Positions 1 to 64,000 of a stretch of DNA of 64,000 nt are shown piece by piece. Source of the stretch: a virus; IMG/VR virus record IMGVR_UViG_3300028578_000003, positions 1 through 64,000 of that record; one strand, 5' to 3'. The notes under the pieces are model-generated. The model did no database searches, was not told the origin of the DNA, and saw only the letters and a list, made by a program, of their open reading frames with translations. Positions within the stretch are counted from its first letter, which is position 1; each line of letters opens with the position of its first letter. Both the position numbers and the translations under genes were made by a program.

Positions 1-33
1 GTGACGGTTGCGCGGTTTAGGGGGCGTGTTGTG

Positions 34-750
34 TCAGCGTCGCTTCTGCCGCGCTTTCGCGATCCGAGCCATCAGCAACGCCCGCTCGCCCTCGTCGAGC
101 CGACCGGCCGGCAGCTGCAGCTGCTCCGACCGAACGGTCGGCGGCCGCCGCCGCGGCGGCGCCCCACGATCCGGCGCAGGTTTCGCCGGCGGCTCCGGTT
201 CGACCGGTGCGGGCATGCCCGGCAGTTCATGCTGGCCAGGCTGTTGGCCCGGCGGCACGACGACACCGTCGTCCTCGACCACCTCGCAGCCCCGCTTGTC
301 GGCCCAGCAGATCCTCAACCGCACCGGCCGGGGCGTGTACGGCTCGTAGAACCAGGCGATCCCGTACCCGGTCGCCTTGGACAGCAGCCGCACCTGGTCG
401 GCGTTCGGTAGGCGCGGGTCGTTCTTGTCCTCCCACGCGTCGACGTCACCGACTGGGTTGCCCTCGAAGGTGCCGACCGCCAGATCCACCTCCGGGCCGT
501 CCCAGTCCCCCAGGGCGAGGGTGATCCGCTCCGGCACCGGCGTACCCGTGGCGAGCAGCCGCTCCGCCTCCTGCTGCGCGGCCGCGACCGCGTACCGCTC
601 CCGAGCGTCGGCGTTCTGCTCCACGGCCAGGTCGCGGGCCTCCGGCCGGGCCGCGCGCACCCGCTGGTGGACGCGGCGGTCCGGACCGTCGCCGGCCGAG
701 CCTGGCCGTGGACGGCGGGGCTCGAACGGCACGACCCGGTCGCCGCTCAT
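34..750 (-). CDS. Hypothetical protein, possible XRE-like HTH segment
   Basis: ATGA overlap with the upstream ORF stop at 747-750; motif VDAWE..PNADQVRLLSKATGYGIAWF resembles XRE HTH. Confidence 0.5.
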   Translation of the reverse strand: MSGDRVVPFEPRRPRPGSAGDGPDRRVHQRVRAARPEARDLAVEQNADARERYAVAAAQQEAERLLATGTPVPERITLALGDWDGPEVDLAVGTFEGNPVGDVDAWEDKNDPRLPNADQVRLLSKATGYGIAWFYEPYTPRPVRLRICWADKRGCEVVEDDGVVVPPGQQPGQHELPGMPAPVEPEPPAKPAPDRGAPPRRRPPTVRSEQLQLPAGRLDEGERALLMARIAKARQKRR

Positions 751-1103
751 CGCGTGCCGGTGTGGAAGTGCCCCGACTTCGACCGGGGGCATGGATACGC
801 GCGTCGCGGCTTCCCGTCGAGCGCCTCCAGCTCGCGGGCGCACGCCTTGGCGTGCGCCTCGTCGAGCAGGATGACCTTGTAGTCGTTGCCCGACACCTGC
901 ATCTTCTTCGCCCCGACCACCACCGGGTCGGGCGTTGTCGCCCGACGTGCCCTCTCCGGCCGGGACGGGCCGCACTTGATCGGTACGCCGTGGTCGTCGA
1001 GCCGGGCGTGCCGGGCGACGATCGCGCGGATCCGCTGGCCCAGATCGGTCGGCTTCCGCTCGGCGGGCCGCCGCCGTAGCGCGCGGGCCCGCTGGCTACC
1101 CAT
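747..1103 (-). CDS. Hypothetical protein
   Basis: Overlaps neighbours in a coupled operon; ends RAYPCPRSKSGHFH. Confidence 0.6.
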   Translation of the reverse strand: MGSQRARALRRRPAERKPTDLGQRIRAIVARHARLDDHGVPIKCGPSRPERARRATTPDPVVVGAKKMQVSGNDYKVILLDEAHAKACARELEALDGKPRRAYPCPRSKSGHFHTGTR

Positions 1104-1521
1104 TGACGATCACCTCCGCTGTTCCCATCGCCCACCGGCGGTAGCCGCCACGCAGCAGCCGCAGCCGGTTCACCACCAGCGGGTACGAGGCCAACGCCGC
1201 CTCGGTGTCCAGCAACTCGTTCAGCCGCCGGTAGAAGCTCATCTCGGACAAGCCCAGCTCCCGGATCCGGTTGCTCATCTCCCCCGCCCCGCGGGGCGGG
1301 GTCGCCGCCAACTCCAGGATCGCGTCGTCCAACTCGGACAACCCGACGGTGACCGCCTCGACACGCAGAATCCGCGCCTGCGCGTAGTCGGCGGCGTCGG
1401 CGCGCCACCGCCGGCCAGCCAGGTCGAACTCGCCGCCGCCCTCCGGGTGGTCGAACGATGCCCAGCCGACGAGGCGGCCGCTGGCACGGTCGACCACCCG
1501 GGCGAGGAACACCCCACTCAC
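1096..1521 (-). CDS. DUF3263 domain protein
   Basis: LSELDDAILEL...IRELGLSEMSFYRRLNELLDTEAALASYPLVVNRLRLLR matches the actinobacterial DUF3263 pattern. Confidence 0.75.
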   Translation of the reverse strand: MSGVFLARVVDRASGRLVGWASFDHPEGGGEFDLAGRRWRADAADYAQARILRVEAVTVGLSELDDAILELAATPPRGAGEMSNRIRELGLSEMSFYRRLNELLDTEAALASYPLVVNRLRLLRGGYRRWAMGTAEVIVNG

Positions 1522-2000
1522 TTCGTGACCTGCTTGGCCATCTTGTGGATCTGCGAGAGCGCCGCCTCGGCGGCGTCGGGGTCGTTGAAGTTCGCGCGGT
1601 ACGCGATGTCGCCGATCCGATCGAGCAGCGCGCGCAACTCGGCAACCGGGTCCTGCCCACCGTCGTCGCAGACCGTGCGAAGCGTGGCCAGGGCGACGGC
1701 GAACGCCTCCTCGACGTTGTGCCGGGGCGGGGAGGACAGCAGCAACTTCTTGTCCAGGACCGCTTTGGCTGCGTCGACCGCCAACCGGTGCGCCTGCCCG
1801 TACGTAACCGCGGCCGGGCAGCCATCTCGGGTGAGATGGTCGCGGACCGCTGCCGCCAGAGTCGGCCAGGTGTCGCCGGCCGCGATCGTGTGGATCCGCT
1901 CACCCAACTCGGCGTCCCGATCGACGGCGAAGCACGACAGCCAGTACGCGTCGCCGTCGTAGTCCACAATGATGGGTGAGGCAAGGGGTCGGTCAGGCAC
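1518..2000 (-). CDS. Hypothetical protein
   Basis: GTG start overlapping the upstream stop; 4-nt overlap downstream. Confidence 0.55.
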   Translation of the reverse strand: MPDRPLASPIIVDYDGDAYWLSCFAVDRDAELGERIHTIAAGDTWPTLAAAVRDHLTRDGCPAAVTYGQAHRLAVDAAKAVLDKKLLLSSPPRHNVEEAFAVALATLRTVCDDGGQDPVAELRALLDRIGDIAYRANFNDPDAAEAALSQIHKMAKQVTK

Positions 2001-2634
2001 GGTCGGATGCCTCCATCTCTTTGATCTCTTGGTTGGTCCAGCGGCGGTTCCAGGCGTCCCAGCCGGCGCAGATGAAGCCGACTCGGCCGTTGGCGCGGAA
2101 CGGCAGGCCGCGCACGAACAGGGCGTGGTAGTCGGACGGGTGGGCGGCGATGACCCGACCATCCGGGTGCCGCCAGCGGGCGGGCCGGCGCATCCCCTCG
2201 TGACAGAAGAACACGTCGCCGCCCAGCGGCATCTCCCGCAGCAACTCGGCCTCGACGCTCCGCATCTCGGCGGAGCCGGGCCGGTACGCGCAGCCGCCGT
2301 CGCGGTCGTTCTCGTCGGGTGCGCACATTCCGCCCGGCCTGACCTGGATCTCTGCGGCTGCGGCGGGCATCACTGGCTCGCCCTGCTCGATGTCGTACTC
2401 CGGCTCCCAGCAGATGCAGTGCGCCGGGCCTTTGACTACCTCGCCCCAGCAGCAGCCGCGGATCTCCTGGTCATCCGGGTGCAGGCGCACCCAGCCGATC
2501 GCCCCACCGCAAGTCGGGCCATCCCCAGCCGCCATCTCGTGGATGACCTTGGGGATCTGGTCGTCGGGGACGCCGAGCGCGCGTGCCTGGTTGAGCAGCC
2601 GCTGGATCGCACGGCGCTCCAGCTCATTGGGCAT
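1993..2634 (-). CDS. Cys-rich hypothetical protein
   Basis: CC/CxC/FFCH motifs; operon packing; start uncertain. Confidence 0.55.
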   Translation of the reverse strand: MPNELERRAIQRLLNQARALGVPDDQIPKVIHEMAAGDGPTCGGAIGWVRLHPDDQEIRGCCWGEVVKGPAHCICWEPEYDIEQGEPVMPAAAAEIQVRPGGMCAPDENDRDGGCAYRPGSAEMRSVEAELLREMPLGGDVFFCHEGMRRPARWRHPDGRVIAAHPSDYHALFVRGLPFRANGRVGFICAGWDAWNRRWTNQEIKEMEASDRA

Positions 2635-2675
2635 GGACCAGCTCCAGCCGCGCAGACCCGAGGTACACATAGGAC

Positions 2676-3143
2676 TCAGCCATCGCTGTGTCCCAGGATC
2701 TCGCGGATCCGCGGCTCGTGCCGCTCCACCGCCGCGCAGACCTCGCCCATGTCGTACCGGTCGACCTCGTCGCCGGCGATGACGCGCCACTGGCGGTAGA
2801 CGGCGTACAGCAACCGGATGACCTGCTCCCGGTCGCCGAGCAGCCCAGCCGTGACCTCACCCAGGCGGACCGCCTGATCGGCCGGCAGCCCGGTTAGGTC
2901 AAACCCTCTCAGCTCCCGCAGCGCCCGGGCCCGGATGTGCTCCACCACGGCGCGGGCCTGGACGGTCTCCAGCAGCTCGCCCGCGAACCGTGAGCCGGGC
3001 CCGGCACCCTCACGCTCGTAGTTGATCTGAATCTGCCGCAACAGCTCCGCGATACCCCGAACCTGCGGGTCGGGGTCGGCCGCCGCCGGCGGCGACGGCA
3101 GGATCCGCACGGTCTTCCTCTGCTCCGACTCAGCCATCGGCAA
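2676..3143 (-). CDS. Hypothetical protein
   Basis: ORF with protein-like composition in the leftward operon. Confidence 0.6.
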   Translation of the reverse strand: MPMAESEQRKTVRILPSPPAAADPDPQVRGIAELLRQIQINYEREGAGPGSRFAGELLETVQARAVVEHIRARALRELRGFDLTGLPADQAVRLGEVTAGLLGDREQVIRLLYAVYRQWRVIAGDEVDRYDMGEVCAAVERHEPRIREILGHSDG

Positions 3144-3172
3144 TCATCTTCTTTCGGATCCCGTCACGTCTG

Positions 3173-3529
3173 TCAGACATTGGTGTTGGCCTCGCCGAGG
3201 TCACGGCCGCGCCACTCACCAACGCGTTTCCAGGCCAGCTGGGCAGCCGCGCGGGTCGAGGTGTCGTAGCCGTGGCAGCGACACACGCCGACCTGGTGGC
3301 CGATGACACCGATCAAGTTGCACTCCGCGTGGATCGGTTCGGGGCGGCCCTCGAGCGGACCGCCGGGCACCTTCCGCATTGTGATGTGAATTAGGCCGCG
3401 GTCGCCTTCGACGATCGGTTCAGCGCATTGCAGGCATGGCTGACCGACCGGCGTAGGCGCCTGGTCGGCGCGATCGAGCAGCGGGGCGTCCCACCACGGT
3501 CCAAAGTAGACGGTGTTACCCACCGGCAC
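3173..3529 (-). CDS. Hypothetical protein with CxxC...HxxC
   Basis: CLQC and HAEC motifs; start uncertain. Confidence 0.5.
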   Translation of the reverse strand: MPVGNTVYFGPWWDAPLLDRADQAPTPVGQPCLQCAEPIVEGDRGLIHITMRKVPGGPLEGRPEPIHAECNLIGVIGHQVGVCRCHGYDTSTRAAAQLAWKRVGEWRGRDLGEANTNV

Positions 3530-3717
3530 CACCCACCGGCAGTGGCGTGACCACATAGCCTATCTCGATCGCCTTCGGCTCGTGGTGCTCGCAGATTCCC
3601 ACCTCTGCGCCCCCATGCTGGATCGTCCCCACAGCAGGTAACCCGCATCGGATGTTGAACCAGCCTTCGATGACCCGGCAGTGAAGGCGGGTGGAGACCT
3701 CAACGCTGGCAGGCGGA

Positions 3718-4338
3718 TCAGGACGACCCACGGCTATCACGGCCTTCCCGGTCACCGCGCTCACCAAACGCTGGCCTTGGCAGCACAGCATGCTCGCCAG
3801 GGCAGCCGCCGGAATGGAGTCGGATCACGTCGCTGGCCGCGTCCTGCGTTGCGTAGGTCTGGTCAGGCGGGATCGCGTCGACTGAGCAGTTGATCAGCCA
3901 CCGGCTAGGCGGGTCGGCCTGAGCCTCAACCAGACCGTCGCGGGCCCGGTCTTCGGGAGCGACGTGTTCGAGGCCAACGGCGACATCACTGAGGTAGTGG
4001 CGCACGGTGGCGGCGTACGTCATGTCGTCGTCGATGTCGTTCAGCCGGTCGCAGTTGAGCCGATACCAGGTGACGAACCGCTCGTCGTCTTCCAGCAGCT
4101 TGGCCGCGGCGAGCAGCGGGCTCGTCGAGGCGGCGGCCGGCACGTGCGCGTGGTCGGGAAGCCTGACCTGCTCGGGGTTGCGGCGCTGCCATCTGGCCAT
4201 CTCCTCGAAGGCCAGGCGGACCTGCTCGGCCTGCTCGGTCAGTCCGTGGCGGCGGCAGTCGCGCCGGTAGTAGTCGACCGTTCCGGGCGCGAGGGCGTCC
4301 TTGCCCTTGAGGACGAACACCGGCATCGGGTCACCCAT
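3718..4338 (-). CDS. Hypothetical phage protein
   Basis: MPVFVLKGKDALAP N-terminus typical of small phage proteins; start overlaps the upstream stop. Confidence 0.55.
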   Translation of the reverse strand: MGDPMPVFVLKGKDALAPGTVDYYRRDCRRHGLTEQAEQVRLAFEEMARWQRRNPEQVRLPDHAHVPAAASTSPLLAAAKLLEDDERFVTWYRLNCDRLNDIDDDMTYAATVRHYLSDVAVGLEHVAPEDRARDGLVEAQADPPSRWLINCSVDAIPPDQTYATQDAASDVIRLHSGGCPGEHAVLPRPAFGERGDREGRDSRGSS

Positions 4339-4945
4339 TGCTATTCGGTTCCTTCTGGTGGCGCTTCGCCTGTCCGGACTCGGCCACGAAGTTGCACCTG
4401 CGACCGCTCGTGCCATGGCTGGCACGCTCGCCGCAGCGGAAGGTGACGCCGTCCGCGTTCGCGACCCGGATCTGGCAGCGGAGACGGTCAGTGCCGGGCA
4501 CGTGGTCGCCGATACCAGGGGCGTCGGCAAGGAACATCAGACCCTGAGCAAGGGACGACTCGGCGTCCAGGACCGCGACCACCGCCCGCGTCGACCATCG
4601 CGTTGAGGACTCAAACAACTCGGCGTAGCCGTCATTACCCTCACCCCATGTTGGTCCGCGGCGGCGGCCGACGACAGAGCCGGGGTCGCCGATCGCCTGC
4701 GCGATGCGGTCCTCGCGCGATCTGGTGTCCAGCGGGCAGCGGGCGCCGTGCAGGCGCTTCGTCTCTGGCCTTACTTCCAGGTCGCACGGGCAGACCAGTG
4801 TCTTTGTCATCGGTTGGTGTCCCTCTTCGACCTGATCACCGGACCTCGCTTCGCGAGCCTCTCGGCGCTGCTGCGCCCTGGTCTGCCAGTTGGTCAGGGC
4901 GGTCGATGCGTAGCCGTCGCGCGGCAGTTCCTGAGGCTTGGTCAT
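4331..4945 (-). CDS. Hypothetical protein
   Basis: ORF in the leftward operon; alternative start at 4810. Confidence 0.45.
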   Translation of the reverse strand: MTKPQELPRDGYASTALTNWQTRAQQRREAREARSGDQVEEGHQPMTKTLVCPCDLEVRPETKRLHGARCPLDTRSREDRIAQAIGDPGSVVGRRRGPTWGEGNDGYAELFESSTRWSTRAVVAVLDAESSLAQGLMFLADAPGIGDHVPGTDRLRCQIRVANADGVTFRCGERASHGTSGRRCNFVAESGQAKRHQKEPNSNG

Positions 4946-4987
4946 CTGTCCGTAATCCTTCTCTGGCCACTCGATGTTCCACGGGTG

Positions 4988-5272
4988 TCACCGCCGCCGT
5001 GCCGGCCGGGGTCGTACCAGCCACGCTCGACCGCCCACCCCCACGACCCAGCCGGCCGCAAGGTCCCACTCGCAACCCTCGTCGGTCTTGTTGCGGCTGC
5101 GCCACTCGCGCGCCTCGGAGAGGAACGCCTCGTTCATCTTGCGCACGGCGTGGTCCAACGCCAGGTCCACGGCGGCGGCGAGCGCTCGGACCCCGACCGT
5201 GGCAACACCGCGGGCGTGACACTCTGCGGTGATGCGCTCGATCAGGCCGACTCGGTCGTCTGCGCTACTCAT
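4988..5272 (-). CDS. Hypothetical protein
   Basis: ATGA coupling with the upstream ORF. Confidence 0.5.
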   Translation of the reverse strand: MSSADDRVGLIERITAECHARGVATVGVRALAAAVDLALDHAVRKMNEAFLSEAREWRSRNKTDEGCEWDLAAGWVVGVGGRAWLVRPRPARRR

Positions 5273-5859
5273 CGGTGTCGCCCCTTCGCTGGCTGACGCC
5301 GCGCCGGCCGGCGCGGTGTGGGCGGCCTGCTGACATCGCGGCGGAGCTGGCACACCGCCTGCTCGGCGTCGATGATCGCGAGCAGGGCGGACATGTCGAG
5401 CGGGACCGGCACGTGTGCGTCCACCTCGGTGTCCTGGCAAACTTCTGGCCAGCGCGCAGGATCGCCATCGCGACTGAGCCAGTCGACGCCGACCGGGCGT
5501 GCGTCCTCCGGCCGCATCCAGATCTCGACCCGCTCCAGCTCCCACTTGTTGAGCGGGCGCAGCCGGCCGTAAACCCGTGCTTTGTCGCGGTAGTTCCCAT
5601 CCGGCACGGCCATGCCGAACTTGGTGCCGGCCGGGAGGTCACCGGCCCGGTACGTGTACGAGGTCCACAGCACGCACCGCTCGTCGGCCATCACCCGCAG
5701 GAGCGGGTCGGCTGCGGCGTGGTCCCGGAGCACGTCCCACGCCGCCTCCCACATTGCGTCCTCAACATCGCGAGTGAGTCGATCGAGACCGGGGTACTCG
5801 TCGTTCACACCGACATGGGCCAGCCACGATTCGCCGGCGGTGGGGCCGAGGAATCCCAT
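5269..5859 (-). CDS. Hypothetical protein
   Basis: Protein-like ORF with GAGGG RBS upstream. Confidence 0.55.
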   Translation of the reverse strand: MGFLGPTAGESWLAHVGVNDEYPGLDRLTRDVEDAMWEAAWDVLRDHAAADPLLRVMADERCVLWTSYTYRAGDLPAGTKFGMAVPDGNYRDKARVYGRLRPLNKWELERVEIWMRPEDARPVGVDWLSRDGDPARWPEVCQDTEVDAHVPVPLDMSALLAIIDAEQAVCQLRRDVSRPPTPRRPARRQPAKGRHR

Positions 5860-5896
5860 CAGGCGGCCCTCATCTGCTCGCGGGTGGGTAGCTGTG

Positions 5897-6529
5897 TCAT
5901 CGGTTGGTAGCCCTCGCCATCTGCTCACCGGGACGCTCGCTCAGCGTCCGGCCACCGTGCTGGTAGGGCCGGGTGCGGTTGTAGGCGATCTTCCGGACGT
6001 ACTCGGCGGTGAGGTTGACACTGAACCGCTCGGCGACGGTGACGAGCGCGCGGAGCATGAATGGCCCGTGCCGGGTCTGCCAGAATCGGTCGACGCACCG
6101 GTGCAGCCAGGCGATGAAGTCGCCGAATGTCTCCAGATCTTCCGGCGTGTCGATCGTCTCCGAGTCCACCGGGGCTACGTCGGCCAGCTCCAGGTCCATG
6201 TCGAAGAGGATGATCTCGTAGAGGTCGCACATGTCGAGCAGGCGTATCAGGACGTCAGCGAATTCGCTGCCTACGCCCTCTGGCTTGCCGGGACGCCACC
6301 CCTGCTGCTGGTAGTTGCCCATGTGGTCTTCTTCGGCGGCGTATAGCGGCGTGGCCGGCCCGGTGACGTCGGCGAGCCGGTGGTCCCGGTACGCCTCCAA
6401 CGCCTCGCCCAGCTCGCTGTGCAGCAGGGCGATGTAGTCGCCGAACGTGTTGCCGCCCGTGCGCCAGCCGAGCGCCGTGTTGACGTCGCGGACCTCTGCG
6501 GTCATCGCCCTCAGTGTCGTGTTGGTCAT
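5897..6529 (-). CDS. MazG-like nucleotide pyrophosphohydrolase
   Basis: IALLHSELGEALEAYR...GVGSEFADVLIRLLD and KIAYNRTRPYQHGG motifs. Confidence 0.85.
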   Translation of the reverse strand: MTNTTLRAMTAEVRDVNTALGWRTGGNTFGDYIALLHSELGEALEAYRDHRLADVTGPATPLYAAEEDHMGNYQQQGWRPGKPEGVGSEFADVLIRLLDMCDLYEIILFDMDLELADVAPVDSETIDTPEDLETFGDFIAWLHRCVDRFWQTRHGPFMLRALVTVAERFSVNLTAEYVRKIAYNRTRPYQHGGRTLSERPGEQMARATNR

Positions 6530-7008
6530 CGGTTGGTGTCCCTTCCGCCTTGAGCGGGGCTCTGGTCGTCGATCGTGGCTAGCGCCGCGAGTACCTCGCT
6601 GAGCTCGGCGACCACCTGGGCGTCGGTGTAGGTGTCGGTGCGGCGAAGGTCCATGAACCCTTGAATTAGGCCGATCGCGGCGGCGTACGCGCCTGGCACT
6701 CGCGCGGCGGCGCCGCGCAAGCTCGCTGCGTACAGGTCGGCGTTGGTCACCGGCCGGGGTGCCGGTGGCGCCTCGATCGCCCGCTGTCTTTGGAAGTCCC
6801 AGCCAGCGCCGCAGCGTTCACCGTTCGCTGGGTTGTCTGCCCGGTATGGCCACAGACCGGTCGTGTCGCGCAACGTGTTGATGGCCGCGTGCTCCGCGCA
6901 TAGCCACACATCCCCGTCGAGCGACTTGTTGCCCTGGCTGAACAACTCGAACCGGAAGCTAGCGGGCATCCCGCAGCCCGGCAGGGTCAGCAGTGGAGGC
7001 TCGTTCAT
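6526..7008 (-). CDS. Hypothetical protein
   Basis: Translationally coupled on both sides. Confidence 0.55.
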   Translation of the reverse strand: MNEPPLLTLPGCGMPASFRFELFSQGNKSLDGDVWLCAEHAAINTLRDTTGLWPYRADNPANGERCGAGWDFQRQRAIEAPPAPRPVTNADLYAASLRGAAARVPGAYAAAIGLIQGFMDLRRTDTYTDAQVVAELSEVLAALATIDDQSPAQGGRDTNR

Positions 7009-7490
7009 TTGTCCCGTGTCCTGTCGTTGGTGGTCCCCCGCCACGTCGCGGCTTCCGCGCGGAGTTGGTCCGGGTGCGGGAGCGCGGTCATGGCCCGGGC
7101 GAAGCGCGACGCGGCGAGGTGTTCGGCCTGCCGTTCCATGTGGTCGGCGATCCGCAGTGCCAGCGTGAATCGCTCGGCGCGGGCCGGCGACTGGTTGACC
7201 CGCTCGGTCAGCTCGATGAGGCGGTCGTGGTGGTAGTCCACGGCGGCGTAGTGATGCCAGGGGTTGAGCAGTTGGGGGAATCTGGCGAGTGCGAGGATGC
7301 CGAGCACGCTGACGGCCGCCCCCGCGAGGAGTGTGACCGCCTCGGCGGCGGTCATGCGGTCGTTGGTGCTGCCGAACACGGCCGACAGGGCAGCGGTGAG
7401 GATGAGCAGCGCGGCGCTCAGTGCTGCCACGACGAGCTGGTGGTCCACCGGCTTGCCGTCCAGTGGGTGGTCTGCTGGCTTGTGTTTCAC
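7005..7490 (-). CDS. Membrane protein (two TM helices)
   Basis: Two hydrophobic stretches, LVVAALSAALLILTAALSAVF and AVTLLAGAAVSVLGILALA. Confidence 0.65.
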   Translation of the reverse strand: MKHKPADHPLDGKPVDHQLVVAALSAALLILTAALSAVFGSTNDRMTAAEAVTLLAGAAVSVLGILALARFPQLLNPWHHYAAVDYHHDRLIELTERVNQSPARAERFTLALRIADHMERQAEHLAASRFARAMTALPHPDQLRAEAATWRGTTNDRTRDK

Positions 7491-7801
7491 GGCGTCTCCT
7501 GCAGGGGGCTTCTTGGGGGGTGTGCGAGGGGTCGCCAGCGGGCGAGCGAGTGCACCAGTTCTTCGGACGCGCCGGCGAGGTGGGTGGCGTCCAGCGCGGC
7601 CGCCGCGAGGTCGGGCCGGTCGAGGCCGAAGGCGATCAGGCGGGCGCCGAGCGCGAGCAGGCCGGCGAGCGTGCCATTTTCCTCGTGGCTGATCTGGTGG
7701 TCCGCGATGAAGCCGGCGTCGAACGGGTCGCAGCCTTTGTCCATCTCGTCGGCGGCGGCGGTGAGTAGTGCGGTCAGGCGCGCGTCCATGACTCCCGGCA
7801 T
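7487..7801 (-). CDS. Hypothetical protein
   Basis: First gene of this leftward block; GTGA overlap. Confidence 0.55.
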   Translation of the reverse strand: MPGVMDARLTALLTAAADEMDKGCDPFDAGFIADHQISHEENGTLAGLLALGARLIAFGLDRPDLAAAALDATHLAGASEELVHSLARWRPLAHPPRSPLQETP

Positions 7802-8049
7802 GCCCGCAAGCGTACCGTGTATGCGTTACCGGGGTCCAGAAAGTCTGCTACACGGAGACGTGTTTCTCCGCGAACCGGTCACGCGATTCGTAGGGCTATG
7901 GACAGAATGCGGGGGTTGCACAGATTGCCCGGGTTCCCGTGCCCGCTTGGTCGTCACCTCGAGGCTGGGCAGACGGGGGTCAGCGCGGGAGGCGCGCAGG
8001 CCCCGGCGGGAGGACGCGTGAGTGCCCCGGGCCGAGCATGGAGGCCACC

Positions 8050-8730
8050 GTGTACCGCACCATCCCGCGCCGCGCCGCGATCGCCGCCGGCGCCGTGCTA
8101 CTGGTCCTGACCAGCGCGACCGCCGACCCGACCAACCCGTCAACACCCCAACCCACGCCGGCCGCCGCCGACACGACCGAGCCCGCCACCACCCCACTAG
8201 ACTTCGCCTTCCTCGCCGCCCGCGCGGAGCTCGCCGCGAAGCCACGCGCGTCCCGGCGCACGACACAGACCCGCCGACCCGCCGCCCGGGCGGCCCGCCC
8301 GCACATTGCGAAGCCTCGTAGCCGGCCCGCCACCACCCGCTCGGCGGCCACCCGGGACACCGGAGGCGATCGCCGCCACGAAGCGGCGCCACGCCGCGGC
8401 GTCGCCGCGGTGCTCGCGTTCGCCCGCGCCCAGATCGGCGACCCGTACGTCCGCAACGCGGCCGGACCCGACGCCTGGGACTGCTCCGGGCTGACGATGA
8501 AGGCCTACGGCCGCGCTGGGCTGAGCTTGCCGCACAAGGCGGCCAGACAGGGCGTCATGGGCCGGCCGGTAGCTCGAGGCGCCGCCCGGGCCGGCGACCT
8601 GGTCGTGTGGGGCACCTACCACGTCGGCATCTACGTCGGAGACGGCAAGGTGCTGCACTCGCCTCAACCGGGCCGGCGGGTCCAGATCGCGTCGATCTGG
8701 GGAAGCCCACGGTTCCGGCGACTGCTCTGA
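8050..8730 (+). CDS. Secreted NlpC/P60 peptidoglycan endopeptidase
   Basis: Signal peptide; AQIGDPY...GPDAWDCSGL...GDLV..HVGIYVGDGKVLH catalytic Cys/His; GGAGG RBS. Confidence 0.92.
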   Translation: MYRTIPRRAAIAAGAVLLVLTSATADPTNPSTPQPTPAAADTTEPATTPLDFAFLAARAELAAKPRASRRTTQTRRPAARAARPHIAKPRSRPATTRSAATRDTGGDRRHEAAPRRGVAAVLAFARAQIGDPYVRNAAGPDAWDCSGLTMKAYGRAGLSLPHKAARQGVMGRPVARGAARAGDLVVWGTYHVGIYVGDGKVLHSPQPGRRVQIASIWGSPRFRRLL

Positions 8731-8735
8731 AGTAC

Positions 8736-8777
8736 GCGCGGCGCCGCGCCCCTCTCTTGGTAGGGCGCGGCGCCGCG
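8736..8777 (+). terminator. GC-rich hairpin after NlpC/P60, probably a terminator
   Basis: cgcggcgccgcgccc...gggcgcggcgccgcg inverted repeat between convergent genes. Confidence 0.55.
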
Positions 8778-8845
8778 TTCAGCGCACTTTCCTGAGGTGG
8801 CTCGCTCGCCCAGCACGGACGCACCGACGGGGCCCGAGCTGCCGC

Positions 8846-9163
8846 TCATTCCTCGGTCCAGCCCATGTCCGCCCACCTGGCGAATGGGTGCGCCGCTGGC
8901 GGGTTCGGGAGACGTCGGGACAGTCGGCGGGTACGGCGGGTGCCGGCCGCCCACCTCGACGAGCGGGTGCGTGCGGCCGCCGGCGTTGGCGGCCGCGGCG
9001 GGTCCAGCTGCGGCCCGATGTACATGGCGCCGGCGGGCGCCAGATAGCGGTGCTCATCGAGCGTGGCGGCGGCGCGCCGGGCGGTCATGAACTGCGCGTG
9101 GGTCAGGCCCCTGATGTCCAGCGCCTGTACACCGCAGCCGCCCGGGGTGTGATAGTCGCGCAT
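8846..9163 (-). CDS. Hypothetical protein
   Basis: GGGGGAG RBS upstream; short ORF. Confidence 0.35.
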   Translation of the reverse strand: MRDYHTPGGCGVQALDIRGLTHAQFMTARRAAATLDEHRYLAPAGAMYIGPQLDPPRPPTPAAARTRSSRWAAGTRRTRRLSRRLPNPPAAHPFARWADMGWTEE

Positions 9164-9167
9164 CCCG

Positions 9168-9617
9168 CTACTCCCCCGCCTCGAAGGGCCCCGGGTCGTC
9201 GGAGTCCGCGACCGGGCTGGAAGTGATCGAGGCGGATCGGCGTTCCTCGCAGGCGTACGCGTTCGCGCAGACCAGCACCCAGGCGGGCCGGTGGCGGCAC
9301 TGCTCGACGCGGGGGCCGCGCAGTACGCCGCCGCTGGATTCGAGGATCGCGTTCACCGTGCGCAGACCTGAGCCGATCTGGTCTTCCGGGTATGGATGGC
9401 TGCACGCGCAGCAGCAGCGGCCGTTGCTTTCCACGGTCACCCACAGGTTCGCGCCGCCGTCGACGACCTTGGCGTTGGTGACCGTGCCCCTGCACAGGTC
9501 TGCGTCGCCGATGCTGACGTTCAGTTCGGCGCCGAGCAGTCCGGCCGCGTCGTCGTCGGTGAGGGGGCGGGCGCCGGGTATCCGGAACGCTGAGCGTTGG
9601 TAGTCAGTCACGGTCAT
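9168..9617 (-). CDS. Hypothetical protein
   Basis: Coupled ORF with Cys motifs. Confidence 0.55.
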   Translation of the reverse strand: MTVTDYQRSAFRIPGARPLTDDDAAGLLGAELNVSIGDADLCRGTVTNAKVVDGGANLWVTVESNGRCCCACSHPYPEDQIGSGLRTVNAILESSGGVLRGPRVEQCRHRPAWVLVCANAYACEERRSASITSSPVADSDDPGPFEAGE

Positions 9618-9936
9618 CGGCCACGACCTGCTGGATGGCGTAGCCGGGCAGGCCCAGCCCGAAGTCCGGATCCGCCGACGCCGGGCGCAGCGGTGCGAGC
9701 ATTGTCCGCTCGTCCGGTGACACCATCGGGTGGGCGTACGACATGCCGGCGCGCAGGCCGTTCCAGCGGAACGACTCGCCGCAGCCTTGCGGCGCCGCGA
9801 CGCAGTTCACGGTGACCTCGGCAACGAACGCGATCGGCGGCCCGTCTTCCTCCCCGAGGATCCGACCTATCTGTACGACCGCGTCGAAGTTCTCGTGTGG
9901 GCATGGGCGGTCTAAGTCAACGTTGGATTCGGCCAC
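9604..9936 (-). CDS. Hypothetical protein
   Basis: Protein-like ORF with GAGG RBS. Confidence 0.6.
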   Translation of the reverse strand: MAESNVDLDRPCPHENFDAVVQIGRILGEEDGPPIAFVAEVTVNCVAAPQGCGESFRWNGLRAGMSYAHPMVSPDERTMLAPLRPASADPDFGLGLPGYAIQQVVADDRD

Positions 9937-10561
9937 GGGGGCGACCTCTCTGGTAGGGCGACATGACGGGTGGGCCGGGCGGCGGAGCGGGCCGGACAGA
10001 CACGCACCGCCGCCGGCCGGTGGCGGTGCGCGCGGCCAGGATCCGGCGGATCCACGCCGCCGGCGAAAACCTCATCCGGCTCCTTCCTGCAACTGGCGGA
10101 TGCGTTCGGGTGTCAGCCCGTACGCGCGTACCGCGGCGACCAGTCGCGCCCTGGTAGCTTCCTCGGCCGCCTGGAACGCCTCGGCCCAGATCCGGTCGGC
10201 GTACACCCGGGCCTCGGCCCGGGCCAGCCGCGCGAACGGCACCGTCCCCGGCGCGGGCCCGGTCGCTGGTCGCGCGGGTGGGCGCATCACCGCTGCCAGC
10301 ATGTCGACGACGTGCTCGGGCGCGCGGCGCAGTTGATCGTCCGCTTGGCCTGGGCTGCGTCCCTCCATAGAAACCAAAGGTAAGCCGAATACCGGCATAA
10401 GGGATCAAACGGCGCGCGAATTGCCGGATACCGACCGATCTTGCGGATACGCTGCGGGGAAGGTGTCAGCGGAGGCAACGCGAACCACCTGCGACAGGAG
10501 GCGGCCAAACGGTCGCCTATCTTCGCGTGCGCACCCCGACCCACACCGGAGGTCCGCCCCC

Positions 10562-10921
10562 ATGTCCAACCCACACACAGTCATCGGCTTCGACGCCAGC
10601 CTCGACGACGTCGCGCTGGTCGTGATGACCCGCGACCACGACGGGACCTGGCGGGTAGACCGCACCGACGGCCCAGACGCCGCCGAGCTGCACCTCTGGG
10701 CGGAGCGCTTCGTCCGGCGGAACACACCGGAACCACCGCAGCCTACTGGTCCGTCGCTGGCCGAGCAGGCGGCCCAGTGGCTGACCGAGTACGCCGATCC
10801 CCAGTTCCAGTTGACCGCCGAGCGGCGCGAACTGCTCACCGCGATGTACGACCAGATGCTCCGCGAGGGCAAGGTGAGTATCGCCCGCTACGTCCAAAGA
10901 ACGCGCCGCCGAACTCCCTGA
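10562..10921 (+). CDS. Hypothetical protein
   Basis: GGAGG RBS before ATG 10562. Confidence 0.6.
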   Translation: MSNPHTVIGFDASLDDVALVVMTRDHDGTWRVDRTDGPDAAELHLWAERFVRRNTPEPPQPTGPSLAEQAAQWLTEYADPQFQLTAERRELLTAMYDQMLREGKVSIARYVQRTRRRTP

Positions 10922-11034
10922 CATGGACGACGGCAGCGGACCCGACCGTCACGCTGCCGTCTCACGCCCGACCGACCGTCGCCTGTCGCGCACCTTTCCC
11001 CAGCCTACGCCCACATCAGGGGGAAGGAGGCACG

Positions 11035-12282
11035 ATGCCGGACCAATGCGTGGTTTGTCACGACGGCCCCGGCCCGGTATGCCCGGACGACCAGGCCGCC
11101 ATCGACGGGCAACTACGGGACCTACCGGCCCGGCTCGCCAAGGTAGCCGCCGCCCTGGTCCCGGGGTCGTCGCCGGTATCCGAACGGGTCGCCATGTCCG
11201 CGCACATCACCGCCCGGCTGCCGGCCCGACTGGACGCGCTGTCACTGCTCGGCCCGGGCGGCGACGTACCCCCCCTGCTGCACCCGCTGGTACGGCACTG
11301 GTCCATCAAGCGGATGGTCACCGTCCTGACACACGGCGGCGTGCACGCCAGGCGCGTGGACGTCGAGGTCACCGACTGGTTCCACGAGGCCGTGGTCGAC
11401 GCCGACGGGCAACCGGTGATGGTCCCCGACGACGACCAGATCGGCGCGGTACCGCCCCGGGAATGGCTGGACATGCAGGTCCGACGCTGGCGGGCCCACT
11501 TCGGCCACCACGTGCCACCACGCACCCTGCTGCCCCCGCAACGCCCCTACCTGCCGGCCACCTACACCAGGCTCCTGCACACGCCCGGCGGGCCCGCCGC
11601 GGTGGCGTTCCTGGCGGCCGCGCACGCCATCAACGGGGCCGCCGCCCGGCTCGCCTATCGAGGGCTGCTGACCTACGAGGAACGCGACCCGGTCCTCGAC
11701 GACCTCGAGCAGCGCGGCCGCCGCCCCGGCCGGCCGCCACGCACCATGGGCTGGGACGTCGACTACCTGCGGACCTGGCTGGACAAGGCCTGCACGCAGG
11801 ACGCCCTGGACATCGCCGTGTTCGCCGCCCAGCTGCGCAGCCTGCACGCCGAGATCGGCCGGGTGCTCGGCGACACACCCGACCAGGAGTGGATCGGCCG
11901 GTGCCCCGCGTTCATCGCCGACCAGGTCGACGACGCCGGCGAGCCGCTCCGCATGCGGCCGTGCGGGGCCGGGCTGTGGCAGGACAACAACGCGTTCAGC
12001 GCGGAGGTGCGGTGCCCGCGCTGCCGCACACCGTGGGGCACCCGCGGCCATGCCGGCGCCGGCACCGCGAGGGAGATCCGCCGCGTGTGGCCGGTCGACC
12101 GCCGGCGCCGCTACAACGCCGACGAGATCGACGCGCTGCAGGCGCCGCGCTGCACCGGCTGCGGGCACCGGGTAAAGATCGAGTGGCGGGACGTGACCGG
12201 AACCAGGGACGGGCGGCGGTGGTGGCAGCCGGTCACCGCCAGCTGCGACATCGGATGCGCGGAGGCGAGGCGGGCACTGTGA
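11035..12282 (+). CDS. Multi Zn-finger phage protein, possible transcription regulator
   Basis: AGGAGG RBS; CxxC motifs at both ends (CVVC, CPRC, CTGC). Confidence 0.7.
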   Translation: MPDQCVVCHDGPGPVCPDDQAAIDGQLRDLPARLAKVAAALVPGSSPVSERVAMSAHITARLPARLDALSLLGPGGDVPPLLHPLVRHWSIKRMVTVLTHGGVHARRVDVEVTDWFHEAVVDADGQPVMVPDDDQIGAVPPREWLDMQVRRWRAHFGHHVPPRTLLPPQRPYLPATYTRLLHTPGGPAAVAFLAAAHAINGAAARLAYRGLLTYEERDPVLDDLEQRGRRPGRPPRTMGWDVDYLRTWLDKACTQDALDIAVFAAQLRSLHAEIGRVLGDTPDQEWIGRCPAFIADQVDDAGEPLRMRPCGAGLWQDNNAFSAEVRCPRCRTPWGTRGHAGAGTAREIRRVWPVDRRRRYNADEIDALQAPRCTGCGHRVKIEWRDVTGTRDGRRWWQPVTASCDIGCAEARRAL

Positions 12283-12563
12283 GACGAGGGCAACGCAAAG
12301 GGCTGATGGTCGACCCGATCGCCCGGTGGACGGCGGGCGTCGACGGGGAGGTCCTGCTGATGGACACCCCCGCGCTGATGCTCCACCTGCGCATCGGGGA
12401 CCGCACCGTCCGCCGGTACGAGCCGATCGCGTGCGACGTACGCACCCGGGCGCCGCTGTACGACGCCGACGCGGTCGGCGCCGCCCGACAACGGGTCCGG
12501 ACCCGGGCCCCCCGGCAGGGCCTGTCGACCGGCCGGACGCGGATGGCACCGGAAGCGGCCTGA
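12279..12563 (+). CDS. Small putative DNA-binding protein
   Basis: GTGA overlap; LMDTPALMLHLRIGDRTVRR resembles a MerR/excisionase-type HTH. Confidence 0.45.
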   Translation: MRRGQRKGLMVDPIARWTAGVDGEVLLMDTPALMLHLRIGDRTVRRYEPIACDVRTRAPLYDADAVGAARQRVRTRAPRQGLSTGRTRMAPEAA

Positions 12564-12598
12564 CAGGGTGAACGGCGCCGTCCCCGCACGGGTGGCGG

Positions 12599-13192
12599 TC
12601 AGGAACGGGGACGGCGGTTGCGGGCGGACGGCGCCGGCTTGCGGTAGCCGTACCGTTCCAACAGGTGGTCGACGGCGCGTTGGGTGACGCCGAGCCCCTG
12701 CGCGACACGCGACGCGCGGTAGCCCTTTTCCAACAGCAGGTTTATGTCCTCGACCAGGTGCCGCATGTTGACCCGTAGCGGGTCGTCGTGCGGCGTCCAC
12801 CCGTTGATCCGCTGCGAGCCGACGCGCAGCGCGCGCAGGTGCGCGGCCACCCCGTACGGCAGGGCCGGGTTCGGGCCGCCGCTCAGACCAGAGTGCGGGT
12901 GCGCCTCGGCCGGCAGATCGGGCGTCGGGATGACCAGATCGGAAACGGTGTTCTGGTCGCGGCGGGCCCGGGAGATCCGCTGGGCGACCGCCGCAGGGGT
13001 CATCTTGACGGCGGCGGCCAGTGCGGGCACTCCCCAGCTGGCGTCCCGGCAGGCGACCAACGCGGCGTTCAGCCGTCCATCGCCCTGGCGGCGCAGCGCG
13101 CACAGGGCGGCGGCCAGCTCGGCGGGCACGGTTTGGTGCGGGGCTTCGGTCCAACGCCGGCGGCGTCGGCGAGTGATGGTTTGCTGGTCCAC
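12599..13192 (-). CDS. Double HTH DNA-binding protein
   Basis: GVPALAAAVKMTPAAVAQRI and GYRASRVAQGLGVTQRAVDHLL; GGAGG RBS. Confidence 0.7.
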   Translation of the reverse strand: MDQQTITRRRRRRWTEAPHQTVPAELAAALCALRRQGDGRLNAALVACRDASWGVPALAAAVKMTPAAVAQRISRARRDQNTVSDLVIPTPDLPAEAHPHSGLSGGPNPALPYGVAAHLRALRVGSQRINGWTPHDDPLRVNMRHLVEDINLLLEKGYRASRVAQGLGVTQRAVDHLLERYGYRKPAPSARNRRPRS

Positions 13193-13208
13193 GATGCTTC
13201 CTCCGGTT

Positions 13209-13370
13209 TCATCGGCGGCGGCGGCCGCCGGTCAAGGCCACGGCCGCGATCAGGCCACCGACTATGAAGGCGACGCCGACGCCGACGCCGGTGATGATGG
13301 CGGCGCGGGCGGCCGGGATGAACAGCAGGACGATGACGGTGCCTACGGCCAGGCCGCGAAGCGCCTTCAC
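13209..13370 (-). CDS. 53-aa membrane protein (below the ORF-track cut-off)
   Basis: GTG overlapping the upstream TGA; MKALRGLAVGTVIVLLFIP...IITGVGVGVAFIVGGLIAAVALTGGRRRR. Confidence 0.55.
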   Translation of the reverse strand: MKALRGLAVGTVIVLLFIPAARAAIITGVGVGVAFIVGGLIAAVALTGGRRRR

Positions 13371-13993
13371 CGCGCGCCCCGGCGGCGGCCGGTCGGCCGG
13401 TTGTCCGGGTTCCGCCGGTCACCCTTGACGATCTTGCGGAAGTTGGTCCAGCTGTTGCCATGGCCCGGGCCCGTGTAGCCGAGCTCCAGCGCGGCGGCCA
13501 GTACCGCGCCGGGACCGGCGCCATGCTGCATCACCAGGCGGTTGGCGAGAACGTGGAGCGCCTGCTTGCCGGCGTCTTTGTCCTCGTTGTTCGCGACGCG
13601 GCACAGCCGGATCAGGTCGAACACCGCGGCGTCGCCGTACCGGCGGGCAAGCTCCAGCAGTTCGTCATCGGGGGGCCCGCCGTCGTCCGGGCCCGCGAGG
13701 ACCTTGATGAAGTTCGGGTACTCGGAATTCGTCCGAGACGTGTATGTGTAGCCCAGCCGGCGGGCGACCCGGCTACGCGCGACGGTCCAGGTGTCGCCGC
13801 TGGCCTCCTGCTCGGCGGTCACCATGCGCTGCGCGAGCAGGCTCAGCGTCACACCGCCAGGGTTGTTGCCGTTCTGGATCGTGCGGCACCGGCGGATCAA
13901 GTCGAACACCTGCTTGTCGCCGAGCACGTCGGCCAACGCGATGAGGCCGTCGACTCCGTCAGCGCGGCCGGGGAGCTCGCGGGGGGCCTGCAT
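13367..13993 (-). CDS. Tandem-duplicated-domain protein, candidate regulator
   Basis: Two internal repeats GD..VFDLIR.CR...LA.R.V....A..LGYT....NF.K; AGGAG RBS; directly downstream of an operator-embedded promoter. Confidence 0.7.
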   Translation of the reverse strand: MQAPRELPGRADGVDGLIALADVLGDKQVFDLIRRCRTIQNGNNPGGVTLSLLAQRMVTAEQEASGDTWTVARSRVARRLGYTYTSRTNSEYPNFIKVLAGPDDGGPPDDELLELARRYGDAAVFDLIRLCRVANNEDKDAGKQALHVLANRLVMQHGAGPGAVLAAALELGYTGPGHGNSWTNFRKIVKGDRRNPDNRPTGRRRGAR

Positions 13994-14026
13994 GAGGATC
14001 TCCTGTCTTGGATGGGAACACCCCTG

Positions 14027-14069
14027 ACTGTAGTTGGGGTAACCCGATGCGTCAAGTTACCCCAACTAC
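14027..14069 (-). promoter_or_regulatory. sigma70-type promoter TTGACG-17-TACAGT with inverted pair of 14-bp operators
   Basis: -35 at 14050-14055, -10 at 14027-14032; GTAGTTGGGGTAAC at 14030-14043 and its complement at 14056-14069. Confidence 0.85.
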
Positions 14070-15367
14070 CGGGGGTTGGCCGCCAACGCGGCGTCGACCG
14101 CCGCCTCACAGTCGCGAAGGTCGAACAGTGCAGCAGACCGCACCGGCTTCGTCCACAAGATCCGGGCCCGGCCGAGCGCACACCGATACGAGTCCCCGAC
14201 GTCGCCGCACCTCCAACACATCACCACATCAGGGCCCTCGAAGTCCTCTTCCTCCGCACGCAGCGTCTTAACAGCGGCCAGCCCTAGCGCGCCGCGCGGG
14301 TCGTTGTCCCCGTCCGACCACGCCGGACCGCCGCAGCCGATGCATCTCCCGACGTACCGGATCACCCGCTGGCCCGCGAACCCGCTGTACATCTGCACCG
14401 GGTACGCGATCGCGTCCGCCGCGGTGAGCCTCGGCTCCGCCACCGCAACCGGCTCGCCGACCGCCGGTCGGTAAACGCTCGCCGCGTGCCGCCGAGGAGC
14501 GGACCGTGTACCACCGACCTGCTTGGTCGCGGCGATCACGCAGGTGCCGACGTCGGTGCCGGACTGCCGGAACGACCGGGCCGGCAACTCCTGCACCACC
14601 AGGTCCGGACCGAGCAGCTCGCGCAGCCGGACGGACTTGCGGTCCCGGCGGCCAGCGAAGCCGCCGGGCACGATCGCGACCAGGCGGCCGGCGAGCATCT
14701 CCCAGGCTAGGCGCACGTGGTCGATCCAGATCGTGGGGTTGCCCGGCACCGAGTACGGCGGGTTCATCACCACCAGGTCGTACAACTCTGCTCCCGGCTC
14801 CCGGCCACCGGCGAACCGCTCGAAGGTGCACACGTGCAGCGGGTAAACGCCGCCGATCTTCCCGACCTCGAAGGCGCGCTCGTCGACCGGCTCGACAGCT
14901 GTCACCCGCGCGCCCGGCACGGCGGCCAGCACGGCGCGGATCAGCGCACCCTCGCCAGCCGAGGGCTCGAGCACCCGGGGTTGGGCGGGCAGAGATCCCA
15001 GGTCGGCGAACCGCTGGACCACCGAGGTGGCCAGCGAGTCCGGCGTCGGCACCCAACCGACCGTCGTCCGCTCATGCTGAGGTGCCGGGCCGCCAGCGAT
15101 GAACGAGGCCAGGTCGGCGCGCCGGTCAACGTTGAACCGGTACGGCTGGCCCATCCGGCTACCGCCGGTCGCGCCCATCTGCTTAAGCATGGCGTGCAGC
15201 GACTGCCAGACCTGCCGCGCCAACGGCTCCCGCGGCAGCGCCAGCACCCGCTCGGCCAGCGACGACCGGGCCAGCACGACACGTACCTCATCCAGTCCAT
15301 CGCCGGCGGTGCCAGCGGCCGGCAGTTCGTCGATCAGCATCGACGTCACCTTTCTCTGGTTGGTCAT
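14066..15367 (-). CDS. N6-adenine DNA methyltransferase (gamma-type motif order)
   Basis: RVLEPSAGEG SAM-binding motif followed by DLVVMNPPY. Confidence 0.85.
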   Translation of the reverse strand: MTNQRKVTSMLIDELPAAGTAGDGLDEVRVVLARSSLAERVLALPREPLARQVWQSLHAMLKQMGATGGSRMGQPYRFNVDRRADLASFIAGGPAPQHERTTVGWVPTPDSLATSVVQRFADLGSLPAQPRVLEPSAGEGALIRAVLAAVPGARVTAVEPVDERAFEVGKIGGVYPLHVCTFERFAGGREPGAELYDLVVMNPPYSVPGNPTIWIDHVRLAWEMLAGRLVAIVPGGFAGRRDRKSVRLRELLGPDLVVQELPARSFRQSGTDVGTCVIAATKQVGGTRSAPRRHAASVYRPAVGEPVAVAEPRLTAADAIAYPVQMYSGFAGQRVIRYVGRCIGCGGPAWSDGDNDPRGALGLAAVKTLRAEEEDFEGPDVVMCWRCGDVGDSYRCALGRARILWTKPVRSAALFDLRDCEAAVDAALAANPR

Positions 15368-17751
15368 TGGCCGGCCAGAGCAGCTTCGACGGCAGGCCCG
15401 AGCGAGGACAGGTCAAACGTGGCGGGCCGGTCCTGCCTGTCGGGCGTCCAGTACGGACGCAGTGGACTCGACGTGCGACCGGCGCGGCACTTCGGCCACC
15501 GGTTCGGCTCGTCGCCCGCGCAGCAGTCATGGTTGATCTCCCACGCGTACCTGGTTATCTCCACCCCGCCGCAGTGGCAGCACACCAGCGCGGGCACGAC
15601 CTGACCCTTGACCAGGCCGCCTGGGGTGGTCCACGGCATCCGCACCGTGCCCTGCCAGTGCCGGTTCGTGGCCCGCCACGACACCTGCTCCGGGTCGTCG
15701 ATGTCCGCCCACATGGTGCTGGCGTACGACCGGGTCGTCGGCTCCCCCTCAACCAGCACGTCGACCTCGTAACGGCCACCCTCGCCGCGACGCGGGTCCG
15801 CCTGAACGTGGTAGCGCGGCCGCAGGTCACCCTTGCCGCCCCGGTCCAACCCTGGGTCGTTCCAGACGTGGAACACATCGCCCTTGCGCAGGTCCTCCAC
15901 CGGCATCCGCCGGGCCAGGCTCCGCCGCGCGGTCAGCGGCCGGTCAGCGGGCGCCTCCAGCACGGCGAAGGTCGCGCCCTCCTCAGCGAACATGTGCGTG
16001 CTCGATCCGCCGCTCTGCCCGGCCAGCGGCGGCTCGTCGACCGCGAAGTCCAGCAGCCGGTCACCCTCGCGCCTGTTCGGACCGTCGCCGCTGAAGCCGC
16101 GAGTGGTCACCCGCGGCGGCTTGGTGACATACCCACGAACGGTGCGGCGGTCACCGGTCGGCCCGTACCCCTTGACCTCGCCGTACATGCCCCACTGCGC
16201 GTCGACGAGCGGGATCACCCGCGGCGCCGACGACGTCAGCCCGAGACTCTTGGCGACCATCGCGCTGAACCCAGCCAGTCCGGTGAACAAGTCCGGTTGC
16301 GGCTCGTCGACCGGCCGGGACAGTACGACCGCGTCGGCGGGCGGAGGCTGCCCCACCAGGCTGCAGTTGTGCCGGCCGTGCTTGCCGACCGCGCCGTCGA
16401 TACGGACCGTCGCCCGCTTGGCGCAACTTGGGCAGCGGATCACCGTGCCAGCAGCCGCCGCGGCCTTCACATCCTCGGCGTCGACATCGCTGCCGGGTCC
16501 GCCGATCGTAGGGACGTGGTTCGGGGTGTTCGTGTCACCGCACTCCCCGCAGCGGGTTCGCTCATTGGTGAGCGGCACGAACAGGTGCGCGGTTCCCTTG
16601 TGGGCCTCGGCGAACAGCGGGTCGACGCTGCCCCGGCTGACGATCTCGAACCGGGGACCGTGGAACGCGTCCGTCTCGAACGGCTCACCCTCCTTCACGG
16701 TGATCCGGGCGACGGTAGGCCGCGCCGAAGACGCGACGGTGGAGGAGACGAACGTCAGCTGGCCACGCTCCGGGTGGACGAACACATCCCCGGCGCGCAG
16801 CGCCGCCGGGTACCGCATCGCCATCCGGTGAGGAGTACGTACCTTCGATGCCACGGTGGCCTCCTTAGGTGCGGGTAGCTGCCCGGTGCGGGCGATCCCG
16901 GCCAGGATCGCGAGCTGCTCCCCGATACTGGCGGTGCCGTCGAGCGGGCGGATGGCGTGCGGCCACACGGCGGTGACAACGTCGGCGTACGCCTTACCTG
17001 CCAGCACGATCACCTCAGTTGCGTCGTCCAGCCCGAACTGCTGCGCCTGGTAGGCGACCGTCTCGGCGGTGACGCTGCCCGGCTTACCCATCCGGAGGTC
17101 GTACGTCTCGACGACGGCGAACAGGTCCAGCAGCCCGTACCTCGCCGAAAGGATCATCTGGTAGGTGTCGACACCGTCACCGATGTCGAATCTGCCGGGC
17201 GACCGGCCGACCAACGCGTCGGCCGCACGACGGGCGGCCAGATGGTACGAGCCGACGTACATGGAGTGGGCGTCGCTGTGTTTCCTGGCGGCCTTCTTGT
17301 GGCCGCAGCCCACGATGACCAGCCGACGCGGCGGCGCGAACGTCGACGCGGTCGGCAGCGGCAGCCTGCCGGCGGCGTGCTCAAGGTGCTCCGCGATCGT
17401 CCACGACATCCACGCGAACCGCGGCCGCCACCGACCGGGCCCGCCGCGCCCATACGTGTACTCCCCGAACGGAGGCGGCCGGTCCAGCGGATCTATACCG
17501 TACGCCTCCGGATAGCCGGAGCGGCTGTCCAGCGTGAGCAGAGTGTTGTCCACCCGCCGCTCTCTGCCGCCGTCGCCGAACAGCACGACCTTCGTGGCCT
17601 TCGGGCCGACGGAGACGACGGCGCCCTGCCGCCACCTGTCCTCGGCCGAGGGCAGCGCGCCCGGCAGGCATGTCACCCGCGTGCCGGGCGGGATCTTCCC
17701 CGGCCCAGCGCCGAGCTTCCTGGCATGGGCGATCGTTGCTGGGGTGGCCAT
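15364..17751 (-). CDS. Large multidomain protein with DUF6884-like domain and Zn-knuckles
   Basis: LVIVGCGHKK...MYVGSYH...ILSARYGLL...TYDLRM...LAGKAY; CGEC, CPSC, CCHC; GAAGGAG RBS. Confidence 0.7.
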   Translation of the reverse strand: MATPATIAHARKLGAGPGKIPPGTRVTCLPGALPSAEDRWRQGAVVSVGPKATKVVLFGDGGRERRVDNTLLTLDSRSGYPEAYGIDPLDRPPPFGEYTYGRGGPGRWRPRFAWMSWTIAEHLEHAAGRLPLPTASTFAPPRRLVIVGCGHKKAARKHSDAHSMYVGSYHLAARRAADALVGRSPGRFDIGDGVDTYQMILSARYGLLDLFAVVETYDLRMGKPGSVTAETVAYQAQQFGLDDATEVIVLAGKAYADVVTAVWPHAIRPLDGTASIGEQLAILAGIARTGQLPAPKEATVASKVRTPHRMAMRYPAALRAGDVFVHPERGQLTFVSSTVASSARPTVARITVKEGEPFETDAFHGPRFEIVSRGSVDPLFAEAHKGTAHLFVPLTNERTRCGECGDTNTPNHVPTIGGPGSDVDAEDVKAAAAAGTVIRCPSCAKRATVRIDGAVGKHGRHNCSLVGQPPPADAVVLSRPVDEPQPDLFTGLAGFSAMVAKSLGLTSSAPRVIPLVDAQWGMYGEVKGYGPTGDRRTVRGYVTKPPRVTTRGFSGDGPNRREGDRLLDFAVDEPPLAGQSGGSSTHMFAEEGATFAVLEAPADRPLTARRSLARRMPVEDLRKGDVFHVWNDPGLDRGGKGDLRPRYHVQADPRRGEGGRYEVDVLVEGEPTTRSYASTMWADIDDPEQVSWRATNRHWQGTVRMPWTTPGGLVKGQVVPALVCCHCGGVEITRYAWEINHDCCAGDEPNRWPKCRAGRTSSPLRPYWTPDRQDRPATFDLSSLGPAVEAALAGQ

Positions 17752-18196
17752 CGACTCTGCCTCTCCTTCGTCTACTGGTCGGGGAATAGGCCGCCGCACC
17801 ACGGCAGGGTTCGACCCTCCGCGTCGGTCACCCGACGCCCGGTCACGCGTCCACACTCGACACACGCCGCACCGCCCGGCGGGTGCGGCGGCGGCCGGAA
17901 CTGTGGCAGGGCCTGCTGTTCCTGGCAGGCCGGGATGCTCGACGGGAACGGCGGCCTGCACTGCCGGTCCTGAGCCGGGTGCGGAATCCGACAGTTGTTT
18001 ATGATCTTCCCGGCCTTGCCGTTCTCACCCGGGATGAAGTGGCCCAGCCCGGCCGGGCCGAGGCAGCAGCCGCACGAGGCACCCATCGGGCACCCGCCGC
18101 GGGGGATGTGGACGGCCTTGCGCCGGTCCGGCGGGGCGAGCCGGCGCTCCGGCTCGCCGTCGTCTTCCGGGTCGGCCGTCAGCGGGTTCAACTGGC

Positions 18197-18658
18197 TCAC
18201 GTCACGTCCTCCGCGTCTGCCGTGCCAGCGGCCTCGGCGGCGGGATCGTCGAAGAGCAGGCCGTGCGCCAGCAGCAGCTCGGTCATCCGCTGCTCGCTCA
18301 CCCCCAGCTCGGCGGCGAGGCCGGCGATGTCACCGTGCCGGCCGTACCGCACGCGCTGGGCGGTCCTCTGGTCGCGGATCTTCACACCGCGTTTCATCAG
18401 CCGCCGCCGGATCGTCTCGGGCTCAACGCCGTACCGGCGGCCGAGCACGGGCAGACCATCGCCGCGCCGGTACTCCTTAGCCACCCGGTCCATCGGCAGA
18501 TTCGCTTCGACGCCACGCGCCCGCAACTGGACGCCCGCCGCCTCAAGCCATTCGCGGATCACCTCCGCTGACGTGCCATGCCGGCGGGCGATCACCGACG
18601 GGCTGTCGCCCGCCGCGTACTCGGCGATGATCGCCCTGATGTCCGGGCCTTCGTTCAT
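18197..18658 (-). CDS. Repeated-HTH DNA-binding protein
   Basis: EYAAGDSPSVIARRHGTS..VIREWL and EYRRGDGLPVLGRRYGVEPETIRRRL repeats. Confidence 0.8.
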   Translation of the reverse strand: MNEGPDIRAIIAEYAAGDSPSVIARRHGTSAEVIREWLEAAGVQLRARGVEANLPMDRVAKEYRRGDGLPVLGRRYGVEPETIRRRLMKRGVKIRDQRTAQRVRYGRHGDIAGLAAELGVSEQRMTELLLAHGLLFDDPAAEAAGTADAEDVT

Positions 18659-18702
18659 GTGGCGTTTCTCCGTTCGGTGAGGCGTGGTAAATGTCGCGTC
18701 GT

Positions 18703-19170
18703 TCAGTCGGCGGTGGCGGTGGGCTGGCCACGCCACGGGGTGTCCACTGTGGATGCCCCGGGGAGGACGGCCAGCACCTCGTCGACCTGCTCGTAGCAGC
18801 TGCGGCAGCACATGACGCCGCCGCTGATGGTGGCGGTCGCCAGGTGGCACTCGGTGAGGTAGACGAGGCCGGCGCAGCTGGATGTGTAGGGCAGCCGGCG
18901 TCGGTCGACCAGCGGCGGGTGCTCCGCCCAGATCGCGGCCAGCCCGATCAGCAACTGCTCGGCGGCCGGCTGGTCGAGCGGCTCGATCGTCTTGACCAGG
19001 TTCCGGATGGCCTGGCGTTGCTGCCGGCCTTGCTTCACCCAGTCCCATTCGGCGGCTTCGGTCTGGTCGGTGTCGGTGTCGGCGATCCCGCGGCGCTCGG
19101 CGTCGACGTCGAGCTCCAGGCGGGCGGTGATGTAGGCGATCAGGCCGGGGCGCTGGTCTGGTAGCAGCAT
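18703..19170 (-). CDS. Hypothetical protein
   Basis: GGAGGAGG RBS. Confidence 0.6.
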   Translation of the reverse strand: MLLPDQRPGLIAYITARLELDVDAERRGIADTDTDQTEAAEWDWVKQGRQQRQAIRNLVKTIEPLDQPAAEQLLIGLAAIWAEHPPLVDRRRLPYTSSCAGLVYLTECHLATATISGGVMCCRSCYEQVDEVLAVLPGASTVDTPWRGQPTATAD

Positions 19171-19195
19171 TGGTCGGCCTCCTCCCGTGGTCGGA

Positions 19196-19804
19196 TCAGG
19201 CGTTGGCCGGTTCAGGCCGCGGCACCGTGTAGTTCTTGGCGTTCGCGGTGGCCCACGTGTGCAAGTCGTCGTGGCCGGCGTCCATGGCGGCTTTCGCGGC
19301 GCGCTGCCAGGCAGCGCGCCGGTAGAGATCCTCGGCGCCGTACTCGCTGCGTCCGGTCCACTTGTGGGTGGTCAGGAAGGCGGCCGCCTGGTGGACGCTG
19401 TCGTCGTCGTGCCAGTCAGTCGACGACTGGGCGATCGTGTATCGGGTGTGCGCCTCGGCCTCATCCCAGCCGGCCGCCTCGAAGCCGCAGTGCGACATAT
19501 AGCCTTCTGGGTGCGCGACCTGTTCGCGCCATTCCAGCGGGTTGGACGCGTCGCTGCCAGGCTGCACCCAGAGCAGCCCGACATATCCGCGGAACGTGAT
19601 GACGACCGGTGGCTGGTAGGCACCGATGAACGCCTCCAGCGCGTTGGCGAGCGCGTTGGAGGCGGCTTTCTCGGTCGTCCCTTGGCTGCGCCAGTAGCCG
19701 GCCTCGACGGTCCAGTCCCGACCGCGGCCGGGCTCCCGGGTGGCGGTGGCGGCCACCGAGAGTCGAACAGGTCGCGGCTTAGTGGTCCATTCGTCTACTG
19801 CCAT
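19196..19804 (-). CDS. Hypothetical protein
   Basis: GGAGG RBS; protein-like composition. Confidence 0.65.
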   Translation of the reverse strand: MAVDEWTTKPRPVRLSVAATATREPGRGRDWTVEAGYWRSQGTTEKAASNALANALEAFIGAYQPPVVITFRGYVGLLWVQPGSDASNPLEWREQVAHPEGYMSHCGFEAAGWDEAEAHTRYTIAQSSTDWHDDDSVHQAAAFLTTHKWTGRSEYGAEDLYRRAAWQRAAKAAMDAGHDDLHTWATANAKNYTVPRPEPANA

Positions 19805-19947
19805 CTCTGGTTACCTCCACGTGGGGATAGGGTCGATTGAGGTTGGGTACGGGCGGGGCGTTGGCAGTAGCCGGCTTCGTACATGGCCGTGTTGAGTGCC
19901 CGCTCGACCTCGGCCATGTCGATCTGGGCTGTGGCGCCGCCGCTCAC
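19795..19947 (-). CDS. 50-aa peptide carrying the shared helix tag (IDMAEVERALNTAM)
   Basis: GTGA overlap with the upstream stop; fills the intergenic gap. Confidence 0.45.
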   Translation of the reverse strand: MSGGATAQIDMAEVERALNTAMYEAGYCQRPARTQPQSTLSPRGGNQRWQ

Positions 19948-20351
19948 CGGTCGTCCTCCCACACGGGGTAGGCGGCGTCGAAGTAGATGGATGCGGCGTT
20001 GCCGTACCCGTCGAGGTAGACGACGGCGTTGTCCAGCCCGATCGGTTCGCCGATCTCGGCCCGCGCGTGGACCAGCTCAACCCCGTAGATGGGCAAGGCC
20101 ATGATGTGCTCGGCGAGAGCGGCGACCAGCGACTTGCGTTTGTCCGCCGTGCGTGCGGTGGGGTACACCTTCTCCGCTTCGAGGACCGCCTCGATCGCCC
20201 ACTCCAGTGAGGCGGGGGCGACGATTTGCCTCGGCGGTTCGATCTTCGGCGGCGGCGGGTCAGGCTGGCGGGCTTCGGCCAGGGCGGCGTCGACCGCCGA
20301 GCCGAGCGCCGCCATGTCCAGGCCGGCCGGCGCCGTCATCGTCATGGGCAT
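19944..20351 (-). CDS. Hypothetical protein with N-terminal LDMAALGSAVDAAL tag
   Basis: ORF track; shared motif. Confidence 0.65.
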   Translation of the reverse strand: MPMTMTAPAGLDMAALGSAVDAALAEARQPDPPPPKIEPPRQIVAPASLEWAIEAVLEAEKVYPTARTADKRKSLVAALAEHIMALPIYGVELVHARAEIGEPIGLDNAVVYLDGYGNAASIYFDAAYPVWEDDR

Positions 20352-20358
20352 GTCGTTC

Positions 20359-20604
20359 TCACCGATCCCTCTTCGCCCGGCCCGCGTGGTAGTGGGGGCC
20401 GCGGGTGTGTGCGTACTGGTGGGCGACCAGCCAGGACAGCACCGGCCGTACTTCCTCGGTGGTGCGGCGCGTCAGCCGGGCGGCGGCCGCCGGGGTCAGC
20501 CCCCGGCGGCCGGCACGCTCCAGCACGGCCTCGATCACGGCGGCCAGACGGTCCTGCTCGTCGGTCAGCTCGGCGACCGTGGCCAGTTCCAGGAGGGCAG
20601 TCAT
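20359..20604 (-). CDS. Small winged-HTH protein
   Basis: GLTPAAAARLTRRTTEEVRPVLSWLV; GAGGAG RBS. Confidence 0.6.
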   Translation of the reverse strand: MTALLELATVAELTDEQDRLAAVIEAVLERAGRRGLTPAAAARLTRRTTEEVRPVLSWLVAHQYAHTRGPHYHAGRAKRDR

Positions 20605-20609
20605 GGTGG

Positions 20610-20855
20610 TCAACTCCTCGGCGGCCACGGACGCCGGACGCGGATGTTCTGGCCGTTCGGGTCGTAGTGCGCCCGGGTGGCCCTGTCCAGCGCCTGCGCG
20701 GCGGTGAGCCGGCCGTTGTGCGTGAAGCGGGGGTAGTGCGGATCGTTGCTCTGCCCCGGCTTCAGCAGCCCGCGGTCGGGACCGGTCAGGGAGGCGCACC
20801 GCAGGTCGTAGCGGACCCAGCGCAGGTAGCGGCGACGCTTGCGGGCGGTGCTCAC
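20610..20855 (-). CDS. Hypothetical protein
   Basis: GTGA coupling. Confidence 0.5.
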   Translation of the reverse strand: MSTARKRRRYLRWVRYDLRCASLTGPDRGLLKPGQSNDPHYPRFTHNGRLTAAQALDRATRAHYDPNGQNIRVRRPWPPRS

Positions 20856-21208
20856 GACAGCGCGCCAGGAACGTGGCGGGCCACGAACTCGCGGACCCGC
20901 TCGGCGATCCGCTCGAACAGCACGGAGATCGGCAACTCGTGGTCGATCTGCACGGGGTCACCTTCGGCGTCGTTGAGCGCGATGTACCAGCGCATGACCT
21001 TGTCGTCGCTTCGCAGGTGTGGGCTGACGCCGACCCGGCGGCCGTCCGGAAGGTTGAGCCACGTCACGTAGTCGCCGCCCGGAGAGCTGGCCTCCATGTA
21101 CCACGGCTCGCCGAGCTCCTTCTGGAGCGCCGCCCCCAGCACCGGGCTGAACTCGTGCCTCCGGTCGTAGATGTTGTTCGGGCCGGCGAGCGGAGGGTCG
21201 GTTTTCAT
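20852..21208 (-). CDS. Hypothetical protein
   Basis: AGGAGG RBS. Confidence 0.65.
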   Translation of the reverse strand: MKTDPPLAGPNNIYDRRHEFSPVLGAALQKELGEPWYMEASSPGGDYVTWLNLPDGRRVGVSPHLRSDDKVMRWYIALNDAEGDPVQIDHELPISVLFERIAERVREFVARHVPGALS

Positions 21209-21265
21209 CTGTGTGCCTCCTGGAGTGGGTGGGGACTCAGGTCGCGGTTTTGGCTCACCACCGGG

Positions 21266-21736
21266 TCACGTGGCCCTCTGGGCGGGGCCGACCCGCAGCA
21301 CGTGGCCCCCGCCGCCGCCGGCCAGGATCTTGTCGACTTCCTGGTTGCTGTGGAACCCACCCCAGGTGGAGCGCCACGCCGCGGTGGTGGACGGGTTGGT
21401 CTTGATGTAGGCGGCGTTGGAGGTGGCGACCACGCTCTGGTCGGGCAGGCACGCCGCTAGGGAGAACGTGCCCGTCTCCTCGTATTTCGCTGCGGCCGCC
21501 TTCGCCCCGTCAGGGGTGGCGTGGTGACCGAGGTCGACCTCTCCGTGCGTGTGGCCGTGCCGGTCAACGCCGATGAGCATCAGGTGCCACGGCGCCGCGC
21601 GGTTGTCCGGACCGTACGGGCGGAAGCGGTCCTCCTGAAGCCAGTAGTACGCGTTGGTCATGCCGTCGGGGACGCGGTGGCTGCTGGCCGCTCGGGTGTC
21701 GTCGTCGTTGCCGGTCCAGGTCAGGGCAGTGGGCAT
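21266..21736 (-). CDS. Hypothetical protein
   Basis: GGAG RBS before MPTALTW. Confidence 0.6.
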   Translation of the reverse strand: MPTALTWTGNDDDTRAASSHRVPDGMTNAYYWLQEDRFRPYGPDNRAAPWHLMLIGVDRHGHTHGEVDLGHHATPDGAKAAAAKYEETGTFSLAACLPDQSVVATSNAAYIKTNPSTTAAWRSTWGGFHSNQEVDKILAGGGGGHVLRVGPAQRAT

Positions 21737-21764
21737 GCTGTATCTCCAGGGTGTGGGGTGTGGG

Positions 21765-23849
21765 TCAGACCAGTTCGAACTTGGGGATCTCAACCCCGGT
21801 GACGCCCTCCATCAGGCAGGCGACCAGGTCACGGGCAGAGCAGCGGGTGACGGCGTTGCCGAGCATCCGAACCTTGTCCCGCTTGGCTTTGCCGAGCAGC
21901 ACGTAGCCGCTGGAGAAGTCCATGCCGGCCTGGATCTCGGCGACGGCGAGCATCCGCAGTGTGCAGTCGTCGACGTCGACGGCGGTGCCGACCAGTGCGT
22001 CACCGTCCACAGTGGTCTGTGCCGGGATCGGCTCGTCCAGTGGCCGCATGATGCCTGTGTCGTAGGCGTAGAGCACGTGGTCCCAGCGGATCAGCGACTG
22101 CCCGCCTTCGGTGGTGAAGGTGCGCAGCGGCTCGTTGGGGCGGTAGCTCATTTGGCCCTGGTCACCGCGGGCGGTGTTGTTGCGCATCACCATCGCCGCG
22201 TCGGCCGGCAGGCCGATCAGCGACTGGTGCCCGGCGGTGGTCAGGGTCCGGATCGGCTCCCCGGCGGGCGTGCACATCTCCGCGCCGCCGTGGTTGTTGC
22301 GCATTACGAGGGCGTGGTGCTCGCCGCCGGCGGCGACCGTCTTGAACGGGTGGGTGGGTGGGGTGGCGACGCCGTTGTTGCGCAGTGGCACCACGAGGGC
22401 GTCCTGGTGGCGGGTGGTCTGCGCCCGCATCGGGTCGTTAGCGGGGCGGGCGAAGACACCGTCGCGGCCTTCCAGCGGCACGACCAGCGCGGTGTTCTCC
22501 CGGGTGGTGCAGGTCCGCATCGGCCCTTCGACCGTCGACGCGTCGTCGTTCCAGGTGCCGCCGGTCGGCACGAGCATCTCCGGGCCGACCGCGATGCTCT
22601 TGCTCAGCGTCGTGTGTTGGGTGCCCAGCGGCCGGTCGACCGGCCAGGACCTCACGCCGGGCCGCCGCTCGAAGGTGTGCCCTGAGGTCTCGACCACGAC
22701 CGGCTGGCAGTAGCGCTCCAGGCCGGCGGCGATGCGGGCGCGGGTCTTCGCGGCGAGTGGCCGCTTGCGGTCGCCGATCCGCTCGGCGGGCAGGGACCAG
22801 TCGATCGCGGAGGCGGCCGGCAGGACCAGCGGGTGGACCATCTGGCCGGCGCACGCCTTGGCGGGGCAGCGGTATGTGTACTGGGCCCGTGGGCCGTACC
22901 GCATCGGCCGCAACTTGCCCGGCTTGGGGTTGTAGATGCCGTCCACGACGTCGCCGCAGGAGGGGCAGGACGACTTGGGCCGCAGCCACTTGTTCCAGTC
23001 CGGGGTCTTGTAGATCGCCTTCCAGAAGATGATGTAGACGCGGTCCCGCAGTTGCGGCGCCGGCATACCGGTGGCCTGGGCGAACGCCGAATTCAGGGTA
23101 ATGATCTTCCAGCGGTAGCCCTCTGCCTCCATCTCGCGGAGCATGCGGGGCAGGGCGGCCCACTTGAGGATGTCGGGGACGTTCTCGACGATGATGCCCT
23201 TGTACTGGTGGTGACGGGCGAACCGGACCACGTCGGTCATCAGCATCCGGGACCGCCAGCGCGCTTCTCGCGCCTCGGGCGTCTCCGGGTCGCCTTCCAT
23301 CACGTCCAGCGCGAGCTGCTCGCTCTGCAGGTCGTAGTCGCAGGCCTCACCCCTGGCCACAGACCAGTACGTGCACTCCGGTGAGAACCAGGCGAAGTCC
23401 GTGCGCGGGTACCGCTTCGGGTCGGTGCGGGCGACGTTGGCGACGTCGTGGTCGGTGTCGGGGTGGTTGAAGTTGTGCGTCTCGATCGCGAGGGGCCAGT
23501 GATTCACGGCCATCCGCACGCCGGCGCCGGGCACTTCTCCGATCCCCGACGATGACCCGCCGGCGCCGGCGAAGAAGTCCGACCAGGTCGCCTCGACACC
23601 GTCCGGTGCCGAGCGGGTCGGCAGCACCCGCGGCAGCGAGCGGCGCAGCTCGGTGAGCGTGTCACCGCAGTCCCACACCTGGATCGGTTTGGTCGGGTGA
23701 TACGGCGTCGTCACCGTGAACAGGTGCGGCGCCTTCCGGGTCATCCCCTGGTGCAGCGCTTCCATGTCGACCGGTCCGGGCGGCGCCGTGTCGGTGGCGA
23801 GGGCTGCGTCGACGGCCTTGCCCATGGCGTTCATGTCGAGCACGGTCAC
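21765..23849 (-). CDS. C5-cytosine DNA methyltransferase
   Basis: DFFAGAGG (motif I), SPEC (IV), ENV (VI), QLRDR (VIII), LGNAV (X). Confidence 0.95.
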   Translation of the reverse strand: MTVLDMNAMGKAVDAALATDTAPPGPVDMEALHQGMTRKAPHLFTVTTPYHPTKPIQVWDCGDTLTELRRSLPRVLPTRSAPDGVEATWSDFFAGAGGSSSGIGEVPGAGVRMAVNHWPLAIETHNFNHPDTDHDVANVARTDPKRYPRTDFAWFSPECTYWSVARGEACDYDLQSEQLALDVMEGDPETPEAREARWRSRMLMTDVVRFARHHQYKGIIVENVPDILKWAALPRMLREMEAEGYRWKIITLNSAFAQATGMPAPQLRDRVYIIFWKAIYKTPDWNKWLRPKSSCPSCGDVVDGIYNPKPGKLRPMRYGPRAQYTYRCPAKACAGQMVHPLVLPAASAIDWSLPAERIGDRKRPLAAKTRARIAAGLERYCQPVVVETSGHTFERRPGVRSWPVDRPLGTQHTTLSKSIAVGPEMLVPTGGTWNDDASTVEGPMRTCTTRENTALVVPLEGRDGVFARPANDPMRAQTTRHQDALVVPLRNNGVATPPTHPFKTVAAGGEHHALVMRNNHGGAEMCTPAGEPIRTLTTAGHQSLIGLPADAAMVMRNNTARGDQGQMSYRPNEPLRTFTTEGGQSLIRWDHVLYAYDTGIMRPLDEPIPAQTTVDGDALVGTAVDVDDCTLRMLAVAEIQAGMDFSSGYVLLGKAKRDKVRMLGNAVTRCSARDLVACLMEGVTGVEIPKFELV

Positions 23850-24133
23850 GGGTTACCTCCGGGGATCTCGGCGGGCACGGCGACCCGACGCTTGAGCTTG
23901 CGGCGCTCACCTGCGGACAGACCGCCCCAGACGCCGAACCGCTCGTCGTGGCCGAGCGCGTATGCCAGGCATTCGGTCGTGACCTCGCAGCGGGCGCAGA
24001 TGCGTTTGGCCTCGCGGGGCGATCTGCCCTTCTCCGGGAAGAACGCCTCCGGGTCGGTTTGTTGGCACAGCGCCCGCTCTTGCCATTCGGGTGTGTCGCC
24101 GATCAGGTCGGCGACCTTTAGCGGACCGTCCAT
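23846..24133 (-). CDS. whiB: WhiB-family Fe-S transcription factor (WhiB2-like)
   Basis: WQERALC..TDPEAFFPEKG...AKRICARCEV..ECL.YAL..DERFGVWGGLS. Confidence 0.95.
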   Translation of the reverse strand: MDGPLKVADLIGDTPEWQERALCQQTDPEAFFPEKGRSPREAKRICARCEVTTECLAYALGHDERFGVWGGLSAGERRKLKRRVAVPAEIPGGNP

Positions 24134-24234
24134 GGTGCGCCCTCCATGCCGTCGTAGGTTTCCCCGACCGTGTGTAAATCCTATACACGCAGACGCGGAT
24201 TTATAAGGGGTTGGTGTCAGATACAGGGGATAGA

Positions 24235-24282
24235 ACCGGACAGGGCCGGGCCTGCCTTTCCGCAGGCCCGGCCCTGTCCGGG
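24235..24282 (-). terminator. Long hairpin, probable terminator upstream of whiB
   Basis: ccggacagggccgggcctgc...gcaggcccggccctgtccgg perfect inverted repeat just after the 24296 stop. Confidence 0.65.
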
Positions 24283-24295
24283 AGGGGTGTACGTA

Positions 24296-25198
24296 CTACC
24301 AGTGGTCGGGGTGGGCGGGGTGGTTGTAGTCGTTGTCCACCGCCGCGGCCGCCGCACCGTGCGCCGAGTACGGCACCCCGTCGTCGACGACCTTGCCCTC
24401 GATCACCATGCTGCCCGCCAGCCACAGCGCGACCCGCTCGGCGACCTCGATCTGCCGCTCCGACAGCTCGGGCCGGTGCGGGGCGGCGTCGCGGTACTCG
24501 ACCAGGGTGGCCAGCGCCGTCTCGATGTCGGCGGTGGTGAGCCCGACCACCCCGCTGGTACGGACCGCCCGGGTTCGGGCGGCGACGTCGTCGATCCGCT
24601 CGGCCAACACGGTCAGGGCGAGCTCGGCGGCCTCGTAGCCGGGGATCACCTCGTGCTCGCCGGGGATGAGCTCACGCTCGGTGATCCGACCCAGCGACAC
24701 GGGGATCTGGTCGACGACGACCTCGCCGGCGATGCCGCCGTCCGGGCCGCCCGCCGGGTCAGCGGTCGCCCACACCTTGAGCTGTGTGACGCCCCCGTCG
24801 AGCCGCCAGCCCGACTGCCCGTGCCAGTCGGCGTCGTGCAGCATGGACAGCACGCCCTCGACCAGCCAGCCGCCGGCGCCGTCGAGGCGTTGGTAGGCGG
24901 TCGCCAACGGCTCGACGTCCCGGATCTTCCCCTGCCCGGTGTCGCCGTCCAGCCAGGCCCGGAACGCGTCGACGTTGAAGGTGGCGGCCGGGTGACCCGG
25001 CTCGCCCGCGAATCCCACCACCATGCGCTGGCCGAGGGCGAGCAGCGCGGCGCGGCTGCCGTAGATGACTGCCTTGTCGTCCAGGCCAGCGGCGACCGCG
25101 TACTGGTCCTCGCCCAGCTCCTGCCCTTCGTCGCCGTCGAACTCGTAGCCGGGCGCGAACAAGCCCGCCTCGGTGGCCCTGCCCCACACGTGGGTCAT
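24296..25198 (-). CDS. Acidic hypothetical protein
   Basis: GGAGAG RBS before MTHVWG. Confidence 0.65.
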   Translation of the reverse strand: MTHVWGRATEAGLFAPGYEFDGDEGQELGEDQYAVAAGLDDKAVIYGSRAALLALGQRMVVGFAGEPGHPAATFNVDAFRAWLDGDTGQGKIRDVEPLATAYQRLDGAGGWLVEGVLSMLHDADWHGQSGWRLDGGVTQLKVWATADPAGGPDGGIAGEVVVDQIPVSLGRITERELIPGEHEVIPGYEAAELALTVLAERIDDVAARTRAVRTSGVVGLTTADIETALATLVEYRDAAPHRPELSERQIEVAERVALWLAGSMVIEGKVVDDGVPYSAHGAAAAAVDNDYNHPAHPDHW

Positions 25199-25243
25199 GG
25201 TGCTCTCCGTTCGTTCCGGTAAGTGGCCGGCTGAGTTGCCGGG

Positions 25244-25299
25244 ACCACTCAGCGATCCGCCCGCCTCACCGGGGGTGGGCGGGCGGATCACTGGGCGGC
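25244..25299 (-). repeat. Conserved intergenic stem-loop, copy 1 of 8
   Basis: Minus strand GCCCAGUG-stem-CGCUGAGUGG; related copies near 28579, 29571, 35821, 37224, 38101, 39071, 39685. Confidence 0.75.
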
Positions 25300-25304
25300 A
25301 CCGA

Positions 25305-25757
25305 TCAGGCGCCGCTGTCACCTGCGGCATGGCGCTGCCGGGCATGCCAGTCGATGATCGCGAGGCGGCGTTGGCCGGCGGCGACCGCCTCACGCCTGGT
25401 CTTGTGCCATGTCGCCCGCCTGCCCGGCAGGCCCATACGCCAGGTCCCGTGGAACGAGGGGGCGGTCTTGTCGACCTGGATCCTCGGGTCTTTCGGGTGC
25501 GCCAGCGTGGTGTTGGCCGGCGCGACCATCTCCGGCTGGCAGAGCACGGTCATGCCGCCCTTGCCGCGACCCACCACGTAGACCAGGCCGTTCGAGGTCG
25601 CGGCGTGCTCGTCCACGCCGCCGTACTCGACCGGCCTCTCCAGATCCCAGGACAGGACCAGGGCGCCGACCTCGATCCCGGATGAGGGCGTGTCCGGGTC
25701 CGCCGGCGTCATGGCCGCGTCAACGGCCACCCCCAGGGCCGCCATGTCGAGTTGCAT
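25305..25757 (-). CDS. Hypothetical protein with N-terminal LDMAALGVAVDAAM tag
   Basis: ORF track; GAGG RBS. Confidence 0.65.
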   Translation of the reverse strand: MQLDMAALGVAVDAAMTPADPDTPSSGIEVGALVLSWDLERPVEYGGVDEHAATSNGLVYVVGRGKGGMTVLCQPEMVAPANTTLAHPKDPRIQVDKTAPSFHGTWRMGLPGRRATWHKTRREAVAAGQRRLAIIDWHARQRHAAGDSGA

Positions 25758-25793
25758 CGTTGCCTCGCTCTCTTTGTCGGGGGCCGGCGCCGA

Positions 25794-26429
25794 TCAGTCG
25801 TTGTCGTTCGGCGCGGTGTGCTCGCTGCTGCACGGGCGGGGGTCGCCGTACTGGCCGTCGGCGTCGATTTCGGTCCAGACGCCGCAGTACTCGCCGTCGA
25901 CCGTGTGCAGGCACCGGCCCTCGTTCTCCCGGGGGTCGACCACGATGTCGTCGAGGTCGACGAGCACCGAGGGGGCGGTCGGGTCGTCCGGCAGGTAGAT
26001 CAGCCCGTGCCGGGCGAGGATGTGCGGGTAGGCGACGATGTCGGCGGCGTTGAAGACCCGCCCGGTGACCTTGGCGTCGCGCCACGGCTCGGGGTCCGCG
26101 CAGAAGTCGTCGACAGCCGCCTCCCATGCCTCGGCGAAGTTGGTCACCGTGTCGTCCAGCAGGAACCGCCACCGGCCGGCGTTGCTCTCGGCGGTCGTAC
26201 GGTCGGGGGTGTTGTAGTCGACGTACCCGTACCGCTCGGTGCCGCCGCCCAGCAGTTGCACGGCGAGCCTGGCGGCGATCCGAGCATGCTCGTCAGCCTG
26301 CTCACGGACTTCGCCCTCGGCGTTTTCGTGGCCGGTCGCGTTGGCCTCATCGCACAGGTCGCTGGCCTCGTCGTCGAGGCGCTCCATGGCGGCAAGGGCG
26401 GCGCGGAACTTCTGCAGAAGGTCGGTCAT
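25794..26429 (-). CDS. Hypothetical protein
   Basis: ATGA overlap; GAGGAG RBS. Confidence 0.65.
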   Translation of the reverse strand: MTDLLQKFRAALAAMERLDDEASDLCDEANATGHENAEGEVREQADEHARIAARLAVQLLGGGTERYGYVDYNTPDRTTAESNAGRWRFLLDDTVTNFAEAWEAAVDDFCADPEPWRDAKVTGRVFNAADIVAYPHILARHGLIYLPDDPTAPSVLVDLDDIVVDPRENEGRCLHTVDGEYCGVWTEIDADGQYGDPRPCSSEHTAPNDND

Positions 26430-27562
26430 GTGCTCCTCGATCCGTTGGCGGCCTCGATGGCGGGGAGGACCTCGGCGAGGATCCGCGCCATCGTGAACCG
26501 CAGGGCGTGGCGGTTGGCGTCGCCGCCGTAGAAGCGGCGGCCGTCTTGTAGGCAGGTGATCGGTGTGGTGCCCGACCCGGTGAACGGGTCGCAGACCAGG
26601 TCGTCGGGGTTCGTGGTGGACCGGACCACCCGGGACACCAGCGGGACCGGCAACGCGTTGTCGTAGCGCAGCAGCCCGCGCCGCCGCTCCTGCGGGATGT
26701 CGCTCCACACGTCGGTCGCGTAGATCTCGCCGTTGCGGCCGCGGGGCATCTCTTCTGGGCGGTGGAACGTGCGGTGCTTGGAGTCGAGCGGCCCGTTGGT
26801 CAGCAGGGTGATCGTGTGGTGCTGGTGGACGTACCGGCGTGTGGTGTAGAGCCCGAACTGGCGCTCCCACACGATGCTGTTGACGTAGGTCAGACCGACG
26901 TCCTCGGCGGTGACTTGTACCCGGGCGGCCTGTTGGGCGCCGGTGATGATGGCCAGGTAGCCGCCCGGCCGGATCGCGTCCTTGGCCGCCTGCACCCAGC
27001 TGGCGGTGAAGTCGGCGTACCGGCCGGGGTCGACCTCCACATACCCGGGCACGACCCGGGCGTGGTCGCGGCGGTAGGTGCGCCGATACGCGGCGCGGGG
27101 GTCGCCTCGGTACAAAGCCCACGGCGGATCGGCGACGATCAGGTCGATCGGCTCGCCGCACCGGGCCAGGACCTCGGTCGCCGCGCCGAGCACGAGCTCG
27201 ATCTGCGCCTTGTCGTTGGGCAGCCACACGAACAGCGCCCGGGTGGGCCGCTCGACACTGCCCTCGATCAGCCACGCCCCACCCTCGCGCGGCGCCCAGC
27301 CGTGCCGGTGCGCCGCGTACAGCGCGGACCGTACCCGCCGTTTGTACTGCTCCCGCCCGTCTTGGATGCGTTTGCGACCGCCGGGCCGGTCGGCCAGCCC
27401 GACCCGCTCGGCGATCCGGTAAAGCTGAGGCATGGTGAAGGTGCCGCCGCCGCGTAGCGCCCGGATCATGTCCGCCTCGGTCTTGAGGGGTTTGAGCCGG
27501 GCGAGCCGGGCGACGGCCGCGTCGACGGCCGCCTCCAGCGCGCCCATGTCCAGGTCGAGCAT
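26426..27562 (-). CDS. Beta-class N4/N6 DNA methyltransferase with N-terminal winged-helix (Mrr_N-like) region
   Basis: IDLIVADPPW precedes LVCDPFTGSGTT; N-terminal QYKRRVRSAL..GAWLI segment. Confidence 0.88.
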   Translation of the reverse strand: MLDLDMGALEAAVDAAVARLARLKPLKTEADMIRALRGGGTFTMPQLYRIAERVGLADRPGGRKRIQDGREQYKRRVRSALYAAHRHGWAPREGGAWLIEGSVERPTRALFVWLPNDKAQIELVLGAATEVLARCGEPIDLIVADPPWALYRGDPRAAYRRTYRRDHARVVPGYVEVDPGRYADFTASWVQAAKDAIRPGGYLAIITGAQQAARVQVTAEDVGLTYVNSIVWERQFGLYTTRRYVHQHHTITLLTNGPLDSKHRTFHRPEEMPRGRNGEIYATDVWSDIPQERRRGLLRYDNALPVPLVSRVVRSTTNPDDLVCDPFTGSGTTPITCLQDGRRFYGGDANRHALRFTMARILAEVLPAIEAANGSRST

Positions 27563-27564
27563 CG

Positions 27565-28530
27565 CTACGCGTCGAACGGGTTGGGGTGACCGTCCACGTC
27601 CTTCAGGCGGTCACGGACGTAGCCGCACCACGCCCACTGCTGGTCGTCCAGGCCGACCGGGGCGGCCAGGGACGCGAGCCGCCAGTCGGGGTGTCCGCCG
27701 AACACCTCGGCGCAGGCCAGGTCCACACCGTTCTCAGCGACCGCGTACGCCACCCGCTGCTGGTTGTCGGTGAGCACGTAACGGGGTTCGAAGTCGGCCG
27801 CCGGGCGGGGGGCCGCCAACCCGGTCTCGCGGGAGACGTTGTAGTACAGCCACGTGCGGACGGCCTCGTTGGTGGCCTCCTCCAGCGCCAGCGTCTCGCC
27901 GGGCCCGAAGTCGCCGCTGTCCACCTCGGGGAACTGGTCGGCCAGCGCCGCCCAGAACGCGTCCCGGGCGGCTTCCTGCGCGGCGGCGATCCGGTTGACG
28001 CGGGCCTTGGCCACCTCGACCAGGTCGGCGATGATCCGCGCGTACTCGGCCACGGTGGCGAAGGCGGGCAGGGTCGGCGACGGCGGGGCGCCGGCGTCGT
28101 TGATGCTCACCTTGAACTCGGCGCGGTCGGCGACCGGGACGGTGTTGTCGGGGCCGTCGAACCTGCCGGGCCCGGCCTGCACCAGGTGGCCGCCGCTCGG
28201 GTCCAGTCCGGTGGTGCCGTACTTGCCGGCGTACAGGGTGGCCGACGCCCCGATGAACGCGGGCACGCCGATCCTGAGCAGCTCCTCGACGACGCGGTTG
28301 AGAAGGATGCGGTACGGCTGCCGGCCCTCGTTGTAGGCGGCGCGCAGGTCAGCGACCGCTTCGCTGTTCACCTGCGTCTCGTCGCTGGGCCCGACCATGA
28401 CGCCGCTGGCCAGGGCGAGCAGGGCCTCGTCGGTGGGCAGGCTAGGTTCCGGCCGGGCGGCGGCGTCGGCCCGGCCCAGCGAACGAACCAGTTCCAGTGC
28501 CCGGTGCCAGCTGTTCTCGGGTGCACCCAT
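27565..28530 (-). CDS. Hypothetical protein
   Basis: AAGGAGG RBS. Confidence 0.7.
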   Translation of the reverse strand: MGAPENSWHRALELVRSLGRADAAARPEPSLPTDEALLALASGVMVGPSDETQVNSEAVADLRAAYNEGRQPYRILLNRVVEELLRIGVPAFIGASATLYAGKYGTTGLDPSGGHLVQAGPGRFDGPDNTVPVADRAEFKVSINDAGAPPSPTLPAFATVAEYARIIADLVEVAKARVNRIAAAQEAARDAFWAALADQFPEVDSGDFGPGETLALEEATNEAVRTWLYYNVSRETGLAAPRPAADFEPRYVLTDNQQRVAYAVAENGVDLACAEVFGGHPDWRLASLAAPVGLDDQQWAWCGYVRDRLKDVDGHPNPFDA

Positions 28531-28632
28531 CGGGCGCCCTCCTTGCGTGTCGGTGAGGTGGTCGGCCCTGCGCCGAGGCCACTCGGCACCCGACCCACCG
28601 TGTTGGGGGGCTGGGCGCCGGGCAGTGCCGGA

Positions 28633-28908
28633 TCAGTAGAGGTGGATGTGGCTGATCTGTTCCCAGGGGATGGTGACGCTCTGCTCGGTCGGTTCGCCGT
28701 CGTCGGTCTGGAAGCCGGTCACCCCGTGCTCGTCGGCGGCGAACACGTACAGGTCGTGGGGGCTGTCACCCTCGGGGATCGGCACCCCGGCCGGCAGGAC
28801 GGCGGCGAGCACCGCCGGCTCGACGGTGAGCAGCTGGGTCAGCATGTCGGTCGAGCCGGGCCCGAAGGTCAGCACCGGTTCGGGCAGTTCGTGGCTTGGG
28901 ATCATCAT
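28633..28908 (-). CDS. Hypothetical protein
   Basis: ATGA overlap with the upstream gene. Confidence 0.6.
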   Translation of the reverse strand: MMIPSHELPEPVLTFGPGSTDMLTQLLTVEPAVLAAVLPAGVPIPEGDSPHDLYVFAADEHGVTGFQTDDGEPTEQSVTIPWEQISHIHLY

Positions 28909-29522
28909 CGGTACAGCTCCGCGGCGGTGTCGGCCGGGCGGGTCGTGACGTCTCGCCACTGCTCGCCGTCCCATGCCTGCCACCAGGCGTGGGACCGCTG
29001 TGGCAGCTTCGCCAGCACGTCCCTGGTCAGCTCCGCCCACTGAGCGTCGGTACGCATCTTGTTCGAGACCGCGAAGTCTTGCGGGTAGGGCGGGAAGCCC
29101 TCGGCCCGCTCGCTGTCGCCGTCCATCGCGTAGCCCAGCAGCCGCAGCACCGTTTTGCCCCGCCGCTGCGCGGCGACGACCCTGCCGGCGAGGTCGTGCT
29201 CGTTGACCAGCTCGTCGAGCAGGTGCTCGGCGGTGACCGGTTGGCCTTCCTCGGTGCGGCACTGGGCGGCGTACGCGTCCAACTCGCGGTCGCCGTAGGT
29301 GCGCCGGTCGTGGAAGGTGGCCATGGTCATGCCGCCGTGCCCGCTGTTCTCGATGACGCCGACGACGGCCCGGTTGACTCTCAGGTTGGCGGTGAACGCG
29401 ACCCCGTCCGAGGTGGCCAGTTCCTTGTAGCGGCTGACGGACAGGCTCCGGTCCGGTACCCGAAGCCCGGTGTGCGGCAGCCGGAGCGTGGTGACGTCGG
29501 CCGTTGTGGTGCTCGTTGGCAT
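28905..29522 (-). CDS. Hypothetical phage protein
   Basis: AAGGAG RBS; AFTANL...VGVIENSGHGG motif. Confidence 0.65.
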   Translation of the reverse strand: MPTSTTTADVTTLRLPHTGLRVPDRSLSVSRYKELATSDGVAFTANLRVNRAVVGVIENSGHGGMTMATFHDRRTYGDRELDAYAAQCRTEEGQPVTAEHLLDELVNEHDLAGRVVAAQRRGKTVLRLLGYAMDGDSERAEGFPPYPQDFAVSNKMRTDAQWAELTRDVLAKLPQRSHAWWQAWDGEQWRDVTTRPADTAAELYR

Positions 29523-29629
29523 ACGCGTGTGCTCCTTTGATCTGGTGTAGTGGTCGGCCCTGCGCCGAAGCCACTCGGCACCCGACCCCACAGGCGTTTG
29601 CGGGGTCGGACACTGGGCGGCTTGGGGGA

Positions 29630-30364
29630 TCAGGGGTGCTCTTTGGGGTCGAGCACGTCGGCGATGTCGAGCAACCGCTGCGCGGAGTCCACGTCGACGC
29701 GGATGGCGGAGCGGATCGGCCGGTCCCGGTGGTTGGTGAGCGCGTCGGTGACCGTGCGCAGCACCTGGACGGTCAGCGCCCGGTCCCGGGGTGTGAGCAG
29801 CCGCTTCTGCGGCCCGGTCGACCCGTCCGGGGCCGCCGGCCCGGCGAGGCGATTGCGCCGGGCCGCCTCCTCGTTGATGTTCAGTTCCAGGGTGTAGCCC
29901 TCGTAGGGCAGGTCCGGCTCGGTGTCCAGTCCGCAGCGGATGAAGTAGCCGTCGGGGGCATCCTCCGCCTGCTCGCACAGGTCCTCGATCGCCTCCCGGG
30001 TGGTCTTGTCCAGGACCGGGATGGGCGGGCCGCCGTCAGCCGCGATCTTCTCGCGGGCGGCGACCAGGTCGGTGCCCTCCAGGCAGCCGTCGAACCAGAT
30101 CAGGTTGTCGGCGCGGTCGAACACGGCCAGCAGGTAGATCGAGATCCCGCCGTCCTCGCTGTCGCAGCGCTCGATCACGGCCCGCCGCGCGCTTGGGCCG
30201 AACGTGTCGTGCAGCATCCGCGCGGCCGCGCACGCCAGGGTGGCGGCGTACTGGTGGTTGACCTCGCCGCGCAGGGTCGCCAGCGCCTCCCTTGCGGCCT
30301 TGTCGATCTGGCGGGCGACCTCGTGCGGGTCGGTGACCCCGACCGTTTGCGTGGTCTGAGTCAT
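29630..30364 (-). CDS. Hypothetical protein
   Basis: ATGA coupling, GGAG RBS. Confidence 0.65.
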   Translation of the reverse strand: MTQTTQTVGVTDPHEVARQIDKAAREALATLRGEVNHQYAATLACAAARMLHDTFGPSARRAVIERCDSEDGGISIYLLAVFDRADNLIWFDGCLEGTDLVAAREKIAADGGPPIPVLDKTTREAIEDLCEQAEDAPDGYFIRCGLDTEPDLPYEGYTLELNINEEAARRNRLAGPAAPDGSTGPQKRLLTPRDRALTVQVLRTVTDALTNHRDRPIRSAIRVDVDSAQRLLDIADVLDPKEHP

Positions 30365-30750
30365 GCGTGGTCTCCGCGAAGCTCGTACTGCCAGGACATG
30401 CCGTCCCAGGACTCGACGACGACGGTGCGGTCTTCGGGTGCCTCTTCGTCGTTGACGCAGACGACCAGGCGGGCGCCGACCCCTTCGTCGCGGACGTGGA
30501 TGTCGAGGCCACCGACGGTGATACCGACCGTGGTCGTGAGGCCGGCGTCCGCGTCGACCAGTCGGGGACGCAGGGCGGCGAACAGTTCCCGGTAGCGGTC
30601 GGCGAGCCGGCCGATGGAGCCGAGCGCGGCGATCAGGGCCGCGATGTCCGGGTCGGCGGGCGGGGTGGCGCTGCGCTCGTAGTGCCGCTCGGCGGCGGCG
30701 ACTCGGTCCAGTAGTTCCACGATGTCGGCGTTGCTGGGCAGTGTGCTCAT
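30361..30750 (-). CDS. Hypothetical protein
   Basis: GAAGGA RBS; first gene after the operator-embedded promoter. Confidence 0.65.
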   Translation of the reverse strand: MSTLPSNADIVELLDRVAAAERHYERSATPPADPDIAALIAALGSIGRLADRYRELFAALRPRLVDADAGLTTTVGITVGGLDIHVRDEGVGARLVVCVNDEEAPEDRTVVVESWDGMSWQYELRGDHA

Positions 30751-30781
30751 TGGGTGTCCTTCCGGGTGCGCGTTAACCGCG

Positions 30782-30824
30782 ATGGTAGTTGGGGTAACCC
30801 GACATGTCAAGTTACCCCAACTAC
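30782..30824 (-). promoter_or_regulatory. sigma70-type promoter TTGACA-17-TACCAT with inverted pair of 14-bp operators
   Basis: -35 at 30805-30810, -10 at 30782-30787; operators at 30785-30798 and 30811-30824. Confidence 0.88.
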
Positions 30825-30832
30825 CGATCGTG

Positions 30833-33800
30833 TTAGGGGGTGGCGCCGAACCCGCTGCCCATCATGGCGGCGATGCCGGCGGCGACCTCCTCTTCCAGGT
30901 TGCCCATGACCATGCCGGCGAAGTCCCCGAACTCGCCGAGGTCGATCTCGACCGCGTCGGCTTCGACGACCACGTCACCGGCGTCCTTGTTCGGTCCGGA
31001 CTTACCCGATGCGGCCTCGTTCAGCGCCGCCTCGATCTGGTCCAGCCGGGCCCGCGCCGCGGTGATCTCAGCGGCGTGCTCGAACGGCTTCTCGGCGAGC
31101 GCGTCACACTGGGTCGCCTCGGCCAGCAGCTTCGCCTCGGCGTCCCGCTGCAACGCGGCCGCGTCGGCGGCGTTCTCCAGGACCTTGCGGATCCTGTTCT
31201 TCACCTGCACCGGCTTCCAGAACCGGTAGCACAGCTCGGTCATCTGCCCGCCGCCACCGTCGATCGTCATCAGCGGCTGCGGTTCCGGTTCCTCCGCCTG
31301 CGTCTGCCACTGCCGCCAGCCGACCATCACGCCGCCGCCGATGTCGACCGGCGACACGTAGTACTTGAACCGGGCCATCGACTCGTGCAGCCGAGTGACC
31401 ATGTCGTCGTCCACCTCAACGCCCGCGCCGGCCTTGGCGATCGCCTCCCACGCGCCCGCCTCGGCGGCGTGCTTGCGGGCCTGTTGCCGCATCCGGGGCG
31501 CGTCCTTACGCATGCGGGCCACCGTCTGCCGGTGTGCACGCTCCCGCAACCGCAGCTTCTTGACCGTGGTCTCAACCTCGGCCTTCTCCTGTAGCAGCGG
31601 CTGGTCGGTGGCGGCGGCCTTGATGGCGGCGAAGCTGAGCACGTCGTCGCCGGTCACGTCCTCCACCGTGCGGTCGAGGTTCCCGCTGAGCATCTGCGAG
31701 ATGAAGGTCAGCTTCCGCGTCAGCATCTGCCACATGTAGGCGTCGAATGTCCGCTTTGTCACATACCGGAAGATCGTCACCAGCTTGTTGATGTTTCCGG
31801 GGCGCAGGCCCCGCCCGTCGCGCTGCTCCACATCCGCCGGCCGGAACGGCGCGTCGATGTGATGCATCGCGACGACCAGCCGCTGAATGTTCGTGCCCAC
31901 GCCGAGCTTGTCGGTGGAGCCGAAGATGACGTCGACCTTGCCCCGCTTGCAGTCACGGAACAGTTGCGCCTTGGCGTTGTCGTCCTTGGCGTCGTGGATG
32001 AACCGGATCCGGGATACGTCCATCCCGGCCTCGGTCAGCAACCTGCGCAGCCGGCCGTACGTCTGGTAGTCGACGACCGTGGCGCCCTTGCGTTTGGTCG
32101 GGGTGCCGATGTCCAGGAACGCGATCTGCAGCTTGCCCGGGTGCTGCTGCCACGTGGAGATGATGTTCTCGGCGACGACGTGGAGCTTGTGGTAGCCGTC
32201 GTCGTCCAACCCGACCAGCGTCGGGTCGGTGGCCATCCTGCGCCCGTCGGAGCAGATCTTCAGCATGTTGTCGCAGCCCGGCCCGGGGAACCGGCCCTGC
32301 GAGCGGACATCCTCGGCCCGGTCGACCAGGTCGGAGGAGTACCACTGCTGCGTGTCGGTGGGCTCCACCGGCACGATTCGCAGCTCGGAGGCCGGCCGCT
32401 TGAGACCCAGCTGCTCGGCGGTGCGGATGTCCGCCACCTGTGAGAGCAGCACCCGCAGCTCCGGCGCGTTGACGAACTCCGCCGGCCGGGTCCGCATCTG
32501 GAAGTCGCCGCCGTCGACCGTCACCTCAGCCGAGGAGACGAACCGCACGTAGGCGGCCGCCCACTCATCGGCCGACCCGATCCCGATCTGCTTGAGGTAC
32601 GGCCGCATCGTGTAGTGCATGCACACGTACAGCTCCAGCATCGTGTTGGAGATCGGTGTGCCGGAGAACAGCGACGCGTGCGGGCCGCCGGAGTTGCGGG
32701 CCCGCAGGTACCGCAGCTTCATGTCCAGGTCGGTCGCCCGCTTCGACGGCCGGACACTGAAACCCTCAGTCCGGCAAGGGATCGACAGGTTCTTGTAGTA
32801 GTGGAACTCGTCGACGCACACGTAGTCGACGCCGAGTTGCTCGAACCGGATGCCCACGTCCCGGCCCTTGGCGGTGTGCCGCAACTCCTTGATGTTGGCC
32901 CGCAGCCGGTCGAGCAGCTTCGCCGCGTTCTTGACCATGCGGCCCTTGAGCGACCCGCCGGCACCCTCGACCAGGCCCTCGTACAGGTCCTGCTCCTGGT
33001 CGGAGACGTACCGGGCCTGCGTCTCAGGGTCGACGTCCATCAGGTTGAACGCCGAGTGCGTGACCAGCACGATGTCCCAGTCACCGGTCGTGCAGCGGGC
33101 GGTGAACGACCGCCGCTTGCGGGCGGACCCCCGCTTGTCCTTGCCTTTGAACGTGGACGATGACGCCGACAGGATCCTCGCGGCCGGGAACAGCTGCCGG
33201 ATCTCCCGGTCGATCTGCTCGATCAGGTGGTTGGGCACCACGATCATCGGCTTACGGACCAGGCCAGCCTGCTTGAGCTTGATGGCGACCATCGCCATGA
33301 TGTTCGTCTTGCCGGCCCCGACCGGTAGCCCGCACAGCGCCGCCGAGGTCACCAGCGCCCGCGCCACGTACTCCGGCTGGTGGGCGTACGGCTTGAACCC
33401 CGGCGCGATCCCGTCGATGGTGATGTGCTCGCCGGAGAACTTGCGTGGTGCCAGGTTGTTGTACCGGTGGTTGTAGAGCGTCACCAGCCGGTCGGTCCGC
33501 TCCGGGCACTCCCACACCCACTCGCTGAACCGGGCCCGCAGCTCCTGCTGCTTCTCGGCGGCGAGCATCGACGCCTCTTGATCCTTGACCGACTTCGGTT
33601 CGCCGTCGTCGTCGTACACCGTCTTGTACACGGCCGGGGTCTTGCCGTTGAGGGCCAGCTGGACCAGCTTGAACGCGTCGACTTTCGCGGTACCCCACTC
33701 CGCCGACGCGGCCACACTGTTACGCAGCGCGCCCTGCGCCTCGATCTCCCAGTTGTTGCCGGACGACACCCGCTTGACGGTGGCGGAGTAGCCGATCACC

Positions 33801-35797
33801 TCGGCGATGAACGTCTTGACGTCGGTTGGCCCGATCCACGGCGTGCCGAGGTTCGCGACGATCTCACCCGGCCCCAGCCAGCGGGGCAGCACCTTCTCCA
33901 GCGCGGCCGTGTTGCGGGCGAACTGGGCGTCGTGCTTGGTCGCCGTCTGCGCGGCCAGCAGCTTGCCGCGCACGTCACCCGAGCAGTACTCCTCGGCGAT
34001 CACCCAACGGCGGGTGGTCGGGTCGAGGAACACCGTCTCGCCGAGCAGCCCGGCTACCTCGGCGAGCGCCGAGTCCCGCTCGTCGCCGAGCGGGCCGGGG
34101 ATCGGCCGACGCAGCAGCCGGGCGATGTACGCCAGATCCACCTTGCCGGCGTTGCGGTCCAGACACCATGCGAGCGCCTGTTGCGGGTCGTCGGTGGTGG
34201 TGTGCCGCACCGGCGGCACGTTCTGCCGCGCCGTTTGGATCGGTGCCGGTGCCGCCCGTACACCCGCGTCGGCCTCGTCGGCGTCGCCGTCATCGTCGGC
34301 GAACACCTCCAGCGCGTACACCAGCGGCGCGTCGGGGTCCTCACGGAACCCCTGCACGGTCGGGTAGACCCGCGACCACAACTGCTCACCGGTCTCCGGA
34401 TCGACGCCCGCGGCCCGCTGCGTGTACCTGTTCAACGGACCGTGGTGCTTGACGTAGTCCTCGTAGGCGGCCCGCACGTCGGCGCGGATCGGCTCGGTCA
34501 CCGAGTCGGTGTTGCTGTGGTCGGCCTCCGCCTTGACCAGATCGACGGCCAGGTCCCGCAGCCGCAGCAGCCGCAGCAGTTCCGGTCCCGGCCGGGGCAG
34601 CGGCTGCGCCTTGCCCTCGGTGACGACCAGCACCCCACCGTCGCCGGTGAGCCGCATCGTGCCCTCGTGCCAGCCCTCCTTGGACACGACCCCGGCCGCC
34701 TCCACGTCGAACACCGTCGGGTCCGGCGGCGCGGTCCACATCAGGTTCCGCTCCCGCGCCGCCGGCACCAACTCCCGCCGCACGAAGGTGCGCAACTGCT
34801 CGACCACGTCCTTGCCGTTCGGCTCGACCAGCAACCCGAGCCCGTACCGGTTCGTGGATCCGCGCTTCATGGTGCCGAGCACCGCGCCCGGCTCCTCGGT
34901 CCACCACTCGTTGATCGGCACATCAGCGCCGTACGTCGCGACGTCCGACTTCTGCCAGCCGTGCCCGTACGAGCGCCGCTTGGTGCCGCCCTTGCGGCGC
35001 AGGATCACGATGTCCGCCGCCACGTCGGTGCCACCCTCAAGCGCCCCGTTGGGCAGCCGCACCGCGCCGACGAAGTCCGCGTCCTCACCGATCGCCGCGC
35101 GCGGCTGCCAGTCGTAGGCGTCCATCGTGTACCGGCTGGTCAGCAGCACCGCGTACCCGCCGGGGGTGAGCGCCTGCGTCGCCCGCCAGATGAAGTAGTT
35201 GTGCAGGCTGTCGACCACGTGTCCCGGTGCGGTCGGGTCGAACAGCTTCACGTCACCGAACGGCACATTGCCGACCACGGCGGCGAAGTCCGACCCCACG
35301 CTCACCTCCTCCAGCGGCGCGTTGATGACCCGCGCGTGGGGGTTGAGCAGCTTGCAGATCGCGGCCGCCGTCGGGTCACGGTCGACACCAACCAGCGGCA
35401 CCCCGTCCGGCGCGGTGGCCAGGAACACCCCGGCGCCGCACCCGAGCTCCGCCACCGGCCCGCCGTCGAACCCGAACATTCCGAGCACGTCCCACATCGC
35501 CGCCGCGATGGGGCGGGGCGTGTAGAACGCGTTGTACGTGCCCCGCATACCGAGCTGCACGTCCTGCTCGGGCAGCGCGGCCTTGATCCGCTCGGCCATG
35601 TCCGCCCACGCCTGCTCCTCCGGAGCGAACGCCTTGGCCAGCGGCCCCCAGCCGGAGAACCCGGCCAGGATCACCCGCTCCGCGTCGGTGGCCACCGTGC
35701 GTGCCTGCTCACGGATCCGGGCCAGCGCCTCGATCGCGGCGACCGAGGCGCGTGCTCTGCCGATCGCGCCGACTCCCTTTCCTGCCTGTTCGGTCAT
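30833..35797 (-). CDS. DarB-like DNA methyltransferase-SNF2 helicase fusion
   Basis: AFYTP, ELGCGAG and GNVPF (MTase); VGAGKT, VDEFHYYKN, SGTPISN, GVGTNIQ and QRDGRGLRPGN (SF2 helicase). Confidence 0.92.
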   Translation of the reverse strand: MTEQAGKGVGAIGRARASVAAIEALARIREQARTVATDAERVILAGFSGWGPLAKAFAPEEQAWADMAERIKAALPEQDVQLGMRGTYNAFYTPRPIAAAMWDVLGMFGFDGGPVAELGCGAGVFLATAPDGVPLVGVDRDPTAAAICKLLNPHARVINAPLEEVSVGSDFAAVVGNVPFGDVKLFDPTAPGHVVDSLHNYFIWRATQALTPGGYAVLLTSRYTMDAYDWQPRAAIGEDADFVGAVRLPNGALEGGTDVAADIVILRRKGGTKRRSYGHGWQKSDVATYGADVPINEWWTEEPGAVLGTMKRGSTNRYGLGLLVEPNGKDVVEQLRTFVRRELVPAARERNLMWTAPPDPTVFDVEAAGVVSKEGWHEGTMRLTGDGGVLVVTEGKAQPLPRPGPELLRLLRLRDLAVDLVKAEADHSNTDSVTEPIRADVRAAYEDYVKHHGPLNRYTQRAAGVDPETGEQLWSRVYPTVQGFREDPDAPLVYALEVFADDDGDADEADAGVRAAPAPIQTARQNVPPVRHTTTDDPQQALAWCLDRNAGKVDLAYIARLLRRPIPGPLGDERDSALAEVAGLLGETVFLDPTTRRWVIAEEYCSGDVRGKLLAAQTATKHDAQFARNTAALEKVLPRWLGPGEIVANLGTPWIGPTDVKTFIAEVIGYSATVKRVSSGNNWEIEAQGALRNSVAASAEWGTAKVDAFKLVQLALNGKTPAVYKTVYDDDGEPKSVKDQEASMLAAEKQQELRARFSEWVWECPERTDRLVTLYNHRYNNLAPRKFSGEHITIDGIAPGFKPYAHQPEYVARALVTSAALCGLPVGAGKTNIMAMVAIKLKQAGLVRKPMIVVPNHLIEQIDREIRQLFPAARILSASSSTFKGKDKRGSARKRRSFTARCTTGDWDIVLVTHSAFNLMDVDPETQARYVSDQEQDLYEGLVEGAGGSLKGRMVKNAAKLLDRLRANIKELRHTAKGRDVGIRFEQLGVDYVCVDEFHYYKNLSIPCRTEGFSVRPSKRATDLDMKLRYLRARNSGGPHASLFSGTPISNTMLELYVCMHYTMRPYLKQIGIGSADEWAAAYVRFVSSAEVTVDGGDFQMRTRPAEFVNAPELRVLLSQVADIRTAEQLGLKRPASELRIVPVEPTDTQQWYSSDLVDRAEDVRSQGRFPGPGCDNMLKICSDGRRMATDPTLVGLDDDGYHKLHVVAENIISTWQQHPGKLQIAFLDIGTPTKRKGATVVDYQTYGRLRRLLTEAGMDVSRIRFIHDAKDDNAKAQLFRDCKRGKVDVIFGSTDKLGVGTNIQRLVVAMHHIDAPFRPADVEQRDGRGLRPGNINKLVTIFRYVTKRTFDAYMWQMLTRKLTFISQMLSGNLDRTVEDVTGDDVLSFAAIKAAATDQPLLQEKAEVETTVKKLRLRERAHRQTVARMRKDAPRMRQQARKHAAEAGAWEAIAKAGAGVEVDDDMVTRLHESMARFKYYVSPVDIGGGVMVGWRQWQTQAEEPEPQPLMTIDGGGGQMTELCYRFWKPVQVKNRIRKVLENAADAAALQRDAEAKLLAEATQCDALAEKPFEHAAEITAARARLDQIEAALNEAASGKSGPNKDAGDVVVEADAVEIDLGEFGDFAGMVMGNLEEEVAAGIAAMMGSGFGATP

Positions 35798-35892
35798 GTC
35801 GCTTCCCTTCATTCGTCCGACACGACACGGCGGGCCGCCCGGACGCCCCGTGACGCCCGGACCTCCCACCGACCCGCACCGGGCCGAGACTT

Positions 35893-35906
35893 GTTACCCC
35901 AACTAC
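35893..35906. promoter_or_regulatory. Single 14-bp operator copy
   Basis: Exact GTTACCCCAACTAC in the intergenic region upstream of the DarB-like gene. Confidence 0.75.
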
Positions 35907-36027
35907 TGGTGAGGTTCGACCCACAGCGGCGACGCCGCCCACAACACCGTCAGCACCACCGTCAGCACCACCGCCACAAGCAGCGCCGACTGCGCGCTCT
36001 TGGGTATGGCCCGCCACACCCGCCGCA

Positions 36028-36594
36028 TTACTGCTCTCCTGCCTGGCCAGTGCGACGCTTGCTGCGCCGCAGCCACTCGGGCGCGGGCCTGGCATTCGGG
36101 AACTCCCGGCCCGCCTTACGCGCCTTGGCGACCAGCTGCGAGACCAGACCGTCGCTGAACCCGCACACCCGACCTGCCTTGCGGTACGACAGACCGGCCG
36201 CCACGAGATCCAGAGCGATCTCATGGCGGCGGTTGACCAGCGCGGTGTGCCGCTTCTCGACCGCGTCGAGCTCCACGCGGAGCTGCTTTGCTTCGAGAGT
36301 CAGCGTGGCCACGACATCCACCGCCGCCACGTACCGGACGTTCGTCTCGACCTCGTAGACGAGGCCGCGGTTACGGGCCCACGCGATCGCGGCGTCCAGG
36401 TCGTACGCCCATGGCGACTTGCTGTCGGACAGCAGCTTCGGCTCGCCGGCCGCCCACTGCTTCCACCGGCCCAGCCCGTACCGCTCCAGCCCCAGCGCCT
36501 GCTCCAGATCGCGCCACTGCTCCTCGGTCTGGACCCCGTGGAGCATGACGGTCCGTTCGATGACCTCACCGTCGCCGTAGACCGCCGCGCTCAT
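36028..36594 (-). CDS. Protein with coiled coil and C-terminal HTH
   Basis: GLSYRKAGRVCGFSDGLVSQLV. Confidence 0.7.
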   Translation of the reverse strand: MSAAVYGDGEVIERTVMLHGVQTEEQWRDLEQALGLERYGLGRWKQWAAGEPKLLSDSKSPWAYDLDAAIAWARNRGLVYEVETNVRYVAAVDVVATLTLEAKQLRVELDAVEKRHTALVNRRHEIALDLVAAGLSYRKAGRVCGFSDGLVSQLVAKARKAGREFPNARPAPEWLRRSKRRTGQAGEQ

Positions 36595-37190
36595 CGCGCG
36601 GCCACCTGGTCGGACGCGTACGGGGCGAGCACGGCCGCCTGCGCCCGCTCAACCGTGGAGGCGCTGGCCGTGGCGGACCACAGCCCCTGCTCCCAGCGGT
36701 CGTCGTCGCGCGTGTCCTCGACCGTGCCGGGCACGTGGTAGTCGACCACGATGTGGTCGTCCTGCCAGTGCCCGAAGAACGTGAACGTCCGCACCCACCG
36801 GTCGACCGCCTGGTCCATGAGGATTCGCGCCATCCGCAGCACCGTGTGCGCCGGCACGGCCGTGCTGTCGGTCAGCCCCCGCGACAGCTCGTCGTCGTGG
36901 GTGCTGGTCGGGGACGAGTAGACGATGATCCGCCAGCCCTTCAGCCCGTCCCAGATCAGGTCGGCGACCGGGCCGCCGAGGTCCACCTGGATCACGTGGT
37001 CGGGGTAGTCGAACACGGTCGGGCCCTCGACGTACGTCTTGCTCACCTCGTACCCGACCCCGGACACCGCCTCAGCCACGCCGGCGACGTAGCGGGCATC
37101 CTCCGCCAACTTCCGCCTCTGCGCGTCGGGCACGTACACGCCCAGCTCATGCCCGCCGTCCTGGCCGGGAAAGCCACCCATAGAAGCCAT
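36591..37190 (-). CDS. Hypothetical protein
   Basis: GAGGGG RBS; ATGA coupling. Confidence 0.65.
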   Translation of the reverse strand: MASMGGFPGQDGGHELGVYVPDAQRRKLAEDARYVAGVAEAVSGVGYEVSKTYVEGPTVFDYPDHVIQVDLGGPVADLIWDGLKGWRIIVYSSPTSTHDDELSRGLTDSTAVPAHTVLRMARILMDQAVDRWVRTFTFFGHWQDDHIVVDYHVPGTVEDTRDDDRWEQGLWSATASASTVERAQAAVLAPYASDQVAAR

Positions 37191-37275
37191 GCCTTACCCC
37201 TCTCGTTGGTCGTGCCCGTCTGGCACGACTCGGCGGGCGGCCCGACCCCCGTGTCGGGCTTCCCACCGGGCCGTA

Positions 37276-37623
37276 TCAGCCCACCGGCGCGCACTGGGCG
37301 AACAGCGCCCGGACCGTGCGCCGGCCCAGTGGCAGCACCCACTCGGTCGGCGTGGTGAAGTGGGCACCGGCGCAGGCCCGGCACAGCACGTCACCGGGCT
37401 GCCCGTCGCGCAGCCGCACCTGAGCCGCCCGGTCGCAGTACTCGCAGGCCAGCGCGAACCGCCAGTTACGCGGGTCCACCACAACCGCCGACCGCTCCCC
37501 GTCGAACCGGATCAGCAGGCCCGCCGGGCCGGACCACGCGACAGCCGTCGCGCACAGGCCGTCCGCGCCCCACAGCCTCGCGCCCGGATTGAGCGCCACC
37601 ATCGTTGCCATGGCCGCGCTCAC
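37276..37623 (-). CDS. Hypothetical protein with CxxC pairs
   Basis: CEYC and CRAC motifs; GTGA overlap. Confidence 0.55.
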   Translation of the reverse strand: MSAAMATMVALNPGARLWGADGLCATAVAWSGPAGLLIRFDGERSAVVVDPRNWRFALACEYCDRAAQVRLRDGQPGDVLCRACAGAHFTTPTEWVLPLGRRTVRALFAQCAPVG

Positions 37624-38057
37624 ACCCAGGTGCCCTGGCAGTTGGCCTCTCGGCACGTCTCGCCGGGGTCGGCGCCGCACTCGGTGCAGCCTTGGTGCTC
37701 GACGAGCTGCGCCGCGCCGAACATCGCGCCGACCGTCGCGTCGGCCATGTTGAGCGTGATCGCCACGGACGTTTCCAGCATCGGGGTGGTCGTCTGCTCC
37801 TCACGGGTCGCCGCGAGCCGCGTGGTGAGGCGGAACGACTCGACCAGCGTCGCCGGCACGACCGCCCGCAGGTGGTCCGGACGCTCGCCATCCCACGCCG
37901 GCGCCTCAACCAGCCCGGCCGGGCCGTACACCGACCGCAGCGGTTCGAGCAGGTACAGGCCGGCGGGGATCGCGTACTCGTCGGACGCGACGAGCGGCGA
38001 GCCGATGACGATCATCGTCGCCTCGCGGAACAGCAGGGCCAAAGGCTTGATCTGCAT
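37620..38057 (-). CDS. Hypothetical protein with C-terminal Zn-finger
   Basis: CTECGADPGETC; AAGGAG RBS. Confidence 0.65.
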   Translation of the reverse strand: MQIKPLALLFREATMIVIGSPLVASDEYAIPAGLYLLEPLRSVYGPAGLVEAPAWDGERPDHLRAVVPATLVESFRLTTRLAATREEQTTTPMLETSVAITLNMADATVGAMFGAAQLVEHQGCTECGADPGETCREANCQGTWV

Positions 38058-38168
38058 GCGTTGCTCCTTAGCTAGGGACCGTGGCCGACTCGTGCCGGAC
38101 CCACTCGGCGATCCGCCCACGCTCGGCCACATGGCCGAGCGTGGGCGGATCACTGGGCAGCGCCGGGT

Positions 38169-38609
38169 TTAGAGCGTGTCGTCCTCCGTCAGCTCGTTGT
38201 GCCTGTCGACCCACGCGGCGACCCGCGTCAGGTCCTCGTCGGTCGGGTAGTGGGCGAAGGACTCGTCCTCGGTCAGGCACGCGTCGGTACCCGCGTCGTG
38301 GACGTCGTACGACACCGGCCCGCCGTTCCACCGCAGCTCGACCACGTAGACCGGTCGGCCCCGCACCCGCCGCCCGTCGGCATACCTGCGCTCACCCACC
38401 ACCCGCGAGCCCGGCGGTATCTCTCGCCGCGCGGTCGGCTGTTCGGCCGGCCCCTCGACGACGTGGCACGGCTCCGACCAGTGCGTGTGACACGGCGGGA
38501 CGCAGAACGTGGGGCCGCCCTCGAACCCGGCCGGCTTGGGGGCGAACCGGTGCGGGATGCCGGAGAAGATCGGTGGAACGTCCGGCCACACCACGTTCAG
38601 CCCGCTCAC
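38169..38609 (-). CDS. Hypothetical protein
   Basis: GTGA overlap. Confidence 0.55.
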   Translation of the reverse strand: MSGLNVVWPDVPPIFSGIPHRFAPKPAGFEGGPTFCVPPCHTHWSEPCHVVEGPAEQPTARREIPPGSRVVGERRYADGRRVRGRPVYVVELRWNGGPVSYDVHDAGTDACLTEDESFAHYPTDEDLTRVAAWVDRHNELTEDDTL

Positions 38610-39025
38610 ACCGTCACCAGCACCCGGCCGACGACCTCGAACGCCGCCGCCTCGGTGCGCTGGGCGTACCAGGTGGCCCGGGAGTGGTCGGCGGCGTCGA
38701 CGATCTGCTGCCAGTACGCGCGGTGCTCGTCGCCGTTGATCCCGGAGCGCAGCTCCTTCGCGGTCGCCTCGATCACCCACTCCAGCGCCTGCTCCAGCGC
38801 CGGCACCCCCGCGCTGCTGTCCAGCGCCGCGCTGGTCTCCTCGAACCCGGGGATGCCGGGAGCGAAGGAGAGCATCCCCGCGAGCCGCTCGTCGGCACGA
38901 TGGCCGGGCGTCTCCAGCTGCACCAGCGTGCGGACGACCCGACCGTTCGCGGTGTCCCCGATCACGGACAGACTCCAGCCCTGGAAGCGGCCGCGGTAGA
39001 AAGTGATGCTCCTGCTGCTCGACAT
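38606..39025 (-). CDS. Hypothetical protein
   Basis: AAGGAG RBS before MSSSRS. Confidence 0.65.
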   Translation of the reverse strand: MSSSRSITFYRGRFQGWSLSVIGDTANGRVVRTLVQLETPGHRADERLAGMLSFAPGIPGFEETSAALDSSAGVPALEQALEWVIEATAKELRSGINGDEHRAYWQQIVDAADHSRATWYAQRTEAAAFEVVGRVLVTV

Positions 39026-39357
39026 GCTGTTCTCCTTCGATCTGGGTAGGTGGCCGGTCGTGCACCGGGACCACTCGGCACCCGGCCGCCGTGAGGCGGT
39101 CGAGCACCGGGCAGCACCGACAACCCGCCCGGTACGCCCTTTGGCAGCACCGTGCGGGGCCTTACCGCGCTGCTCGCACCAAGGCGGCCGATGCCACCCC
39201 GCTACGCTTTCCAGCCGCCGATGCGGCGGCGCCGCTTCGACCAGCTGAAAAGCGGCTTGGCGTTGCGCGTCCCCGCCGCCTTCCGGTGGCTGACGGTCCG
39301 GTGCCGGGAAATGCTCCGGCCGCAACTGCTCATGGTGTGGTTCATGGGTGGCCCCTC

Positions 39358-39651
39358 TCAGGCGTAGGTGATGCTGTCGATGAGTCGGCTGTGCCGGTCG
39401 CGGGAGCTCTCGCCGTCGCGGCGACCCGGCCGCGTGTAGTGAGTGCCGCCGCCGGAGCTGACCGGGCCAGCGGGCATGTCGGTGCGCGCAGTGGTGCCCG
39501 GCACCCGGACCCCGTCCGGGTAGAAGACACCCGCGACCTGGTTATTCAGCGTGACCACGACACCGCTGCACCCGTTGCGTCGTGCTGGCGCCAGACCGGT
39601 GATCCGCTTGCCGTTCAGGAAGGCCCCACGGCGCAGGTCTTTCGGGAACAT
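39358..39651 (-). CDS. Hypothetical protein
   Basis: GAGGAG RBS. Confidence 0.6.
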   Translation of the reverse strand: MFPKDLRRGAFLNGKRITGLAPARRNGCSGVVVTLNNQVAGVFYPDGVRVPGTTARTDMPAGPVSSGGGTHYTRPGRRDGESSRDRHSRLIDSITYA

Positions 39652-39750
39652 GCCGACTCCTCGTGTCGCTGCGTACCGCTCTGGCACGACACGGCGGGCC
39701 GCCCGGACGCGAGTGCGCCCGGACTTCCCACCGGTACCGCGTCAGGTCGT

Positions 39751-39764
39751 GTTACCCCAACTAC
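39751..39764. promoter_or_regulatory. Single 14-bp operator copy
   Basis: Exact GTTACCCCAACTAC just after the stop of the first early gene. Confidence 0.75.
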
Positions 39765-39768
39765 CGCG

Positions 39769-41202
39769 TCAGGCCGACTTGTGCATCCGGTTGCCCACAC
39801 CCGGCACGCTCCGGACCGCCGCCACGAGAGCCGAAGTCAGCAGGTCGCCATCGACGTCAGCGCCGCCCCACTCCACCACGGTCATGACCAACTGGTGGTT
39901 GACCTTGTCGCGACGCACCTCGATCTTGACACCGAACTTGTTGGTCACCGCCCGCAGGACCGCCTGACGCACCTTCGTGGCAACCTCGTTCCGCGACTTG
40001 CCCGACAGGCCAGCCTGAAGCCTGAACTGCCACCCATCCGTCGCGGACCGCTCCGCCTGGTCCTGCTCCACCACCGGCTGCGCCGCCTTGCGCGCCTTGC
40101 GGCCCGGCTTCTCGGCAGGCTCCGGCTCCACGTCCTGGACCGCCACGCCCAGCTTGCCCCGGCACAGCGCGCCGCCGAACGGCCGCTCGTGCATGTCCAG
40201 CCGACCGTCAATCACCGGCTGCTCCGTACGGCACGAGGGGCACTTCGCCATCTCCGGCGCCGGAGCGGCCGTAGCCGGCAACGCCAGCAGGCCCGACAGG
40301 TCCAGCTTCGCTGGGGCAGGCTCCGCCGCAGGCGCCACGGGCACACCGGCGCAGGTGTTGCACTTGACCATCGGCATACCAGCCGCGTCCCGACCGATAC
40401 GCCCGGTCTCCCGGTCCAGACCCACGGCGCCGCACCCGCCGCACGTCTCACGACCCACACCCAAACCCCAATACAGGGCGTTGTGCGCCGCGTCGAACGC
40501 CCGCTGCCACTCGCGGAGCTGCTGCGCCGTGCGCTTCACGGGCAGCGGCTCACCGTTGACCTCCGTGACGATGTCGGTCTCCACCCGGTACAGCGGCACC
40601 CCATCGACCTGCTCCGCCGCCAGACGGGTGAGCAGCGCGTTGATCCGGTCCATGTCCGGCGCGAACCCACCGGTCCGGGGCAGGTAGAACGCATCCTGCT
40701 TCGCCCGCCACCAGAACCAACCCTCGCCGCCCTTTTTCGCCGTTCCGACGATCAGGTGAGCCCGAGAGTGCTGCTCCACCCCGTGGATCACGGTCGGGTG
40801 CTCGCCATCGTGGACCAGCCGCAGCGTGACGGTCTCCACCTTCGGGGTCTCCACCTTCGGAGCCGGCACGGCCTTCTTCGCCACCGCCTTCTTCGGAGCA
40901 GCCTCCACCTTCGGCGCCGCCGGCGCGGGCGTCTCCTCGACAGGCTCCGCCGCCTCCTTCGCCGCGATCTCGTTCGACAGCCACTGCGCCACCTCGGCGA
41001 ACGTCGGTGTCGGCTGGCCCGCCGCACCCGGGAACCGGAAGTCCGGGTACTTCTGCGCGCCCCGCTTCGCCTTAGCGAGCGCGTTCTTCAGCTTGCCCTC
41101 GTTATTGTCCGTGAGGACCTGCTTCGCCAGCACCAAGCGAGGGTCATCCGTTTTCGTAGCCGTAGCCGCCACTTTTCTCACCTTCCGTGGTCGATCGGTC
41201 AT
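39769..41202 (-). CDS. First early gene, multidomain protein with Ala/Lys/Pro linker and CxxC motifs
   Basis: Long ORF with good codon bias; start uncertain (41170-41253). Confidence 0.7.
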   Translation of the reverse strand: MTDRPRKVRKVAATATKTDDPRLVLAKQVLTDNNEGKLKNALAKAKRGAQKYPDFRFPGAAGQPTPTFAEVAQWLSNEIAAKEAAEPVEETPAPAAPKVEAAPKKAVAKKAVPAPKVETPKVETVTLRLVHDGEHPTVIHGVEQHSRAHLIVGTAKKGGEGWFWWRAKQDAFYLPRTGGFAPDMDRINALLTRLAAEQVDGVPLYRVETDIVTEVNGEPLPVKRTAQQLREWQRAFDAAHNALYWGLGVGRETCGGCGAVGLDRETGRIGRDAAGMPMVKCNTCAGVPVAPAAEPAPAKLDLSGLLALPATAAPAPEMAKCPSCRTEQPVIDGRLDMHERPFGGALCRGKLGVAVQDVEPEPAEKPGRKARKAAQPVVEQDQAERSATDGWQFRLQAGLSGKSRNEVATKVRQAVLRAVTNKFGVKIEVRRDKVNHQLVMTVVEWGGADVDGDLLTSALVAAVRSVPGVGNRMHKSA

Positions 41203-41265
41203 TAGCAGACCGCACCGTGCGCACTCCACTGCGCGCCCGGTCTGGAGAGCCAATGCGCCTTAGGT

Positions 41266-42640
41266 GCGCCGGCCGGTCGGTTACCCAACCGGCCGGCGCC
41301 CAAGAGATAGATGTCCCGTCACACTCGGAACACAGGTTCGCGTGTGTCCGGGGCGCTACACCCGGCTCACTACGCCACGCTAGGCAGGGACATACCTGAG
41401 AACACACCTCCGGCCCGGCGTCACTCGGGACGGTCGCCCTTACAGGCGTAGGTTCTGTGGCGATCATCGACCGACCCGCTCCCGCGAGTCCGCCTCGACA
41501 CGGGTGCCTTTGCACCCCCCGCTCCTAGGACGTGGTAAGCCCATCATCGGTAGTCGGTGGCTCCGGTCCGTGACCCTTACCGGCATCAGATGCCGGACCC
41601 TCGCACGGGACCATCCGAGCGCACTGTGCACGCTCCCGCCATGCCCCCCACCAGGCCCCGATACGGGCGGGTAGGGAACCGCTCTGGTGTTCAGAGCCCT
41701 AGCGCGCTAGGCGAGACGCACCCGCCTAGCAACATTTCCCCTGGCAATGTGTCAATGAGAGATACCACTCTTCCGCTCGCCTCACGGCGATCCGACAACC
41801 CTGCCTCACGGCGGGTACCTAAGCCACGCTAGTGGTCGCCCGAAGGCATGAAGGCGCGCGGTATCGGTCTCGCATAAGCGCCACCCTCCGCTGATCAGAT
41901 CAGCGGCTAGCTTGCATCCCGTGGTCTCTCGCGCCTAAAGCATGGTTGGCGTCGGCGCAGGCCATTCAATGGGGAATCACACTATTCACGTTTCAAGGAA
42001 CACCGGCCGGACACAGTCCGGGCAAGACTGCGCATACGCCCTTGCGTCGCGCTTTACGTCTCACGCACCGTCCCCGCAGAAAGCGCAGCCATCCCCTTGA
42101 CATCACACGGATGCCCGGATCGGAGGCACACTCGCCCGATTGGGTCTAGTGCCGGAGCTAGCAGCTGGTGATGTCAGCGCACGGGGAACCGCTGGCAGTC
42201 AGACTGCCCGCTATCCCTGGTGTGCACCCCGTCACCCCTATGGCTAGCGCGCCCGGTCAGACCGGGTGAGCGCCGCGCCATGCGGTCGGTTTGCTAGCCG
42301 TATTCGATTCACAAGTAACGGGTGCCCGGTCAGACCGGGCCGTGCCAACCCCGGTCAGACCGGGGGCCTAGCGTGTGCACCCGGTCAGACCGGGCCGTGC
42401 CTTACGTAAACAGCAAGGGGAGGAAAGCATCGGTCCTAGGGGTCGCCAGAAGGCTTCCCGTTCTTCAGCAATTACAGCGTGCCCCGGGTGTTACCGGAGG
42501 ATCTGCCTACCACTGCTTGTGCCGATTGCCGCGTACCCACCATGCCGCCTTGCGTGCAAGCGGCCCGACTGATAGCGATTCACGGATGGCCCATTTCAGA
42601 AACGGGATACCGTCCGCTTACTCGCCTGCCGTTCGCTTGC
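41266..42640 (-). ncRNA. Putative long structured leader/ncRNA
   Basis: No credible ORF; eight UCUGA hairpins plus GUAA, GUGA and UUCG tetraloop hairpins on the minus strand; downstream of two leftward TTGACA promoters. Confidence 0.6.
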
Positions 42641-42647
42641 GAGTGCC

Positions 42648-42690
42648 ACTCTGCCGGTCCATTGGCCACTTGTCAAGTTACCCCAACTAC
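42648..42690 (-). promoter_or_regulatory. Leftward promoter TTGACA-17-CAGAGT with operator abutting the -35
   Basis: tgtcaa at 42671-42676; operator at 42677-42690. Confidence 0.65.
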
Positions 42691-42749
42691 TGCCATTGCT
42701 AAGGGGATCGCTTGGCTTCCTGGCTTGCCCTGCTCGGTGGAACGCAAGT

Positions 42750-42793
42750 AGCTTGCGCTCCGCCCAACCCCCTTGTCAAGTTACCCCGACTAC
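42750..42793 (-). promoter_or_regulatory. Leftward promoter (TTGACA, weak -10) with a 1-mismatch operator
   Basis: tgtcaa at 42774-42779; GTTACCCCGACTAC at 42780-42793. Confidence 0.55.
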
Positions 42794-42794
42794 A

Positions 42795-42810
42795 TGTGAC
42801 CCAGGTCACA
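42795..42810. promoter_or_regulatory. Crp/GlxR-type binding site
   Basis: Perfect TGTGA-N6-TCACA (TGTGACCCAGGTCACA). Confidence 0.6.
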
Positions 42811-43134
42811 ATCGCCCCCTTTTAATTGCTAAGAGGAATCGCGCGCAATGCGCACGCGCGGTTCCTTACTAAGCAAAGGGGGATCGATTCCTCTCGATGG
42901 ATCCAAGATCAACCCCCGGGGGTACCCCTCCCCCGTACCCCGGCGCGCGCGCCATCGGCGGGTTCGGGGCCTCGCGGTACGTACAGGTCCAAAACTCCTG
43001 AGCCTCCAAAGTTTCCGGGATGCGCGCGTCTGCGGCGTGTCTGCTGACCTGCGGATATAGGATCGCGACCGTGACCGCCGGGGTCGGGCGGCGGGAGGCC
43101 GCGCAGCCAAGATCACCCCCGGCCGCTGCCATGG

Positions 43135-43875
43135 ATGCTCCCCGTCACCACCTCTTCCCCGTACGCTCCCGGCATGCTCGATCCCCGCATACGCCAGCTC
43201 ACTTCCAAGGCAGACGCAGTCGCCGCCGCGCGTACGGTGACGACTCCGGACGAGATCGGACGGTTCGAGGAAATAGCGAGACAAACAGAGGCTGGTCGCG
43301 AATACCTAGCGTCGGGCGAATGGCTTTCCTATCGCGCGGTAATTGCCAGTCGTGGGGCCACCCCGACCAGCCGACCTAAGACACTCGCGGAGCTGGCTCG
43401 ATATCTGCAATACCGCGCCGACCAGGTCCCCGAAACCAGCGACCCGGCGGCGGCTCACCGCGACGCCTACCGGCTAGCCGCCTTCGAGGTCTCCGCGCTG
43501 GACATACAGCTCGCGAGCACGGTCACCTGGCCGGTCATGCACAGCGGCATGCGGTTCCCCGAGGCGCTACGCGCGGCCATGAGCGGTGCCCACATCGCCC
43601 GGGCTGGCTGGCCGGCGGGCTCGTACGTGTTGGTGCGGACCGGGTATCCGGCCGGGATCCCGATCAACGAGAACACCGCGGCGGCGACCGGGCTGCCTGT
43701 GGGGACGCCTGGGGTGTTCTTGCCGTACCTCGAGCGCTGCGACGCGAACGAGGCCGCCGCTGTCGCGCTCGGCGTGGCGGGAGAGTACGTGTTCCAGCCG
43801 TGGACGCCGGGCCAGGAGGACGTCTTCGGCGGCGACTGGCGGGCGATCAGTGGGAGGGCGGGGCTGCTGACCTAG
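43135..43875 (+). CDS. DUF2829 (Tad2-like) domain protein with N-terminal extension
   Basis: MRFPEALRAAMSGAHIARAGW...FLPYL...PWTPGQEDVFGGDW; start uncertain. Confidence 0.8.
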   Translation: MLPVTTSSPYAPGMLDPRIRQLTSKADAVAAARTVTTPDEIGRFEEIARQTEAGREYLASGEWLSYRAVIASRGATPTSRPKTLAELARYLQYRADQVPETSDPAAAHRDAYRLAAFEVSALDIQLASTVTWPVMHSGMRFPEALRAAMSGAHIARAGWPAGSYVLVRTGYPAGIPINENTAAATGLPVGTPGVFLPYLERCDANEAAAVALGVAGEYVFQPWTPGQEDVFGGDWRAISGRAGLLT

Positions 43876-45022
43876 TCTGCGGCCCGTCGGTGTCCGGGTA
43901 CCAGCGGCGGTACTCGTCGACGTGCTCGGCGACGTGCCGTCGGCCGGCTTCAGTGAGTTGCACTCGAGGTACGGTCTTCGCCTCGCCCGGGTAGCGGCGC
44001 AGGTTGAGTGCCTGGACCACCTCGACCAGGCCGCCGCCTTTGCGGGCGGCGAGCCGCTCGACGGCCGCGGCACTGCCGGCGGTCTTCTCGGCGCCGTAGA
44101 GGCTGATCTGCCCGTCCGGGATGTCGAGCACCGCGGCGGGTACCTCGTCGTCGTACTGGGTGTAGTCGCGGGCGAGCAACTCGCGTTCCGGCGAGCGGCC
44201 GCGCTGCTCCAGATCGGTCAGCCACACGAGCAGCCGCCACTCGGTGACCTTCACCAAGTGCCGCGGCTTGCCCTGGTGGTCGACCAGGCCCTCGTGCGCC
44301 CCGTCGACGTCGTCCGGCTCGATCCCGGGCACGGCCGGGTACAGCTCGGCGTAGCAGCGGTGGTGCAGCTCGGCGTGCCGGCGGCCGCGGGCACTGGGCC
44401 GGTACCGGTACTTGCCGCCGGCCTGGAAATCCTCCATGAGCTCGCCGTCTTTGCGGTCGCGCAACCCCAGGAGCGCGTTCCACGTTGGCCCGTACTCGGG
44501 GCTGTCTTTGGGCAAATCCCAGCGGTCGGTGTCGGTGAGACAGCCCTGCTCGCCGGCGTTGTAGAGCCTGGCCAGCGCGCCCCAAAGCCACTCGGACAGC
44601 AGGCCCTCCGGCGCCTTCGCCGGGCGCGGCTCGTCGAGACCTGCCCGGGCGGCCGCCCGGCCGGCCGGGGTCAGCTTCACGAGTAGCACGTCAGCCATGC
44701 CAAATCCGACCTGCCGAAAGTCGCCCCGCTCCTCGATCAGGCCGCGCGTGCGCAGCACCTTAAGGGTCGACCCGGCGCCCGGATCCAGCTTCCCCTCATG
44801 CTTCAGTTGGGCCTGGATGCTGCTGTGATTTCCGGGGCCCTCGACGGCGTAGAGCTGCCACCGCCATTCGCTCGCCGGCGGGGGCTTCTCCCAGCGCTTG
44901 CGGGCCGCGGCGATTTCCTCTTCGGCGTCCTGGTCGAACTGGTAGATCACACGCAGGTACGCGCGTTGGCGTTCGTTCAGCTGCTCCCACGCGGTGCGGG
45001 CCTTGGCTGCTTGGGTTGGCAC
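43847..45022 (-). CDS. Protein with three MarR-like winged-helix repeats
   Basis: Repeats ending VKLTPAGRAA, YRPSARGRRH and VQLTEAGRRH. Confidence 0.7.
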   Translation of the reverse strand: MPTQAAKARTAWEQLNERQRAYLRVIYQFDQDAEEEIAAARKRWEKPPPASEWRWQLYAVEGPGNHSSIQAQLKHEGKLDPGAGSTLKVLRTRGLIEERGDFRQVGFGMADVLLVKLTPAGRAAARAGLDEPRPAKAPEGLLSEWLWGALARLYNAGEQGCLTDTDRWDLPKDSPEYGPTWNALLGLRDRKDGELMEDFQAGGKYRYRPSARGRRHAELHHRCYAELYPAVPGIEPDDVDGAHEGLVDHQGKPRHLVKVTEWRLLVWLTDLEQRGRSPERELLARDYTQYDDEVPAAVLDIPDGQISLYGAEKTAGSAAAVERLAARKGGGLVEVVQALNLRRYPGEAKTVPRVQLTEAGRRHVAEHVDEYRRWYPDTDGPQTRSAAPPSH

Positions 45023-45203
45023 GGCGGCACAGTATCGCGTAGGTGTGACGGGATGTCGGTTCTGTCGATTCAGGGGTTGTGACCTGGGTGTCGTGTCCGG
45101 ATTGACACGAGTGCTTAGGCCGCCCATTATGTCCACATTGGCGGTCTCTGCCCTGCGACGGGTGGGCCGCTTTTCCGCGTACTGGCGGGGAGGTGAGCTA
45201 GAT

Positions 45204-45536
45204 GTGACCCAGGAGCGGGCCCGGCCGGCGTGGGCGGGATCGACGCGGCGTGACCGGCTGCCCCCGAACTGGGATGAGCTGCGGGCGGCGAAGGACGCGG
45301 AGAACCCTGAGCACGTCTGCCACCGCTGCGGGTTGCCGGGCGGGTCAGAGCTCGACCACCTGCTGGCCGGCGACGACCACCGGCTGGACAACCTCGACTG
45401 GATCCACAACCGGGCGGACTACCTCGCGGGGCGGTCGCGGGAGAACTGCCACGGGAAGAAGTCCGGGGCGGAGGGCGCGGCCGCGCTGGCGGCGATCCGC
45501 CGCAGGCCGCCAGATATCCATCCCGCGCTGCGGTGA
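45204..45536 (+). CDS. HNH endonuclease (packaging-associated type)
   Basis: WAGSTRRDRLPPNW..CHRC..ELDH...DDHRLDNL...CHGKKS; GGAGG RBS. Confidence 0.85.
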   Translation: MTQERARPAWAGSTRRDRLPPNWDELRAAKDAENPEHVCHRCGLPGGSELDHLLAGDDHRLDNLDWIHNRADYLAGRSRENCHGKKSGAEGAAALAAIRRRPPDIHPALR

Positions 45537-45814
45537 GGTCCCCCGTCTTCGAGTCTCCGGATGCGGATGTTGCCGGTATCCCAGACCACCCGGAGGCTGC
45601 GATGCCTGAGATGACAGACGACGACCTCGCCCGCTTCAAGGCCGCGGTGCGGCTGCGCGACCGCTGCGTCCGGTTGGCCGTGAAGCGGATGGACCACTGC
45701 GGCCAGCGGCCGGATCAGCAGGCGGCGCGTATCACGTACGACGCGATCGCCGAGGTTATCCGCGAGGACGAGCGTGAGCGGCTGCGCGCGGCCGGCCTGC
45801 TGCTGTCCGGCTAA
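45533..45814 (+). CDS. Hypothetical protein
   Basis: GTGA overlap; alternative start at 45602 with GGAGG. Confidence 0.55.
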   Translation: MRSPVFESPDADVAGIPDHPEAAMPEMTDDDLARFKAAVRLRDRCVRLAVKRMDHCGQRPDQQAARITYDAIAEVIREDERERLRAAGLLLSG

Positions 45815-45860
45815 TTCGTTGTCCACGTGACAGCGCCGAGTAACGATTCGAGGAGTAGAG

Positions 45861-46514
45861 ATGTCCGAGGCTGCCCACCCGCAGCAAGGTGACCCGGCGG
45901 CCGCTGACGCGGACGCCCCGCTGGCCGTGAAGAACCCGTTCCCGACGTCGATGACGGTGCCGGGCCCGGACGGGCGGCAGGTGGCTGTGGAGCTCGCGAC
46001 GCTGGACGGGAACGTGTTCGCGCCGGGGCTGGACGCGCTGGGGCTGGAGCCGCATGTGCGGCAGTACGTCACCCAGTACTGCGCGATGTGGTCGGCGTCG
46101 GTGGTGACCACCGGGGCGCTGGCGCAGCGGTGGCCGATGCCGCCGCGGCGCGGGCAGCTGCAGTTCACGGCGAGTCAGCTGCACGCGATGCTGGCGTTGG
46201 CCGCGGACGAGCGGCTGGTGAGCGTGATCGCGGAGCCGTTGACGGGGAGCCTGCGGTTCGTGGTGGAGTCGCCGCGGCTGGCGCCTATGGGTGTCTGGAA
46301 TGTTGAGCCGCCGCCCATCGGTCTGCCGATCTCGGCGTGGTATGAGGGCCGTCAGGGTGACGGCGACCCCGGTGGTCTGGCCGCCGCGCATCGGCAGCTC
46401 GAGGCGCTCAGGGTGCGGGCCAAGGTGTCCGCGCAGGAGTGGGAGAACGCGATCGCGGAGGCGGAGCGGAAGCTCGCGCCGGCGGGCGGGTTCGTGCAGG
46501 GGGTCGGCGGATGA
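45861..46514 (+). CDS. Hypothetical protein
   Basis: GAGGAG RBS. Confidence 0.65.
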   Translation: MSEAAHPQQGDPAAADADAPLAVKNPFPTSMTVPGPDGRQVAVELATLDGNVFAPGLDALGLEPHVRQYVTQYCAMWSASVVTTGALAQRWPMPPRRGQLQFTASQLHAMLALAADERLVSVIAEPLTGSLRFVVESPRLAPMGVWNVEPPPIGLPISAWYEGRQGDGDPGGLAAAHRQLEALRVRAKVSAQEWENAIAEAERKLAPAGGFVQGVGG

Positions 46515-46747
46515 GCCGCGAGGACCTCGTGGCGATGGTGCCGGCGTGCCTGGCTTTGCCGTCGAGGTACACCGACGCGACGATCACCGTCGGGATTCAG
46601 GTCGACGCCGATGGCCTGGTGGTGTCCGCGCCGGCGCTGGCGCATCTGGTGTCGGTGCTGCCGGCCGGGAGTATCACGCTGGTGGAGCAGTTCTGTTCGA
46701 TGTGGTCGCAGTGGCTGGCTCGGAACCGTGAGGGGGTTCCGGCGTGA
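46511..46747 (+). CDS. Hypothetical protein
   Basis: ATGA/GTGA coupling. Confidence 0.5.
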   Translation: MSREDLVAMVPACLALPSRYTDATITVGIQVDADGLVVSAPALAHLVSVLPAGSITLVEQFCSMWSQWLARNREGVPA

Positions 46748-47064
46748 ATACGAGGCAGTCGGATTCGCGGGTGCCGGGCCGGCCGCCGCCGGCGTCGTTC
46801 GGGCGGGAGGGCGTTGATGGGCCGCCGTCGGAGGATTTCTCGATCCGGGGCGGTCAGGCGTTCCACCTGGTGTTGCACGTCGATGTGACGCCGTCGGTGG
46901 AGTCGCTGGACGCGTTGCGTCAGGCGGTCGCGGCGACCACTCGTCAGGGTGTGCTGGAGGGGTTCGCGGCCGCGTACGAGGAGATGGAAGCGGAGGTCGC
47001 TGCCGCGTCTGGGCCGGGCCCGGACGCTGCCGCGCCGGGCGAGCCGGCGAGCGGGTCGACGTGA
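46744..47064 (+). CDS. Hypothetical protein
   Basis: Coupled on both sides. Confidence 0.55.
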   Translation: MNTRQSDSRVPGRPPPASFGREGVDGPPSEDFSIRGGQAFHLVLHVDVTPSVESLDALRQAVAATTRQGVLEGFAAAYEEMEAEVAAASGPGPDAAAPGEPASGST

Positions 47065-47699
47065 CCACGGTCATCGGCATCGCCCGGCCGCACGGTGTGT
47101 GGATGTCGGCGGACACCGGCACCAACGTCTTCGACCGGCCGGTCGTCGGGTCGACGTGGAAGATTCGGCGGTTGCTTGACGGCGGGGGCAGTCCGGTCGC
47201 GCTGCTGGGTATCTCCGGGACGGCGGCCGCGATCTCGGTGCTGCGCAAGGCGTTCGCCGACGAGCCGGTCGACCAGCTCGGCGACGGTGACCCGGAGGAT
47301 TGGTCGTACGCGATCGCCTCCCGGATGACGAAGGCGATGGTTGAGGCCGGGCTGACCGACCACGACACCGGGCAGATGGACGGCACGATGCTGCTCGGCA
47401 CGCCTGGGCACATGTGGACGCTCGAACATCACCTGGCTATACGGATGCCCGACGGGATCGGGGCGGTCGGGTCCGGTGAGGCCGTGGCCATCGGCGCGCT
47501 TGACGTGTTGCTGGAGGATGACGTGCCGCTCAGTCAGGCCGTCTACCGCGCGGCCACGATCGCGATCAACCGGGACCAGTGGTCAAGGCTGCCGCTGCAG
47601 AACGATTTCCTGCCTGCCGCCGACTCGGCTCTGCGCGCCGCTGGCCTGACCATCCCCACGCCGGCCGCCGGCGACACTGCGTCCGGGTCGGCTCGCTAG
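47061..47699 (+). CDS. Proteasome-beta/HslV-like Ntn threonine protease
   Basis: (M)TTVIG start; Thr1, Asp17 and Lys33 at canonical positions; AVGSG motif. Confidence 0.85.
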   Translation: MTTVIGIARPHGVWMSADTGTNVFDRPVVGSTWKIRRLLDGGGSPVALLGISGTAAAISVLRKAFADEPVDQLGDGDPEDWSYAIASRMTKAMVEAGLTDHDTGQMDGTMLLGTPGHMWTLEHHLAIRMPDGIGAVGSGEAVAIGALDVLLEDDVPLSQAVYRAATIAINRDQWSRLPLQNDFLPAADSALRAAGLTIPTPAAGDTASGSAR

Positions 47700-47850
47700 C
47701 CGCCCGTTGTTCCTGCCGCGTGTCGCGCGGCGCTGAGGTCCGCCGCCCGTAATGGGCCGCGGGCCTTTTCTGGTCTTCCGGCCGCCAGTCCCGCAATGGG
47801 CCGTGCCGCCGGGCTTTTTTCACACCGATCCCGAAATGGGAGTGATCACC

Positions 47851-48393
47851 ATGTCCGGACCAGCGGCGCAGGAGCGCAAGCATGGCCGTACGCCGAACTC
47901 GGTCACGGCCGGGGATTGGCGTGAGTACGACGACGTGCCGTTCGACGGTGCGCCGGAGATGCCGAAGTTGCCGGGGCGTAAGAAGTGGCACCCGCTGGTG
48001 GAGGCGTGGTGGATGACCACGTCGACGTTGCCGCACGCGGTCAGCTGGCGCGACGACGACTGGCAAAAGGTGTTCGAACTGTTGTTCGAAAAGCAGCGGT
48101 ACTACACCGCGGCGACGCCGAAGGAGCAGACCACCGCGCAGCTGACGGAGATCCGGCGGCGGGAGGACGCTCTCGGTATCGGGCAGCAGGCGCGGATCGC
48201 GCTGCGGATCCGGTACAAGCAGAAGGTGGAGCCCGGCGCGGCCGGCGACGGGCCCGGCGGCGCGGTCGAGGTGGTAGACGACGGTTCGGTGAAGCCGGCC
48301 GGGCAGGTGATCCCGATGGCGGACCGCCGCAAGACGATCCTGAGTCGCGCGCCCGGCGGCGAGGACACCGAGACCGCGACCGGCTCCGGCTGA
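47851..48393 (+). CDS. Terminase small subunit
   Basis: Directly upstream of terL; WHPLVEAWW...W.DDDW...EIRRRE..LG....RIALRI pattern of actinophage TerS. Confidence 0.8.
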   Translation: MSGPAAQERKHGRTPNSVTAGDWREYDDVPFDGAPEMPKLPGRKKWHPLVEAWWMTTSTLPHAVSWRDDDWQKVFELLFEKQRYYTAATPKEQTTAQLTEIRRREDALGIGQQARIALRIRYKQKVEPGAAGDGPGGAVEVVDDGSVKPAGQVIPMADRRKTILSRAPGGEDTETATGSG

Positions 48394-48413
48394 GCCCGGG
48401 CCGGTGAGCGGGG

Positions 48414-50182
48414 ATGCCTCGCAAGATGATCCTCGCCCCGCACCATGACCAGAACCTCAGTTTGGGATGGCTCGGCGTGTCCTGGATTGAGTTTTTTGTC
48501 CGGCACGGGCCCGGCGACGTCCAGGGCCAGCCGGTGCGGCACGGCGAGGAATACACAGAGTTTCTCGTCAACGCGTACGCGGTCGGTGAGCACGCCCGCA
48601 ACAACCACCTGCTGTACGACTCCGTGTTCTTGAGCCGCCCCAAGGGCCGGTGGGCCCCCACCGGGCAACTGGTGGGGGCCCACCGGCCTGACAAGGCTGC
48701 GACAAGAGCGGTCTCGCCGGCCGCATCTGCCTGTTCGAGGCGTTCGGCCCCTGCCGTTTCGCCGGATGGGCGCGCGGAGGCGAAACCTACCGTGACCCTT
48801 ACGGGTTCGGGTTTGAGTACACGTATGCCGAGGGTGAGCCGATGGGCCGGCCGGTCGTGGCCCCGTTCGTGCGGATCTGCGCGACCGAGGAGAACCAGAC
48901 GGGCAACACCTACCGGACCGTCTACTACAACCTGACGGACCGGGACTGCCCGCTGTATCACTGGCCCGGCCACGACGCCGGCAAGCGCGAGGTGTTCCTC
49001 GCCGACGGCGGCGAAATTCGCAGCAGCACAGCCAGTGCGGCCAGCAAAGATGGTGGCCTCGAAACGCATTCCACAATGGACGAAAGTCACCTCTATACGA
49101 CCGCTGAGTTGCGGGAGATGAAAGACGTCGTCGCCGCGAACATGTGGAAACGCAAGCGTGGCGCCGGCACCTGGTATTTGGAAACGACGACCATGTATGA
49201 GCCCGGCGAGGAGTCCGCCGCCGAGGCCACGTACAACGAGGCCGCCGCTCTCGCCGAAGGCCGTAAGCGGCGGGGCTCCCACCGCCTATATTTTGACCAC
49301 AGGTGGGGAGAGGTACCCGACCTGCACGACGAGCCGGTGCTGCGCCAAGGCCTACGGGACGCGTACGGCGACGCGATGGCCTGGATGGACGAGGACTCGC
49401 TCGTCGACCAGGTCTACGACACCCGGACCAGCGAGAACCGGGTGCGGCGATTCATGCTGAACGCGCAGACCAGCGCGAAAGACGCGTGGATCAAGTACGA
49501 GCAGTGGATCGCCTGCAAGGACTCCACGAAGGAGCTCCGGCCCGGCGACATGGTGTGCCTGGGCTTCGACGGCTCGGTGGGTGGCCCGGACGCGGACGCG
49601 ACCGCGCTGGTGGCGTGCCGGGTCTCGGACGGGCACATCGAGCTGATCGGCTGCTGGGAGAAGCCCGACGGGGTCGAGGGTGAGGACTGGCGGGTTCCGC
49701 GCGAGGAGGTCGCCGCCGCGGTCTACCAGGCCCGCGCCGACTACCGCGTGGTCGGCATGTACGCCGATCCGCCGCACTGGGACGACTACCTCGACGTGTG
49801 GCACCGGGAGTTTGGGCACGAGATGCTCGTGCAGGCCACCCAGAAGAGGCCCCTGGAGTGGTGGACGGCCAGGCCGACGCAGATGGTGTCGGCGTTGCTG
49901 CGGTTCCACACCGCGGTGCTCGAACGGCGGGTCACCTACACGCCGGCGGAGGACCGGGTCGGGCGTAAGGCGGAGCTCACGCTGACGCTGCAACGCCACG
50001 CCCTTAATGCCAGGGAAGATCGACGCCGGTCGGGGTTGCACATCCGGAAGGAATATCCGAAATCACCCAGGAAGATCGATGGGGTGATGGCTGCCGTGCT
50101 CAGCTACGAGTGCCGGCAGGACGCGATCGCCGCCGGCGTCGACGCGGCGAGCGACTGGTTCATGCCGAAGCGGATCCGATGA
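48414..50182 (+). CDS. terL: Terminase large subunit interrupted by a 50-nt insert (48648-48697); 572 aa if skipped
   Basis: Joining GGC 48645-47 to TGC 48698 restores Walker A SRPKGCDKSG; Walker B TMDESH; nuclease LGFDGS...KIDG. Confidence 0.92.
48645..48697 (+). other. Candidate translational-bypass element (20-bp hairpin, GCAA loop, matched GGC codons)
   Basis: GGCCGGTGGGCCCCCACCGG-GCAA-CTGGTGGGGGCCCACCGGCC-TGACAA-GGC. Confidence 0.7.
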
Positions 50183-50326
50183 GAGCTGCCGGCCCGGGAC
50201 GGAGTGTGGGACCTTCCGGGCCGGCTACACCATCCACCAGGGGCGCCTGCCGCGCGGCGGGCGAAAGAACGTCCCCGTACCCCGCGTGGGGTCGGGGGGG
50301 AATCCACGAGGGGGGAGGTGAAGAGG

Positions 50327-50599
50327 ATGGACACCAAGACGAAGGTCGAAGCGGTCGAGGCCGGCGACGCGGTGAAGGTGGTCGACGAGCACTACGTCGA
50401 GCACGTCGCGTTGGTTACCACGGTCCACGGCGAGTTCAGCGAGGCGTTCACGCCGTGCATCAACGTCGTGTACGTGTCGAAGGACCCCGCTAAGCGAGAC
50501 CCGAACGGTCGGCAGATCGAGCGGATGTCATCGCTGCAGCACTACTCGCAAGGTCCGGACAAGATGCCCCACCCGGGCCGCTACTGGATCAACCTGTGA
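50327..50599 (+). CDS. Hypothetical protein
   Basis: GGAGG RBS. Confidence 0.65.
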   Translation: MDTKTKVEAVEAGDAVKVVDEHYVEHVALVTTVHGEFSEAFTPCINVVYVSKDPAKRDPNGRQIERMSSLQHYSQGPDKMPHPGRYWINL

Positions 50600-50704
50600 T
50601 CCATGCCGGAGCGCTACTACCTACCGATGAGGCGGGGAACGCGCCGAGGCGCCCGGCGTGGGGAATCACGAGCAGGGCCGGCCATCGCGGGTAGCCTGCT
50701 GATC

Positions 50705-51010
50705 ATGGGTAAGCGGTGGGAAGGCGTCGGTGTCACACCACGCGACTTGACGGCCGGCGCGGTCGTCATGGTGCCGGCCGGTCAGGTCAGCGCGGCGGCG
50801 AACGGCGGGCCCTGCATCATCGCGTGGGCCGTCGTGGTAGGACCCGACGATTACGACGACGCCGTCGGGCCTAAGGCCAAGTGGTGGCTCGACGTCTACA
50901 CAGGCGGCCCGGGAGCGCCGCCTCTGCCGCAGGCGTACCGGGCCGAGGAGATCCTGGGTGTGCCGGCGCTCGGCCTGAGCCATGAGGGCGCGCCACCCCG
51001 ACCGGCCTGA
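50705..51010 (+). CDS. Hypothetical protein
   Basis: Short protein-like ORF; start uncertain. Confidence 0.45.
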   Translation: MGKRWEGVGVTPRDLTAGAVVMVPAGQVSAAANGGPCIIAWAVVVGPDDYDDAVGPKAKWWLDVYTGGPGAPPLPQAYRAEEILGVPALGLSHEGAPPRPA

Positions 51011-51017
51011 CCGTATT

Positions 51018-52091
51018 TCAATACAGCATGTCGCGGGGTACCTCGGTCTTGTCCGCCAGGTCGTCGACCGCCTCCCGGACGGCGGCGACGTACTCGCGCA
51101 GGTGTTCGTCCACGATCTCGCGGGAGGCCCTGGCGAAGGGGTCGGGCGGACGGGTCTGAAGCTGGACCGTCTGGACGAGGTCGGCCGGGTCCGCGGGGAA
51201 GCACCCCTCGAACATCACGTCCCCCGACTCGACGTCGACGAGCCGCCACGCACTGGCGGGCAGGTCGTGGTCGAGGACGATCGGGACGTCGCCGACCCTG
51301 TCCCGCGCGGACCGTCCGGACCTCACGGCGTGGATTGCCTCGAGCGCTCTGTGCCCGACACGCAGTTCCCGCCTCGGCGGCGGCCGGCCCTCAACCCAGA
51401 CGCCGAGCCGGTCGCGGCGGAACGCGTTGGTGGGCTCGGTATTGATCTCCCTGGTGACGTCGTCGACTGACAGCCACGGCGCCGAACCGTACGCGTCCGC
51501 TGGCCGGTCGGGGTCGTGCTCGTACAGCTGCTCCATGTACGCCTGCGAGACCTTGCCGTCCTTCGGCCAGCCCGGGGGACGCGGCGGCGGCGTGAACAAC
51601 GGTTCCGGTGTGCCGGGCGGAGCGAGCCACACTTCCCCGATGACGTTGCCGTCGTCGATGTAGCCGACGTTGTCCCACGTGCCTACCAGCTGCTGCCAGT
51701 ACCGCTGCCGCAGGTACTCGGTGTCCTGCTTCTGCTCCAGCTCCGGCTCGTTGGAGGAGGGCAGAAGCGGAAAGTCGGCCTCGAACACGGCCGAGTCGGT
51801 CTGCTTCACCCACCGGCCCCGCGCCGGTTCTGTCTTCTCCGCCCGCATGGCGGCGTGCCACAGCTGGTAGATGTCTGACGCGCTCGGTGTGACTGACAGG
51901 TTCGCCGGCCGCGGCGGCGGTGGTTCGGCGGCGAGCTCGGCGAACCGGTCACGGACGCGCCGGACGTCGATGTGGGCCTGTGCCGGTTCGCCGTCGTGGA
52001 CGTCGACGAGTTCGGCGAACCGCTCGCGGTCGATCGGGCTCATGCCCATGCGCACGCGGTCGTACCGCGCTCTGGAGATCGGCAACCTCAT
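51018..52091 (-). CDS. Hypothetical protein, antisense insertion between terL and portal
   Basis: Long ORF filling the gap; start uncertain (52049-52091). Confidence 0.6.
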   Translation of the reverse strand: MRLPISRARYDRVRMGMSPIDRERFAELVDVHDGEPAQAHIDVRRVRDRFAELAAEPPPPRPANLSVTPSASDIYQLWHAAMRAEKTEPARGRWVKQTDSAVFEADFPLLPSSNEPELEQKQDTEYLRQRYWQQLVGTWDNVGYIDDGNVIGEVWLAPPGTPEPLFTPPPRPPGWPKDGKVSQAYMEQLYEHDPDRPADAYGSAPWLSVDDVTREINTEPTNAFRRDRLGVWVEGRPPPRRELRVGHRALEAIHAVRSGRSARDRVGDVPIVLDHDLPASAWRLVDVESGDVMFEGCFPADPADLVQTVQLQTRPPDPFARASREIVDEHLREYVAAVREAVDDLADKTEVPRDMLY

Positions 52092-52124
52092 TCTCGCAGG
52101 CTAGCCACCGAGGGGAGGGACCGG

Positions 52125-53645
52125 GTGATTCCCGACAGTGACAGGCCGCTCACCCCAGGCTGGTACTTCAAGACCCTGTTCAACCAGCTGTGCGACCGGG
52201 CCCGCCGCGAGCGCCTCGAGCTGCTGAACAACTACCGGGTAGGGAAGGCGCCGCTGCCGCAGGGTGCTGAGCGGGCCCGGGAGGCGTACGAGGCGTTCAT
52301 GAGGATGGCGCGGACGAACTACGCCGAGTTGGTGGTGTCCGCTCTGGCCGAGCGGATGCGGATCACGGGATTCACGTCGGCGACCGACTCCGACGCGACC
52401 GGCGACCCGGACCTGGCCAGCTTGTGGGAGCGGGCCGGGCTGAACGTCATCTCCTCCGACGTGCACATGGGGATGCTGTCGCTGTCCGAGTCGTACGTGA
52501 TCGTCGGCGCGGTCGACGAGGACACCGACGCGGCGGTGGTCACGTACGAGGACCCACGGTTCATGATCGGGATGCCGGATCCGGACAAGCCACGCAGGCT
52601 GGTCGCCGCCCTGAAAATCAAGTACGACTTGGCCGACGACATGGACCGCGCCTACCTGTTCCTGGCGGGCAAGACCTTCGCCCCGGGCGCGAACGCGCAG
52701 ATCTGGGTGGCCGAGCGCAAGGCGATGGGCCGCATGGGGCCGCTGGGCGGCTTCTACGACAAGGAGTGGGACTGGGTGCCGGCCCGCTCCGGCGCGCTCG
52801 CCCACGACCGGATCCCCGTGGTGCAGTTCGCCAACAAGGACAACCTGGGCGAGTACGAGCCGCACGTCGACGTCCTAGACCGAATCAATCACCAGATACT
52901 TCAGCGGATGACGGTGGCGGTCATGCAGGCCTTCCGCCAACGCGCTGTCAAGAATCTGCCATCGGTCTATCCGCAGGGCCACCCGAAAGCCGGCCAGGAG
53001 ATCGACTACGGGAACATCTTCGTCTCCGACCCGGCCGCGGTGTGGCACCTGCCGCCCAACGCGGAGATGTGGGAATCCACCGTGGTGGACCTGCGGCCGC
53101 TGCTCGAAGCGGTCCGCGAGGACGTTATCGGGCTCGGTGCGGTCACTAAGACGCCGCTCTACTACCTGATGCAGGGCGGGGAGAACCAGTCCGCCGAAGG
53201 CGCGGTCGCGCAGCGGGAGAACCTGACCTTCAAGGCCAAGGACCGCATCGAGCGGTGCAAGTCCCTGTGGGTCGACGTCGTCATCCTCATGCTCCTGCAG
53301 GCCGGCGCCACCGACCGCCGCGCGCTGGCACGGATCGCGTCGATCTGGGCGGCGCCGGAACTGCTGTCGCTCGCCGAGCGGGCCGACGCCGCGTCCAAGG
53401 CGCAGAACGACATCCCGCGCCGGTCCCGGCTGCGGGAGATCTGGGGCTTCGACCCGGCCACCGTCGACCGGATGATGACCGAGTGGGCTGACGAGCTGCT
53501 GCTCGCCCAGCAGGTCGCCGTCGCGATGGCCAGCGCCGCCCCGATCGGGGCGGCGCCCGCCCAGCCGGCGCTGCCCGGCGCACCCAACCAAGGCCAGCCG
53601 GCATTGCCGGCCGGGCCCGCGCCCGCCCAGCCGGCGGCCGCGTGA
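52125..53645 (+). CDS. Portal protein (SPP1 gp6-like)
   Basis: MARTNYAELVV...ERM; PVVQFAN...GEYEPH.D..DRINH; ENQSAEG; GGAGG RBS. Confidence 0.92.
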   Translation: MIPDSDRPLTPGWYFKTLFNQLCDRARRERLELLNNYRVGKAPLPQGAERAREAYEAFMRMARTNYAELVVSALAERMRITGFTSATDSDATGDPDLASLWERAGLNVISSDVHMGMLSLSESYVIVGAVDEDTDAAVVTYEDPRFMIGMPDPDKPRRLVAALKIKYDLADDMDRAYLFLAGKTFAPGANAQIWVAERKAMGRMGPLGGFYDKEWDWVPARSGALAHDRIPVVQFANKDNLGEYEPHVDVLDRINHQILQRMTVAVMQAFRQRAVKNLPSVYPQGHPKAGQEIDYGNIFVSDPAAVWHLPPNAEMWESTVVDLRPLLEAVREDVIGLGAVTKTPLYYLMQGGENQSAEGAVAQRENLTFKAKDRIERCKSLWVDVVILMLLQAGATDRRALARIASIWAAPELLSLAERADAASKAQNDIPRRSRLREIWGFDPATVDRMMTEWADELLLAQQVAVAMASAAPIGAAPAQPALPGAPNQGQPALPAGPAPAQPAAA

Positions 53646-53705
53646 GCGCTGGGGGAGCGGCCGCAGTGATGTCGCGATCCACCGCACGCAGAGAGGGACA
53701 CCCGC

Positions 53706-53939
53706 ATGATCTACGTCTACGCCGAGACGGCCCTGGCGGCGCTCGACTGGGCGCGAAGGCAGGAATGGCGGCCGCGCGACTACCGCGTCACCGGTGCCCG
53801 CAGCCCTGCTGCGGACGGCAGGCAGTTCCGGCCAGATGACCGGATCATCGTGGTCGGTGACCTCCCCGCGGAAGCGGCCGAGACGCTCGCCCGCAACCAC
53901 CGCAAGTCACCCGACGCGCCAGCGATCGAGTACCGGTGA
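53706..53939 (+). CDS. Hypothetical protein
   Basis: GAGGG RBS. Confidence 0.55.
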   Translation: MIYVYAETALAALDWARRQEWRPRDYRVTGARSPAADGRQFRPDDRIIVVGDLPAEAAETLARNHRKSPDAPAIEYR

Positions 53940-53976
53940 GCTGACCGCTCACCACCACGAGACACCCCCTTAACAG

Positions 53977-54020
53977 GGCCCCCCGCCAGAGGCCACAAGC
54001 CTGCAACCTGGCGGGGGGCC
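53977..54020 (+). terminator. Intergenic hairpin
   Basis: ggccccccgccag...ctggcggggggcc. Confidence 0.45.
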
Positions 54021-54050
54021 GCCATACCTCGGCTGATTGGAGGGCCCGCG

Positions 54051-54473
54051 GTGCTGCTGCTGCCCGCCCTTTACCACTGGTCGCCCGTTGACCGGTTCGA
54101 GCAGATCCGCCGGGAGGGTTTGCGGCCGCACGCCCAGCCGGCGGTCGCGTCGATCAGCCTGTGCTACGTGTGCCTGTCCCCCACACCGTCGGCGGCGTGG
54201 GGGCTGTCCGGGGACATGCCGTACATGAGCGAGGTCGACGAGTGGGACCTGTGGCAGGTACGGCTGGCCAAGGGCGACGAGGTGCACATACGGCCCAACT
54301 TCGGGCCAGAGATCGAAGAGATCAAGGTCCACGGGCCGATCCCCCCGGATCGGGTCTGGTGGGTGGCGCGGCGCGGGTCGACGCCGGCGACGGTCTGCCT
54401 CGAGGTACCCAAGCCGGCGGCGAAGAAGGCCGGGAAGAAGGCCACCATCAAGAAGGTCGACGACCGTGCGTAG
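54051..54473 (+). CDS. Putative ADP-ribosyltransferase/KptA-like fold protein
   Basis: LYHWSP....QIRREGLRP...VCLS...EIKVHGPIPPDRV; GGAGG RBS. Confidence 0.6.
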   Translation: MLLLPALYHWSPVDRFEQIRREGLRPHAQPAVASISLCYVCLSPTPSAAWGLSGDMPYMSEVDEWDLWQVRLAKGDEVHIRPNFGPEIEEIKVHGPIPPDRVWWVARRGSTPATVCLEVPKPAAKKAGKKATIKKVDDRA

Positions 54474-54641
54474 CTCAGCCGCGGTGGCCGACGAAACCGC
54501 CAAGGCCGTCCTCACCGCCCACCAGCGCCGCGACTTCGGGAGCTGTCTGTGCGGCTGGGACGAGCTGGGCAAGTCCCATCCCGGGCACCAGGTCGCCATG
54601 CTCCGCGAAGCTGGCCTACTCAAGGACCAGCTCGTGCACCC

Positions 54642-55115
54642 TTAGCCAGAGCGGTGGCGGGCCGACCAGGGGTGGACCAGGAGCTCCACGTCGGCGGGCA
54701 GAGCCGGGATTCCCCTGGTCGCGGCCCGGTAGTCCTCACACGCCCAGTCGCTCTTGCAGGCGTCGCAGGTGACGTGGCAGACACCGTCGCGGCACTTCAT
54801 CCACGGCCCTGGGTGGCCGCTGCACCTTGGGGTGTGCCGTTCGATGATGTCGCGGGCGCCGGCGTACGCCGCGGCGGCGGCGTTGCGCAGCTCGGCGACC
54901 AGGCGGGCGTCAGCACCACGCGCCTCGCGGCCGACGCTGCCGAACACCGCCAGGGCCCGGGCCGGGTCCTCGCCGACGGCGGACACCCCGACGATCGGCA
55001 TCTTCCCGCGTTGCGCGGCCGCGAACCACGGCCCGGACGTCGCCTCCCGCTCAGTCTTCTCCGCCCTGGCCAACGCGGTCAGGACGGCGTCGTGCAACCT
55101 GGACGCTTGATCCAT
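54642..55115 (-). CDS. Ead/Ea22-like phage protein
   Basis: ATSGPW...ADARLVAELRNAA motif. Confidence 0.55.
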   Translation of the reverse strand: MDQASRLHDAVLTALARAEKTEREATSGPWFAAAQRGKMPIVGVSAVGEDPARALAVFGSVGREARGADARLVAELRNAAAAAYAGARDIIERHTPRCSGHPGPWMKCRDGVCHVTCDACKSDWACEDYRAATRGIPALPADVELLVHPWSARHRSG

Positions 55116-55445
55116 TTCGCGACCGTACCGGCGGACACAGCAAGGAGATGATCGACGTGCCGATCGGCTTCTACAGCTACCTGAACGAGTGGCCGAGCGG
55201 AAAACACCGTAAGCCCCGGGTTGGGCGGCCGCCCCGCGACCGGAAGAAGATCGGGGCGGCGCGCAAGGCCGCACGGCGGAACCGGTGAGTGGGGGCCGGC
55301 GACCCGGGCGAATCGAAAGGGTGGCGCCCAACTGGCCCTGCCCAACCATCCCACCCACTAAGTGGGGCGGGCGGGCTGACGCCTTCAACCGGGTTCTGTT
55401 CCTGGCCATGCGGACCGGCCCCCGCCGGCCACGATAGTCGAGGGG

Positions 55446-56597
55446 GTGCCGGTGACCACGCCCGTACAGGCCCCTCCCCCGCAGCAGATGACGGCGGCGC
55501 AGCTGGCCGCGCTGCTCGCGCTCGTGCAGGCGCAGGCGGCGACCCGCCAGCAACTCACCCAGGCGGCGATCGCCGCGGCGCTGGCGCCGCTGACCGCGTT
55601 CACCGCGTGGTGGGACAGCGCGGCGGTGGACCGGCTCATCGACCAGATCCTGCGGGTCGTGCAGCCGATCCAACGGCAGGCCGCGACGCTCACCGACGCC
55701 TACGTCACCCGGGCCTCGACGATCATTTCCGGCCGGACGCAGCGCCCGGCCGGCGTCGTCGACATCACCCGGCTGCGGCGGGCGATGACCGAGCAGGTCG
55801 CCGACGAGATCCTGGCCGGGGTGCGCCGTTCGGTGCGGGTGGAGCTCGGCCAGCTCGCCGAGCAGCCCAGCAGCCGAGTGGAGCCGACCCCCGGGTGGGG
55901 GCTCGAGCACGACCGGGACGCGCAGGACCCCGCCGACGCGTACGGGCGGATCGCGGACGGGTTCCGGTACGCGACCACGGTGCTCGGCGACTCACCGGAC
56001 CAGGCCCAGGCGAAGGCGCGGGTGCGGATCGCGAACGTCGCCGAGACCGACGTGACGTTGGCGGTCAGGGAGCAGTACCGCAAGAACCTCGGCGCGCAGG
56101 GCGCGACGGCGTGGCGGCGGATCCTGCATCCGGAGCTATCGCGGACGGGCCCGTGCGGGCTGTGTGTGGTGGCGGCGGACCGCATCTACTCCACCGAGGA
56201 CCTGCTCCCACTCCACAACAGGTGTGTCTGTGAGGTTTTGCCCGTCTATGGGCGGGTCGACCCGGGGATCCACCTCAACGGCGACGACCTGGCCGCGTTG
56301 TACGCCGCGGCGGGCGGGAACACCCGCGAGAAACTGCGCCGGATCTCGGTGGTGATGACCGAGCACGGCGAGCTCGGCCCGATCCTGGTCGACGGCGCCC
56401 AGCACTACCGGTCGCCGGAGGATGTCGCCCGCACGTACGCGTCCTCCCGGCGGGTGCGCGAGCAGGCCATCCTCGACGCGTTGCTGCCCCGCTACGAGGC
56501 CACCCGGTACCGGGTGGAGCGCGGCGACCCGCTGGAAAAAACGCTGCGTTGGCAGACCGACCGTATTGAAGAGTTGCGGCGGTCACTGTCAAGCTGA
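55446..56597 (+). CDS. MuF-like minor head/capsid maturation protein
   Basis: WRRILHPELSRTGPCGLC..AADRIY....PLHNRCVCEVLP; located after portal. Confidence 0.85.
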   Translation: MPVTTPVQAPPPQQMTAAQLAALLALVQAQAATRQQLTQAAIAAALAPLTAFTAWWDSAAVDRLIDQILRVVQPIQRQAATLTDAYVTRASTIISGRTQRPAGVVDITRLRRAMTEQVADEILAGVRRSVRVELGQLAEQPSSRVEPTPGWGLEHDRDAQDPADAYGRIADGFRYATTVLGDSPDQAQAKARVRIANVAETDVTLAVREQYRKNLGAQGATAWRRILHPELSRTGPCGLCVVAADRIYSTEDLLPLHNRCVCEVLPVYGRVDPGIHLNGDDLAALYAAAGGNTREKLRRISVVMTEHGELGPILVDGAQHYRSPEDVARTYASSRRVREQAILDALLPRYEATRYRVERGDPLEKTLRWQTDRIEELRRSLSS

Positions 56598-57014
56598 AGG
56601 TCCCTACCGGGGCCGGTCCGGAGGCAGGCAAAAGACCGGCCCCGGGTTTCAGCTGAGAATCAAGGCGGCCGCCCAGCGGGCCACGAACGCGCAGATCGCG
56701 GAGAACAGCTCGTCGCGGAGCGCGCAGGCCAACGCGTCACGGAGCCGCCATGGGCCCTGACCAGGCAATGAACCGGCGCCGTTCATTGCCTGAGGCGTAT
56801 TAAACACCTCGCGCCGCCGGGCGTTGAATCGCTGAGTGTTCCGCATGGACTCAGCGTCGCTCCCGCAACGCGTCCCACAGCCCGATCTGGTCTGTCCGCG
56901 GATGTCCGCGCGCTCTCACAAAAGCTCCGGGGCCCCCTTCACGCTGGTCGCTGGTGACGCCAGCGTGTGGGGGCCCCGGGTCCTATCCCATCGCATGAAG
57001 GAGCCCACCCGCTC

Positions 57015-57650
57015 ATGAACGTGACCACGACAGAGGCCGGACCCGAGACGACGCAGGCCCCGCTGAAGCCTGGCGCCGCTGTCATCGAGTGCATCGAACA
57101 GCACCCCGGTCCGGACCGCTACGAGTTCGTTGGCACCGGCTCGATCCTCGCCCCCAACCTCGTGCGGATCAACGGTGTCGCCATCTGGTGCACGGACGTC
57201 GACCCGGTCGTCGTGCAGTCCGTGCACATCGACGGGACCTGCAAGTCATCGTTCGTGGTGCGGGTGCGGATGTCGGCCCGGCTGGTCAACATCGGGGACA
57301 TCCCGGTGTCGGTCGGCGGTCCCGGGGCTGAGCCCGGCGACAGGAACCGCGCTGCCATGCTGGAGATTCCACTGTCCGGTGAGCTGCGGGCCGGGCAGCT
57401 GCTCGAACCGCCGTACGTGTACCTGAACGGCAACCCGCTGTACATCGGCGGGCCCGTCGAGGTGGAGCGGATCCGTACGCCGTGGGGCGGCGGGATCGGG
57501 CACACGGCCACGGTGGTCGTGCCGCTGCTGTGCCGCCGGTTCACCGTCGACGACGAGGTGGTGCCGGAGCGCGACGTGACGTGGCCGAGCCGCCGGATCC
57601 TGCTGGATGACGGGCCCGCCGCCGGCGCGGCGGACGCACCGGCGGAATAA
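57015..57650 (+). CDS. Hypothetical beta-rich protein
   Basis: AAGGAG RBS; weak internal duplication (VRINGV.I / VYLNGNPL). Confidence 0.6.
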   Translation: MNVTTTEAGPETTQAPLKPGAAVIECIEQHPGPDRYEFVGTGSILAPNLVRINGVAIWCTDVDPVVVQSVHIDGTCKSSFVVRVRMSARLVNIGDIPVSVGGPGAEPGDRNRAAMLEIPLSGELRAGQLLEPPYVYLNGNPLYIGGPVEVERIRTPWGGGIGHTATVVVPLLCRRFTVDDEVVPERDVTWPSRRILLDDGPAAGAADAPAE

Positions 57651-57688
57651 TATTTCTCGGCCGTCCTAAATGGACGGAAGGAGTCGAC

Positions 57689-58006
57689 ATGTTGACGAAG
57701 GTCACGGTCGAGATCGTCGACCGAGACGACCCGGACTTCGGTGAGTACGAGTCGAAGACCATCACCGAGCTCGGCTGCGGAGAGCAGGCGGCGAAACAGG
57801 CCGCCGTCGCCAGGCAGACAGCTCACGCGGTCCGCGACCTGCTGGCGGGAAACCCAGCCGTGTTCACCGACGGCCGCCAGTTCCGTGTCCGCGTGCACCG
57901 CTCGTGCCCGCACCGCCCCGGCGGTTGCCCGGGCGGCACGCCGTCGCCCGCGGCCCTCATGCGGGAGTACACCGCACATCCCGGCTCGCCTGCCGGCAGC
58001 AACTAG
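57689..58006 (+). CDS. Hypothetical protein
   Basis: AAGGAG RBS. Confidence 0.55.
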   Translation: MLTKVTVEIVDRDDPDFGEYESKTITELGCGEQAAKQAAVARQTAHAVRDLLAGNPAVFTDGRQFRVRVHRSCPHRPGGCPGGTPSPAALMREYTAHPGSPAGSN

Positions 58007-58146
58007 TCGACCGCTGTAAAGGCGGTTTGGTCACACGTGCCCACGAACGCCGGCGTAGCCGCCCGGAGATCCGAAGCCCACATAGGGGTCGGCGCTAGGC
58101 GGTGAGGCCGACCGACGGCTGTGCGCGTGACCTGCCCCCGGACCGT

Positions 58147-58177
58147 GAAGCCCCCGCTTGTGTTGCGGGGGCTTCTT
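58147..58177 (+). terminator. Hairpin upstream of the scaffold gene
   Basis: gaagcccccgc-ttgtgtt-gcgggggcttc followed by ttg. Confidence 0.5.
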
Positions 58178-58250
58178 GCTGTCCGGGTTTCTTCACGCCT
58201 CGAGCCCGCAATGGGCGACGGGCACCCACCAACCCGAAATGGGGAAGCAA

Positions 58251-59840
58251 GTGGAAAAGCCGCAACTCGCCGACGTTGAGCCGCTGCCGGTCCATGCGAC
58301 CAGGCGGCACCCGCTGACTGGCGAACCGATCCGGGCACTGGGCACGACCCGCAATGGGCGCCTGATGTGGCCGGTGATGGGTGGCAGTCAGCCGCTCGGT
58401 GGGCCGGCACCCGGCCCCGTCCAGCAGCAGCCGATGAGCGGCCAGGCCGTCGTTCCTCAGGTTCCGCTGCTGGGCGGCGCGCCGCTGCCGGCCTTCGCCG
58501 CCCCGCCGCAGCAGCAGCAGGTGGGCCCGCCGGGCACCTTCCAGCAGCAAGGCGTTCCGGTGCCGGTGTTCGGTCACCAGATCAATGGCCAGCCGGCCCC
58601 GCCGCCGCAGCAGATGTACGGCCAGGTGCCGCAGCAGATGTACGGCCAGCAGGTCGGGCAGCCGCAGCAGCCTTACGGGCAGCCGGCGTACGGGCAGCCG
58701 CCGTTGGTGTACGGGCAGCCCGGTACGACGTCGTCGTACACGCTGCCGGCCGGCGGGCAGCCGGCGTACGTGCCGGGACCGTTCGGCCAGCCGCCCCAGG
58801 CGCCGCCGGCGCCCGGGCAGCAGCCGGTGGCTCCAGTGAATGGTGGCCAGCCGGCGGGCCAGCAGCCCCCGGCCGGCGGGCAGCAGCCCACCGACGGTGC
58901 TTGGGACCGGCCGTACCCGCAAGGGGTGCCGCTGGACCAGATGACCGACCCGCAGAAGATCGAGTACTGGAAGTACCACTCGCGGCTGAACGAGAACCGG
59001 CTGCGCCAGTACGGCGACTACGAGCAGATCAAGGCCCATCGGGACCAGCTGCAGGCCATGACGGCGACCGAGTGGTCTCGCGCCGTGGAGGCCGCCAAGC
59101 AGCAGGGCCGCACGGAGGCGCTGGATCAGGCCTCCTCGCAGATGGTCGCGGTCGCGTTCCAGGGCGCGGCGTCCAACCGGATGTCGCCGGACCAGATCAC
59201 GGCACAGCTGAACGTGCTGGACCCGAAGCGGTTCGTCCACAACGGCAACGTGGACATCGCGTCGATCCAGGCGTACGTCGACATGATCGCGCCGCCGCGG
59301 CAGCCGGGTCTTGTGCCGATCTTGCCGCACCAGCAGCCCTACGGGCAGGCGCTGCCGTTGCAGCACGTCCAGGTGGGGCAGGCGTTGCAGCCGGGCCAGC
59401 TCGGATATGGGCAGCAGCCCACGTTCGGTCCGCTCGGCGCGGCGGCCGGCCAGCCCGGCTACGGGCAGGTGCCGCCTCAGTACGCGGGCCAGCAGCAGGT
59501 TCCGGGCTACGGCCAAGTCCCTGCCGGGTACGGGCAGGTGCCGCCCGGCCAGCCGGGCTATGCGCAGGTGCCGGCCGGTCAGCCCGGGTACGGGCAGGTC
59601 CCGATCCCGGGTGTGCCGCCGGTGTTCCAGCCGGCGGCGCCGGTACCGGTCCCGGTGGTCGGCATGGCTGGGCTGCACGGCCTGCCGACGATCAACGGCC
59701 TGCCCGCGGCGAGCGACTTCGGGCAGGGCCCAGCGGTCCTGGGGGCCCCGGCCAACCCGCAGCAGTCCGGCGCGGCGATGGCCGCGGCCCGGCACGGCAA
59801 GACGCGGTCGCAGCAGCTCGCGGAGACGCGCGGGGCCTGA
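58251..59840 (+). CDS. Capsid scaffolding protein with long Q/P/G/Y low-complexity arms
   Basis: Position before decoration and capsid; [10 protein letters not shown] helical core; WPVMGGS N-terminal motif. Confidence 0.8.
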
Positions 59841-59910
59841 CGGCCCTCGCGTGGTGGTGCCGGCCCGACCTCCCATCCACATCGAGAGAAGGTAAGGAGC
59901 AGTACCCGCT

Positions 59911-60636
59911 ATGGACATTTCTGTCCGCAAGACCAGTCCACTCGTCGTGGAGGACCGGTCGTGGCTGGGGGACGTCGACGGCACGCAGGCGACGCGTCCC
60001 ATCACCCTGCACACGGCCAGCTTCGTCAAGGCGACCCACTTCCCCGACGGGGTCCTCAAGTCCGGGACGGTGGTGGCGCGGTACGAGTCCGGCGCCAACG
60101 TCGGGCTGTGGGCGCCGTACGCGGGCCGTACCTCCGAGGTGCAGTCGGTGACCATCACCGGCGGGCCGACCGGCGGCACGTTCACGCTGACGCTGTCTGG
60201 TGAGACGACGGCCGCGATCGCGTTCGACGCGACCGCGGCCACCGTCCGCGCGGCCCTGGAGGCGCTGCCCAGCGTCTCGGCCGGCGACGTCACGGTGACC
60301 GGCGCGGCCGGTGGCCCGTACACGGTGACGTTCGGTGGCACGTTCGCCGGCGCGAACGTGCCGGCGATGACCGCGTCGGGCGCTGGCCTGACCGGCGGTA
60401 GCACGCCGGGCGTCACCATCGCCACGCCGACCCCGGGTGGCTCGACCGCCACGAACGGGCTGGAGGTCCCCCGGGGCTTCCTGTTCAACAGCATCCAGAT
60501 GGCGGAGGGCGACGCGAACAAGGGCGCCCCGCTGATGGAGCGCGGCTTCATCCGGCCGGCGTACCTGCCCACCAACCACGGGCTGGACGCGGCGGCGCGG
60601 GCGCTGCTGGCCAACCACTTCATCTTCCGGGACTGA
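59911..60636 (+). CDS. Head decoration protein with inserted beta domain
   Basis: EDRSWL...ITL...HFPDGVLKSG...WAPY and GFLFN...G..RPAYLP flanking an EVQSVTITG...GGTFTL insert. Confidence 0.75.
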   Translation: MDISVRKTSPLVVEDRSWLGDVDGTQATRPITLHTASFVKATHFPDGVLKSGTVVARYESGANVGLWAPYAGRTSEVQSVTITGGPTGGTFTLTLSGETTAAIAFDATAATVRAALEALPSVSAGDVTVTGAAGGPYTVTFGGTFAGANVPAMTASGAGLTGGSTPGVTIATPTPGGSTATNGLEVPRGFLFNSIQMAEGDANKGAPLMERGFIRPAYLPTNHGLDAAARALLANHFIFRD

Positions 60637-60651
60637 GAGGAGTCAACGTCC

Positions 60652-61695
60652 ATGTACATCGATGACTACATCAGCCCCGCGGAGCTGACCTGGTACGCGC
60701 GGGAGCTGCCGACGCCGCAGCAGAACATCCTCGAGCGGTTCCTGCCGGACGTGCAGATCAACCACCTCGAGGCGGAGATCGGCGAGGTTCAGAAGACGAA
60801 CCGCGCGGCACACTTCCGCACATGGGACACGCCGGTGCAAATCGGAAAGCGCGACACATTTGAGACACGTCGCGTCAAGATCCCCCCCCTCGGGCAGACC
60901 CTTCCCGTAGGGGAGTACGAGCACCTGCAGCTCGCGCTCGCGCGCACGGGCGGCAACGACCGCGCCGCCATGATCGAGGAGATTTACAAGGATACGGACA
61001 ACAATGTCCGTTCTATCCACAATCGGATCGAGATCGCGCGCGGCGACGTCCTCATGGACGGCAAATTCACACTCGTCAATGAGGACGGTCTGACGCTGGA
61101 GGCCGACTTCGGCCTGCCCGTCGGCAACAGCGTCACCCCGTCCGGCCAGCTGTGGAGCCACGCCGACGCCAAGCCGCTCACCGACATGCGCGCGTGGATG
61201 CTCGCGTACGCCCAGCTGAACGGCAGCCGCCCCGGCTACGCGGTGATGGGCGAGGGGATCATCTCGGCGCTGGAGGCCAACGCGGAGGTCCGCCAGGCCG
61301 CCTCGTACGGCGGGAACATCCTGCTCCCGTTCGTCACCGACGCCGAACTCGCGGCGATCTGGTCGAAGAACCGGTTCCCCCCGATCGTGCCCTACGACAC
61401 GGTGATCGACTACAACGGCAGCAACAAGCGGGTGCTGGACGAGAACAAGATCCTGTTCCTGCCGGCCAACCCCCGTGACCTGGGCTTCACCGCCTGGGGC
61501 ATCACGGCTGAGGCGTTGGCCCTGATGGGCTCCAACAACCCGCAGATCACCTTCCAGCAGGCGCCCGGGATCGTGGCCGTGACCACGCGCCTGGGCAACC
61601 CGCCCCGCGTGTGGACCCAGGCCGGCGCGACGGCGATGCCGATGATCACCGACATTCGCAAGCTCATGGTGGCCGAGGTCCTGGCGGACGCCTGA
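60652..61695 (+). CDS. Major capsid protein (lambda gpE-like family)
   Basis: NILERFLP, RAAHFRTWD, IPPLG, RIEIARGDVLMDGK, DFG, W; position; GAGGAG RBS. Confidence 0.92.
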   Translation: MYIDDYISPAELTWYARELPTPQQNILERFLPDVQINHLEAEIGEVQKTNRAAHFRTWDTPVQIGKRDTFETRRVKIPPLGQTLPVGEYEHLQLALARTGGNDRAAMIEEIYKDTDNNVRSIHNRIEIARGDVLMDGKFTLVNEDGLTLEADFGLPVGNSVTPSGQLWSHADAKPLTDMRAWMLAYAQLNGSRPGYAVMGEGIISALEANAEVRQAASYGGNILLPFVTDAELAAIWSKNRFPPIVPYDTVIDYNGSNKRVLDENKILFLPANPRDLGFTAWGITAEALALMGSNNPQITFQQAPGIVAVTTRLGNPPRVWTQAGATAMPMITDIRKLMVAEVLADA

Positions 61696-61738
61696 GCCGG
61701 ACCCAGCCACCTGAACAGCGAGAACGAGGAGGAGATCG

Positions 61739-62086
61739 ATGGGCGGCACACTCGCGCGCACCATCTACCACGCCGGCCGCAAGTACCTGGCCGGCACGAC
61801 GTCCGAGGAGATCGGCGCCGTCGCCGCGGAGTTCGGCGACCACGTCTGGGAGGGCGGCCGCAAGCCGGACGACCTGCCCACGCCGGAGGACATCGAGCAG
61901 GGCCCCGCGGGGGGCGTGCTGGCGGGCTCACCGCCGGTGCCCTCGCCGACTGCGCTGCCCTCGCCGGCCGGGGCGCAGACCCTCGCCGGGGCCGCCGGAG
62001 CACCCGCGCCAGTGGTCGACGGCGGCACCGACGATCCAGCCAAGAAGGCGCCGCCGGCCAAGAAGGCCGCGCCGCCGGCGAAGTAG
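61739..62086 (+). CDS. Small head-associated protein
   Basis: Follows capsid; GAGGAG RBS; KKAPPAKK tail. Confidence 0.65.
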   Translation: MGGTLARTIYHAGRKYLAGTTSEEIGAVAAEFGDHVWEGGRKPDDLPTPEDIEQGPAGGVLAGSPPVPSPTALPSPAGAQTLAGAAGAPAPVVDGGTDDPAKKAPPAKKAAPPAK

Positions 62087-62096
62087 CACCGCATAC

Positions 62097-62137
62097 GGAT
62101 GTGATGTGCGCGGGCCCGGATCGGCCCGCGCACATCC
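62097..62137 (+). terminator. Hairpin after the capsid operon genes
   Basis: gatgtgcgcgggcc...ggcccgcgcacatc. Confidence 0.5.
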
Positions 62138-62174
62138 ATGTCTTCGCCCCACGCCGAAGAAGAGAAGGAAAGCC

Positions 62175-62489
62175 ATGGGTGTGTTCGTACTCGCCAACGA
62201 GTGCCGCTGGTATTGCCCCAACTGCCCTCAGACCGCCGTAACCCATGACGCCGAGCCACACACCCGATTCCACACCTGCGGCGGGTTGCGTGGTCTGACC
62301 GCGCCGATGGTGCGGGCCGGTGTGCGCTGCAAGGTCGAGGCGATGGATCGGCAGGACTACGTCGGTAAGGACCTGGTCCAGACCGACGCCTACGGCCGGC
62401 CGGTCATGTCCGTGGTGACCACCCGCGATGACGGCACCGACTGCGCGGTCTACGCCCCTACGGCGACACTGTCGCTACGGGATCTGTAA
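62175..62489 (+). CDS. Hypothetical protein with CxxC/HxC
   Basis: GAAGGA RBS; WYCPNC...FHTC. Confidence 0.65.
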   Translation: MGVFVLANECRWYCPNCPQTAVTHDAEPHTRFHTCGGLRGLTAPMVRAGVRCKVEAMDRQDYVGKDLVQTDAYGRPVMSVVTTRDDGTDCAVYAPTATLSLRDL

Positions 62490-62769
62490 AACGCGGCCAG
62501 CCCACGAATTCCACGGCCACCGGAAAGCACACGTGGGCGGTGTCCCCCGATGAAAGACCGCGCAGCTTCATCATGTCTTCGGCCGCCAGGTTCCACGGCG
62601 CGGTACCGACCAGTGCTCCGTCGCGATCGTGGATCCGCACCTCGCTCGCGGCCGGGAATTCGACCGGTGCGGCGAGCGGCCCCAACCAGAAGTTGATTAG
62701 TCCCTGCGCCAGGGTGATCCGCCCAATCGGGTAGATCCGCTCGTCAATTACCAACGTTCCGACTGACAC
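62458..62769 (-). CDS. Hypothetical protein (antisense)
   Basis: Fills the gap; protein-like composition. Confidence 0.45.
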   Translation of the reverse strand: MSVGTLVIDERIYPIGRITLAQGLINFWLGPLAAPVEFPAASEVRIHDRDGALVGTAPWNLAAEDMMKLRGLSSGDTAHVCFPVAVEFVGWPRFTDPVATVSP

Positions 62770-62818
62770 CCGTCAAGCCTACAAACCCGCGCGGGCGGGC
62801 GGACTTTTGGGGGTACCG

Positions 62819-63043
62819 ATGGATACAAGGATCGTGACCGGCGGGCCTATGTCGCCGGATCAGGAACAGGAACACCGGCAGCGGCAGCTCGAAACATATG
62901 TGGCCGAGGCGGACCAGGCCGTCCAGGTCATCCGGGAAAAGCTCGCCGGAATGCAGCAGGCCCTCGAGGCGGCCGAGACCGAGGCGCAGCGGCTACGCGC
63001 CGAGCTCGACCTGGTCCGCTCCGAACAGAAGGGCGGTCAGTGA
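62819..63043 (+). CDS. Small coiled-coil protein
   Basis: Heptad-rich Q/E/A sequence. Confidence 0.55.
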   Translation: MDTRIVTGGPMSPDQEQEHRQRQLETYVAEADQAVQVIREKLAGMQQALEAAETEAQRLRAELDLVRSEQKGGQ

Positions 63044-63044
63044 C

Positions 63045-63527
63045 ATGGCGTGGAGCGACAGCAGGATCTTCCGGGAATGGGCCGTCGGGCCGATGATGCA
63101 GGCGGCCGGCACCTCATACACCGGCCTCGACAGCGACACCGCTTCGGTGGCGCTGTTCAACAACAGCGTGACACCGGACCGGGACGCCGCGGTCGCGAAC
63201 ACCGGGTTCAACACCGGCACCTGGGTCACCGCCAACGAGGTGACCGACGCAACGAACTGGGTCTCCGGCGGCCGGAACCTGGCATCGAAGACATTCACCA
63301 CTCCCGCGACGGGTGTGGCGATGTTCGACGCCGCGGACCTGGCCGGCGGCGGCAACGTCACCCTCGCCGACGTGCACGGGTGCCTGGTGTACGACAACTC
63401 GATCACCGGCGGCACCGTGGCCGACCAGGGCGTCTGCTACAACTACTTCGGCGGTGCGCAGGCTGTCACCGCTGGCCAGTTCACGATCGTCTGGTCGGTG
63501 AACGGGATCAAGCGCATCACGGTGTGA
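63045..63527 (+). CDS. Virion structural protein
   Basis: LDSDT..VALF...NEV....W..GG..L....FDAAD...G.FTI.W pattern common in phage virion proteins. Confidence 0.7.
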   Translation: MAWSDSRIFREWAVGPMMQAAGTSYTGLDSDTASVALFNNSVTPDRDAAVANTGFNTGTWVTANEVTDATNWVSGGRNLASKTFTTPATGVAMFDAADLAGGGNVTLADVHGCLVYDNSITGGTVADQGVCYNYFGGAQAVTAGQFTIVWSVNGIKRITV

Positions 63528-63534
63528 TGCCGCC

Positions 63535-64000
63535 ATGCCTATCGCGATCGGGTACACAAGGCATTTCAACCCGGTGCTGGCCGTCAACCCGGCAGCTGGT
63601 CTGGCCACCGGTGTCGGCGCCGCTTACGGGGCATCGGCCGGCGACGGGGGGTGGCCCACCCCGACCACCGTCGGTGTTCCGTCCGGCGCCGAGCTGACCG
63701 ACTGGACGGGCGACACCGAGATCGGCCCCGGCACGTACGAGGGCATCCGCTTCCCTTTGCGGATGGGCATCTCGGCCGCGGCGACCACGTCAAGCTTCCC
63801 GACGTTCTCGTTCTGTCACTTCGAGCAGGGGTTGAACAATTTCGCGTCCGGCGGCGGCCGGCGTTTCTACGTCGCCGACTGCACGTTTGGCATGGATGAC
63901 TCCTGCTGGCCTGATTTTGTGTTGGGCTGCCAGGACTTCGACGCGGTTCGTTGCGCTGTTTACGGCTCGGACGGCGTGCGGTGGTCGCAGCACAACTGGG
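63535..64000 (+). CDS. Partial virion protein, possibly beta-helix/receptor-binding type (truncated by the window)
   Basis: Open from ATG 63535 to the end; WPTPTTVGVPSGAELT motif. Confidence 0.5.
   Translation, partial: MPIAIGYTRHFNPVLAVNPAAGLATGVGAAYGASAGDGGWPTPTTVGVPSGAELTDWTGDTEIGPGTYEGIRFPLRMGISAAATTSSFPTFSFCHFEQGLNNFASGGGRRFYVADCTFGMDDSCWPDFVLGCQDFDAVRCAVYGSDGVRWSQHNW

What the first reader, a model, noticed from the sequence alone, without database searches (positions are those of the whole stretch)
14066..27562. Shared 14-residue terminal helix tag (LDMxALxxAVDAAL) on unrelated proteins, including three DNA methyltransferases
Seen at N-termini: LDMAALGSAVDAAL (19944-20351), LDMNAMGKAVDAAL (C5 MTase), LDMAALGVAVDAAM (25305-25757), LDMGALEAAVDAAV (beta MTase), IDMAEVERALNTAM (19795-19947). 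Seen at C-termini: FDLRDCEAAVDAAL (N6 MTase) and FDLSSLGPAVEAAL (15364-17751). Weaker matches lie outside this span, at the end of the DarB-like protein (MVMGNLEEEVAAGI) and in 5269-5859 (LDMSALLAIIDA). Third codon positions differ between copies, so conservation is at the protein level. Inference: a portable amphipathic docking motif. It could recruit DNA-modifying enzymes to a common hub (replisome or phage partner protein), or target them for capsid loading and co-injection, analogous to the T4 capsid-targeting sequence or P1 Dar proteins.
Basis: partly seen in the sequence, partly recalled or inferred. Interest (0 to 1): 0.82.

Follow-up and report, generated by a model that had tools for sequence, protein, structure and literature searches.

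The report
Clamp-docking tags on DNA-modifying enzymes
A 163-kb Micromonospora-type phage-like element puts the same short helical peptide on the ends of nearly all its DNA-modifying enzymes; relatives carry the classic sliding-clamp-binding peptide at the same ends, so the enzymes probably ride the host replication clamp to modify new DNA as it is made, although binding has not been shown.

Summary
Seven copies of a ~14-residue peptide ([LIF]-D-[LM]-x-x-[LM]-x-x-A-[VL]-[DE]-A-A-[LM]) sit at the ends of otherwise unrelated proteins between 14 and 28 kb. The pattern occurs nowhere else in six frames of the 163-kb record. It is far above shuffled controls and is conserved at the protein level, not the DNA level.

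The carriers are the element's DNA-modification set:
- C5, N6 and beta-class methyltransferases
- a DpdA-like protein
- the 5' remnant of a Mom-like gene
- two small proteins

In relatives, the same enzymes carry at the same ends either this tag or the classic beta-sliding-clamp-binding peptide (QLxLF / QLxLxL). This holds for 44 of 112 beta-methyltransferase, 46 of 120 DpdA and 24 of 150 Mom homologues. The peptide is N- or C-terminal, never both, and intermediates exist (QLxFDL plus a helix).

I read the tag as a diverged clamp-binding motif with a helical extension. It would tether the modification enzymes to host DnaN on newly replicated DNA. The element has no clamp or polymerase of its own.

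Binding is not shown; one structure-prediction test gave no verdict. Capsid targeting is not supported. This scan noted similar clamp-docking tails on DNA-modifying enzymes in other phages (unchecked AI notes).

The parts
26426..27562 (-). Beta-class N4/N6 DNA methyltransferase (378 aa). The tag is residues 1-17 (27512-27562).
   Evidence: PF01555, E 3e-25. The N-terminus aligns residue for residue with homologues that start M-D-Q-L-A-F-D-L plus a helix. Most homologues lack this extension and carry a C-terminal QLxLF instead.
25305..25757 (-). 150-aa protein of unknown function. The tag is residues 2-16 (25710-25754), followed by a Pro/Asp-rich linker.
   Evidence: Untagged homologues in L010 and L012 show that tag plus linker (residues 2-20) is an add-on. 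No Pfam or PHROG hit.
21765..23849 (-). C5 DNA methyltransferase (694 aa). The tag is residues 4-17 (23799-23840). A second half-motif V-D-M-E-A-L lies at 23742-23771. A kin-specific internal loop with Q-L-A-L-D-V-M lies at 23289-23324.
   Evidence: PF00145 and phrog_116. Homologues in cultured phages match only from residue ~105, so the N-terminal extension is an add-on. The internal insert is present only in kin and is absent from L011, Gordonia phage Yeet412 and Che9c.
19944..20351 (-). 135-aa protein of unknown function. The tag is residues 11-24 (20280-20321), followed by a Pro-rich linker. In kin it lies directly upstream of the Mom-like gene.
   Evidence: Orthologues in L004, L005, L007 and L010 keep an N-terminal tag. 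The AF2 model has low confidence (pLDDT 53) and shows a helix at 13-27 and an uncertain linker.
19795..19962 (-). 55-aa ORF that is the 5' remnant of a Mom-like gene. The tag is at 19882-19923 and the conserved Y-E-x-G-Y-C-Q-R follows it.
   Evidence: DNA alignment with the intact Mom-like gene of L004 (PF25680) is good only for about the first 25 codons after the tag and then diverges. Mom-like proteins of L004, L005, L007, L010, L011 and L012 all carry an N-terminal tag or a canonical QxSLF.
15364..17751 (-). DpdA-like / DUF6884 protein (795 aa). The C-terminal tag is at 15376-15417. An internal Q-P-D-L-F plus degenerate helix lies at 16240-16299, at a domain junction.
   Evidence: PF21818. 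The L004 orthologue is annotated PF23859 DpdA and keeps the C-terminal tag. The C-terminal ~290 aa are fused to the N6 methyltransferase in P0003-P0005, where the junction peptide becomes an N-terminal tag.
14066..15367 (-). N6 adenine methyltransferase (433 aa) with a Cys-rich C-terminal module. The C-terminal tag A-L-F-D-L plus helix is at 14084-14128, five residues from the stop codon.
   Evidence: PHROG DNA methyltransferase hits. Five homologues at 49-77% identity keep the C-terminal tag and more distant ones lack it. The L011 homologue ends in E-Q-L-A-L-F-P-Q.
30905..30946 (-). Possible weak copy (I-D-L-G-E-F...) 36 residues from the C-terminus of the 1620-aa DarB-like helicase (30833-35695).
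   Evidence: ResIII/Helicase_C domains only, with no methyltransferase domain. The segment is homologous to A-D-L-P-D-F-T-G-A-V in the L010 helicase tail. The motif HMM does not find it significant.

Best explanation
The tag is a diverged beta-sliding-clamp (DnaN) binding motif. It consists of the hydrophobic-Asp-hydrophobic core of the hexapeptide class (QLx-Phi-x-Phi) followed by a short N-capped amphipathic helix. It is joined by flexible linkers to whichever end of the enzyme is free.

The element has no clamp or replicative polymerase of its own, so host Pol III replicates it and leaves DnaN rings on its new DNA. The tagged enzymes are three methyltransferases, a DpdA-like 7-deazaguanine enzyme, a Mom-like enzyme in relatives, and two small partners. 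They would dock into the clamp's hydrophobic cleft and so be concentrated on freshly made, unmodified DNA. This would make protective modification replication-coupled.

Shown here:
- the motif, its terminal position and its add-on nature
- protein-level selection on it
- its positional equivalence to canonical clamp-binding peptides in orthologues

Inferred:
- that the window's diverged form still binds DnaN
- that tethering improves modification
For: 1. Significance and terminal position.

2. The carriers are the DNA-modification enzymes.

3. Beta-methyltransferase family, 112 near-full-length homologues. A strict QLxLF/QLxLxL pattern is C-terminal in 36 (mostly E-Q-L-[AT]-L-F-D) and N-terminal in 8, never both. 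Those with an N-terminal tag have short plain C-termini. The window's M-L-D-L-D-M plus helix aligns column for column with Q-L-A-F-D-L plus helix.

4. Kin locus L011 has canonical motifs on an MTS methyltransferase (C-terminal QLALF), Mom (N-terminal QGSLF), an Eco57I-like methyltransferase (N-terminal QLLLDL), the beta methyltransferase (N-terminal QLAFDL) and a 312-aa protein (C-terminal QLDLW). An island in the Micromonospora aurantiaca chromosome has QLSLF on Mom and QLTLF on both the beta methyltransferase and DpdA.

5. DpdA homologues: 45 C-terminal and 1 N-terminal of 120. Mom-family representatives: 16 N-terminal and 8 C-terminal of 150, none with both. The background is about 1% of proteins in this genome. 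Terminal against interior enrichment in L010-L012 gives Fisher p = 1.6e-4.

6. Helix-type tails with the same 1-3-6-10-14 hydrophobic spacing, often directly preceded by Q-L, occur at C-termini of other beta methyltransferases and on a DpdA.

7. No DnaN domains and no Pol A, B or C families were found in the record, which CheckV rates 100% complete.

8. The consensus QL(S/D)LF is the published bacterial clamp-binding motif (PMC9690074). QESLF is the clamp-binding motif of M. smegmatis DinB1 (PMC9346131).
Against: Most of the window's own tags have lost the Q-L part of the consensus, so they do not match the published motif. The strict pattern is not enriched at termini in this genome.

The well conserved A-V-D-A-A-L helix is not needed for the known cleft interaction. 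All tags within one genome share a style (AVDAAL here and in L004, AL-x-A-x-Q in L007, canonical in L011 and L012). That could mean the partner differs between lineages.

The motif patterns were fixed after seeing the data. The homologue sets come from length-limited searches.
Confidence: 0.6

Rival explanations
1. In this lineage the helix-type tag has switched partner. It would dock on an element-encoded hub, or let the modification enzymes assemble with each other through helix-helix packing, rather than binding DnaN. Candidate hubs are the DarB-like helicase and the conserved 208-aa all-helical protein downstream of the N6 methyltransferase.
For: The helix (A-V-D-A-A-L) is as conserved as the core, and the Q-L part is lost. 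Tags co-vary in style within a genome. The 208-aa protein is present in all five helix-type loci and was not seen in the L011 or L012 stretches. The N6 methyltransferase resembles the methyltransferase segment of giant methyltransferase-helicase proteins, while the helicase here lacks one.
Against: Intermediates carry both the Q-L-x-Phi-D-Phi core and the helix in one peptide, which argues for one partner. The co-occurrence rests on a few partial contigs. The 208-aa protein sits behind its own promoter and has no recognisable peptide-binding fold.
Confidence: 0.22
2. The tag is a packaging or transfer signal. It would load the enzymes into the capsid for co-injection (as with the T4 capsid-targeting sequence or the P1 Dar proteins), or mark them for conjugative transfer.
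For: A DarB-like helicase is encoded nearby.
Against: The tag works at N- or C-termini. Equivalent motifs sit on the same enzyme families in a chromosomal island bearing integrase genes and across many actinobacterial genomes. SAM- or preQ0-dependent modification of incoming DNA would come too late to protect it (established knowledge). No prohead-protease-type processing site is evident.
Confidence: 0.06
3. The tag is a degradation signal that limits the lifetime of potentially toxic modification enzymes.
For: It is a terminal, exposed, Ala-rich peptide on early-operon proteins.
Against: Known ClpX or ssrA-type degrons are end-specific and need the free terminus. This tag lies 3-10 residues from either end and also occurs internally at a domain junction. 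Its relatives are canonical clamp-binding motifs.
Confidence: 0.05
4. It is a chance resemblance of Ala-rich sequence in a 70% G+C genome, or a DNA-level repeat at gene boundaries.
For: The genome is rich in Ala codons. All copies lie near gene starts or ends.
Against: Shuffles give 0.003 windows expected against 5 observed. Third codon positions differ and the flanks are unrelated. Orthologues keep the tag.
Confidence: 0.01

Closest known systems
Bacterial beta-clamp-binding motif clients (pentapeptide QL[S/D]LF, hexapeptide QLxLxL; for example Hda at the N-terminus, Pol II/Pol IV at the C-terminus, M. smegmatis DinB1 QESLF)
   Same: It is a short portable peptide on a flexible tether at either terminus of unrelated DNA-handling proteins. 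Orthologues of the window's enzymes carry exact QLxLF or QLxLxL peptides at the same ends, never at both ends. The window's core Phi-D-Phi aligns with positions 4-6 of the hexapeptide.
   Different: Most of the window's copies lack Q1 and L2 and add a conserved 10-residue amphipathic helix. The clients are DNA-modification enzymes (methyltransferases, DpdA, Mom). I found no paper in the held library describing these as clamp clients. Binding is untested.
Eukaryotic DNMT1-PCNA coupling through a PIP box
   Same: A DNA methyltransferase is tethered to the sliding clamp so that newly replicated DNA is modified (PMC9690074). This is the same logic as proposed here.
   Different: The clamp differs (PCNA), the motif differs (Qxx[IL]xxFF), and the purpose is maintenance methylation. 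Here a whole set of anti-restriction modification enzymes of a mobile element would use the host's bacterial clamp.
Phage Mu MuC, a phage protein that uses the host beta clamp (PMC12867686, seen, abstract only)
   Same: A phage-encoded protein carries a clamp-binding motif to exploit host clamps on phage DNA.
   Different: MuC is a transcription activator, not a modification enzyme. It is a single client, not a tagged enzyme set.
T4 capsid-targeting sequence and P1 Dar internal proteins
   Same: A short shared terminal peptide on unrelated phage proteins, with a DarB-like helicase nearby.
   Different: Those signals are N-terminal and tied to prohead assembly and processing. This tag is at either end, and its relatives occur in non-viral islands and are canonical clamp-binding peptides.

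Membership tests
beta-clamp-binding motif (CBM) clients | Peptide matching the published consensus QL[S/D]LF or QLxLxL | tested here: not met
   None of the window's seven tags matches the strict pattern at a terminus. Only the Phi-D-Phi core (positions 4-6) is kept. The beta methyltransferase reads M-L-D-L-D-M. Internal Q-P-D-L-F (16240-16299) and Q-L-A-L-D-V (23289-23324) do match. I therefore file it as 'derived from / works like a CBM', not as a proven member.
beta-clamp-binding motif (CBM) clients | Positional equivalence to canonical CBMs in orthologous proteins | tested here: met
   Beta methyltransferase, N6/MTS methyltransferase, DpdA and Mom orthologues carry QLxLF or QLxLxL at the same termini. 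The counts are 44/112, 46/120 and 24/150, never at both ends, with intermediates.
beta-clamp-binding motif (CBM) clients | Location at a terminus or in a flexible loop, as an add-on to the catalytic fold | tested here: met
   The tags lie within 24 residues of the N-terminus or 5 of the C-terminus and are flanked by Pro-rich linkers. They are absent from more distant homologues.
beta-clamp-binding motif (CBM) clients | Physical binding in the hydrophobic cleft between DnaN domains II and III | not testable with these tools
   This needs a binding assay or a reliable complex model with the host's own DnaN.
Capsid-targeting / Dar-type packaged proteins | N-terminal signal tied to prohead assembly, with the cargo found in virions | tested here: inconclusive
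   The tag occurs at both termini and internally, and its equivalents sit in a chromosomal island with integrases. This argues against, but virion content cannot be tested here.
ssrA/ClpX-type terminal degrons | Recognition of the extreme free terminus (for example a C-terminal L-A-A) | tested here: not met
   The tags are followed by 3-5 further residues at C-termini and preceded by 1-10 residues at N-termini. The end residues are not conserved.

The most novel reading that the evidence does not exclude
The helix-type tag (Phi-D-Phi-xx-Phi-xxx-Phi-xxx-Phi) is a previously undescribed class of beta-clamp ligand that evolved from the hexapeptide motif. A family of ~160-kb Micromonospora phage-like elements uses it to hang a whole toolbelt of at least six DNA-modifying proteins on the host clamp. 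This would be a prokaryotic counterpart of DNMT1-PCNA used for anti-restriction.
Probability: 0.4. Interest if true: 0.75.

Novelty: new variant of a known kind. Interest (0 to 1): 0.62.

Why it matters
If the tags bind DnaN, protective DNA modification in these mobile elements is coupled to replication by a simple portable peptide. That would explain how a large element can fully modify its DNA with several unrelated enzymes before restriction enzymes see it.

It would add methyltransferases, DpdA-type 7-deazaguanine enzymes and Mom-type enzymes to the list of bacterial clamp clients. It would also give a sequence rule (terminal QLxLF, or the helical variant) for spotting such enzymes, and an easily testable system using peptide binding, tag deletion and long-read modification mapping.

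The diverged helical form could also reveal a new way of engaging the clamp, or a hub switch.

Tried and rejected
Approaches that led nowhere:
- Complex prediction of S. coelicolor DnaN (two copies) with residues 1-50 of the 135-aa protein gave no verdict (score 0.01, controls not run). This is no evidence either way.
- Megablast of 14-28 kb against phages and plasmids found no match.
- A degenerate DNA pattern for the tag found no hit in IMG/VR.
- Locus searches with the 150-aa protein and with the 208-aa family found nothing in the viral or GTDB genome collections, and only L008 again in JGI metagenomes.
- DnaN could not be fetched from the M. aurantiaca genome because it is not held.
- The AF2 model of the 135-aa protein has too low confidence (pLDDT 53) for fold searching.
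- The 208-aa protein folds confidently (pLDDT 82), but Foldseek and VIA-align found no informative PDB match (best Z 4.6).

Ideas considered and rejected:
- A DNA-level boundary repeat or regulatory site. Third codon positions differ and the flanks are unrelated.
- The Met inside L-D-M being the true start codon. Kin have Leu there, with in-frame starts upstream, and C-terminal copies keep the preceding residues.
- An element-encoded clamp or polymerase. None was detected.
- The two weak outside matches as members. They are not significant.
Full report
**What the window is**

The window is the first 64 kb of a single 163,217-bp virus record with 70% G+C. It has siphovirus-type structural genes; the major capsid protein is about 42% identical to those of Arthrobacter phages. 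It has no close relative among deposited phages or plasmids. Homologues of its beta-class methyltransferase and of DpdA lie on 120-250-kb contigs of Micromonospora isolates and Micromonosporaceae MAGs, so the host is probably Micromonospora or a relative.

The region 14-42 kb is one long minus-strand operon. An earlier unchecked note calls the element a phage-plasmid. I checked only that it has no sliding clamp and no family A, B or C DNA polymerase.

**The observation**

A pattern derived from them finds nothing else in six frames of the whole record.

As a less circular test, I scanned 203 predicted proteins with one copy as a BLOSUM62 probe. Five windows scored at least 40, against 0.003 expected from 300 per-protein shuffles. 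A small HMM separates true copies (10.7-28 bits) from noise (at most 6.7 bits) in this genome and in related contigs.

Identity between copies is lowest at third codon positions (0.50, against 0.69 and 0.82), and the flanks are unrelated. The conservation therefore acts on the peptide.

The tags lie 1-10 residues from an N-terminus or 3-5 from a C-terminus. Most are joined to the domain by Pro-rich linkers. The pattern hydrophobic-Asp-hydrophobic-x-x-hydrophobic fits an N-capped helix with a hydrophobic staple (my inference). A low-confidence AF2 model puts a helix at residues 13-27 of the 135-aa protein.

**Who carries the tag**

The carriers are:
- a beta-class N4/N6 methyltransferase (PF01555)
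- a C5 methyltransferase (PF00145)
- an N6 methyltransferase (PHROG methyltransferase families)
- a DUF6884/DpdA-like protein
- two small proteins with no family

The seventh copy heads a 55-aa ORF. This ORF is the leftover 5' end of a Mom-like gene. It aligns with the intact Mom gene (PF25680) of a 77%-identical relative only through the tag and the next ~25 codons, after which an unrelated gene follows. The tagged set is therefore the element's DNA-modification arsenal plus two likely partners.

**Relatives keep the tag, and it is an add-on**

- *N6 methyltransferase.* Five homologues at 49-77% identity keep a C-terminal tag; more distant ones end without it.
- *Contig L004.* The C5 methyltransferase, the 135-aa orthologue, Mom, the DpdA-like protein and the N6 methyltransferase are all tagged at the same ends.
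- *L005 and L007.* These more distant loci tag the Mom gene, the protein upstream of it and the N6 methyltransferase, in a slightly different house style.
- *C5 methyltransferase.* Homologues in cultured Gordonia and Mycobacterium phages match only from residue ~105.
- *150-aa protein.* Untagged homologues lack exactly residues 2-20.

**The link to the sliding clamp**

Among 112 near-full-length homologues of the beta methyltransferase, most start directly at the conserved core.
- 36 have a C-terminal tail with an exact QLxLF-type peptide, mostly E-Q-L-[AT]-L-F-D.
- 8 have an N-terminal Q-L-x-[FLI]-D-[LFW] followed by a helix.
- None has both, and those with the N-terminal form have short plain C-termini.

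The window's M-L-D-L-D-M plus helix aligns column for column with M-D-Q-L-A-F-D-L plus helix in one of these homologues.

Two further loci show the same thing across families:
- Kin contig L011 has QLALF at the C-terminus of the N6/MTS methyltransferase, QGSLF at the N-terminus of Mom, QLLLDL at the N-terminus of an Eco57I-like methyltransferase, QLAFDL on the beta methyltransferase and QLDLW near the C-terminus of a 312-aa protein.
- An island in the M. aurantiaca chromosome has QLSLF at the N-terminus of a Mom-integrase fusion, and QLTLF at the C-termini of the beta methyltransferase and of DpdA.

Independent family surveys agree:
- DpdA: 45 of 120 homologues have a strict C-terminal match and 1 has an N-terminal match.
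- Mom: 16 of 150 representatives are N-terminal and 8 are C-terminal, none both.
- Background: the same kind of pattern occurs at the termini of about 1% of this genome's proteins.
- In L010-L012 the pattern is sevenfold enriched at termini (p = 1.6e-4), always on modification enzymes or unknowns.

QL(S/D)LF is the published bacterial clamp-binding motif (PMC9690074). QESLF is the clamp-binding motif of mycobacterial DinB1 (PMC9346131).

Helix-type tails with the same 1-3-6-10-14 hydrophobic spacing as the window's tag, often directly preceded by Q-L, also occur at C-termini of other beta methyltransferases and on a DpdA homologue. There is therefore a continuum from the canonical peptide to the window's form.

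**Most likely mechanism**

The element relies on the host replisome, so host DnaN rings are loaded on its DNA. A clamp-binding peptide on each modification enzyme would concentrate them on newly replicated DNA. It would also let several share one ring, in the manner of known clamp clients and of DNMT1 on PCNA. This would speed complete modification before restriction.

I put 0.6 on this reading for the window's diverged tags. The reading is stronger for the canonical tails of relatives.

Shown here: the motif, its significance and terminal position, its add-on nature, protein-level selection, and positional equivalence to canonical motifs. Inferred: binding of the diverged form, and its benefit.

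**Doubts and rivals**

The window's tags have mostly lost the Q-L half and do not meet the published consensus. Their helix is as conserved as the core. All tags within a genome share a style. These points would also fit a partner switch to an element-encoded hub, or tag-tag assembly (0.22).

One lead for that rival is a conserved 208-aa all-helical protein encoded just downstream of the N6 methyltransferase. It is present in all five helix-type loci and was not seen in the canonical-type stretches. The sampling is thin, and its fold matches nothing informative.

Capsid loading or transfer (0.06) and a degron (0.05) fit poorly with use at either terminus and with the canonical relatives in a chromosomal island. 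Chance is excluded.

**Extra copies in the window**

- The C5 methyltransferase has a second half-motif at 23742-23771. It also has a kin-specific internal insert with Q-L-A-L-D-V-M at 23289-23324.
- The DpdA-like protein has Q-P-D-L-F plus a degenerate helix at the junction with its C-terminal domain (16240-16299). In relatives, that same domain is fused to the N6 methyltransferase and the junction peptide becomes an N-terminal tag.
- The DarB-like helicase has a weak copy near its C-terminus that is shared with its L010 homologue.

**Novelty**

Clamp-binding motifs are well known. Four searches of the held library found no paper describing them on bacterial or phage methyltransferases, DpdA or Mom. 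That is not proof of absence.

Earlier AI notes of this scan report clamp-docking tails on DNA-modifying enzymes in three other large phages. I read them only after reaching this interpretation. They agree with it but are not independent evidence. I class the finding as a new variant of a known kind.

Noticed in passing
window 19196-19962: The Mom-like gene is reduced to its first ~35 codons (55-aa ORF 19795-19962). Its body is replaced by an unrelated 186-202-aa gene (19196-19804) that has no family hit and no homologue in the kin loci.
   Followed up: partly
window 13367-13993: A 208-aa protein made of two homologous halves sits directly downstream of the tagged N6 methyltransferase in five loci (window, L004, L005, L007, L008). 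AF2 gives pLDDT 82, all helical, with no informative PDB match.
   Followed up: partly
window 15364-17751; proteins P0003-P0005: Domain shuffling: the C-terminal ~290 residues of the DpdA-like protein are fused to the N-terminus of the N6 methyltransferase in three relatives. Tag-like peptides sit at each module boundary.
   Followed up: partly
window 23289-23324: A ~10-residue acidic insert with Q-L-x-L-D-[VL]-M lies between catalytic motifs of the C5 methyltransferase. It is present only in this group of elements and is absent from Gordonia and Mycobacterium phage homologues. It may be an internal clamp-binding loop.
   Followed up: partly
window 30833-35695 and 14066-15367: The DarB-like protein has helicase domains but no methyltransferase domain. 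The separate N6 methyltransferase matches the methyltransferase segment of giant PHROG proteins (1,259-3,925-position profiles). This looks like a split version of a methyltransferase-helicase fusion.
   Followed up: no
It directly precedes a TTGAC box upstream of the 208-aa gene.
   Followed up: no
proteins P0023, P0025, P0035, P0052, P0074, P0079, P0142: Homologous beta methyltransferase and DpdA genes lie on 150-180-kb contigs of Micromonospora isolates and MAGs (P0052 and P0142 are on contigs of the same length, 179,760 bp). This suggests a widespread family of ~160-kb elements and points to Micromonospora as host.
   Followed up: no
L010 12643-13656: A PAPS-reductase-like (DndC-like) protein in a relative starts with ...E-T-L-T-L-F-G-P, a clamp-motif-like N-terminus. 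This hints that further kinds of DNA-modifying enzymes are tagged.
   Followed up: no

Follow-up and report, generated by a model that had tools for sequence, protein, structure and literature searches.

The minus strand at positions 41173–42640 of the window (64 kb from the start of an IMG/VR virus record that is 163,217 bp long and rated as complete) carries a predicted structured leader RNA of ca. 1.47 kb, which is well supported by comparison with related sequences. It is predicted to start at ca. 42640 and to extend as far as the start codon of the gene that heads a leftward operon. A large structured minus-strand leader with many copies of one loop had been proposed from the window alone in the original prediction, and this interpretation agreed with the promoter, the covariation, the G-U bias, the orientation of the hairpins, and the lack of an ORF. 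On balance, this stretch is probably the folded leader of the early operon, and its CUG hairpins would form a multivalent protein-binding platform.

Genome context and promoter region

The G+C content of the window is ca. 70%. Genes encoding the portal, terminase, protease, and major head proteins are located to the right of the leader region. Since the portal protein shares only ca. 33% identity with the portals of Gordonia and Mycobacterium phages, the record represents an uncultured and distant phage, or phage-like element, of actinobacteria. The left arm (ca. 12.6–41.2 kb) is leftward throughout; its products include DNA methyltransferases and a helicase-like protein of 1,678 aa, and the first rightward gene encodes a Tad2-like domain. 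The Tad2-like domain and orphan methyltransferases are anti-defense-type neighbors of the leader.

No coding signal was found at positions 41,173–43,400 (2.2 kb), which are flanked by the leftward gene of a 467-aa protein and the rightward Tad2-like gene. In a codon-position GC plot, both flanking genes, the leftward one ending near 41,170 and the rightward one extending from ca. 43,400, exhibited a strong third-position bias, and the plot was flat from ca. 41,150 to 43,400. These results indicate a non-coding divergent intergenic region of ca. 2.2 kb. On the basis of the flat plot, a hidden ORF in the leader was rejected, consistent with the earlier claim that the region has no credible ORF.

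Two leftward TTGACA boxes, which had likewise been predicted, were located at 42676–42671 and 42779–42774. The proximal box belongs to a putative minus-strand promoter (42648–42676; −35 TTGACA at 42676–42671, 17-nt spacer, and −10 CAGAGT at 42653–42648), and its TTGACA was kept at the aligned position in six of the seven sequences, L072 being gapped there. The −10 of the relatives is TAGTGT, TAATGT, or TAATAT, giving TTGACA/TAnnnT boxes 17–18 nt apart. Because nothing in the region, the proximal promoter included, passed a strict E. coli-type promoter scan, this promoter is proposed from its conservation. A second, upstream copy of the promoter/operator unit AGTYGGGGTAACTTGACA is present as a direct repeat on the minus strand (42774–42791), and in the relatives this unit takes the form of the palindrome AAGTC-N5-GACTT, which overlaps the −35. 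Additionally, a perfect 16-bp palindrome, TGTGACCCAGGTCACA (42795–42810), was kept in five of the seven aligned sequences (the window, L071, L073, L072, and L077) and is likely a dsDNA operator. These operator-type palindromes (TGTGACCCAGGTCACA and the AAGTC-N5-GACTT units at the −35 boxes) are located upstream of the predicted transcription start.

The first gene of the leftward operon (39769–41172, minus strand; GTG start at 41172, RBS GGAAGGUGAG) encodes the 467-aa protein, which was found with the leader in every case. This protein showed no sequence match in Pfam, PHROG, or PDB. It has eight invariant Cys residues with four CxxC-type pairs, and its AlphaFold2 model (mean pLDDT 74) contains TPR-like N-terminal helices and a ferredoxin-like C-terminal domain. 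Foldseek and VIA-align searches with the whole model (Z ≤ 8.3) and the middle domain (Z ≤ 5.1) gave only generic TPR-like or ferredoxin-like likeness; therefore, no function can be derived for the protein. No RNA-binding domain was recognized in sequence and structure searches.

CUG-triloop hairpins in the window

All eight predicted hairpins with a TCAGA apex (UCUGA on the minus strand) were confirmed at their predicted coordinates, and the five stem types described among them were correct. From the 5′ end of the leader, hairpin 1 (42590–42606; CCCGUU-UCUGA-AAUGGG) contains a single mismatch, which is a G-U pair on the minus strand only, as had been pointed out, and it has perfect homologues in L072 and L073. 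Hairpin 2 (42380–42394) reads CCCGGU CUG ACCGGG, and hairpins 3 (42349–42365) and 4 (42324–42340) were identified by a palindrome scan. The stem of hairpin 5 (42252–42266) covaries among CCCGG, CCCG, CCUG, and CCAGG, and that of hairpin 6 (42194–42208; GGCAGU CUG ACUGCC) covaries to AGCGG, GACGG, and CCCGG. Hairpin 7 (41888–41906) is composed of CCGCUGAU CUG AUCAGCGG, and hairpin 8 (41580–41596; CCGGCAU CUG AUGCCGG) has the stems CCCGUAU, CCUGAU, and CCGGCAU in relatives. All eight are on the minus strand.

In the whole 163-kb genome, which contains TCAGA only 32 times, a scan for perfect odd palindromes (arms ≥ 6) gave 151 sites. Of these, seven are TCAGA-centered, and all seven are within 41,588–42,387, a span of 800 bp (centers at 41588, 41897, 42201, 42259, 42332, 42357, and 42387); the imperfect eighth is centered at 42598. 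No TCTGA-centered perfect odd palindrome was found in the genome.

Conservation of the hairpins in relatives

Twelve homologues of the 467-aa protein (37–77% identity) were found in soil metagenome assemblies, and the leaders of relatives were obtained by fetching their contigs. In 10 metagenomic relatives, ca. 1.2–1.5 kb without a credible gene precedes the 467-aa gene, and such a stretch was present in every contig that was long enough upstream. CTG-centered palindromes with at least 4 of 5 flanking pairs were present on the gene strand in eight of the nine relatives with enough upstream DNA, with 5–9 copies in seven relatives and two in L074. All eight share a 5′ hairpin cluster with similar spacing ca. 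880–1,340 nt upstream of the gene, and the positions of the hairpins nearer the gene (3′) vary more among relatives.

Taken together, 11 leaders contained 64 perfect odd palindromes, of which 58 were CTG-centered, always on the gene strand (53 TCTGA and 5 CCTGG); the remaining six include the promoter-associated AAGTC-N5-GACTT elements. When stems of at least 4 pairs were allowed, 65 hairpins with 20 different 5-bp stem tops were obtained, all in the same orientation. Their second pair was R:Y in 97%, and their fourth pair was C:G in 86%.

The loop-closing U-A becomes C-G in the most distant relatives, L079, L074, and L076. This joint change indicates that the U and A of UCUGA (loop positions 1 and 5) form a Watson–Crick pair and that the invariant apex is a CUG triloop. 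The UCUGA loop had originally been described as invariant; the apex is indeed constant, but since its U and A pair, the constant part is the CUG triloop. A T-loop motif, in which U1 and A5 form a reverse-Hoogsteen pair usually within a 7-nt loop, was rejected, as C-G replaces U-A at positions 1 and 5 of L074, L076, and L079, and no extra loop nucleotides are present.

The palindromes might also be regarded as dsDNA operators or iterons recognized by a dimeric DNA-binding protein, given that they are perfect, have a partly conserved half-site (C-N-R-T-C), and share a divergent control region with clear operator-type palindromes. At such sites, the orientation of the central base is irrelevant, and a symmetric dimer would not require the central T to be on the same strand, as it is in 65 of 65 sites with 20 stem tops. 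Furthermore, complementarity runs over 6–9 bp with free sequence beyond the half-site, so that the outer arms vary yet remain complementary, tolerance for G-U pairs is confined to one strand, and the sites are spread over 1.3 kb within a covarying RNA-type fold. Action as dsDNA sites or iterons, which the original prediction had set against an RNA, is thus disfavored by the asymmetric central base and by arms complementary past the half-site, and we consider it extremely improbable.

The number of hairpin copies per leader ranged from 2–3 in L074 and L079, the two most distant relatives, to about 10, and was commonly 5–10. L079 keeps the conserved sequence blocks and has three CCUGG hairpins and no UCUGA hairpins, and L074 has two UCUGA hairpins and one CCUGG hairpin. 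Therefore, the array is not strictly required in its common form. Among homologous hairpins, a GNRA or other loop in one relative is replaced by UCUGA in another. Motif copies thus come and go on hairpins that already exist, which would be expected if copy number matters. The loop swaps and the range of copy numbers suggest that selection favors a single ligand-binding loop present in many copies, and it is this pattern that leads us to favor a multivalent protein-binding platform.

Neither megablast nor blastn searches with the leader matched GenBank phages or PLSDB plasmids, and tblastn searches with the 467-aa protein gave no match in phages or plasmids. Searches of IMG/VR and GTDB species genomes with protein patterns or conserved RNA blocks detected no relatives, L114 and the other matches being due to chance. 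The exact palindrome CCCGGTCAGACCGGG occurs as single copies in 64 unrelated viral contigs, and a search with it was therefore uninformative. Relatives found via the terminase had too little upstream DNA. A literature search for UCUGA or CUG-triloop hairpins in phages yielded nothing relevant.

Evidence for a structured RNA and its strand

The 1.47-kb leader could be aligned in 7–10 relatives or related sequences, with a mean column identity of 52%. The consensus fold contains more than 40 helices, many of which show compensatory changes, and its three or four domains are closed by long-range helices, among them 42170/41978, 41976/41736, and 41705/41377. Changes on both sides of a pair were seen for 22 of the 73 pairs predicted from one sub-alignment and for 31 of the 85 predicted from another. 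For the 3′ 400 nt, 32 pairs had changed on both sides, compared with 13.7 ± 2.4 in column shuffles (0 of 500) and 3–12 in slid-partner controls, although the shuffle statistics overstate independence because the alignment holds only 7–10 related sequences. Conserved structure in relatives, which the original prediction had named as a check, was thus found in the form of compensatory changes in the consensus fold.

An Infernal/Rfam search had been suggested as well. A cmscan of 40500–43500 on both strands against Rfam 15, which includes GOLLD, ROOL, OLE, group I/II introns, STAXI, and riboswitches, matched no family; with a match criterion of E ≤ 1, the only match was a chance miRNA (E = 0.53; 21 bits vs. 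a gathering score of 66). The RNA family is undescribed and has no match to an Rfam family, isolate phage, plasmid, or genome.

Several measures indicated the minus strand as the folding strand. The alifold energy was −474 kcal/mol on the leader strand vs. −405 kcal/mol on the opposite strand, and the single-sequence minimum free energy (MFE) was lower on the leader strand in eight of ten sequences. The ratio of G-U to A-C was 315:67 on the leader strand vs. 161:139 on the opposite strand, and 108:51 among the pairs predicted on both strands. The GNRA caps (GUGA, GGGA, GAGA, GCGA, and GUAA) read as GNRA on the leader strand only. The MFE z-scores were moderate (−3.4 and −2.5 for two overlapping halves).

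Single-stranded DNA of the same strand would give the same strand-specific signals, and the hairpins could act in single-stranded minus-sense DNA, either in the manner of the hairpin promoters of N4 or as priming or entry signals when DNA is replicated or transferred. The promoters of the giant virion RNA polymerase of N4 are strand-specific hairpins with 3-nt loops. The strand-specific hairpins of the leader, with 3-nt loops and 5–9-bp stems, resemble that geometry (5–7-bp stem, 3-nt loop, and central template purine); on the plus strand, they present a CAG triloop whose central base is a purine, A, on stems of 4–9 bp. In the N4 layout, however, each hairpin heads an early transcription unit, whereas here eight hairpins are located within 1.1 kb that is free of ORFs and form part of a far larger conserved fold that includes GNRA loops. 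Moreover, a conserved ordinary promoter reads into the hairpins. GC skew showed at most a weak, local minimum across the leader region; thus, no origin can be called there, and a clear origin signal is lacking. An RNA is the simpler reading given the ordinary promoter and the position as operon leader, and we consider action as ssDNA very unlikely.

GNRA hairpins and a terminator-like element

Apart from the CUG-triloop hairpins, the original prediction had listed other capped hairpins on the minus strand. The GUAA hairpin and the two GUGA hairpins proved to be real and supported by covariation. The former (41263–41301) is a 17-bp hairpin corresponding to helix 10, in which 6 pairs have changed on both sides; its loop is GUAA in the window, UCUGA in L072 and L078, UGUGA in L073, and UUUGA in L074. 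The two adjacent GUGA (GNRA) hairpins are located at 41772–41795 and 41798–41816, and the one at 41772–41795 has a UCUGA loop in place of GUGA in L077. Among the relatives, the cUUCGg hairpin of the window (ca. 41838–41847) is conserved in L071 only.

Ca. 140 nt before the gene, a minus-strand hairpin followed by the U-rich tail CUAUCUCUU (41311–41333) resembles a weak terminator or attenuator and is kept in most relatives. In L077, the tail is missing and the loop is UCUGA, and L074 has no hairpin. This element could serve as an attenuator.

These elements bear on whether the leader might instead be a self-contained large structural RNA of the GOLLD/ROOL/OLE kind, in which the CUG and GNRA loops make RNA–RNA contacts and which acts in trans, for example in scaffolding or assembly. 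Its large size, several domains, covarying long-range helices, and GNRA tetraloops are in line with such an RNA, as are the interchange of UCUGA and GNRA loops on homologous hairpins and the terminator-like hairpin ca. 140 nt before the gene. However, a 3-nt loop is ill-suited to loop–loop pairing, and neither a receptor nor a conserved complementary motif was found. In addition, the terminator-like tail is absent in L077 and the hairpin in L074, no large-RNA model of Rfam matches, and the leader is always fused to the 5′ end of the same gene. We thus regard a structural RNA acting in trans as unlikely.

Comparison with known RNA systems

GOLLD, ROOL, and OLE share with the leader an unusually large, multi-domain, covariation-supported fold in a phage-carried non-coding RNA of unknown biochemical function. 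However, the leader matches their Rfam models neither in sequence nor in structure, is about twice the size of GOLLD or ROOL, and is located at the head of an operon. GOLLD, ROOL, and OLE are not known to carry an identical triloop motif in repeated copies.

Lambda-type nut sites and HK022 put likewise have a hairpin of ca. 15 nt with a constant loop in an untranslated leader behind an early promoter and ahead of a very long operon. However, boxB consists of a 5-bp stem and a GNRA-like pentaloop (GAAAA/GACAA type), whereas the hairpins here have a CUG triloop (UCUGA), and a nut site occurs once per operon, whereas 5–10 copies are found here in a 1.4-kb conserved fold. No boxA (CGCUCUUUA-like; [CT]GCTCTT[TA]?A), which in nut sites precedes boxB by a few nucleotides, was present in any of the 10 leaders scanned. 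In addition, no N-like (arginine-rich) antiterminator was identified at the first gene, the 467-aa product of which has no recognizable family. The missing boxA and the different loop, which is not a GNRA-like boxB pentaloop, rule out a lambda-type nut site.

CsrB/RsmZ sponge RNAs also carry many copies of one short loop on differing stems, in numbers that vary among relatives. Here, in contrast, the loop is CUG rather than GGA, the RNA would be a 5′ leader fused to the operon and is 3–4 times longer, and no Rfam family matches. The motif A.GGA occurred 2–7 times per leader and never coincided with the repeated CUG loop. To our knowledge, Actinobacteria lack CsrA. Since the repeated loop is CUG and not GGA, a Csr/Rsm-type RNA is ruled out. 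The CsrB-like sponge, antitermination platform, and anti-defense decoy suggested in the original prediction would be analogies. A short conserved loop on varying stems is also seen in the coat-protein operators and dispersed packaging signals of ssRNA phages, where one protein reads them with avidity. Those signals are located in an RNA genome and serve capsid assembly, whereas the hairpins here belong to a predicted dsDNA-phage transcript with no link to a coat protein.

Similarity to the anticodon loop of tRNA-Gln(CUG)

The only tRNA gene of the 163-kb genome encodes tRNA-Gln(CUG) (159,847–159,920; anticodon loop CUCUGGA), and tRNA-Gln(CUG) is the main glutamine tRNA of high-GC hosts. U-CUG-A equals U33, the anticodon CUG, and A37. 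The leader could accordingly be viewed as a trans-acting decoy or sponge whose CUG hairpins titrate a host factor, in the boldest form a nuclease that attacks the anticodon loop of tRNA-Gln(CUG). The genes in the neighborhood are of the anti-defense type (Tad2-like domain and orphan methyltransferases). The actinobacterial toxin VapC-mt11 cleaves tRNA-Gln(CUG) in vivo (PMC6459853), and phage tRNAs have been proposed to counter tRNA-directed nucleases (PMC10264068). However, VapC-mt11 needs GG (PMC6459853), which the hairpins lack. Furthermore, the loop of the phage tRNA is CUCUGGA and not UCUGA. An anticodon stem-loop has a 7-nt loop with U33, the anticodon, and a purine at 37, in which positions 32 and 38 form no Watson–Crick pair. 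U-CUG-A is present in the hairpins, but a 7-nt loop would form only if two pairs opened; the covariation of U-A to C-G and a next pair that is complementary (R:Y) in 97% point to a loop of 3 nt rather than 7 nt. We consider a decoy or sponge acting in trans quite unlikely. Its specific form, in which the leader is an anti-defense RNA whose 5–10 U-CUG-A hairpins titrate or mislead a host enzyme targeting the anticodon loop of tRNA-Gln(CUG) while the single, unusual tRNA-Gln(CUG) of the phage sustains translation, is very doubtful; if true, the leader would be an RNA decoy against tRNA-directed immunity.

A proposed role for the leader

For the favored protein-binding platform, we infer the following course from the RNA-type conservation, strand, motif, and multiplicity seen in these sequences. 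The minus strand of 41,173–42,640 would be transcribed from the conserved sigma-70-type promoter, and the product would be a 5′ leader, non-coding and highly structured, of the leftward (early/anti-defense) operon of 41 kb or, in an alternative form, a separate RNA of ca. 1.3 kb ending shortly before the first gene of the operon, near 41,305. The RNA is predicted to fold into several domains closed by long-range helices, with GNRA and other conserved caps, and to display 5–10 short hairpins (4–9 bp beyond the loop) with a CUG triloop closed by U-A or rarely by C-G. A single RNA-binding factor that recognizes the loop together with the top of the stem may bind these hairpins, which would offer it multiple sites. 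The factor could be encoded by the phage, the obvious candidate being the co-occurring 467-aa zinc-ribbon protein, or by the host. Through the RNA–protein complex on the early transcript, the operon would then be regulated at the level of read-through, stability, or translation, or the factor might be kept from its other targets.

If transcribed as predicted, the leader would be among the largest conserved structured non-coding RNAs in a bacterial virus, and we know of no such large RNA described in soil actinobacterial phages or phage-plasmids. With 65 instances, one orientation, and 20 stem tops, the CUG-triloop hairpin is a recognition element with clear limits, and retrieval of its partner by a simple RNA pull-down should therefore be feasible. 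The leader heads an operon rich in anti-defense-type genes, and its partner and mode of action may point to a new means of controlling or protecting early gene expression in phages.

Variation of the leader among relatives

The leader of the closest relative, L071, was about 91% identical to that of the window over most of its length. The window's leader carries an insertion of approximately 130 nt (about 42400–42530), which separates hairpin 1 (42590–42606, minus strand) from the hairpin cluster; this insertion was missing in L071. In a distant relative, L079 (1–1394), the leader retained several of the conserved blocks of sequence and had no UCUGA hairpins; its hairpin tips were instead C-CUG-G and C-AUG-G.

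ARAGORN detected a single tRNA gene in the 163-kb genome, tRNA-Gln(CUG), located outside the window (159847–159920 of the genome). Its anticodon loop is CUCUGGA, and the CUG triplet is common to its anticodon and the apexes of the leader hairpins.

Genes flanking the leader

Among the products of the leftward arm (minus strand) are at least two DNA methyltransferase-like proteins, together with a helicase-like protein of 1,678 aa (14066–15367, 21765–23849, and 30833–35869). In L071, the helicase occupies the same place in the gene order. The divergent gene (43135–43875, plus strand) encodes a product with a Tad2-like (anti-Thoeris) domain at residues 139–236. Since the coding signal of this gene starts only near 43,400, the gene itself probably begins further downstream than 43135.

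Putative operators around the leftward promoters

A perfect 16-bp palindrome, TGTGACCCAGGTCACA (42795–42810), has the two leftward −35 boxes on one side and the divergent gene on the other. Of the seven aligned sequences, five retain this palindrome (the window, L071, L073, L072, and L077), which resembles a repressor operator. An inverted repeat, AGGAATCGCGCGC...GCGCGCGGTTCCT (42834–42866), was conserved across all aligned relatives and was also flagged in a scan as terminator-like on the minus strand.

At the −35 boxes themselves, the unit AGTYGGGGTAACTTGACA occurs at 42671–42688 and 42774–42791 and was also found in L077, L079, and L081, with two or three copies per leader region. In the relatives, this unit forms a palindrome, AAGTC-N5-GACTT, which overlaps the −35 box, suggesting that AGTYGGGGTAACTTGACA is probably a second type of operator.

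Follow-up and report, generated by a model that had tools for sequence, protein, structure and literature searches.

Whether translational hopping is a curiosity or a general ability of the bacterial ribosome is an old question. To our knowledge, efficient long-range hopping is known experimentally from essentially T4 gene 60, the bacterial case, and from yeast mitochondria.

The closest described system is the 50-nt bypass of T4 gene 60 and of its T4-like homologues (Huang 1988; Weiss 1990; Bonocora 2011; Manning and Atkins, bioRxiv 10.1101/2022.08.31.505936; review PMC5009743). The locus described here, a gene for the large terminase subunit (terL) in a soil actinobacterial phage-like element, shares with gene 60 a gap of about 50 nt in an essential phage gene, matched Gly take-off and landing codons, a 5' stem-loop that includes the take-off codon and is followed by an unstructured 3' part before the landing codon, as well as the location of the element at a conserved site and its insertion-like appearance. 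The two differ in the gene concerned (terL instead of a topoisomerase subunit), in the host (Actinomycetota), in the lack of any sequence similarity, and in the take-off codon, which is not followed by a stop here. The hairpin of gene 60 is short and capped by a tetraloop, whereas the terL stems have 18-22 bp and are GC-rich, and no homing-endonuclease gene was found beside terL.

A second class are the UUA-mediated candidate bypasses in the terL genes of Streptomyces phage phiHau3, prophage StrepC.1 and an S. catenulae prophage (Smith 2013; Antonov et al. 2023, PMC10732093). For one of the phiHau3 gaps a junction peptide is reported from mass spectrometry, using a UAA-substituted construct in E. 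coli; a survey of 100 ter genes reported no long hairpin gaps (both PMC10732093). Re-reading the terL gene of phiHau3, a viable phage, we find gaps of 10 nt whose take-off and landing codons are synonymous (GGC to GGT and TCT to TCC), located 2 codons downstream of site 1 (Walker A) and 2-3 codons upstream of site 2 (Walker B). The present locus belongs to the same TerL family and is alike in its two sites, its synonymous codons and, once the hairpin is folded, a similar single-stranded distance. The phiHau3-type gaps, however, comprise 7-10 nt, start with UUA, a rare codon, and contain no internal hairpin, whereas the gap here has 50 nt and a 20-bp hairpin, and an ordinary codon, CGG, is next to take-off.

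A third class are the byp elements in the mitochondria of Magnusiomyces capitatus (Lang 2014; Nosek 2015), considered here as summarized in a review (PMC5009743). According to this summary, they are short (27-55 nt), GC-rich, hairpin-capable inserts in protein-coding genes, which are skipped between mostly matched, in some cases imperfect, codons, vary in presence between relatives and are apparently mobile; 81 sites are distributed genome-wide, each followed by an unused codon. The terL gaps, in contrast, occur in one copy per genome and at two sites of one gene, and involve bacterial ribosomes and no unassigned codon.

The divided terL gene and its head gene module

The window (the whole stretch of DNA analysed, 64,000 nt) is part of a 163-kb record whose only terL gene is split inside the ATP-binding loop (Walker A). 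In translation, the ORF from 48414 reads ...LYDSVFLSRPKG up to a GGC codon at 48645-47 and is out of frame thereafter. Following a second GGC at 48695-97 the translation reads CDKSGLAGRICLFEAFGPCRF, in frame with the ORF ending at 50182. The relevant features are as follows.

47752..48393, + strand: terS, small terminase subunit (Pfam PF25673 Terminase_7, E = 1.6e-12), adjoining terL upstream
48414..48647, + strand: terL segment 1, 78 codons from ATG to the take-off codon (...SRPKG), from translation and PHROG 9
48645..48647, + strand: take-off codon GGC (Gly), at the 5' base of the stem
48646..48689, + strand: RNA hairpin, 20-bp stem (19 Watson-Crick pairs and one G.U), GCAA loop at 48666-48669
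48648..48697, + strand: coding gap, 50 nt including the landing codon, length mod 3 = 2
48689..48691, + strand: TGA in the landing frame
48695..48697, + strand: landing codon GGC, 6 nt beyond the 3' base of the stem
48698..50182, + strand: terL segment 2, 494 codons from the resume codon TGC (CDKSGLAG...) to the stop, from translation and PHROG 9
51972..53645, + strand: portal gene (PHROG 104, E = 2e-88)
55446..56597, + strand: head maturation protease gene (PHROG 1522, E = 3e-51)
60652..61695, + strand: major head protein gene (PHROG 29, E = 3e-63)

By these matches, the head gene module with terS, portal, protease and major head protein is intact. Terminase_7 is also called upstream of terL in seven relatives (L007, L009, L010 and L091-L094).

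Deletion of 48648-48697 (50 nt) in silico yields a protein of 572 aa, the predicted bypass junction being ...LSRPKGCDKSGL. At the position of the gap, homologues carry an uninterrupted SRPKGC(D/A)KS or SRPRGWGKS (alignment with the Streptomyces phages Samy and SF1 and the Gordonia phage DatBoi). The gap thus separates residues that are adjacent in homologues and both lie within the Walker A loop, which becomes contiguous (SRPKG|CDKSG) only if the 50 nt are skipped. Translation and alignment agree with the original prediction of two GGC codons spaced 50 nt apart in split frames, and of a skip that restores a 572-aa TerL with a normal P-loop. The TGA at 48689-91 lies in the landing frame, two codons 5' of the landing GGC, and closes this frame as had been claimed; a frameshift further upstream can therefore not enter segment 2.

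Both segments match PHROG 9 (terminase large subunit), with E = 2.7e-4 for segment 1 and E = 1.4e-36 for segment 2. Segment 1 corresponds to profile positions 1-79 of the TerL alignment and aligns with the homologues, and segment 2 contains the remainder of Walker A, Walker B (TMDES) and the nuclease domain, with 55.6% identity to the TerL of Samy. The family profile matches HK97 TerL (PDB 6Z6D, E = 9.8e-11): the family consensus SRPKG-x-DKSG is aligned to SIARKNGKTG, the Walker A segment of HK97 TerL, and TMDES corresponds to the family Walker B consensus (avlDET), aligned to HK97 ILDET, a stretch that is not significant by itself. Pfam has no matching family for either piece of terL, nor for one uninterrupted relative, and a phmmer search of one relative against PDB gave no match; PHROGs and the PDB profile comparison were used in place of Pfam. 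Judged from these profile matches, the split gene can be assigned to the HK97-like large terminase subunits over both of its segments.

The hairpin and its counterparts in related terL genes

Positions 48646-48665 pair with 48670-48689 to form 20 bp with one G.U pair and the loop GCAA (48666-69), as originally described, the stem beginning at the second base of the take-off codon. For the 83-nt context the folding energy is -62.3 kcal/mol (z = -7.4), a stability that none of 200 shuffles attains, and its antisense strand is weaker (-57.2 kcal/mol), in line with the proposal of an RNA structure on the sense strand. Each arm can indeed fold alone into a 7-bp hairpin, yet the pair of these is far less stable than the long stem (-25.3 vs -51.2 kcal/mol). 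The codon after take-off is CGG and the gap is devoid of TTA, in agreement with the claim that neither a stop nor UUA follows the take-off codon. Rfam gave no match over 48200-49100.

The hairpin of the window is present in a single copy in the 163-kb record, other than expected for a byp-, MITE- or REP-like repeat dispersed in many copies per genome, and no exact or near-exact copy was found in IMG/VR. An inverted-repeat scan of the window did not place it among the 25 longest pairs. The same scan shows another perfect 20-bp hairpin at 24236-24281, between convergent ORFs and terminator-like.

Logan contigs of two sequencing runs on the source soil sample (depth 31.5 in one, 11.7 in the other) cover positions 48350-49050 with zero differences. 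Both runs may be the source of the window DNA, so that they confirm the assembly and do not constitute an independent sample. The insert is hence not missing from the source runs; a form without the 50 nt was not seen in their contigs, where rare variants cannot be revealed. Two further runs (X3 and X4) contain only short parts, from relatives.

Including the window, 22 related terL genes carry GC-rich hairpin gaps of 44-56 nt at Walker A or Walker B, with 16 of the 22 at the Walker A site:

Walker A, after the Gly codon: window, L006, L007, L009, L010, L127, L188
Walker A, after the preceding Lys codon: L008, L079, L091, L117, L118, L121, L122, L123, L126
Walker B (6 genes): L092, L093, L094, L169, L173, L181

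The carriers derive from one cultured Micromonospora genome, from IMG/VR records (IMG-numbered and probably isolate genomes) and from at least 10 metagenome data sets. The Micromonospora carrier is a prophage of M. maritima JCM 17013 (L079, contig NZ_BAABCL010000003.1), with a Lys-type gap of 47 nt. The hairpin sequences differ among the 22 genes while their geometry is constant: stems of 18-22 bp, GC-rich, begin at -4 to +3 relative to the take-off codon, and landing codons usually follow 4-7 nt past the stem (geometry from a gap-free stem walk; RNAfold structures for L117, L123 and L181). Either the length of a gap is not a multiple of three (1 or 2 mod 3), or it is and an in-frame stop is present; consequently no gap can be read through. 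In L006, L007, L009 and L093 a stop stands immediately 5' of the landing codon. The peptides that an insert would encode are unconserved and in different frames. The 30 residues upstream of take-off are highly conserved, equally so in gap-less relatives. The close relatives L119 and L120 are uninterrupted at the gap site.

In 17 of 21 full-length cases the landing codon either equals the take-off codon or shares its tRNA (Gly, Lys or Phe), a count that ignores kinship and leaves out L118, which starts within its own insert. The matched pairs are GGC/GGC, GGT/GGC, GGC/GGT, GGT/GGT, AAG/AAG, TTT/TTT, TTC/TTC, TTT/TTC and AAA/AAA, the last a co-change of both codons in L122. Four relatives show no clean match (L008 with AAA/AAT, L188 with GGA/CGA, L094 and L181). 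Among the relatives, GGC, GGT, AAG, AAA, TTT or TTC stands at the equivalent of the take-off codon, and the next codon is GTG, GCG, GCC, TGG or GTC.

In the alignment of the Lys-type gaps, compensatory changes are seen at 11 of the 18 stem pairs, and pairing is kept in 97% of cells. The covariation score of 0.485 was reached by 0 of 500 shuffles, and slid controls scored 0.14 or less. Deviations from Watson-Crick pairing in the stems are G.U in 21 cases and A.C in 1, and in 17 of 21 cases the sense strand folds more stably than the antisense strand (p = 0.0036), both without regard to kinship. The excess of G.U over A.C indicates selection on the sense RNA. The comparison of related terL genes that had been suggested as a check therefore yields what was looked for, namely hairpin inserts at the same codon with matched codons and covarying stems, and the many diverged carriers, together with the single copy in the 163-kb record, are at odds with a repeat confined to one defective prophage.

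Both coding flanks are under purifying selection. Among close relatives, dN/dS is 0.09-0.30 in both flanks (up to ~0.44 in the most distant pairs), and it amounts to 0.15 and 0.21 between L122 and L123, which both contain the insert. The N-terminal value of L079 was discarded (dN > 2, probably a misalignment). Downstream of the gap, the ORF is open for ~490 codons or more in 10 insert-bearing genes; in L188 it is truncated and the gene looks dead. As the carriers are uncultured phages or prophages, their viability is deduced from sequence. The phage collection contains no isolated plaque-forming phage of the insert-bearing clade; the phage nearest to that clade is Samy, which is uninterrupted.

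On the TerL tree the insert is patchy, with at least 15 gains or losses in one clade of 52 and with sister pairs that have and lack it. The 15-bp stem of L127 at Walker A recurs almost unchanged in L092 at Walker B (arms 15/15 and 14/15 nt), which may suggest mobility. A scan for the C6/G6 core that several relatives have in common returned 22 IMG/VR contigs; apart from the two known ones, they contain ordinary and mostly intergenic terminator-like hairpins, and the scan therefore does not support a dispersed family. For the ORFs at 50204-52091 and the neighbours of terL in L007, L008 and L093 no match to a transposase or nuclease family was obtained, and no homing endonuclease was found adjoining terL. 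Shorter interruptions exist in the same family: L050 and L186 contain a single extra T that results in TTT-TGA-C at Walker B, a classic +1 shift context, and L168 and L191, from the clade of the window, have gaps of 10-11 nt led by UUA or AUA.

Probable bypassing and its rival explanations

We consider programmed translational bypassing of the 50-nt gap, with need for neither a stop nor a rare codon, the probable explanation, based on the comparative data above; the originally proposed hairpin-driven hop between matched Gly codons is supported by them as a candidate. An unreadable gap between adjacent residues, matched codons and a conserved take-off stem-loop are typical of bypassing; a stop or slow codon in the A site at take-off is lacking. 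In the proposed course, the ribosome would read 78 codons up to GGC 48645-47, where the peptidyl-tRNA-Gly(GCC) would release the take-off codon. The 20-bp hairpin, with the take-off codon in its 5' base, would re-form and bring the landing GGC beside the P site, the tRNA would re-pair there, and decoding would restart at TGC 48698, so that a TerL of 572 aa with an unbroken Walker A (SRPKGCDKS) results. Once the stem has folded, the single-stranded stretch left to cross would be about as long as the 10-nt gaps in phiHau3 terL. Because neither a stop nor a rare codon follows take-off, the trigger would be the hairpin itself, perhaps together with the conserved nascent peptide. Several points speak against bypassing: no stop, UUA or other slow codon comes after take-off, in contrast to gene 60, the byp elements and phiHau3; four relatives have no clean codon match; a 20-bp GC stem is far larger than the take-off stem-loop of gene 60 and cannot fit the A site; and the 3-nt direct repeat could also be the target-site duplication of an insertion. 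That hopping takes place, how efficiently and for what purpose, we infer from the sequences.

The last point belongs to a rival explanation, in which a selfish or accidental palindromic insertion (minimal, MITE-like or terminator-like, with a 3-nt target duplication) inactivated terL, so that the carriers are defective and the matched codons a mere duplication. The patchy TerL tree with its at least 15 gains or losses, the near-identical stems of L127 and L092 at different sites, similar GC hairpins that are intergenic and terminator-like in other viral contigs, and the decayed appearance of L188 would all fit. We nevertheless regard it as unlikely: dN/dS is 0.1-0.3 in both flanks even among genes that share the insert, 10 carriers retain the long downstream ORF (~490 codons or more), and the interrupted gene is the sole terL of an otherwise intact head module. 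Covarying stems and the 21:1 excess of G.U over A.C point to a sense RNA instead of a DNA palindrome, the repeats are always in codon frame and drift only to synonymous codons of the same tRNA, and the hairpin, single-copy in 163 kb, was not found elsewhere in IMG/VR. Comparably improbable is a removal of the 50 nt prior to translation, either by cutting of the mRNA at the hairpin and religation (protein-dependent) or by precise DNA deletion between the GGC repeats in some genomes. A structure-specific nuclease would find an obvious handle in the hairpin, and palindromes between short repeats can be deleted in replication; close insert-less relatives exist, and rare variants are invisible in contigs. 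Excision of RNA would, however, need no matched codons and is for this reason less likely than a hop, given that 17 of 21 gaps are codon-matched with a third base drifting only within the codons of the same tRNA. The asymmetric boundaries, the 5' one at the stem base and the 3' one 4-7 nt beyond the stem, likewise fit a hop better than a cut. No Rfam, intron or ribozyme match was obtained, 50 nt are too short for a self-splicing intron, and the joined form is absent from the contigs of the two runs.

It is very doubtful that the insert is decoded in another way, either by a late frameshift that adds ~16 residues to the P-loop or as two separate polypeptides that assemble. Frameshifting does seem to be in use within this gene family, as judged from TTT-TGA-C at Walker B in L050 and L186; here, however, the landing frame is shut by TGA, and in L006, L007, L009 and L093 by the stop directly 5' of landing, the peptides to be inserted are neither conserved nor in a common frame, and two chains would divide the Walker A loop, with segment 2 preceded by no start codon. 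An assembly or sequencing artefact such as a fold-back chimera can be practically dismissed: palindromes may arise in libraries and the window stems from one soil metagenome sample, but the identical sequence was obtained from two separately assembled runs (depths 31.5 and 11.7), and like inserts are found in more than 20 independent assemblies including isolate genomes.

Returning to bypassing, we tentatively propose, as a broader view that is conceivable but short of probable, that the gaps may form a new class, coding gaps with an RNA hairpin in the terL genes of actinobacterial phages. They would be the phage counterpart of the mitochondrial byp elements, moving between codons of Walker A and Walker B and skipped by a hairpin-assisted hop without a stop or hungry codon, with the folded stem leaving ~5 nt between take-off and landing codon; the 10-nt gaps of phiHau3 and the +1 sites with TTT-TGA-C would be short members of the same recoding series. 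The series may be kept for the protection of homing-element targets or for setting the dose of TerL. Possible purposes of the hop itself are the tolerance of a selfish insert, control of TerL dosage and protection of the target site of a homing element.

More than 20 diverged gaps in an essential gene are a natural series that brings its own genetic controls, namely variants of the matched codons, stems that covary, all three frame classes among the gaps, relatives whose site is empty, and versions of 10 nt and of +1 at the same codons. The rules of take-off, of hairpin use and of landing thereby become directly testable in Actinomycetota. If true, a hop could be triggered without a stop or rare codon. 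We also note that gene callers split or drop terL genes that bear such gaps, and their carriers then count as defective or as having no terminase.

The split terL gene and its hairpin

The record of the window is a 163-kb IMG/VR virus sequence whose source is a soil metagenome; the window covers its first 64 kb. The gene for the terminase large subunit (terL) lies in two pieces on either side of a hairpin:

47752-48393: terS (Pfam Terminase_7), upstream of the terL ORF
48414: ORF start of the first terL piece, 78 residues that end ...LYDSVFLSRPKG and then run out of frame
48645-48647: GGC, the take-off codon
48646-48665 paired with 48670-48689: stem of 20 bp with one G.U pair and a GCAA loop
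48689-48691: TGA closing the frame of the second terL piece, which reads Q-G-CDKSGLAGRICLFEAFGP... and extends to 50182
48695-48697: GGC, the landing codon

Each piece has a match to PHROG 9 (terminase large subunit), and the long one shares 55.6% identity with TerL of the Streptomyces phage Samy. Excising the gap, that is, everything from after the take-off codon through the landing codon (48648-48697, exactly 50 nt), fuses GGC 48645-48647 to TGC 48698 and yields a 572-aa protein. At this junction an unbroken SRPKGC(D/A)KS or SRPRGWGKS is found in the aligned proteins of Samy, Gordonia phage DatBoi and phage SF1; the family profile matches HK97 TerL (PDB 6Z6D) and places the junction residues on the Walker A loop. 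The hairpin folds far more stably than shuffled sequence (z = -7.4), and its sense fold is stabler than the antisense fold. The original prediction had described the frames, the 50 nt, the GGC pair, the stem, the GCAA loop, the TGA and the 572-aa product correctly in every checkable detail.

Contigs from two runs of the source sample, assembled separately (depth 31.5 and 11.7), contain the insert unchanged, with 0 differences over 48350-49050. The hairpin is a single copy in the 163-kb record and a search of IMG/VR found no copy of it, which speaks against a host REP/MITE repeat. The insert is therefore neither an artefact nor a dispersed repeat. Among the families tested, no terL other than the split gene occurs in the record, and the portal, protease and major head protein genes in the window are intact.

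Hairpin gaps in related terL genes

Relatives were sought by searching a protein collection with the out-of-frame 173-aa ORF, using a length filter that leaves out whole TerL proteins. This yielded short ORFs whose break falls at SRPK(G) in some genes and close to Walker B in others. The survey comprised the contigs of these ORFs, 80 loci from species-representative genomes and 80 metagenome loci. A hairpin gap at Walker A is present in 16 distinct genes (7 Gly-type and 9 Lys-type), and six further loci have one at Walker B.

Loci with hairpin gaps (L-numbers, terL loci of relatives; hyphens mark the break)
Walker A, after the Gly codon (Gly-type): window, L006, L007, L009, L010, L127, L188
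Walker A, after the preceding Lys codon (Lys-type): L008, L079, L091, L117, L118, L121, L122, L123, L126
Walker B, at KETF-VxFDE or VVF-DE (n = 6): L092, L093, L094, L169, L173, L181

L079 belongs to a prophage in a cultured strain, Micromonospora maritima JCM 17013. The two IMG/VR records IMGVR_UViG_2518285558_000002 and ..559_000005 (L005/L006; IMG-numbered and probably isolate genomes; TerL 65% identical) carry a 47-nt insert at the codon used in the window, with an unlike hairpin sequence, GGT as take-off and GGC as landing codon, and a TAG immediately before the latter. The nearest neighbour of the window is L118, whose contig opens inside a Lys-type insert. The gap (L118:1-60) is identical to that of L091, and the Walker A that follows reads GCDRS, with Arg replacing the P-loop Lys; perhaps this copy is inactive, or else a variant.

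The anatomy is shared by the 21 gaps that lie fully on contigs (L118 left out). They are 44-56 nt long, with GC-rich stems of typically 15-25 bp. Counted from the first base of the take-off codon, the stem starts anywhere from 4 nt upstream to 3 nt downstream, and its 3' base is usually followed by the landing codon at a distance of 4-7 nt. Two of the gaps have a length of 0 mod 3, each with an in-frame stop, and the others are 1 or 2 mod 3, so that read-through is precluded in every case. In 17 of the 21, the take-off codon either recurs unchanged as the landing codon or shares its tRNA with it (Gly GGC/GGT, Lys AAG, Phe TTT/TTC). In L122 both codons have changed together to AAA, and in the Gly and Phe pairs the third base drifts between C and T only. 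The four gaps lacking a match are those of L188 (GGA/CGA), L008 (AAA/AAT), and L094 and L181 (no clean match); the downstream ORF of L188 is cut short after 150 codons, and this gene looks dead.

Substitution patterns indicate that the hairpin is under selection as sense-strand RNA. Eight alignable Lys-type gaps, mostly of 47 nt, are homologous; compensatory changes occur at 11 of the 18 stem pairs in their alignment, where 97% of cells are base-paired (n = 8 gaps), and 0 of 500 shuffles equalled the observed covariation score, with slid controls far lower. Stems that can be walked without gaps contain 344 Watson-Crick pairs, 21 G.U and 1 A.C, and in 17 of 21 gaps the sense fold is the stabler one (p = 0.0036); these counts ignore shared ancestry, with the same pattern in all three types (Gly, Lys and Phe). 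Equal numbers of G.U and A.C would be expected from a DNA palindrome or an antisense RNA, and the excess of G.U argues against both. The genes themselves also appear to be alive. Between close insert-bearing genes dN/dS is 0.09-0.30 on both flanks of the gap, at dS 0.5-1.0, and reaches about 0.44 in the pairs that are furthest apart. L122 and L123 share the same insert, hence diverged while it was present, and give 0.15 and 0.21 for the two flanks. In 10 carriers the downstream frame is open for at least about 490 codons, to a homologous stop. Related terL genes thus have hairpin inserts at the codon of the window, covarying stems and matched codons, as expected from the original prediction.

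In a tree of 154 TerL C-terminal regions, all interrupted genes fall into one well-supported clade of 52, of which about 21 are interrupted, compared to none of the remaining 102. Within the clade at least 15 gains or losses are required, and several sister pairs differ in insert presence.

Proposed programmed bypassing and its alternatives

We moderately favour programmed translational bypassing as the best reading of the 50-nt gap: peptidyl-tRNA-Gly would depart from GGC 48645-48647, the hairpin would re-form after take-off, and the tRNA would re-pair with GGC 48695-48697. A putative hairpin-driven hop between matched Gly codons, as first proposed, gains strong comparative support, with the relatives deciding the case. 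It is improbable that the hairpin is a selfish insertion and the genes are dead: the patchy distribution in the clade and a near-identical 15-bp stem at Walker A of L127 and Walker B of L092 would suit such an origin, but the dN/dS values and the sense-RNA signature contradict it. Removal of the 50 nt from RNA or DNA ahead of translation seems likewise doubtful, as it has no need for matched codons or asymmetric boundaries. A frameshift or a two-piece protein is very unlikely; the frame offset differs between gaps, which disfavours a simple frameshift. An artefact has next to no probability.

Bypassing has been suspected before in this family. In Smith et al. (2013) and Antonov et al. (2023, PMC10732093), translation of terL in the viable Streptomyces phage phiHau3 is proposed to hop over two 10-nt gaps led by UUA; for one of these, mass spectrometry detected a peptide across the junction when a UAA-substituted construct was expressed in E. 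coli (PMC10732093). Re-reading the phiHau3 genome, we find two such runs: GGC, 10 nt ending in GGT, then AAG, in the Walker A region and two codons further downstream than the gap of the window; and TCT, 10 nt ending in TCC, then ACG, 2-3 codons upstream of the Walker B gap site. A folded hairpin leaves about 5 nt plus the landing codon single-stranded, near the phiHau3 gap distance. In contrast to T4 gene 60, byp elements and phiHau3, the long gaps combine an ordinary sense codon after take-off with a very long stem. Long hairpin gaps were not reported in the 2023 survey of 100 ter genes (PMC10732093), and our literature search found no description of them. The comparison supports the view that the terL gaps represent a new hairpin-driven, stop-independent variant of bypassing, in a family already suspected of short bypass gaps. 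Short gaps, long gaps and +1 sites thus occur within one gene family, at two common hot spots and with synonymous take-off and landing codons.

Gaps of the phiHau3 type also occur inside the hairpin-gap clade: L168:1600-1612 and L191:1600-1613 have 10- and 11-nt gaps between the Phe codon and the GAC of VVF-DE, led by the rare codons TTA and ATA, respectively, and both ending in CTC. L050:1870-1895 (Plantactinospora alkalitolerans S1510) and L186:1575-1590, which are unrelated terL genes, each gain a TTT-TGA-C at Walker B from one surplus T; programmed +1 frameshifting in prfB takes place in this very context. Here ...VF is followed by a stop and then by DES... in the +1 frame, at the site of the hairpin and 10-nt gaps of relatives.

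A possible mini-intein, other hairpins and neighbouring genes

No homing nuclease was found adjoining terL of the window. In L006:1225-1650, and equally in L005, an in-frame insert of about 140 residues follows immediately after the Walker B MDE, alongside the 47-nt Walker A gap. It ends ...THN, followed by T, and looks like a mini-intein, although a Pfam search of the insert gave no intein match; an intein-like insert at this position suggests that these codons attract homing elements. A hairpin core of six C, GCCG, loop, (C/T)GGT and six G is common in unrelated viral contigs of IMG/VR (L095-L116), mostly in intergenic positions typical of terminators. The terL inserts could have been recruited from such terminator-like hairpins.

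The window itself contains a further perfect 20-bp GC hairpin with a 6-nt loop (24236-24281), which splits no gene. It lies between the convergent ORF ends of 23697-24206 (+) and 24296-25393 (-) and is probably a bidirectional terminator. The 1.8 kb between terL and portal (50204-52091) hold three ORFs of 131 aa (+), 135 aa (+) and 357 aa (-), for which Pfam and PHROG searches gave no match. In relatives other genes occupy this slot, such as an NlpC/P60 gene in L092 and L094, and the slot is therefore a variable region. Just upstream of terS, the ORF at 47061-47699 weakly matches an HslV-family peptidase (PHROG 1040, E = 9e-9).
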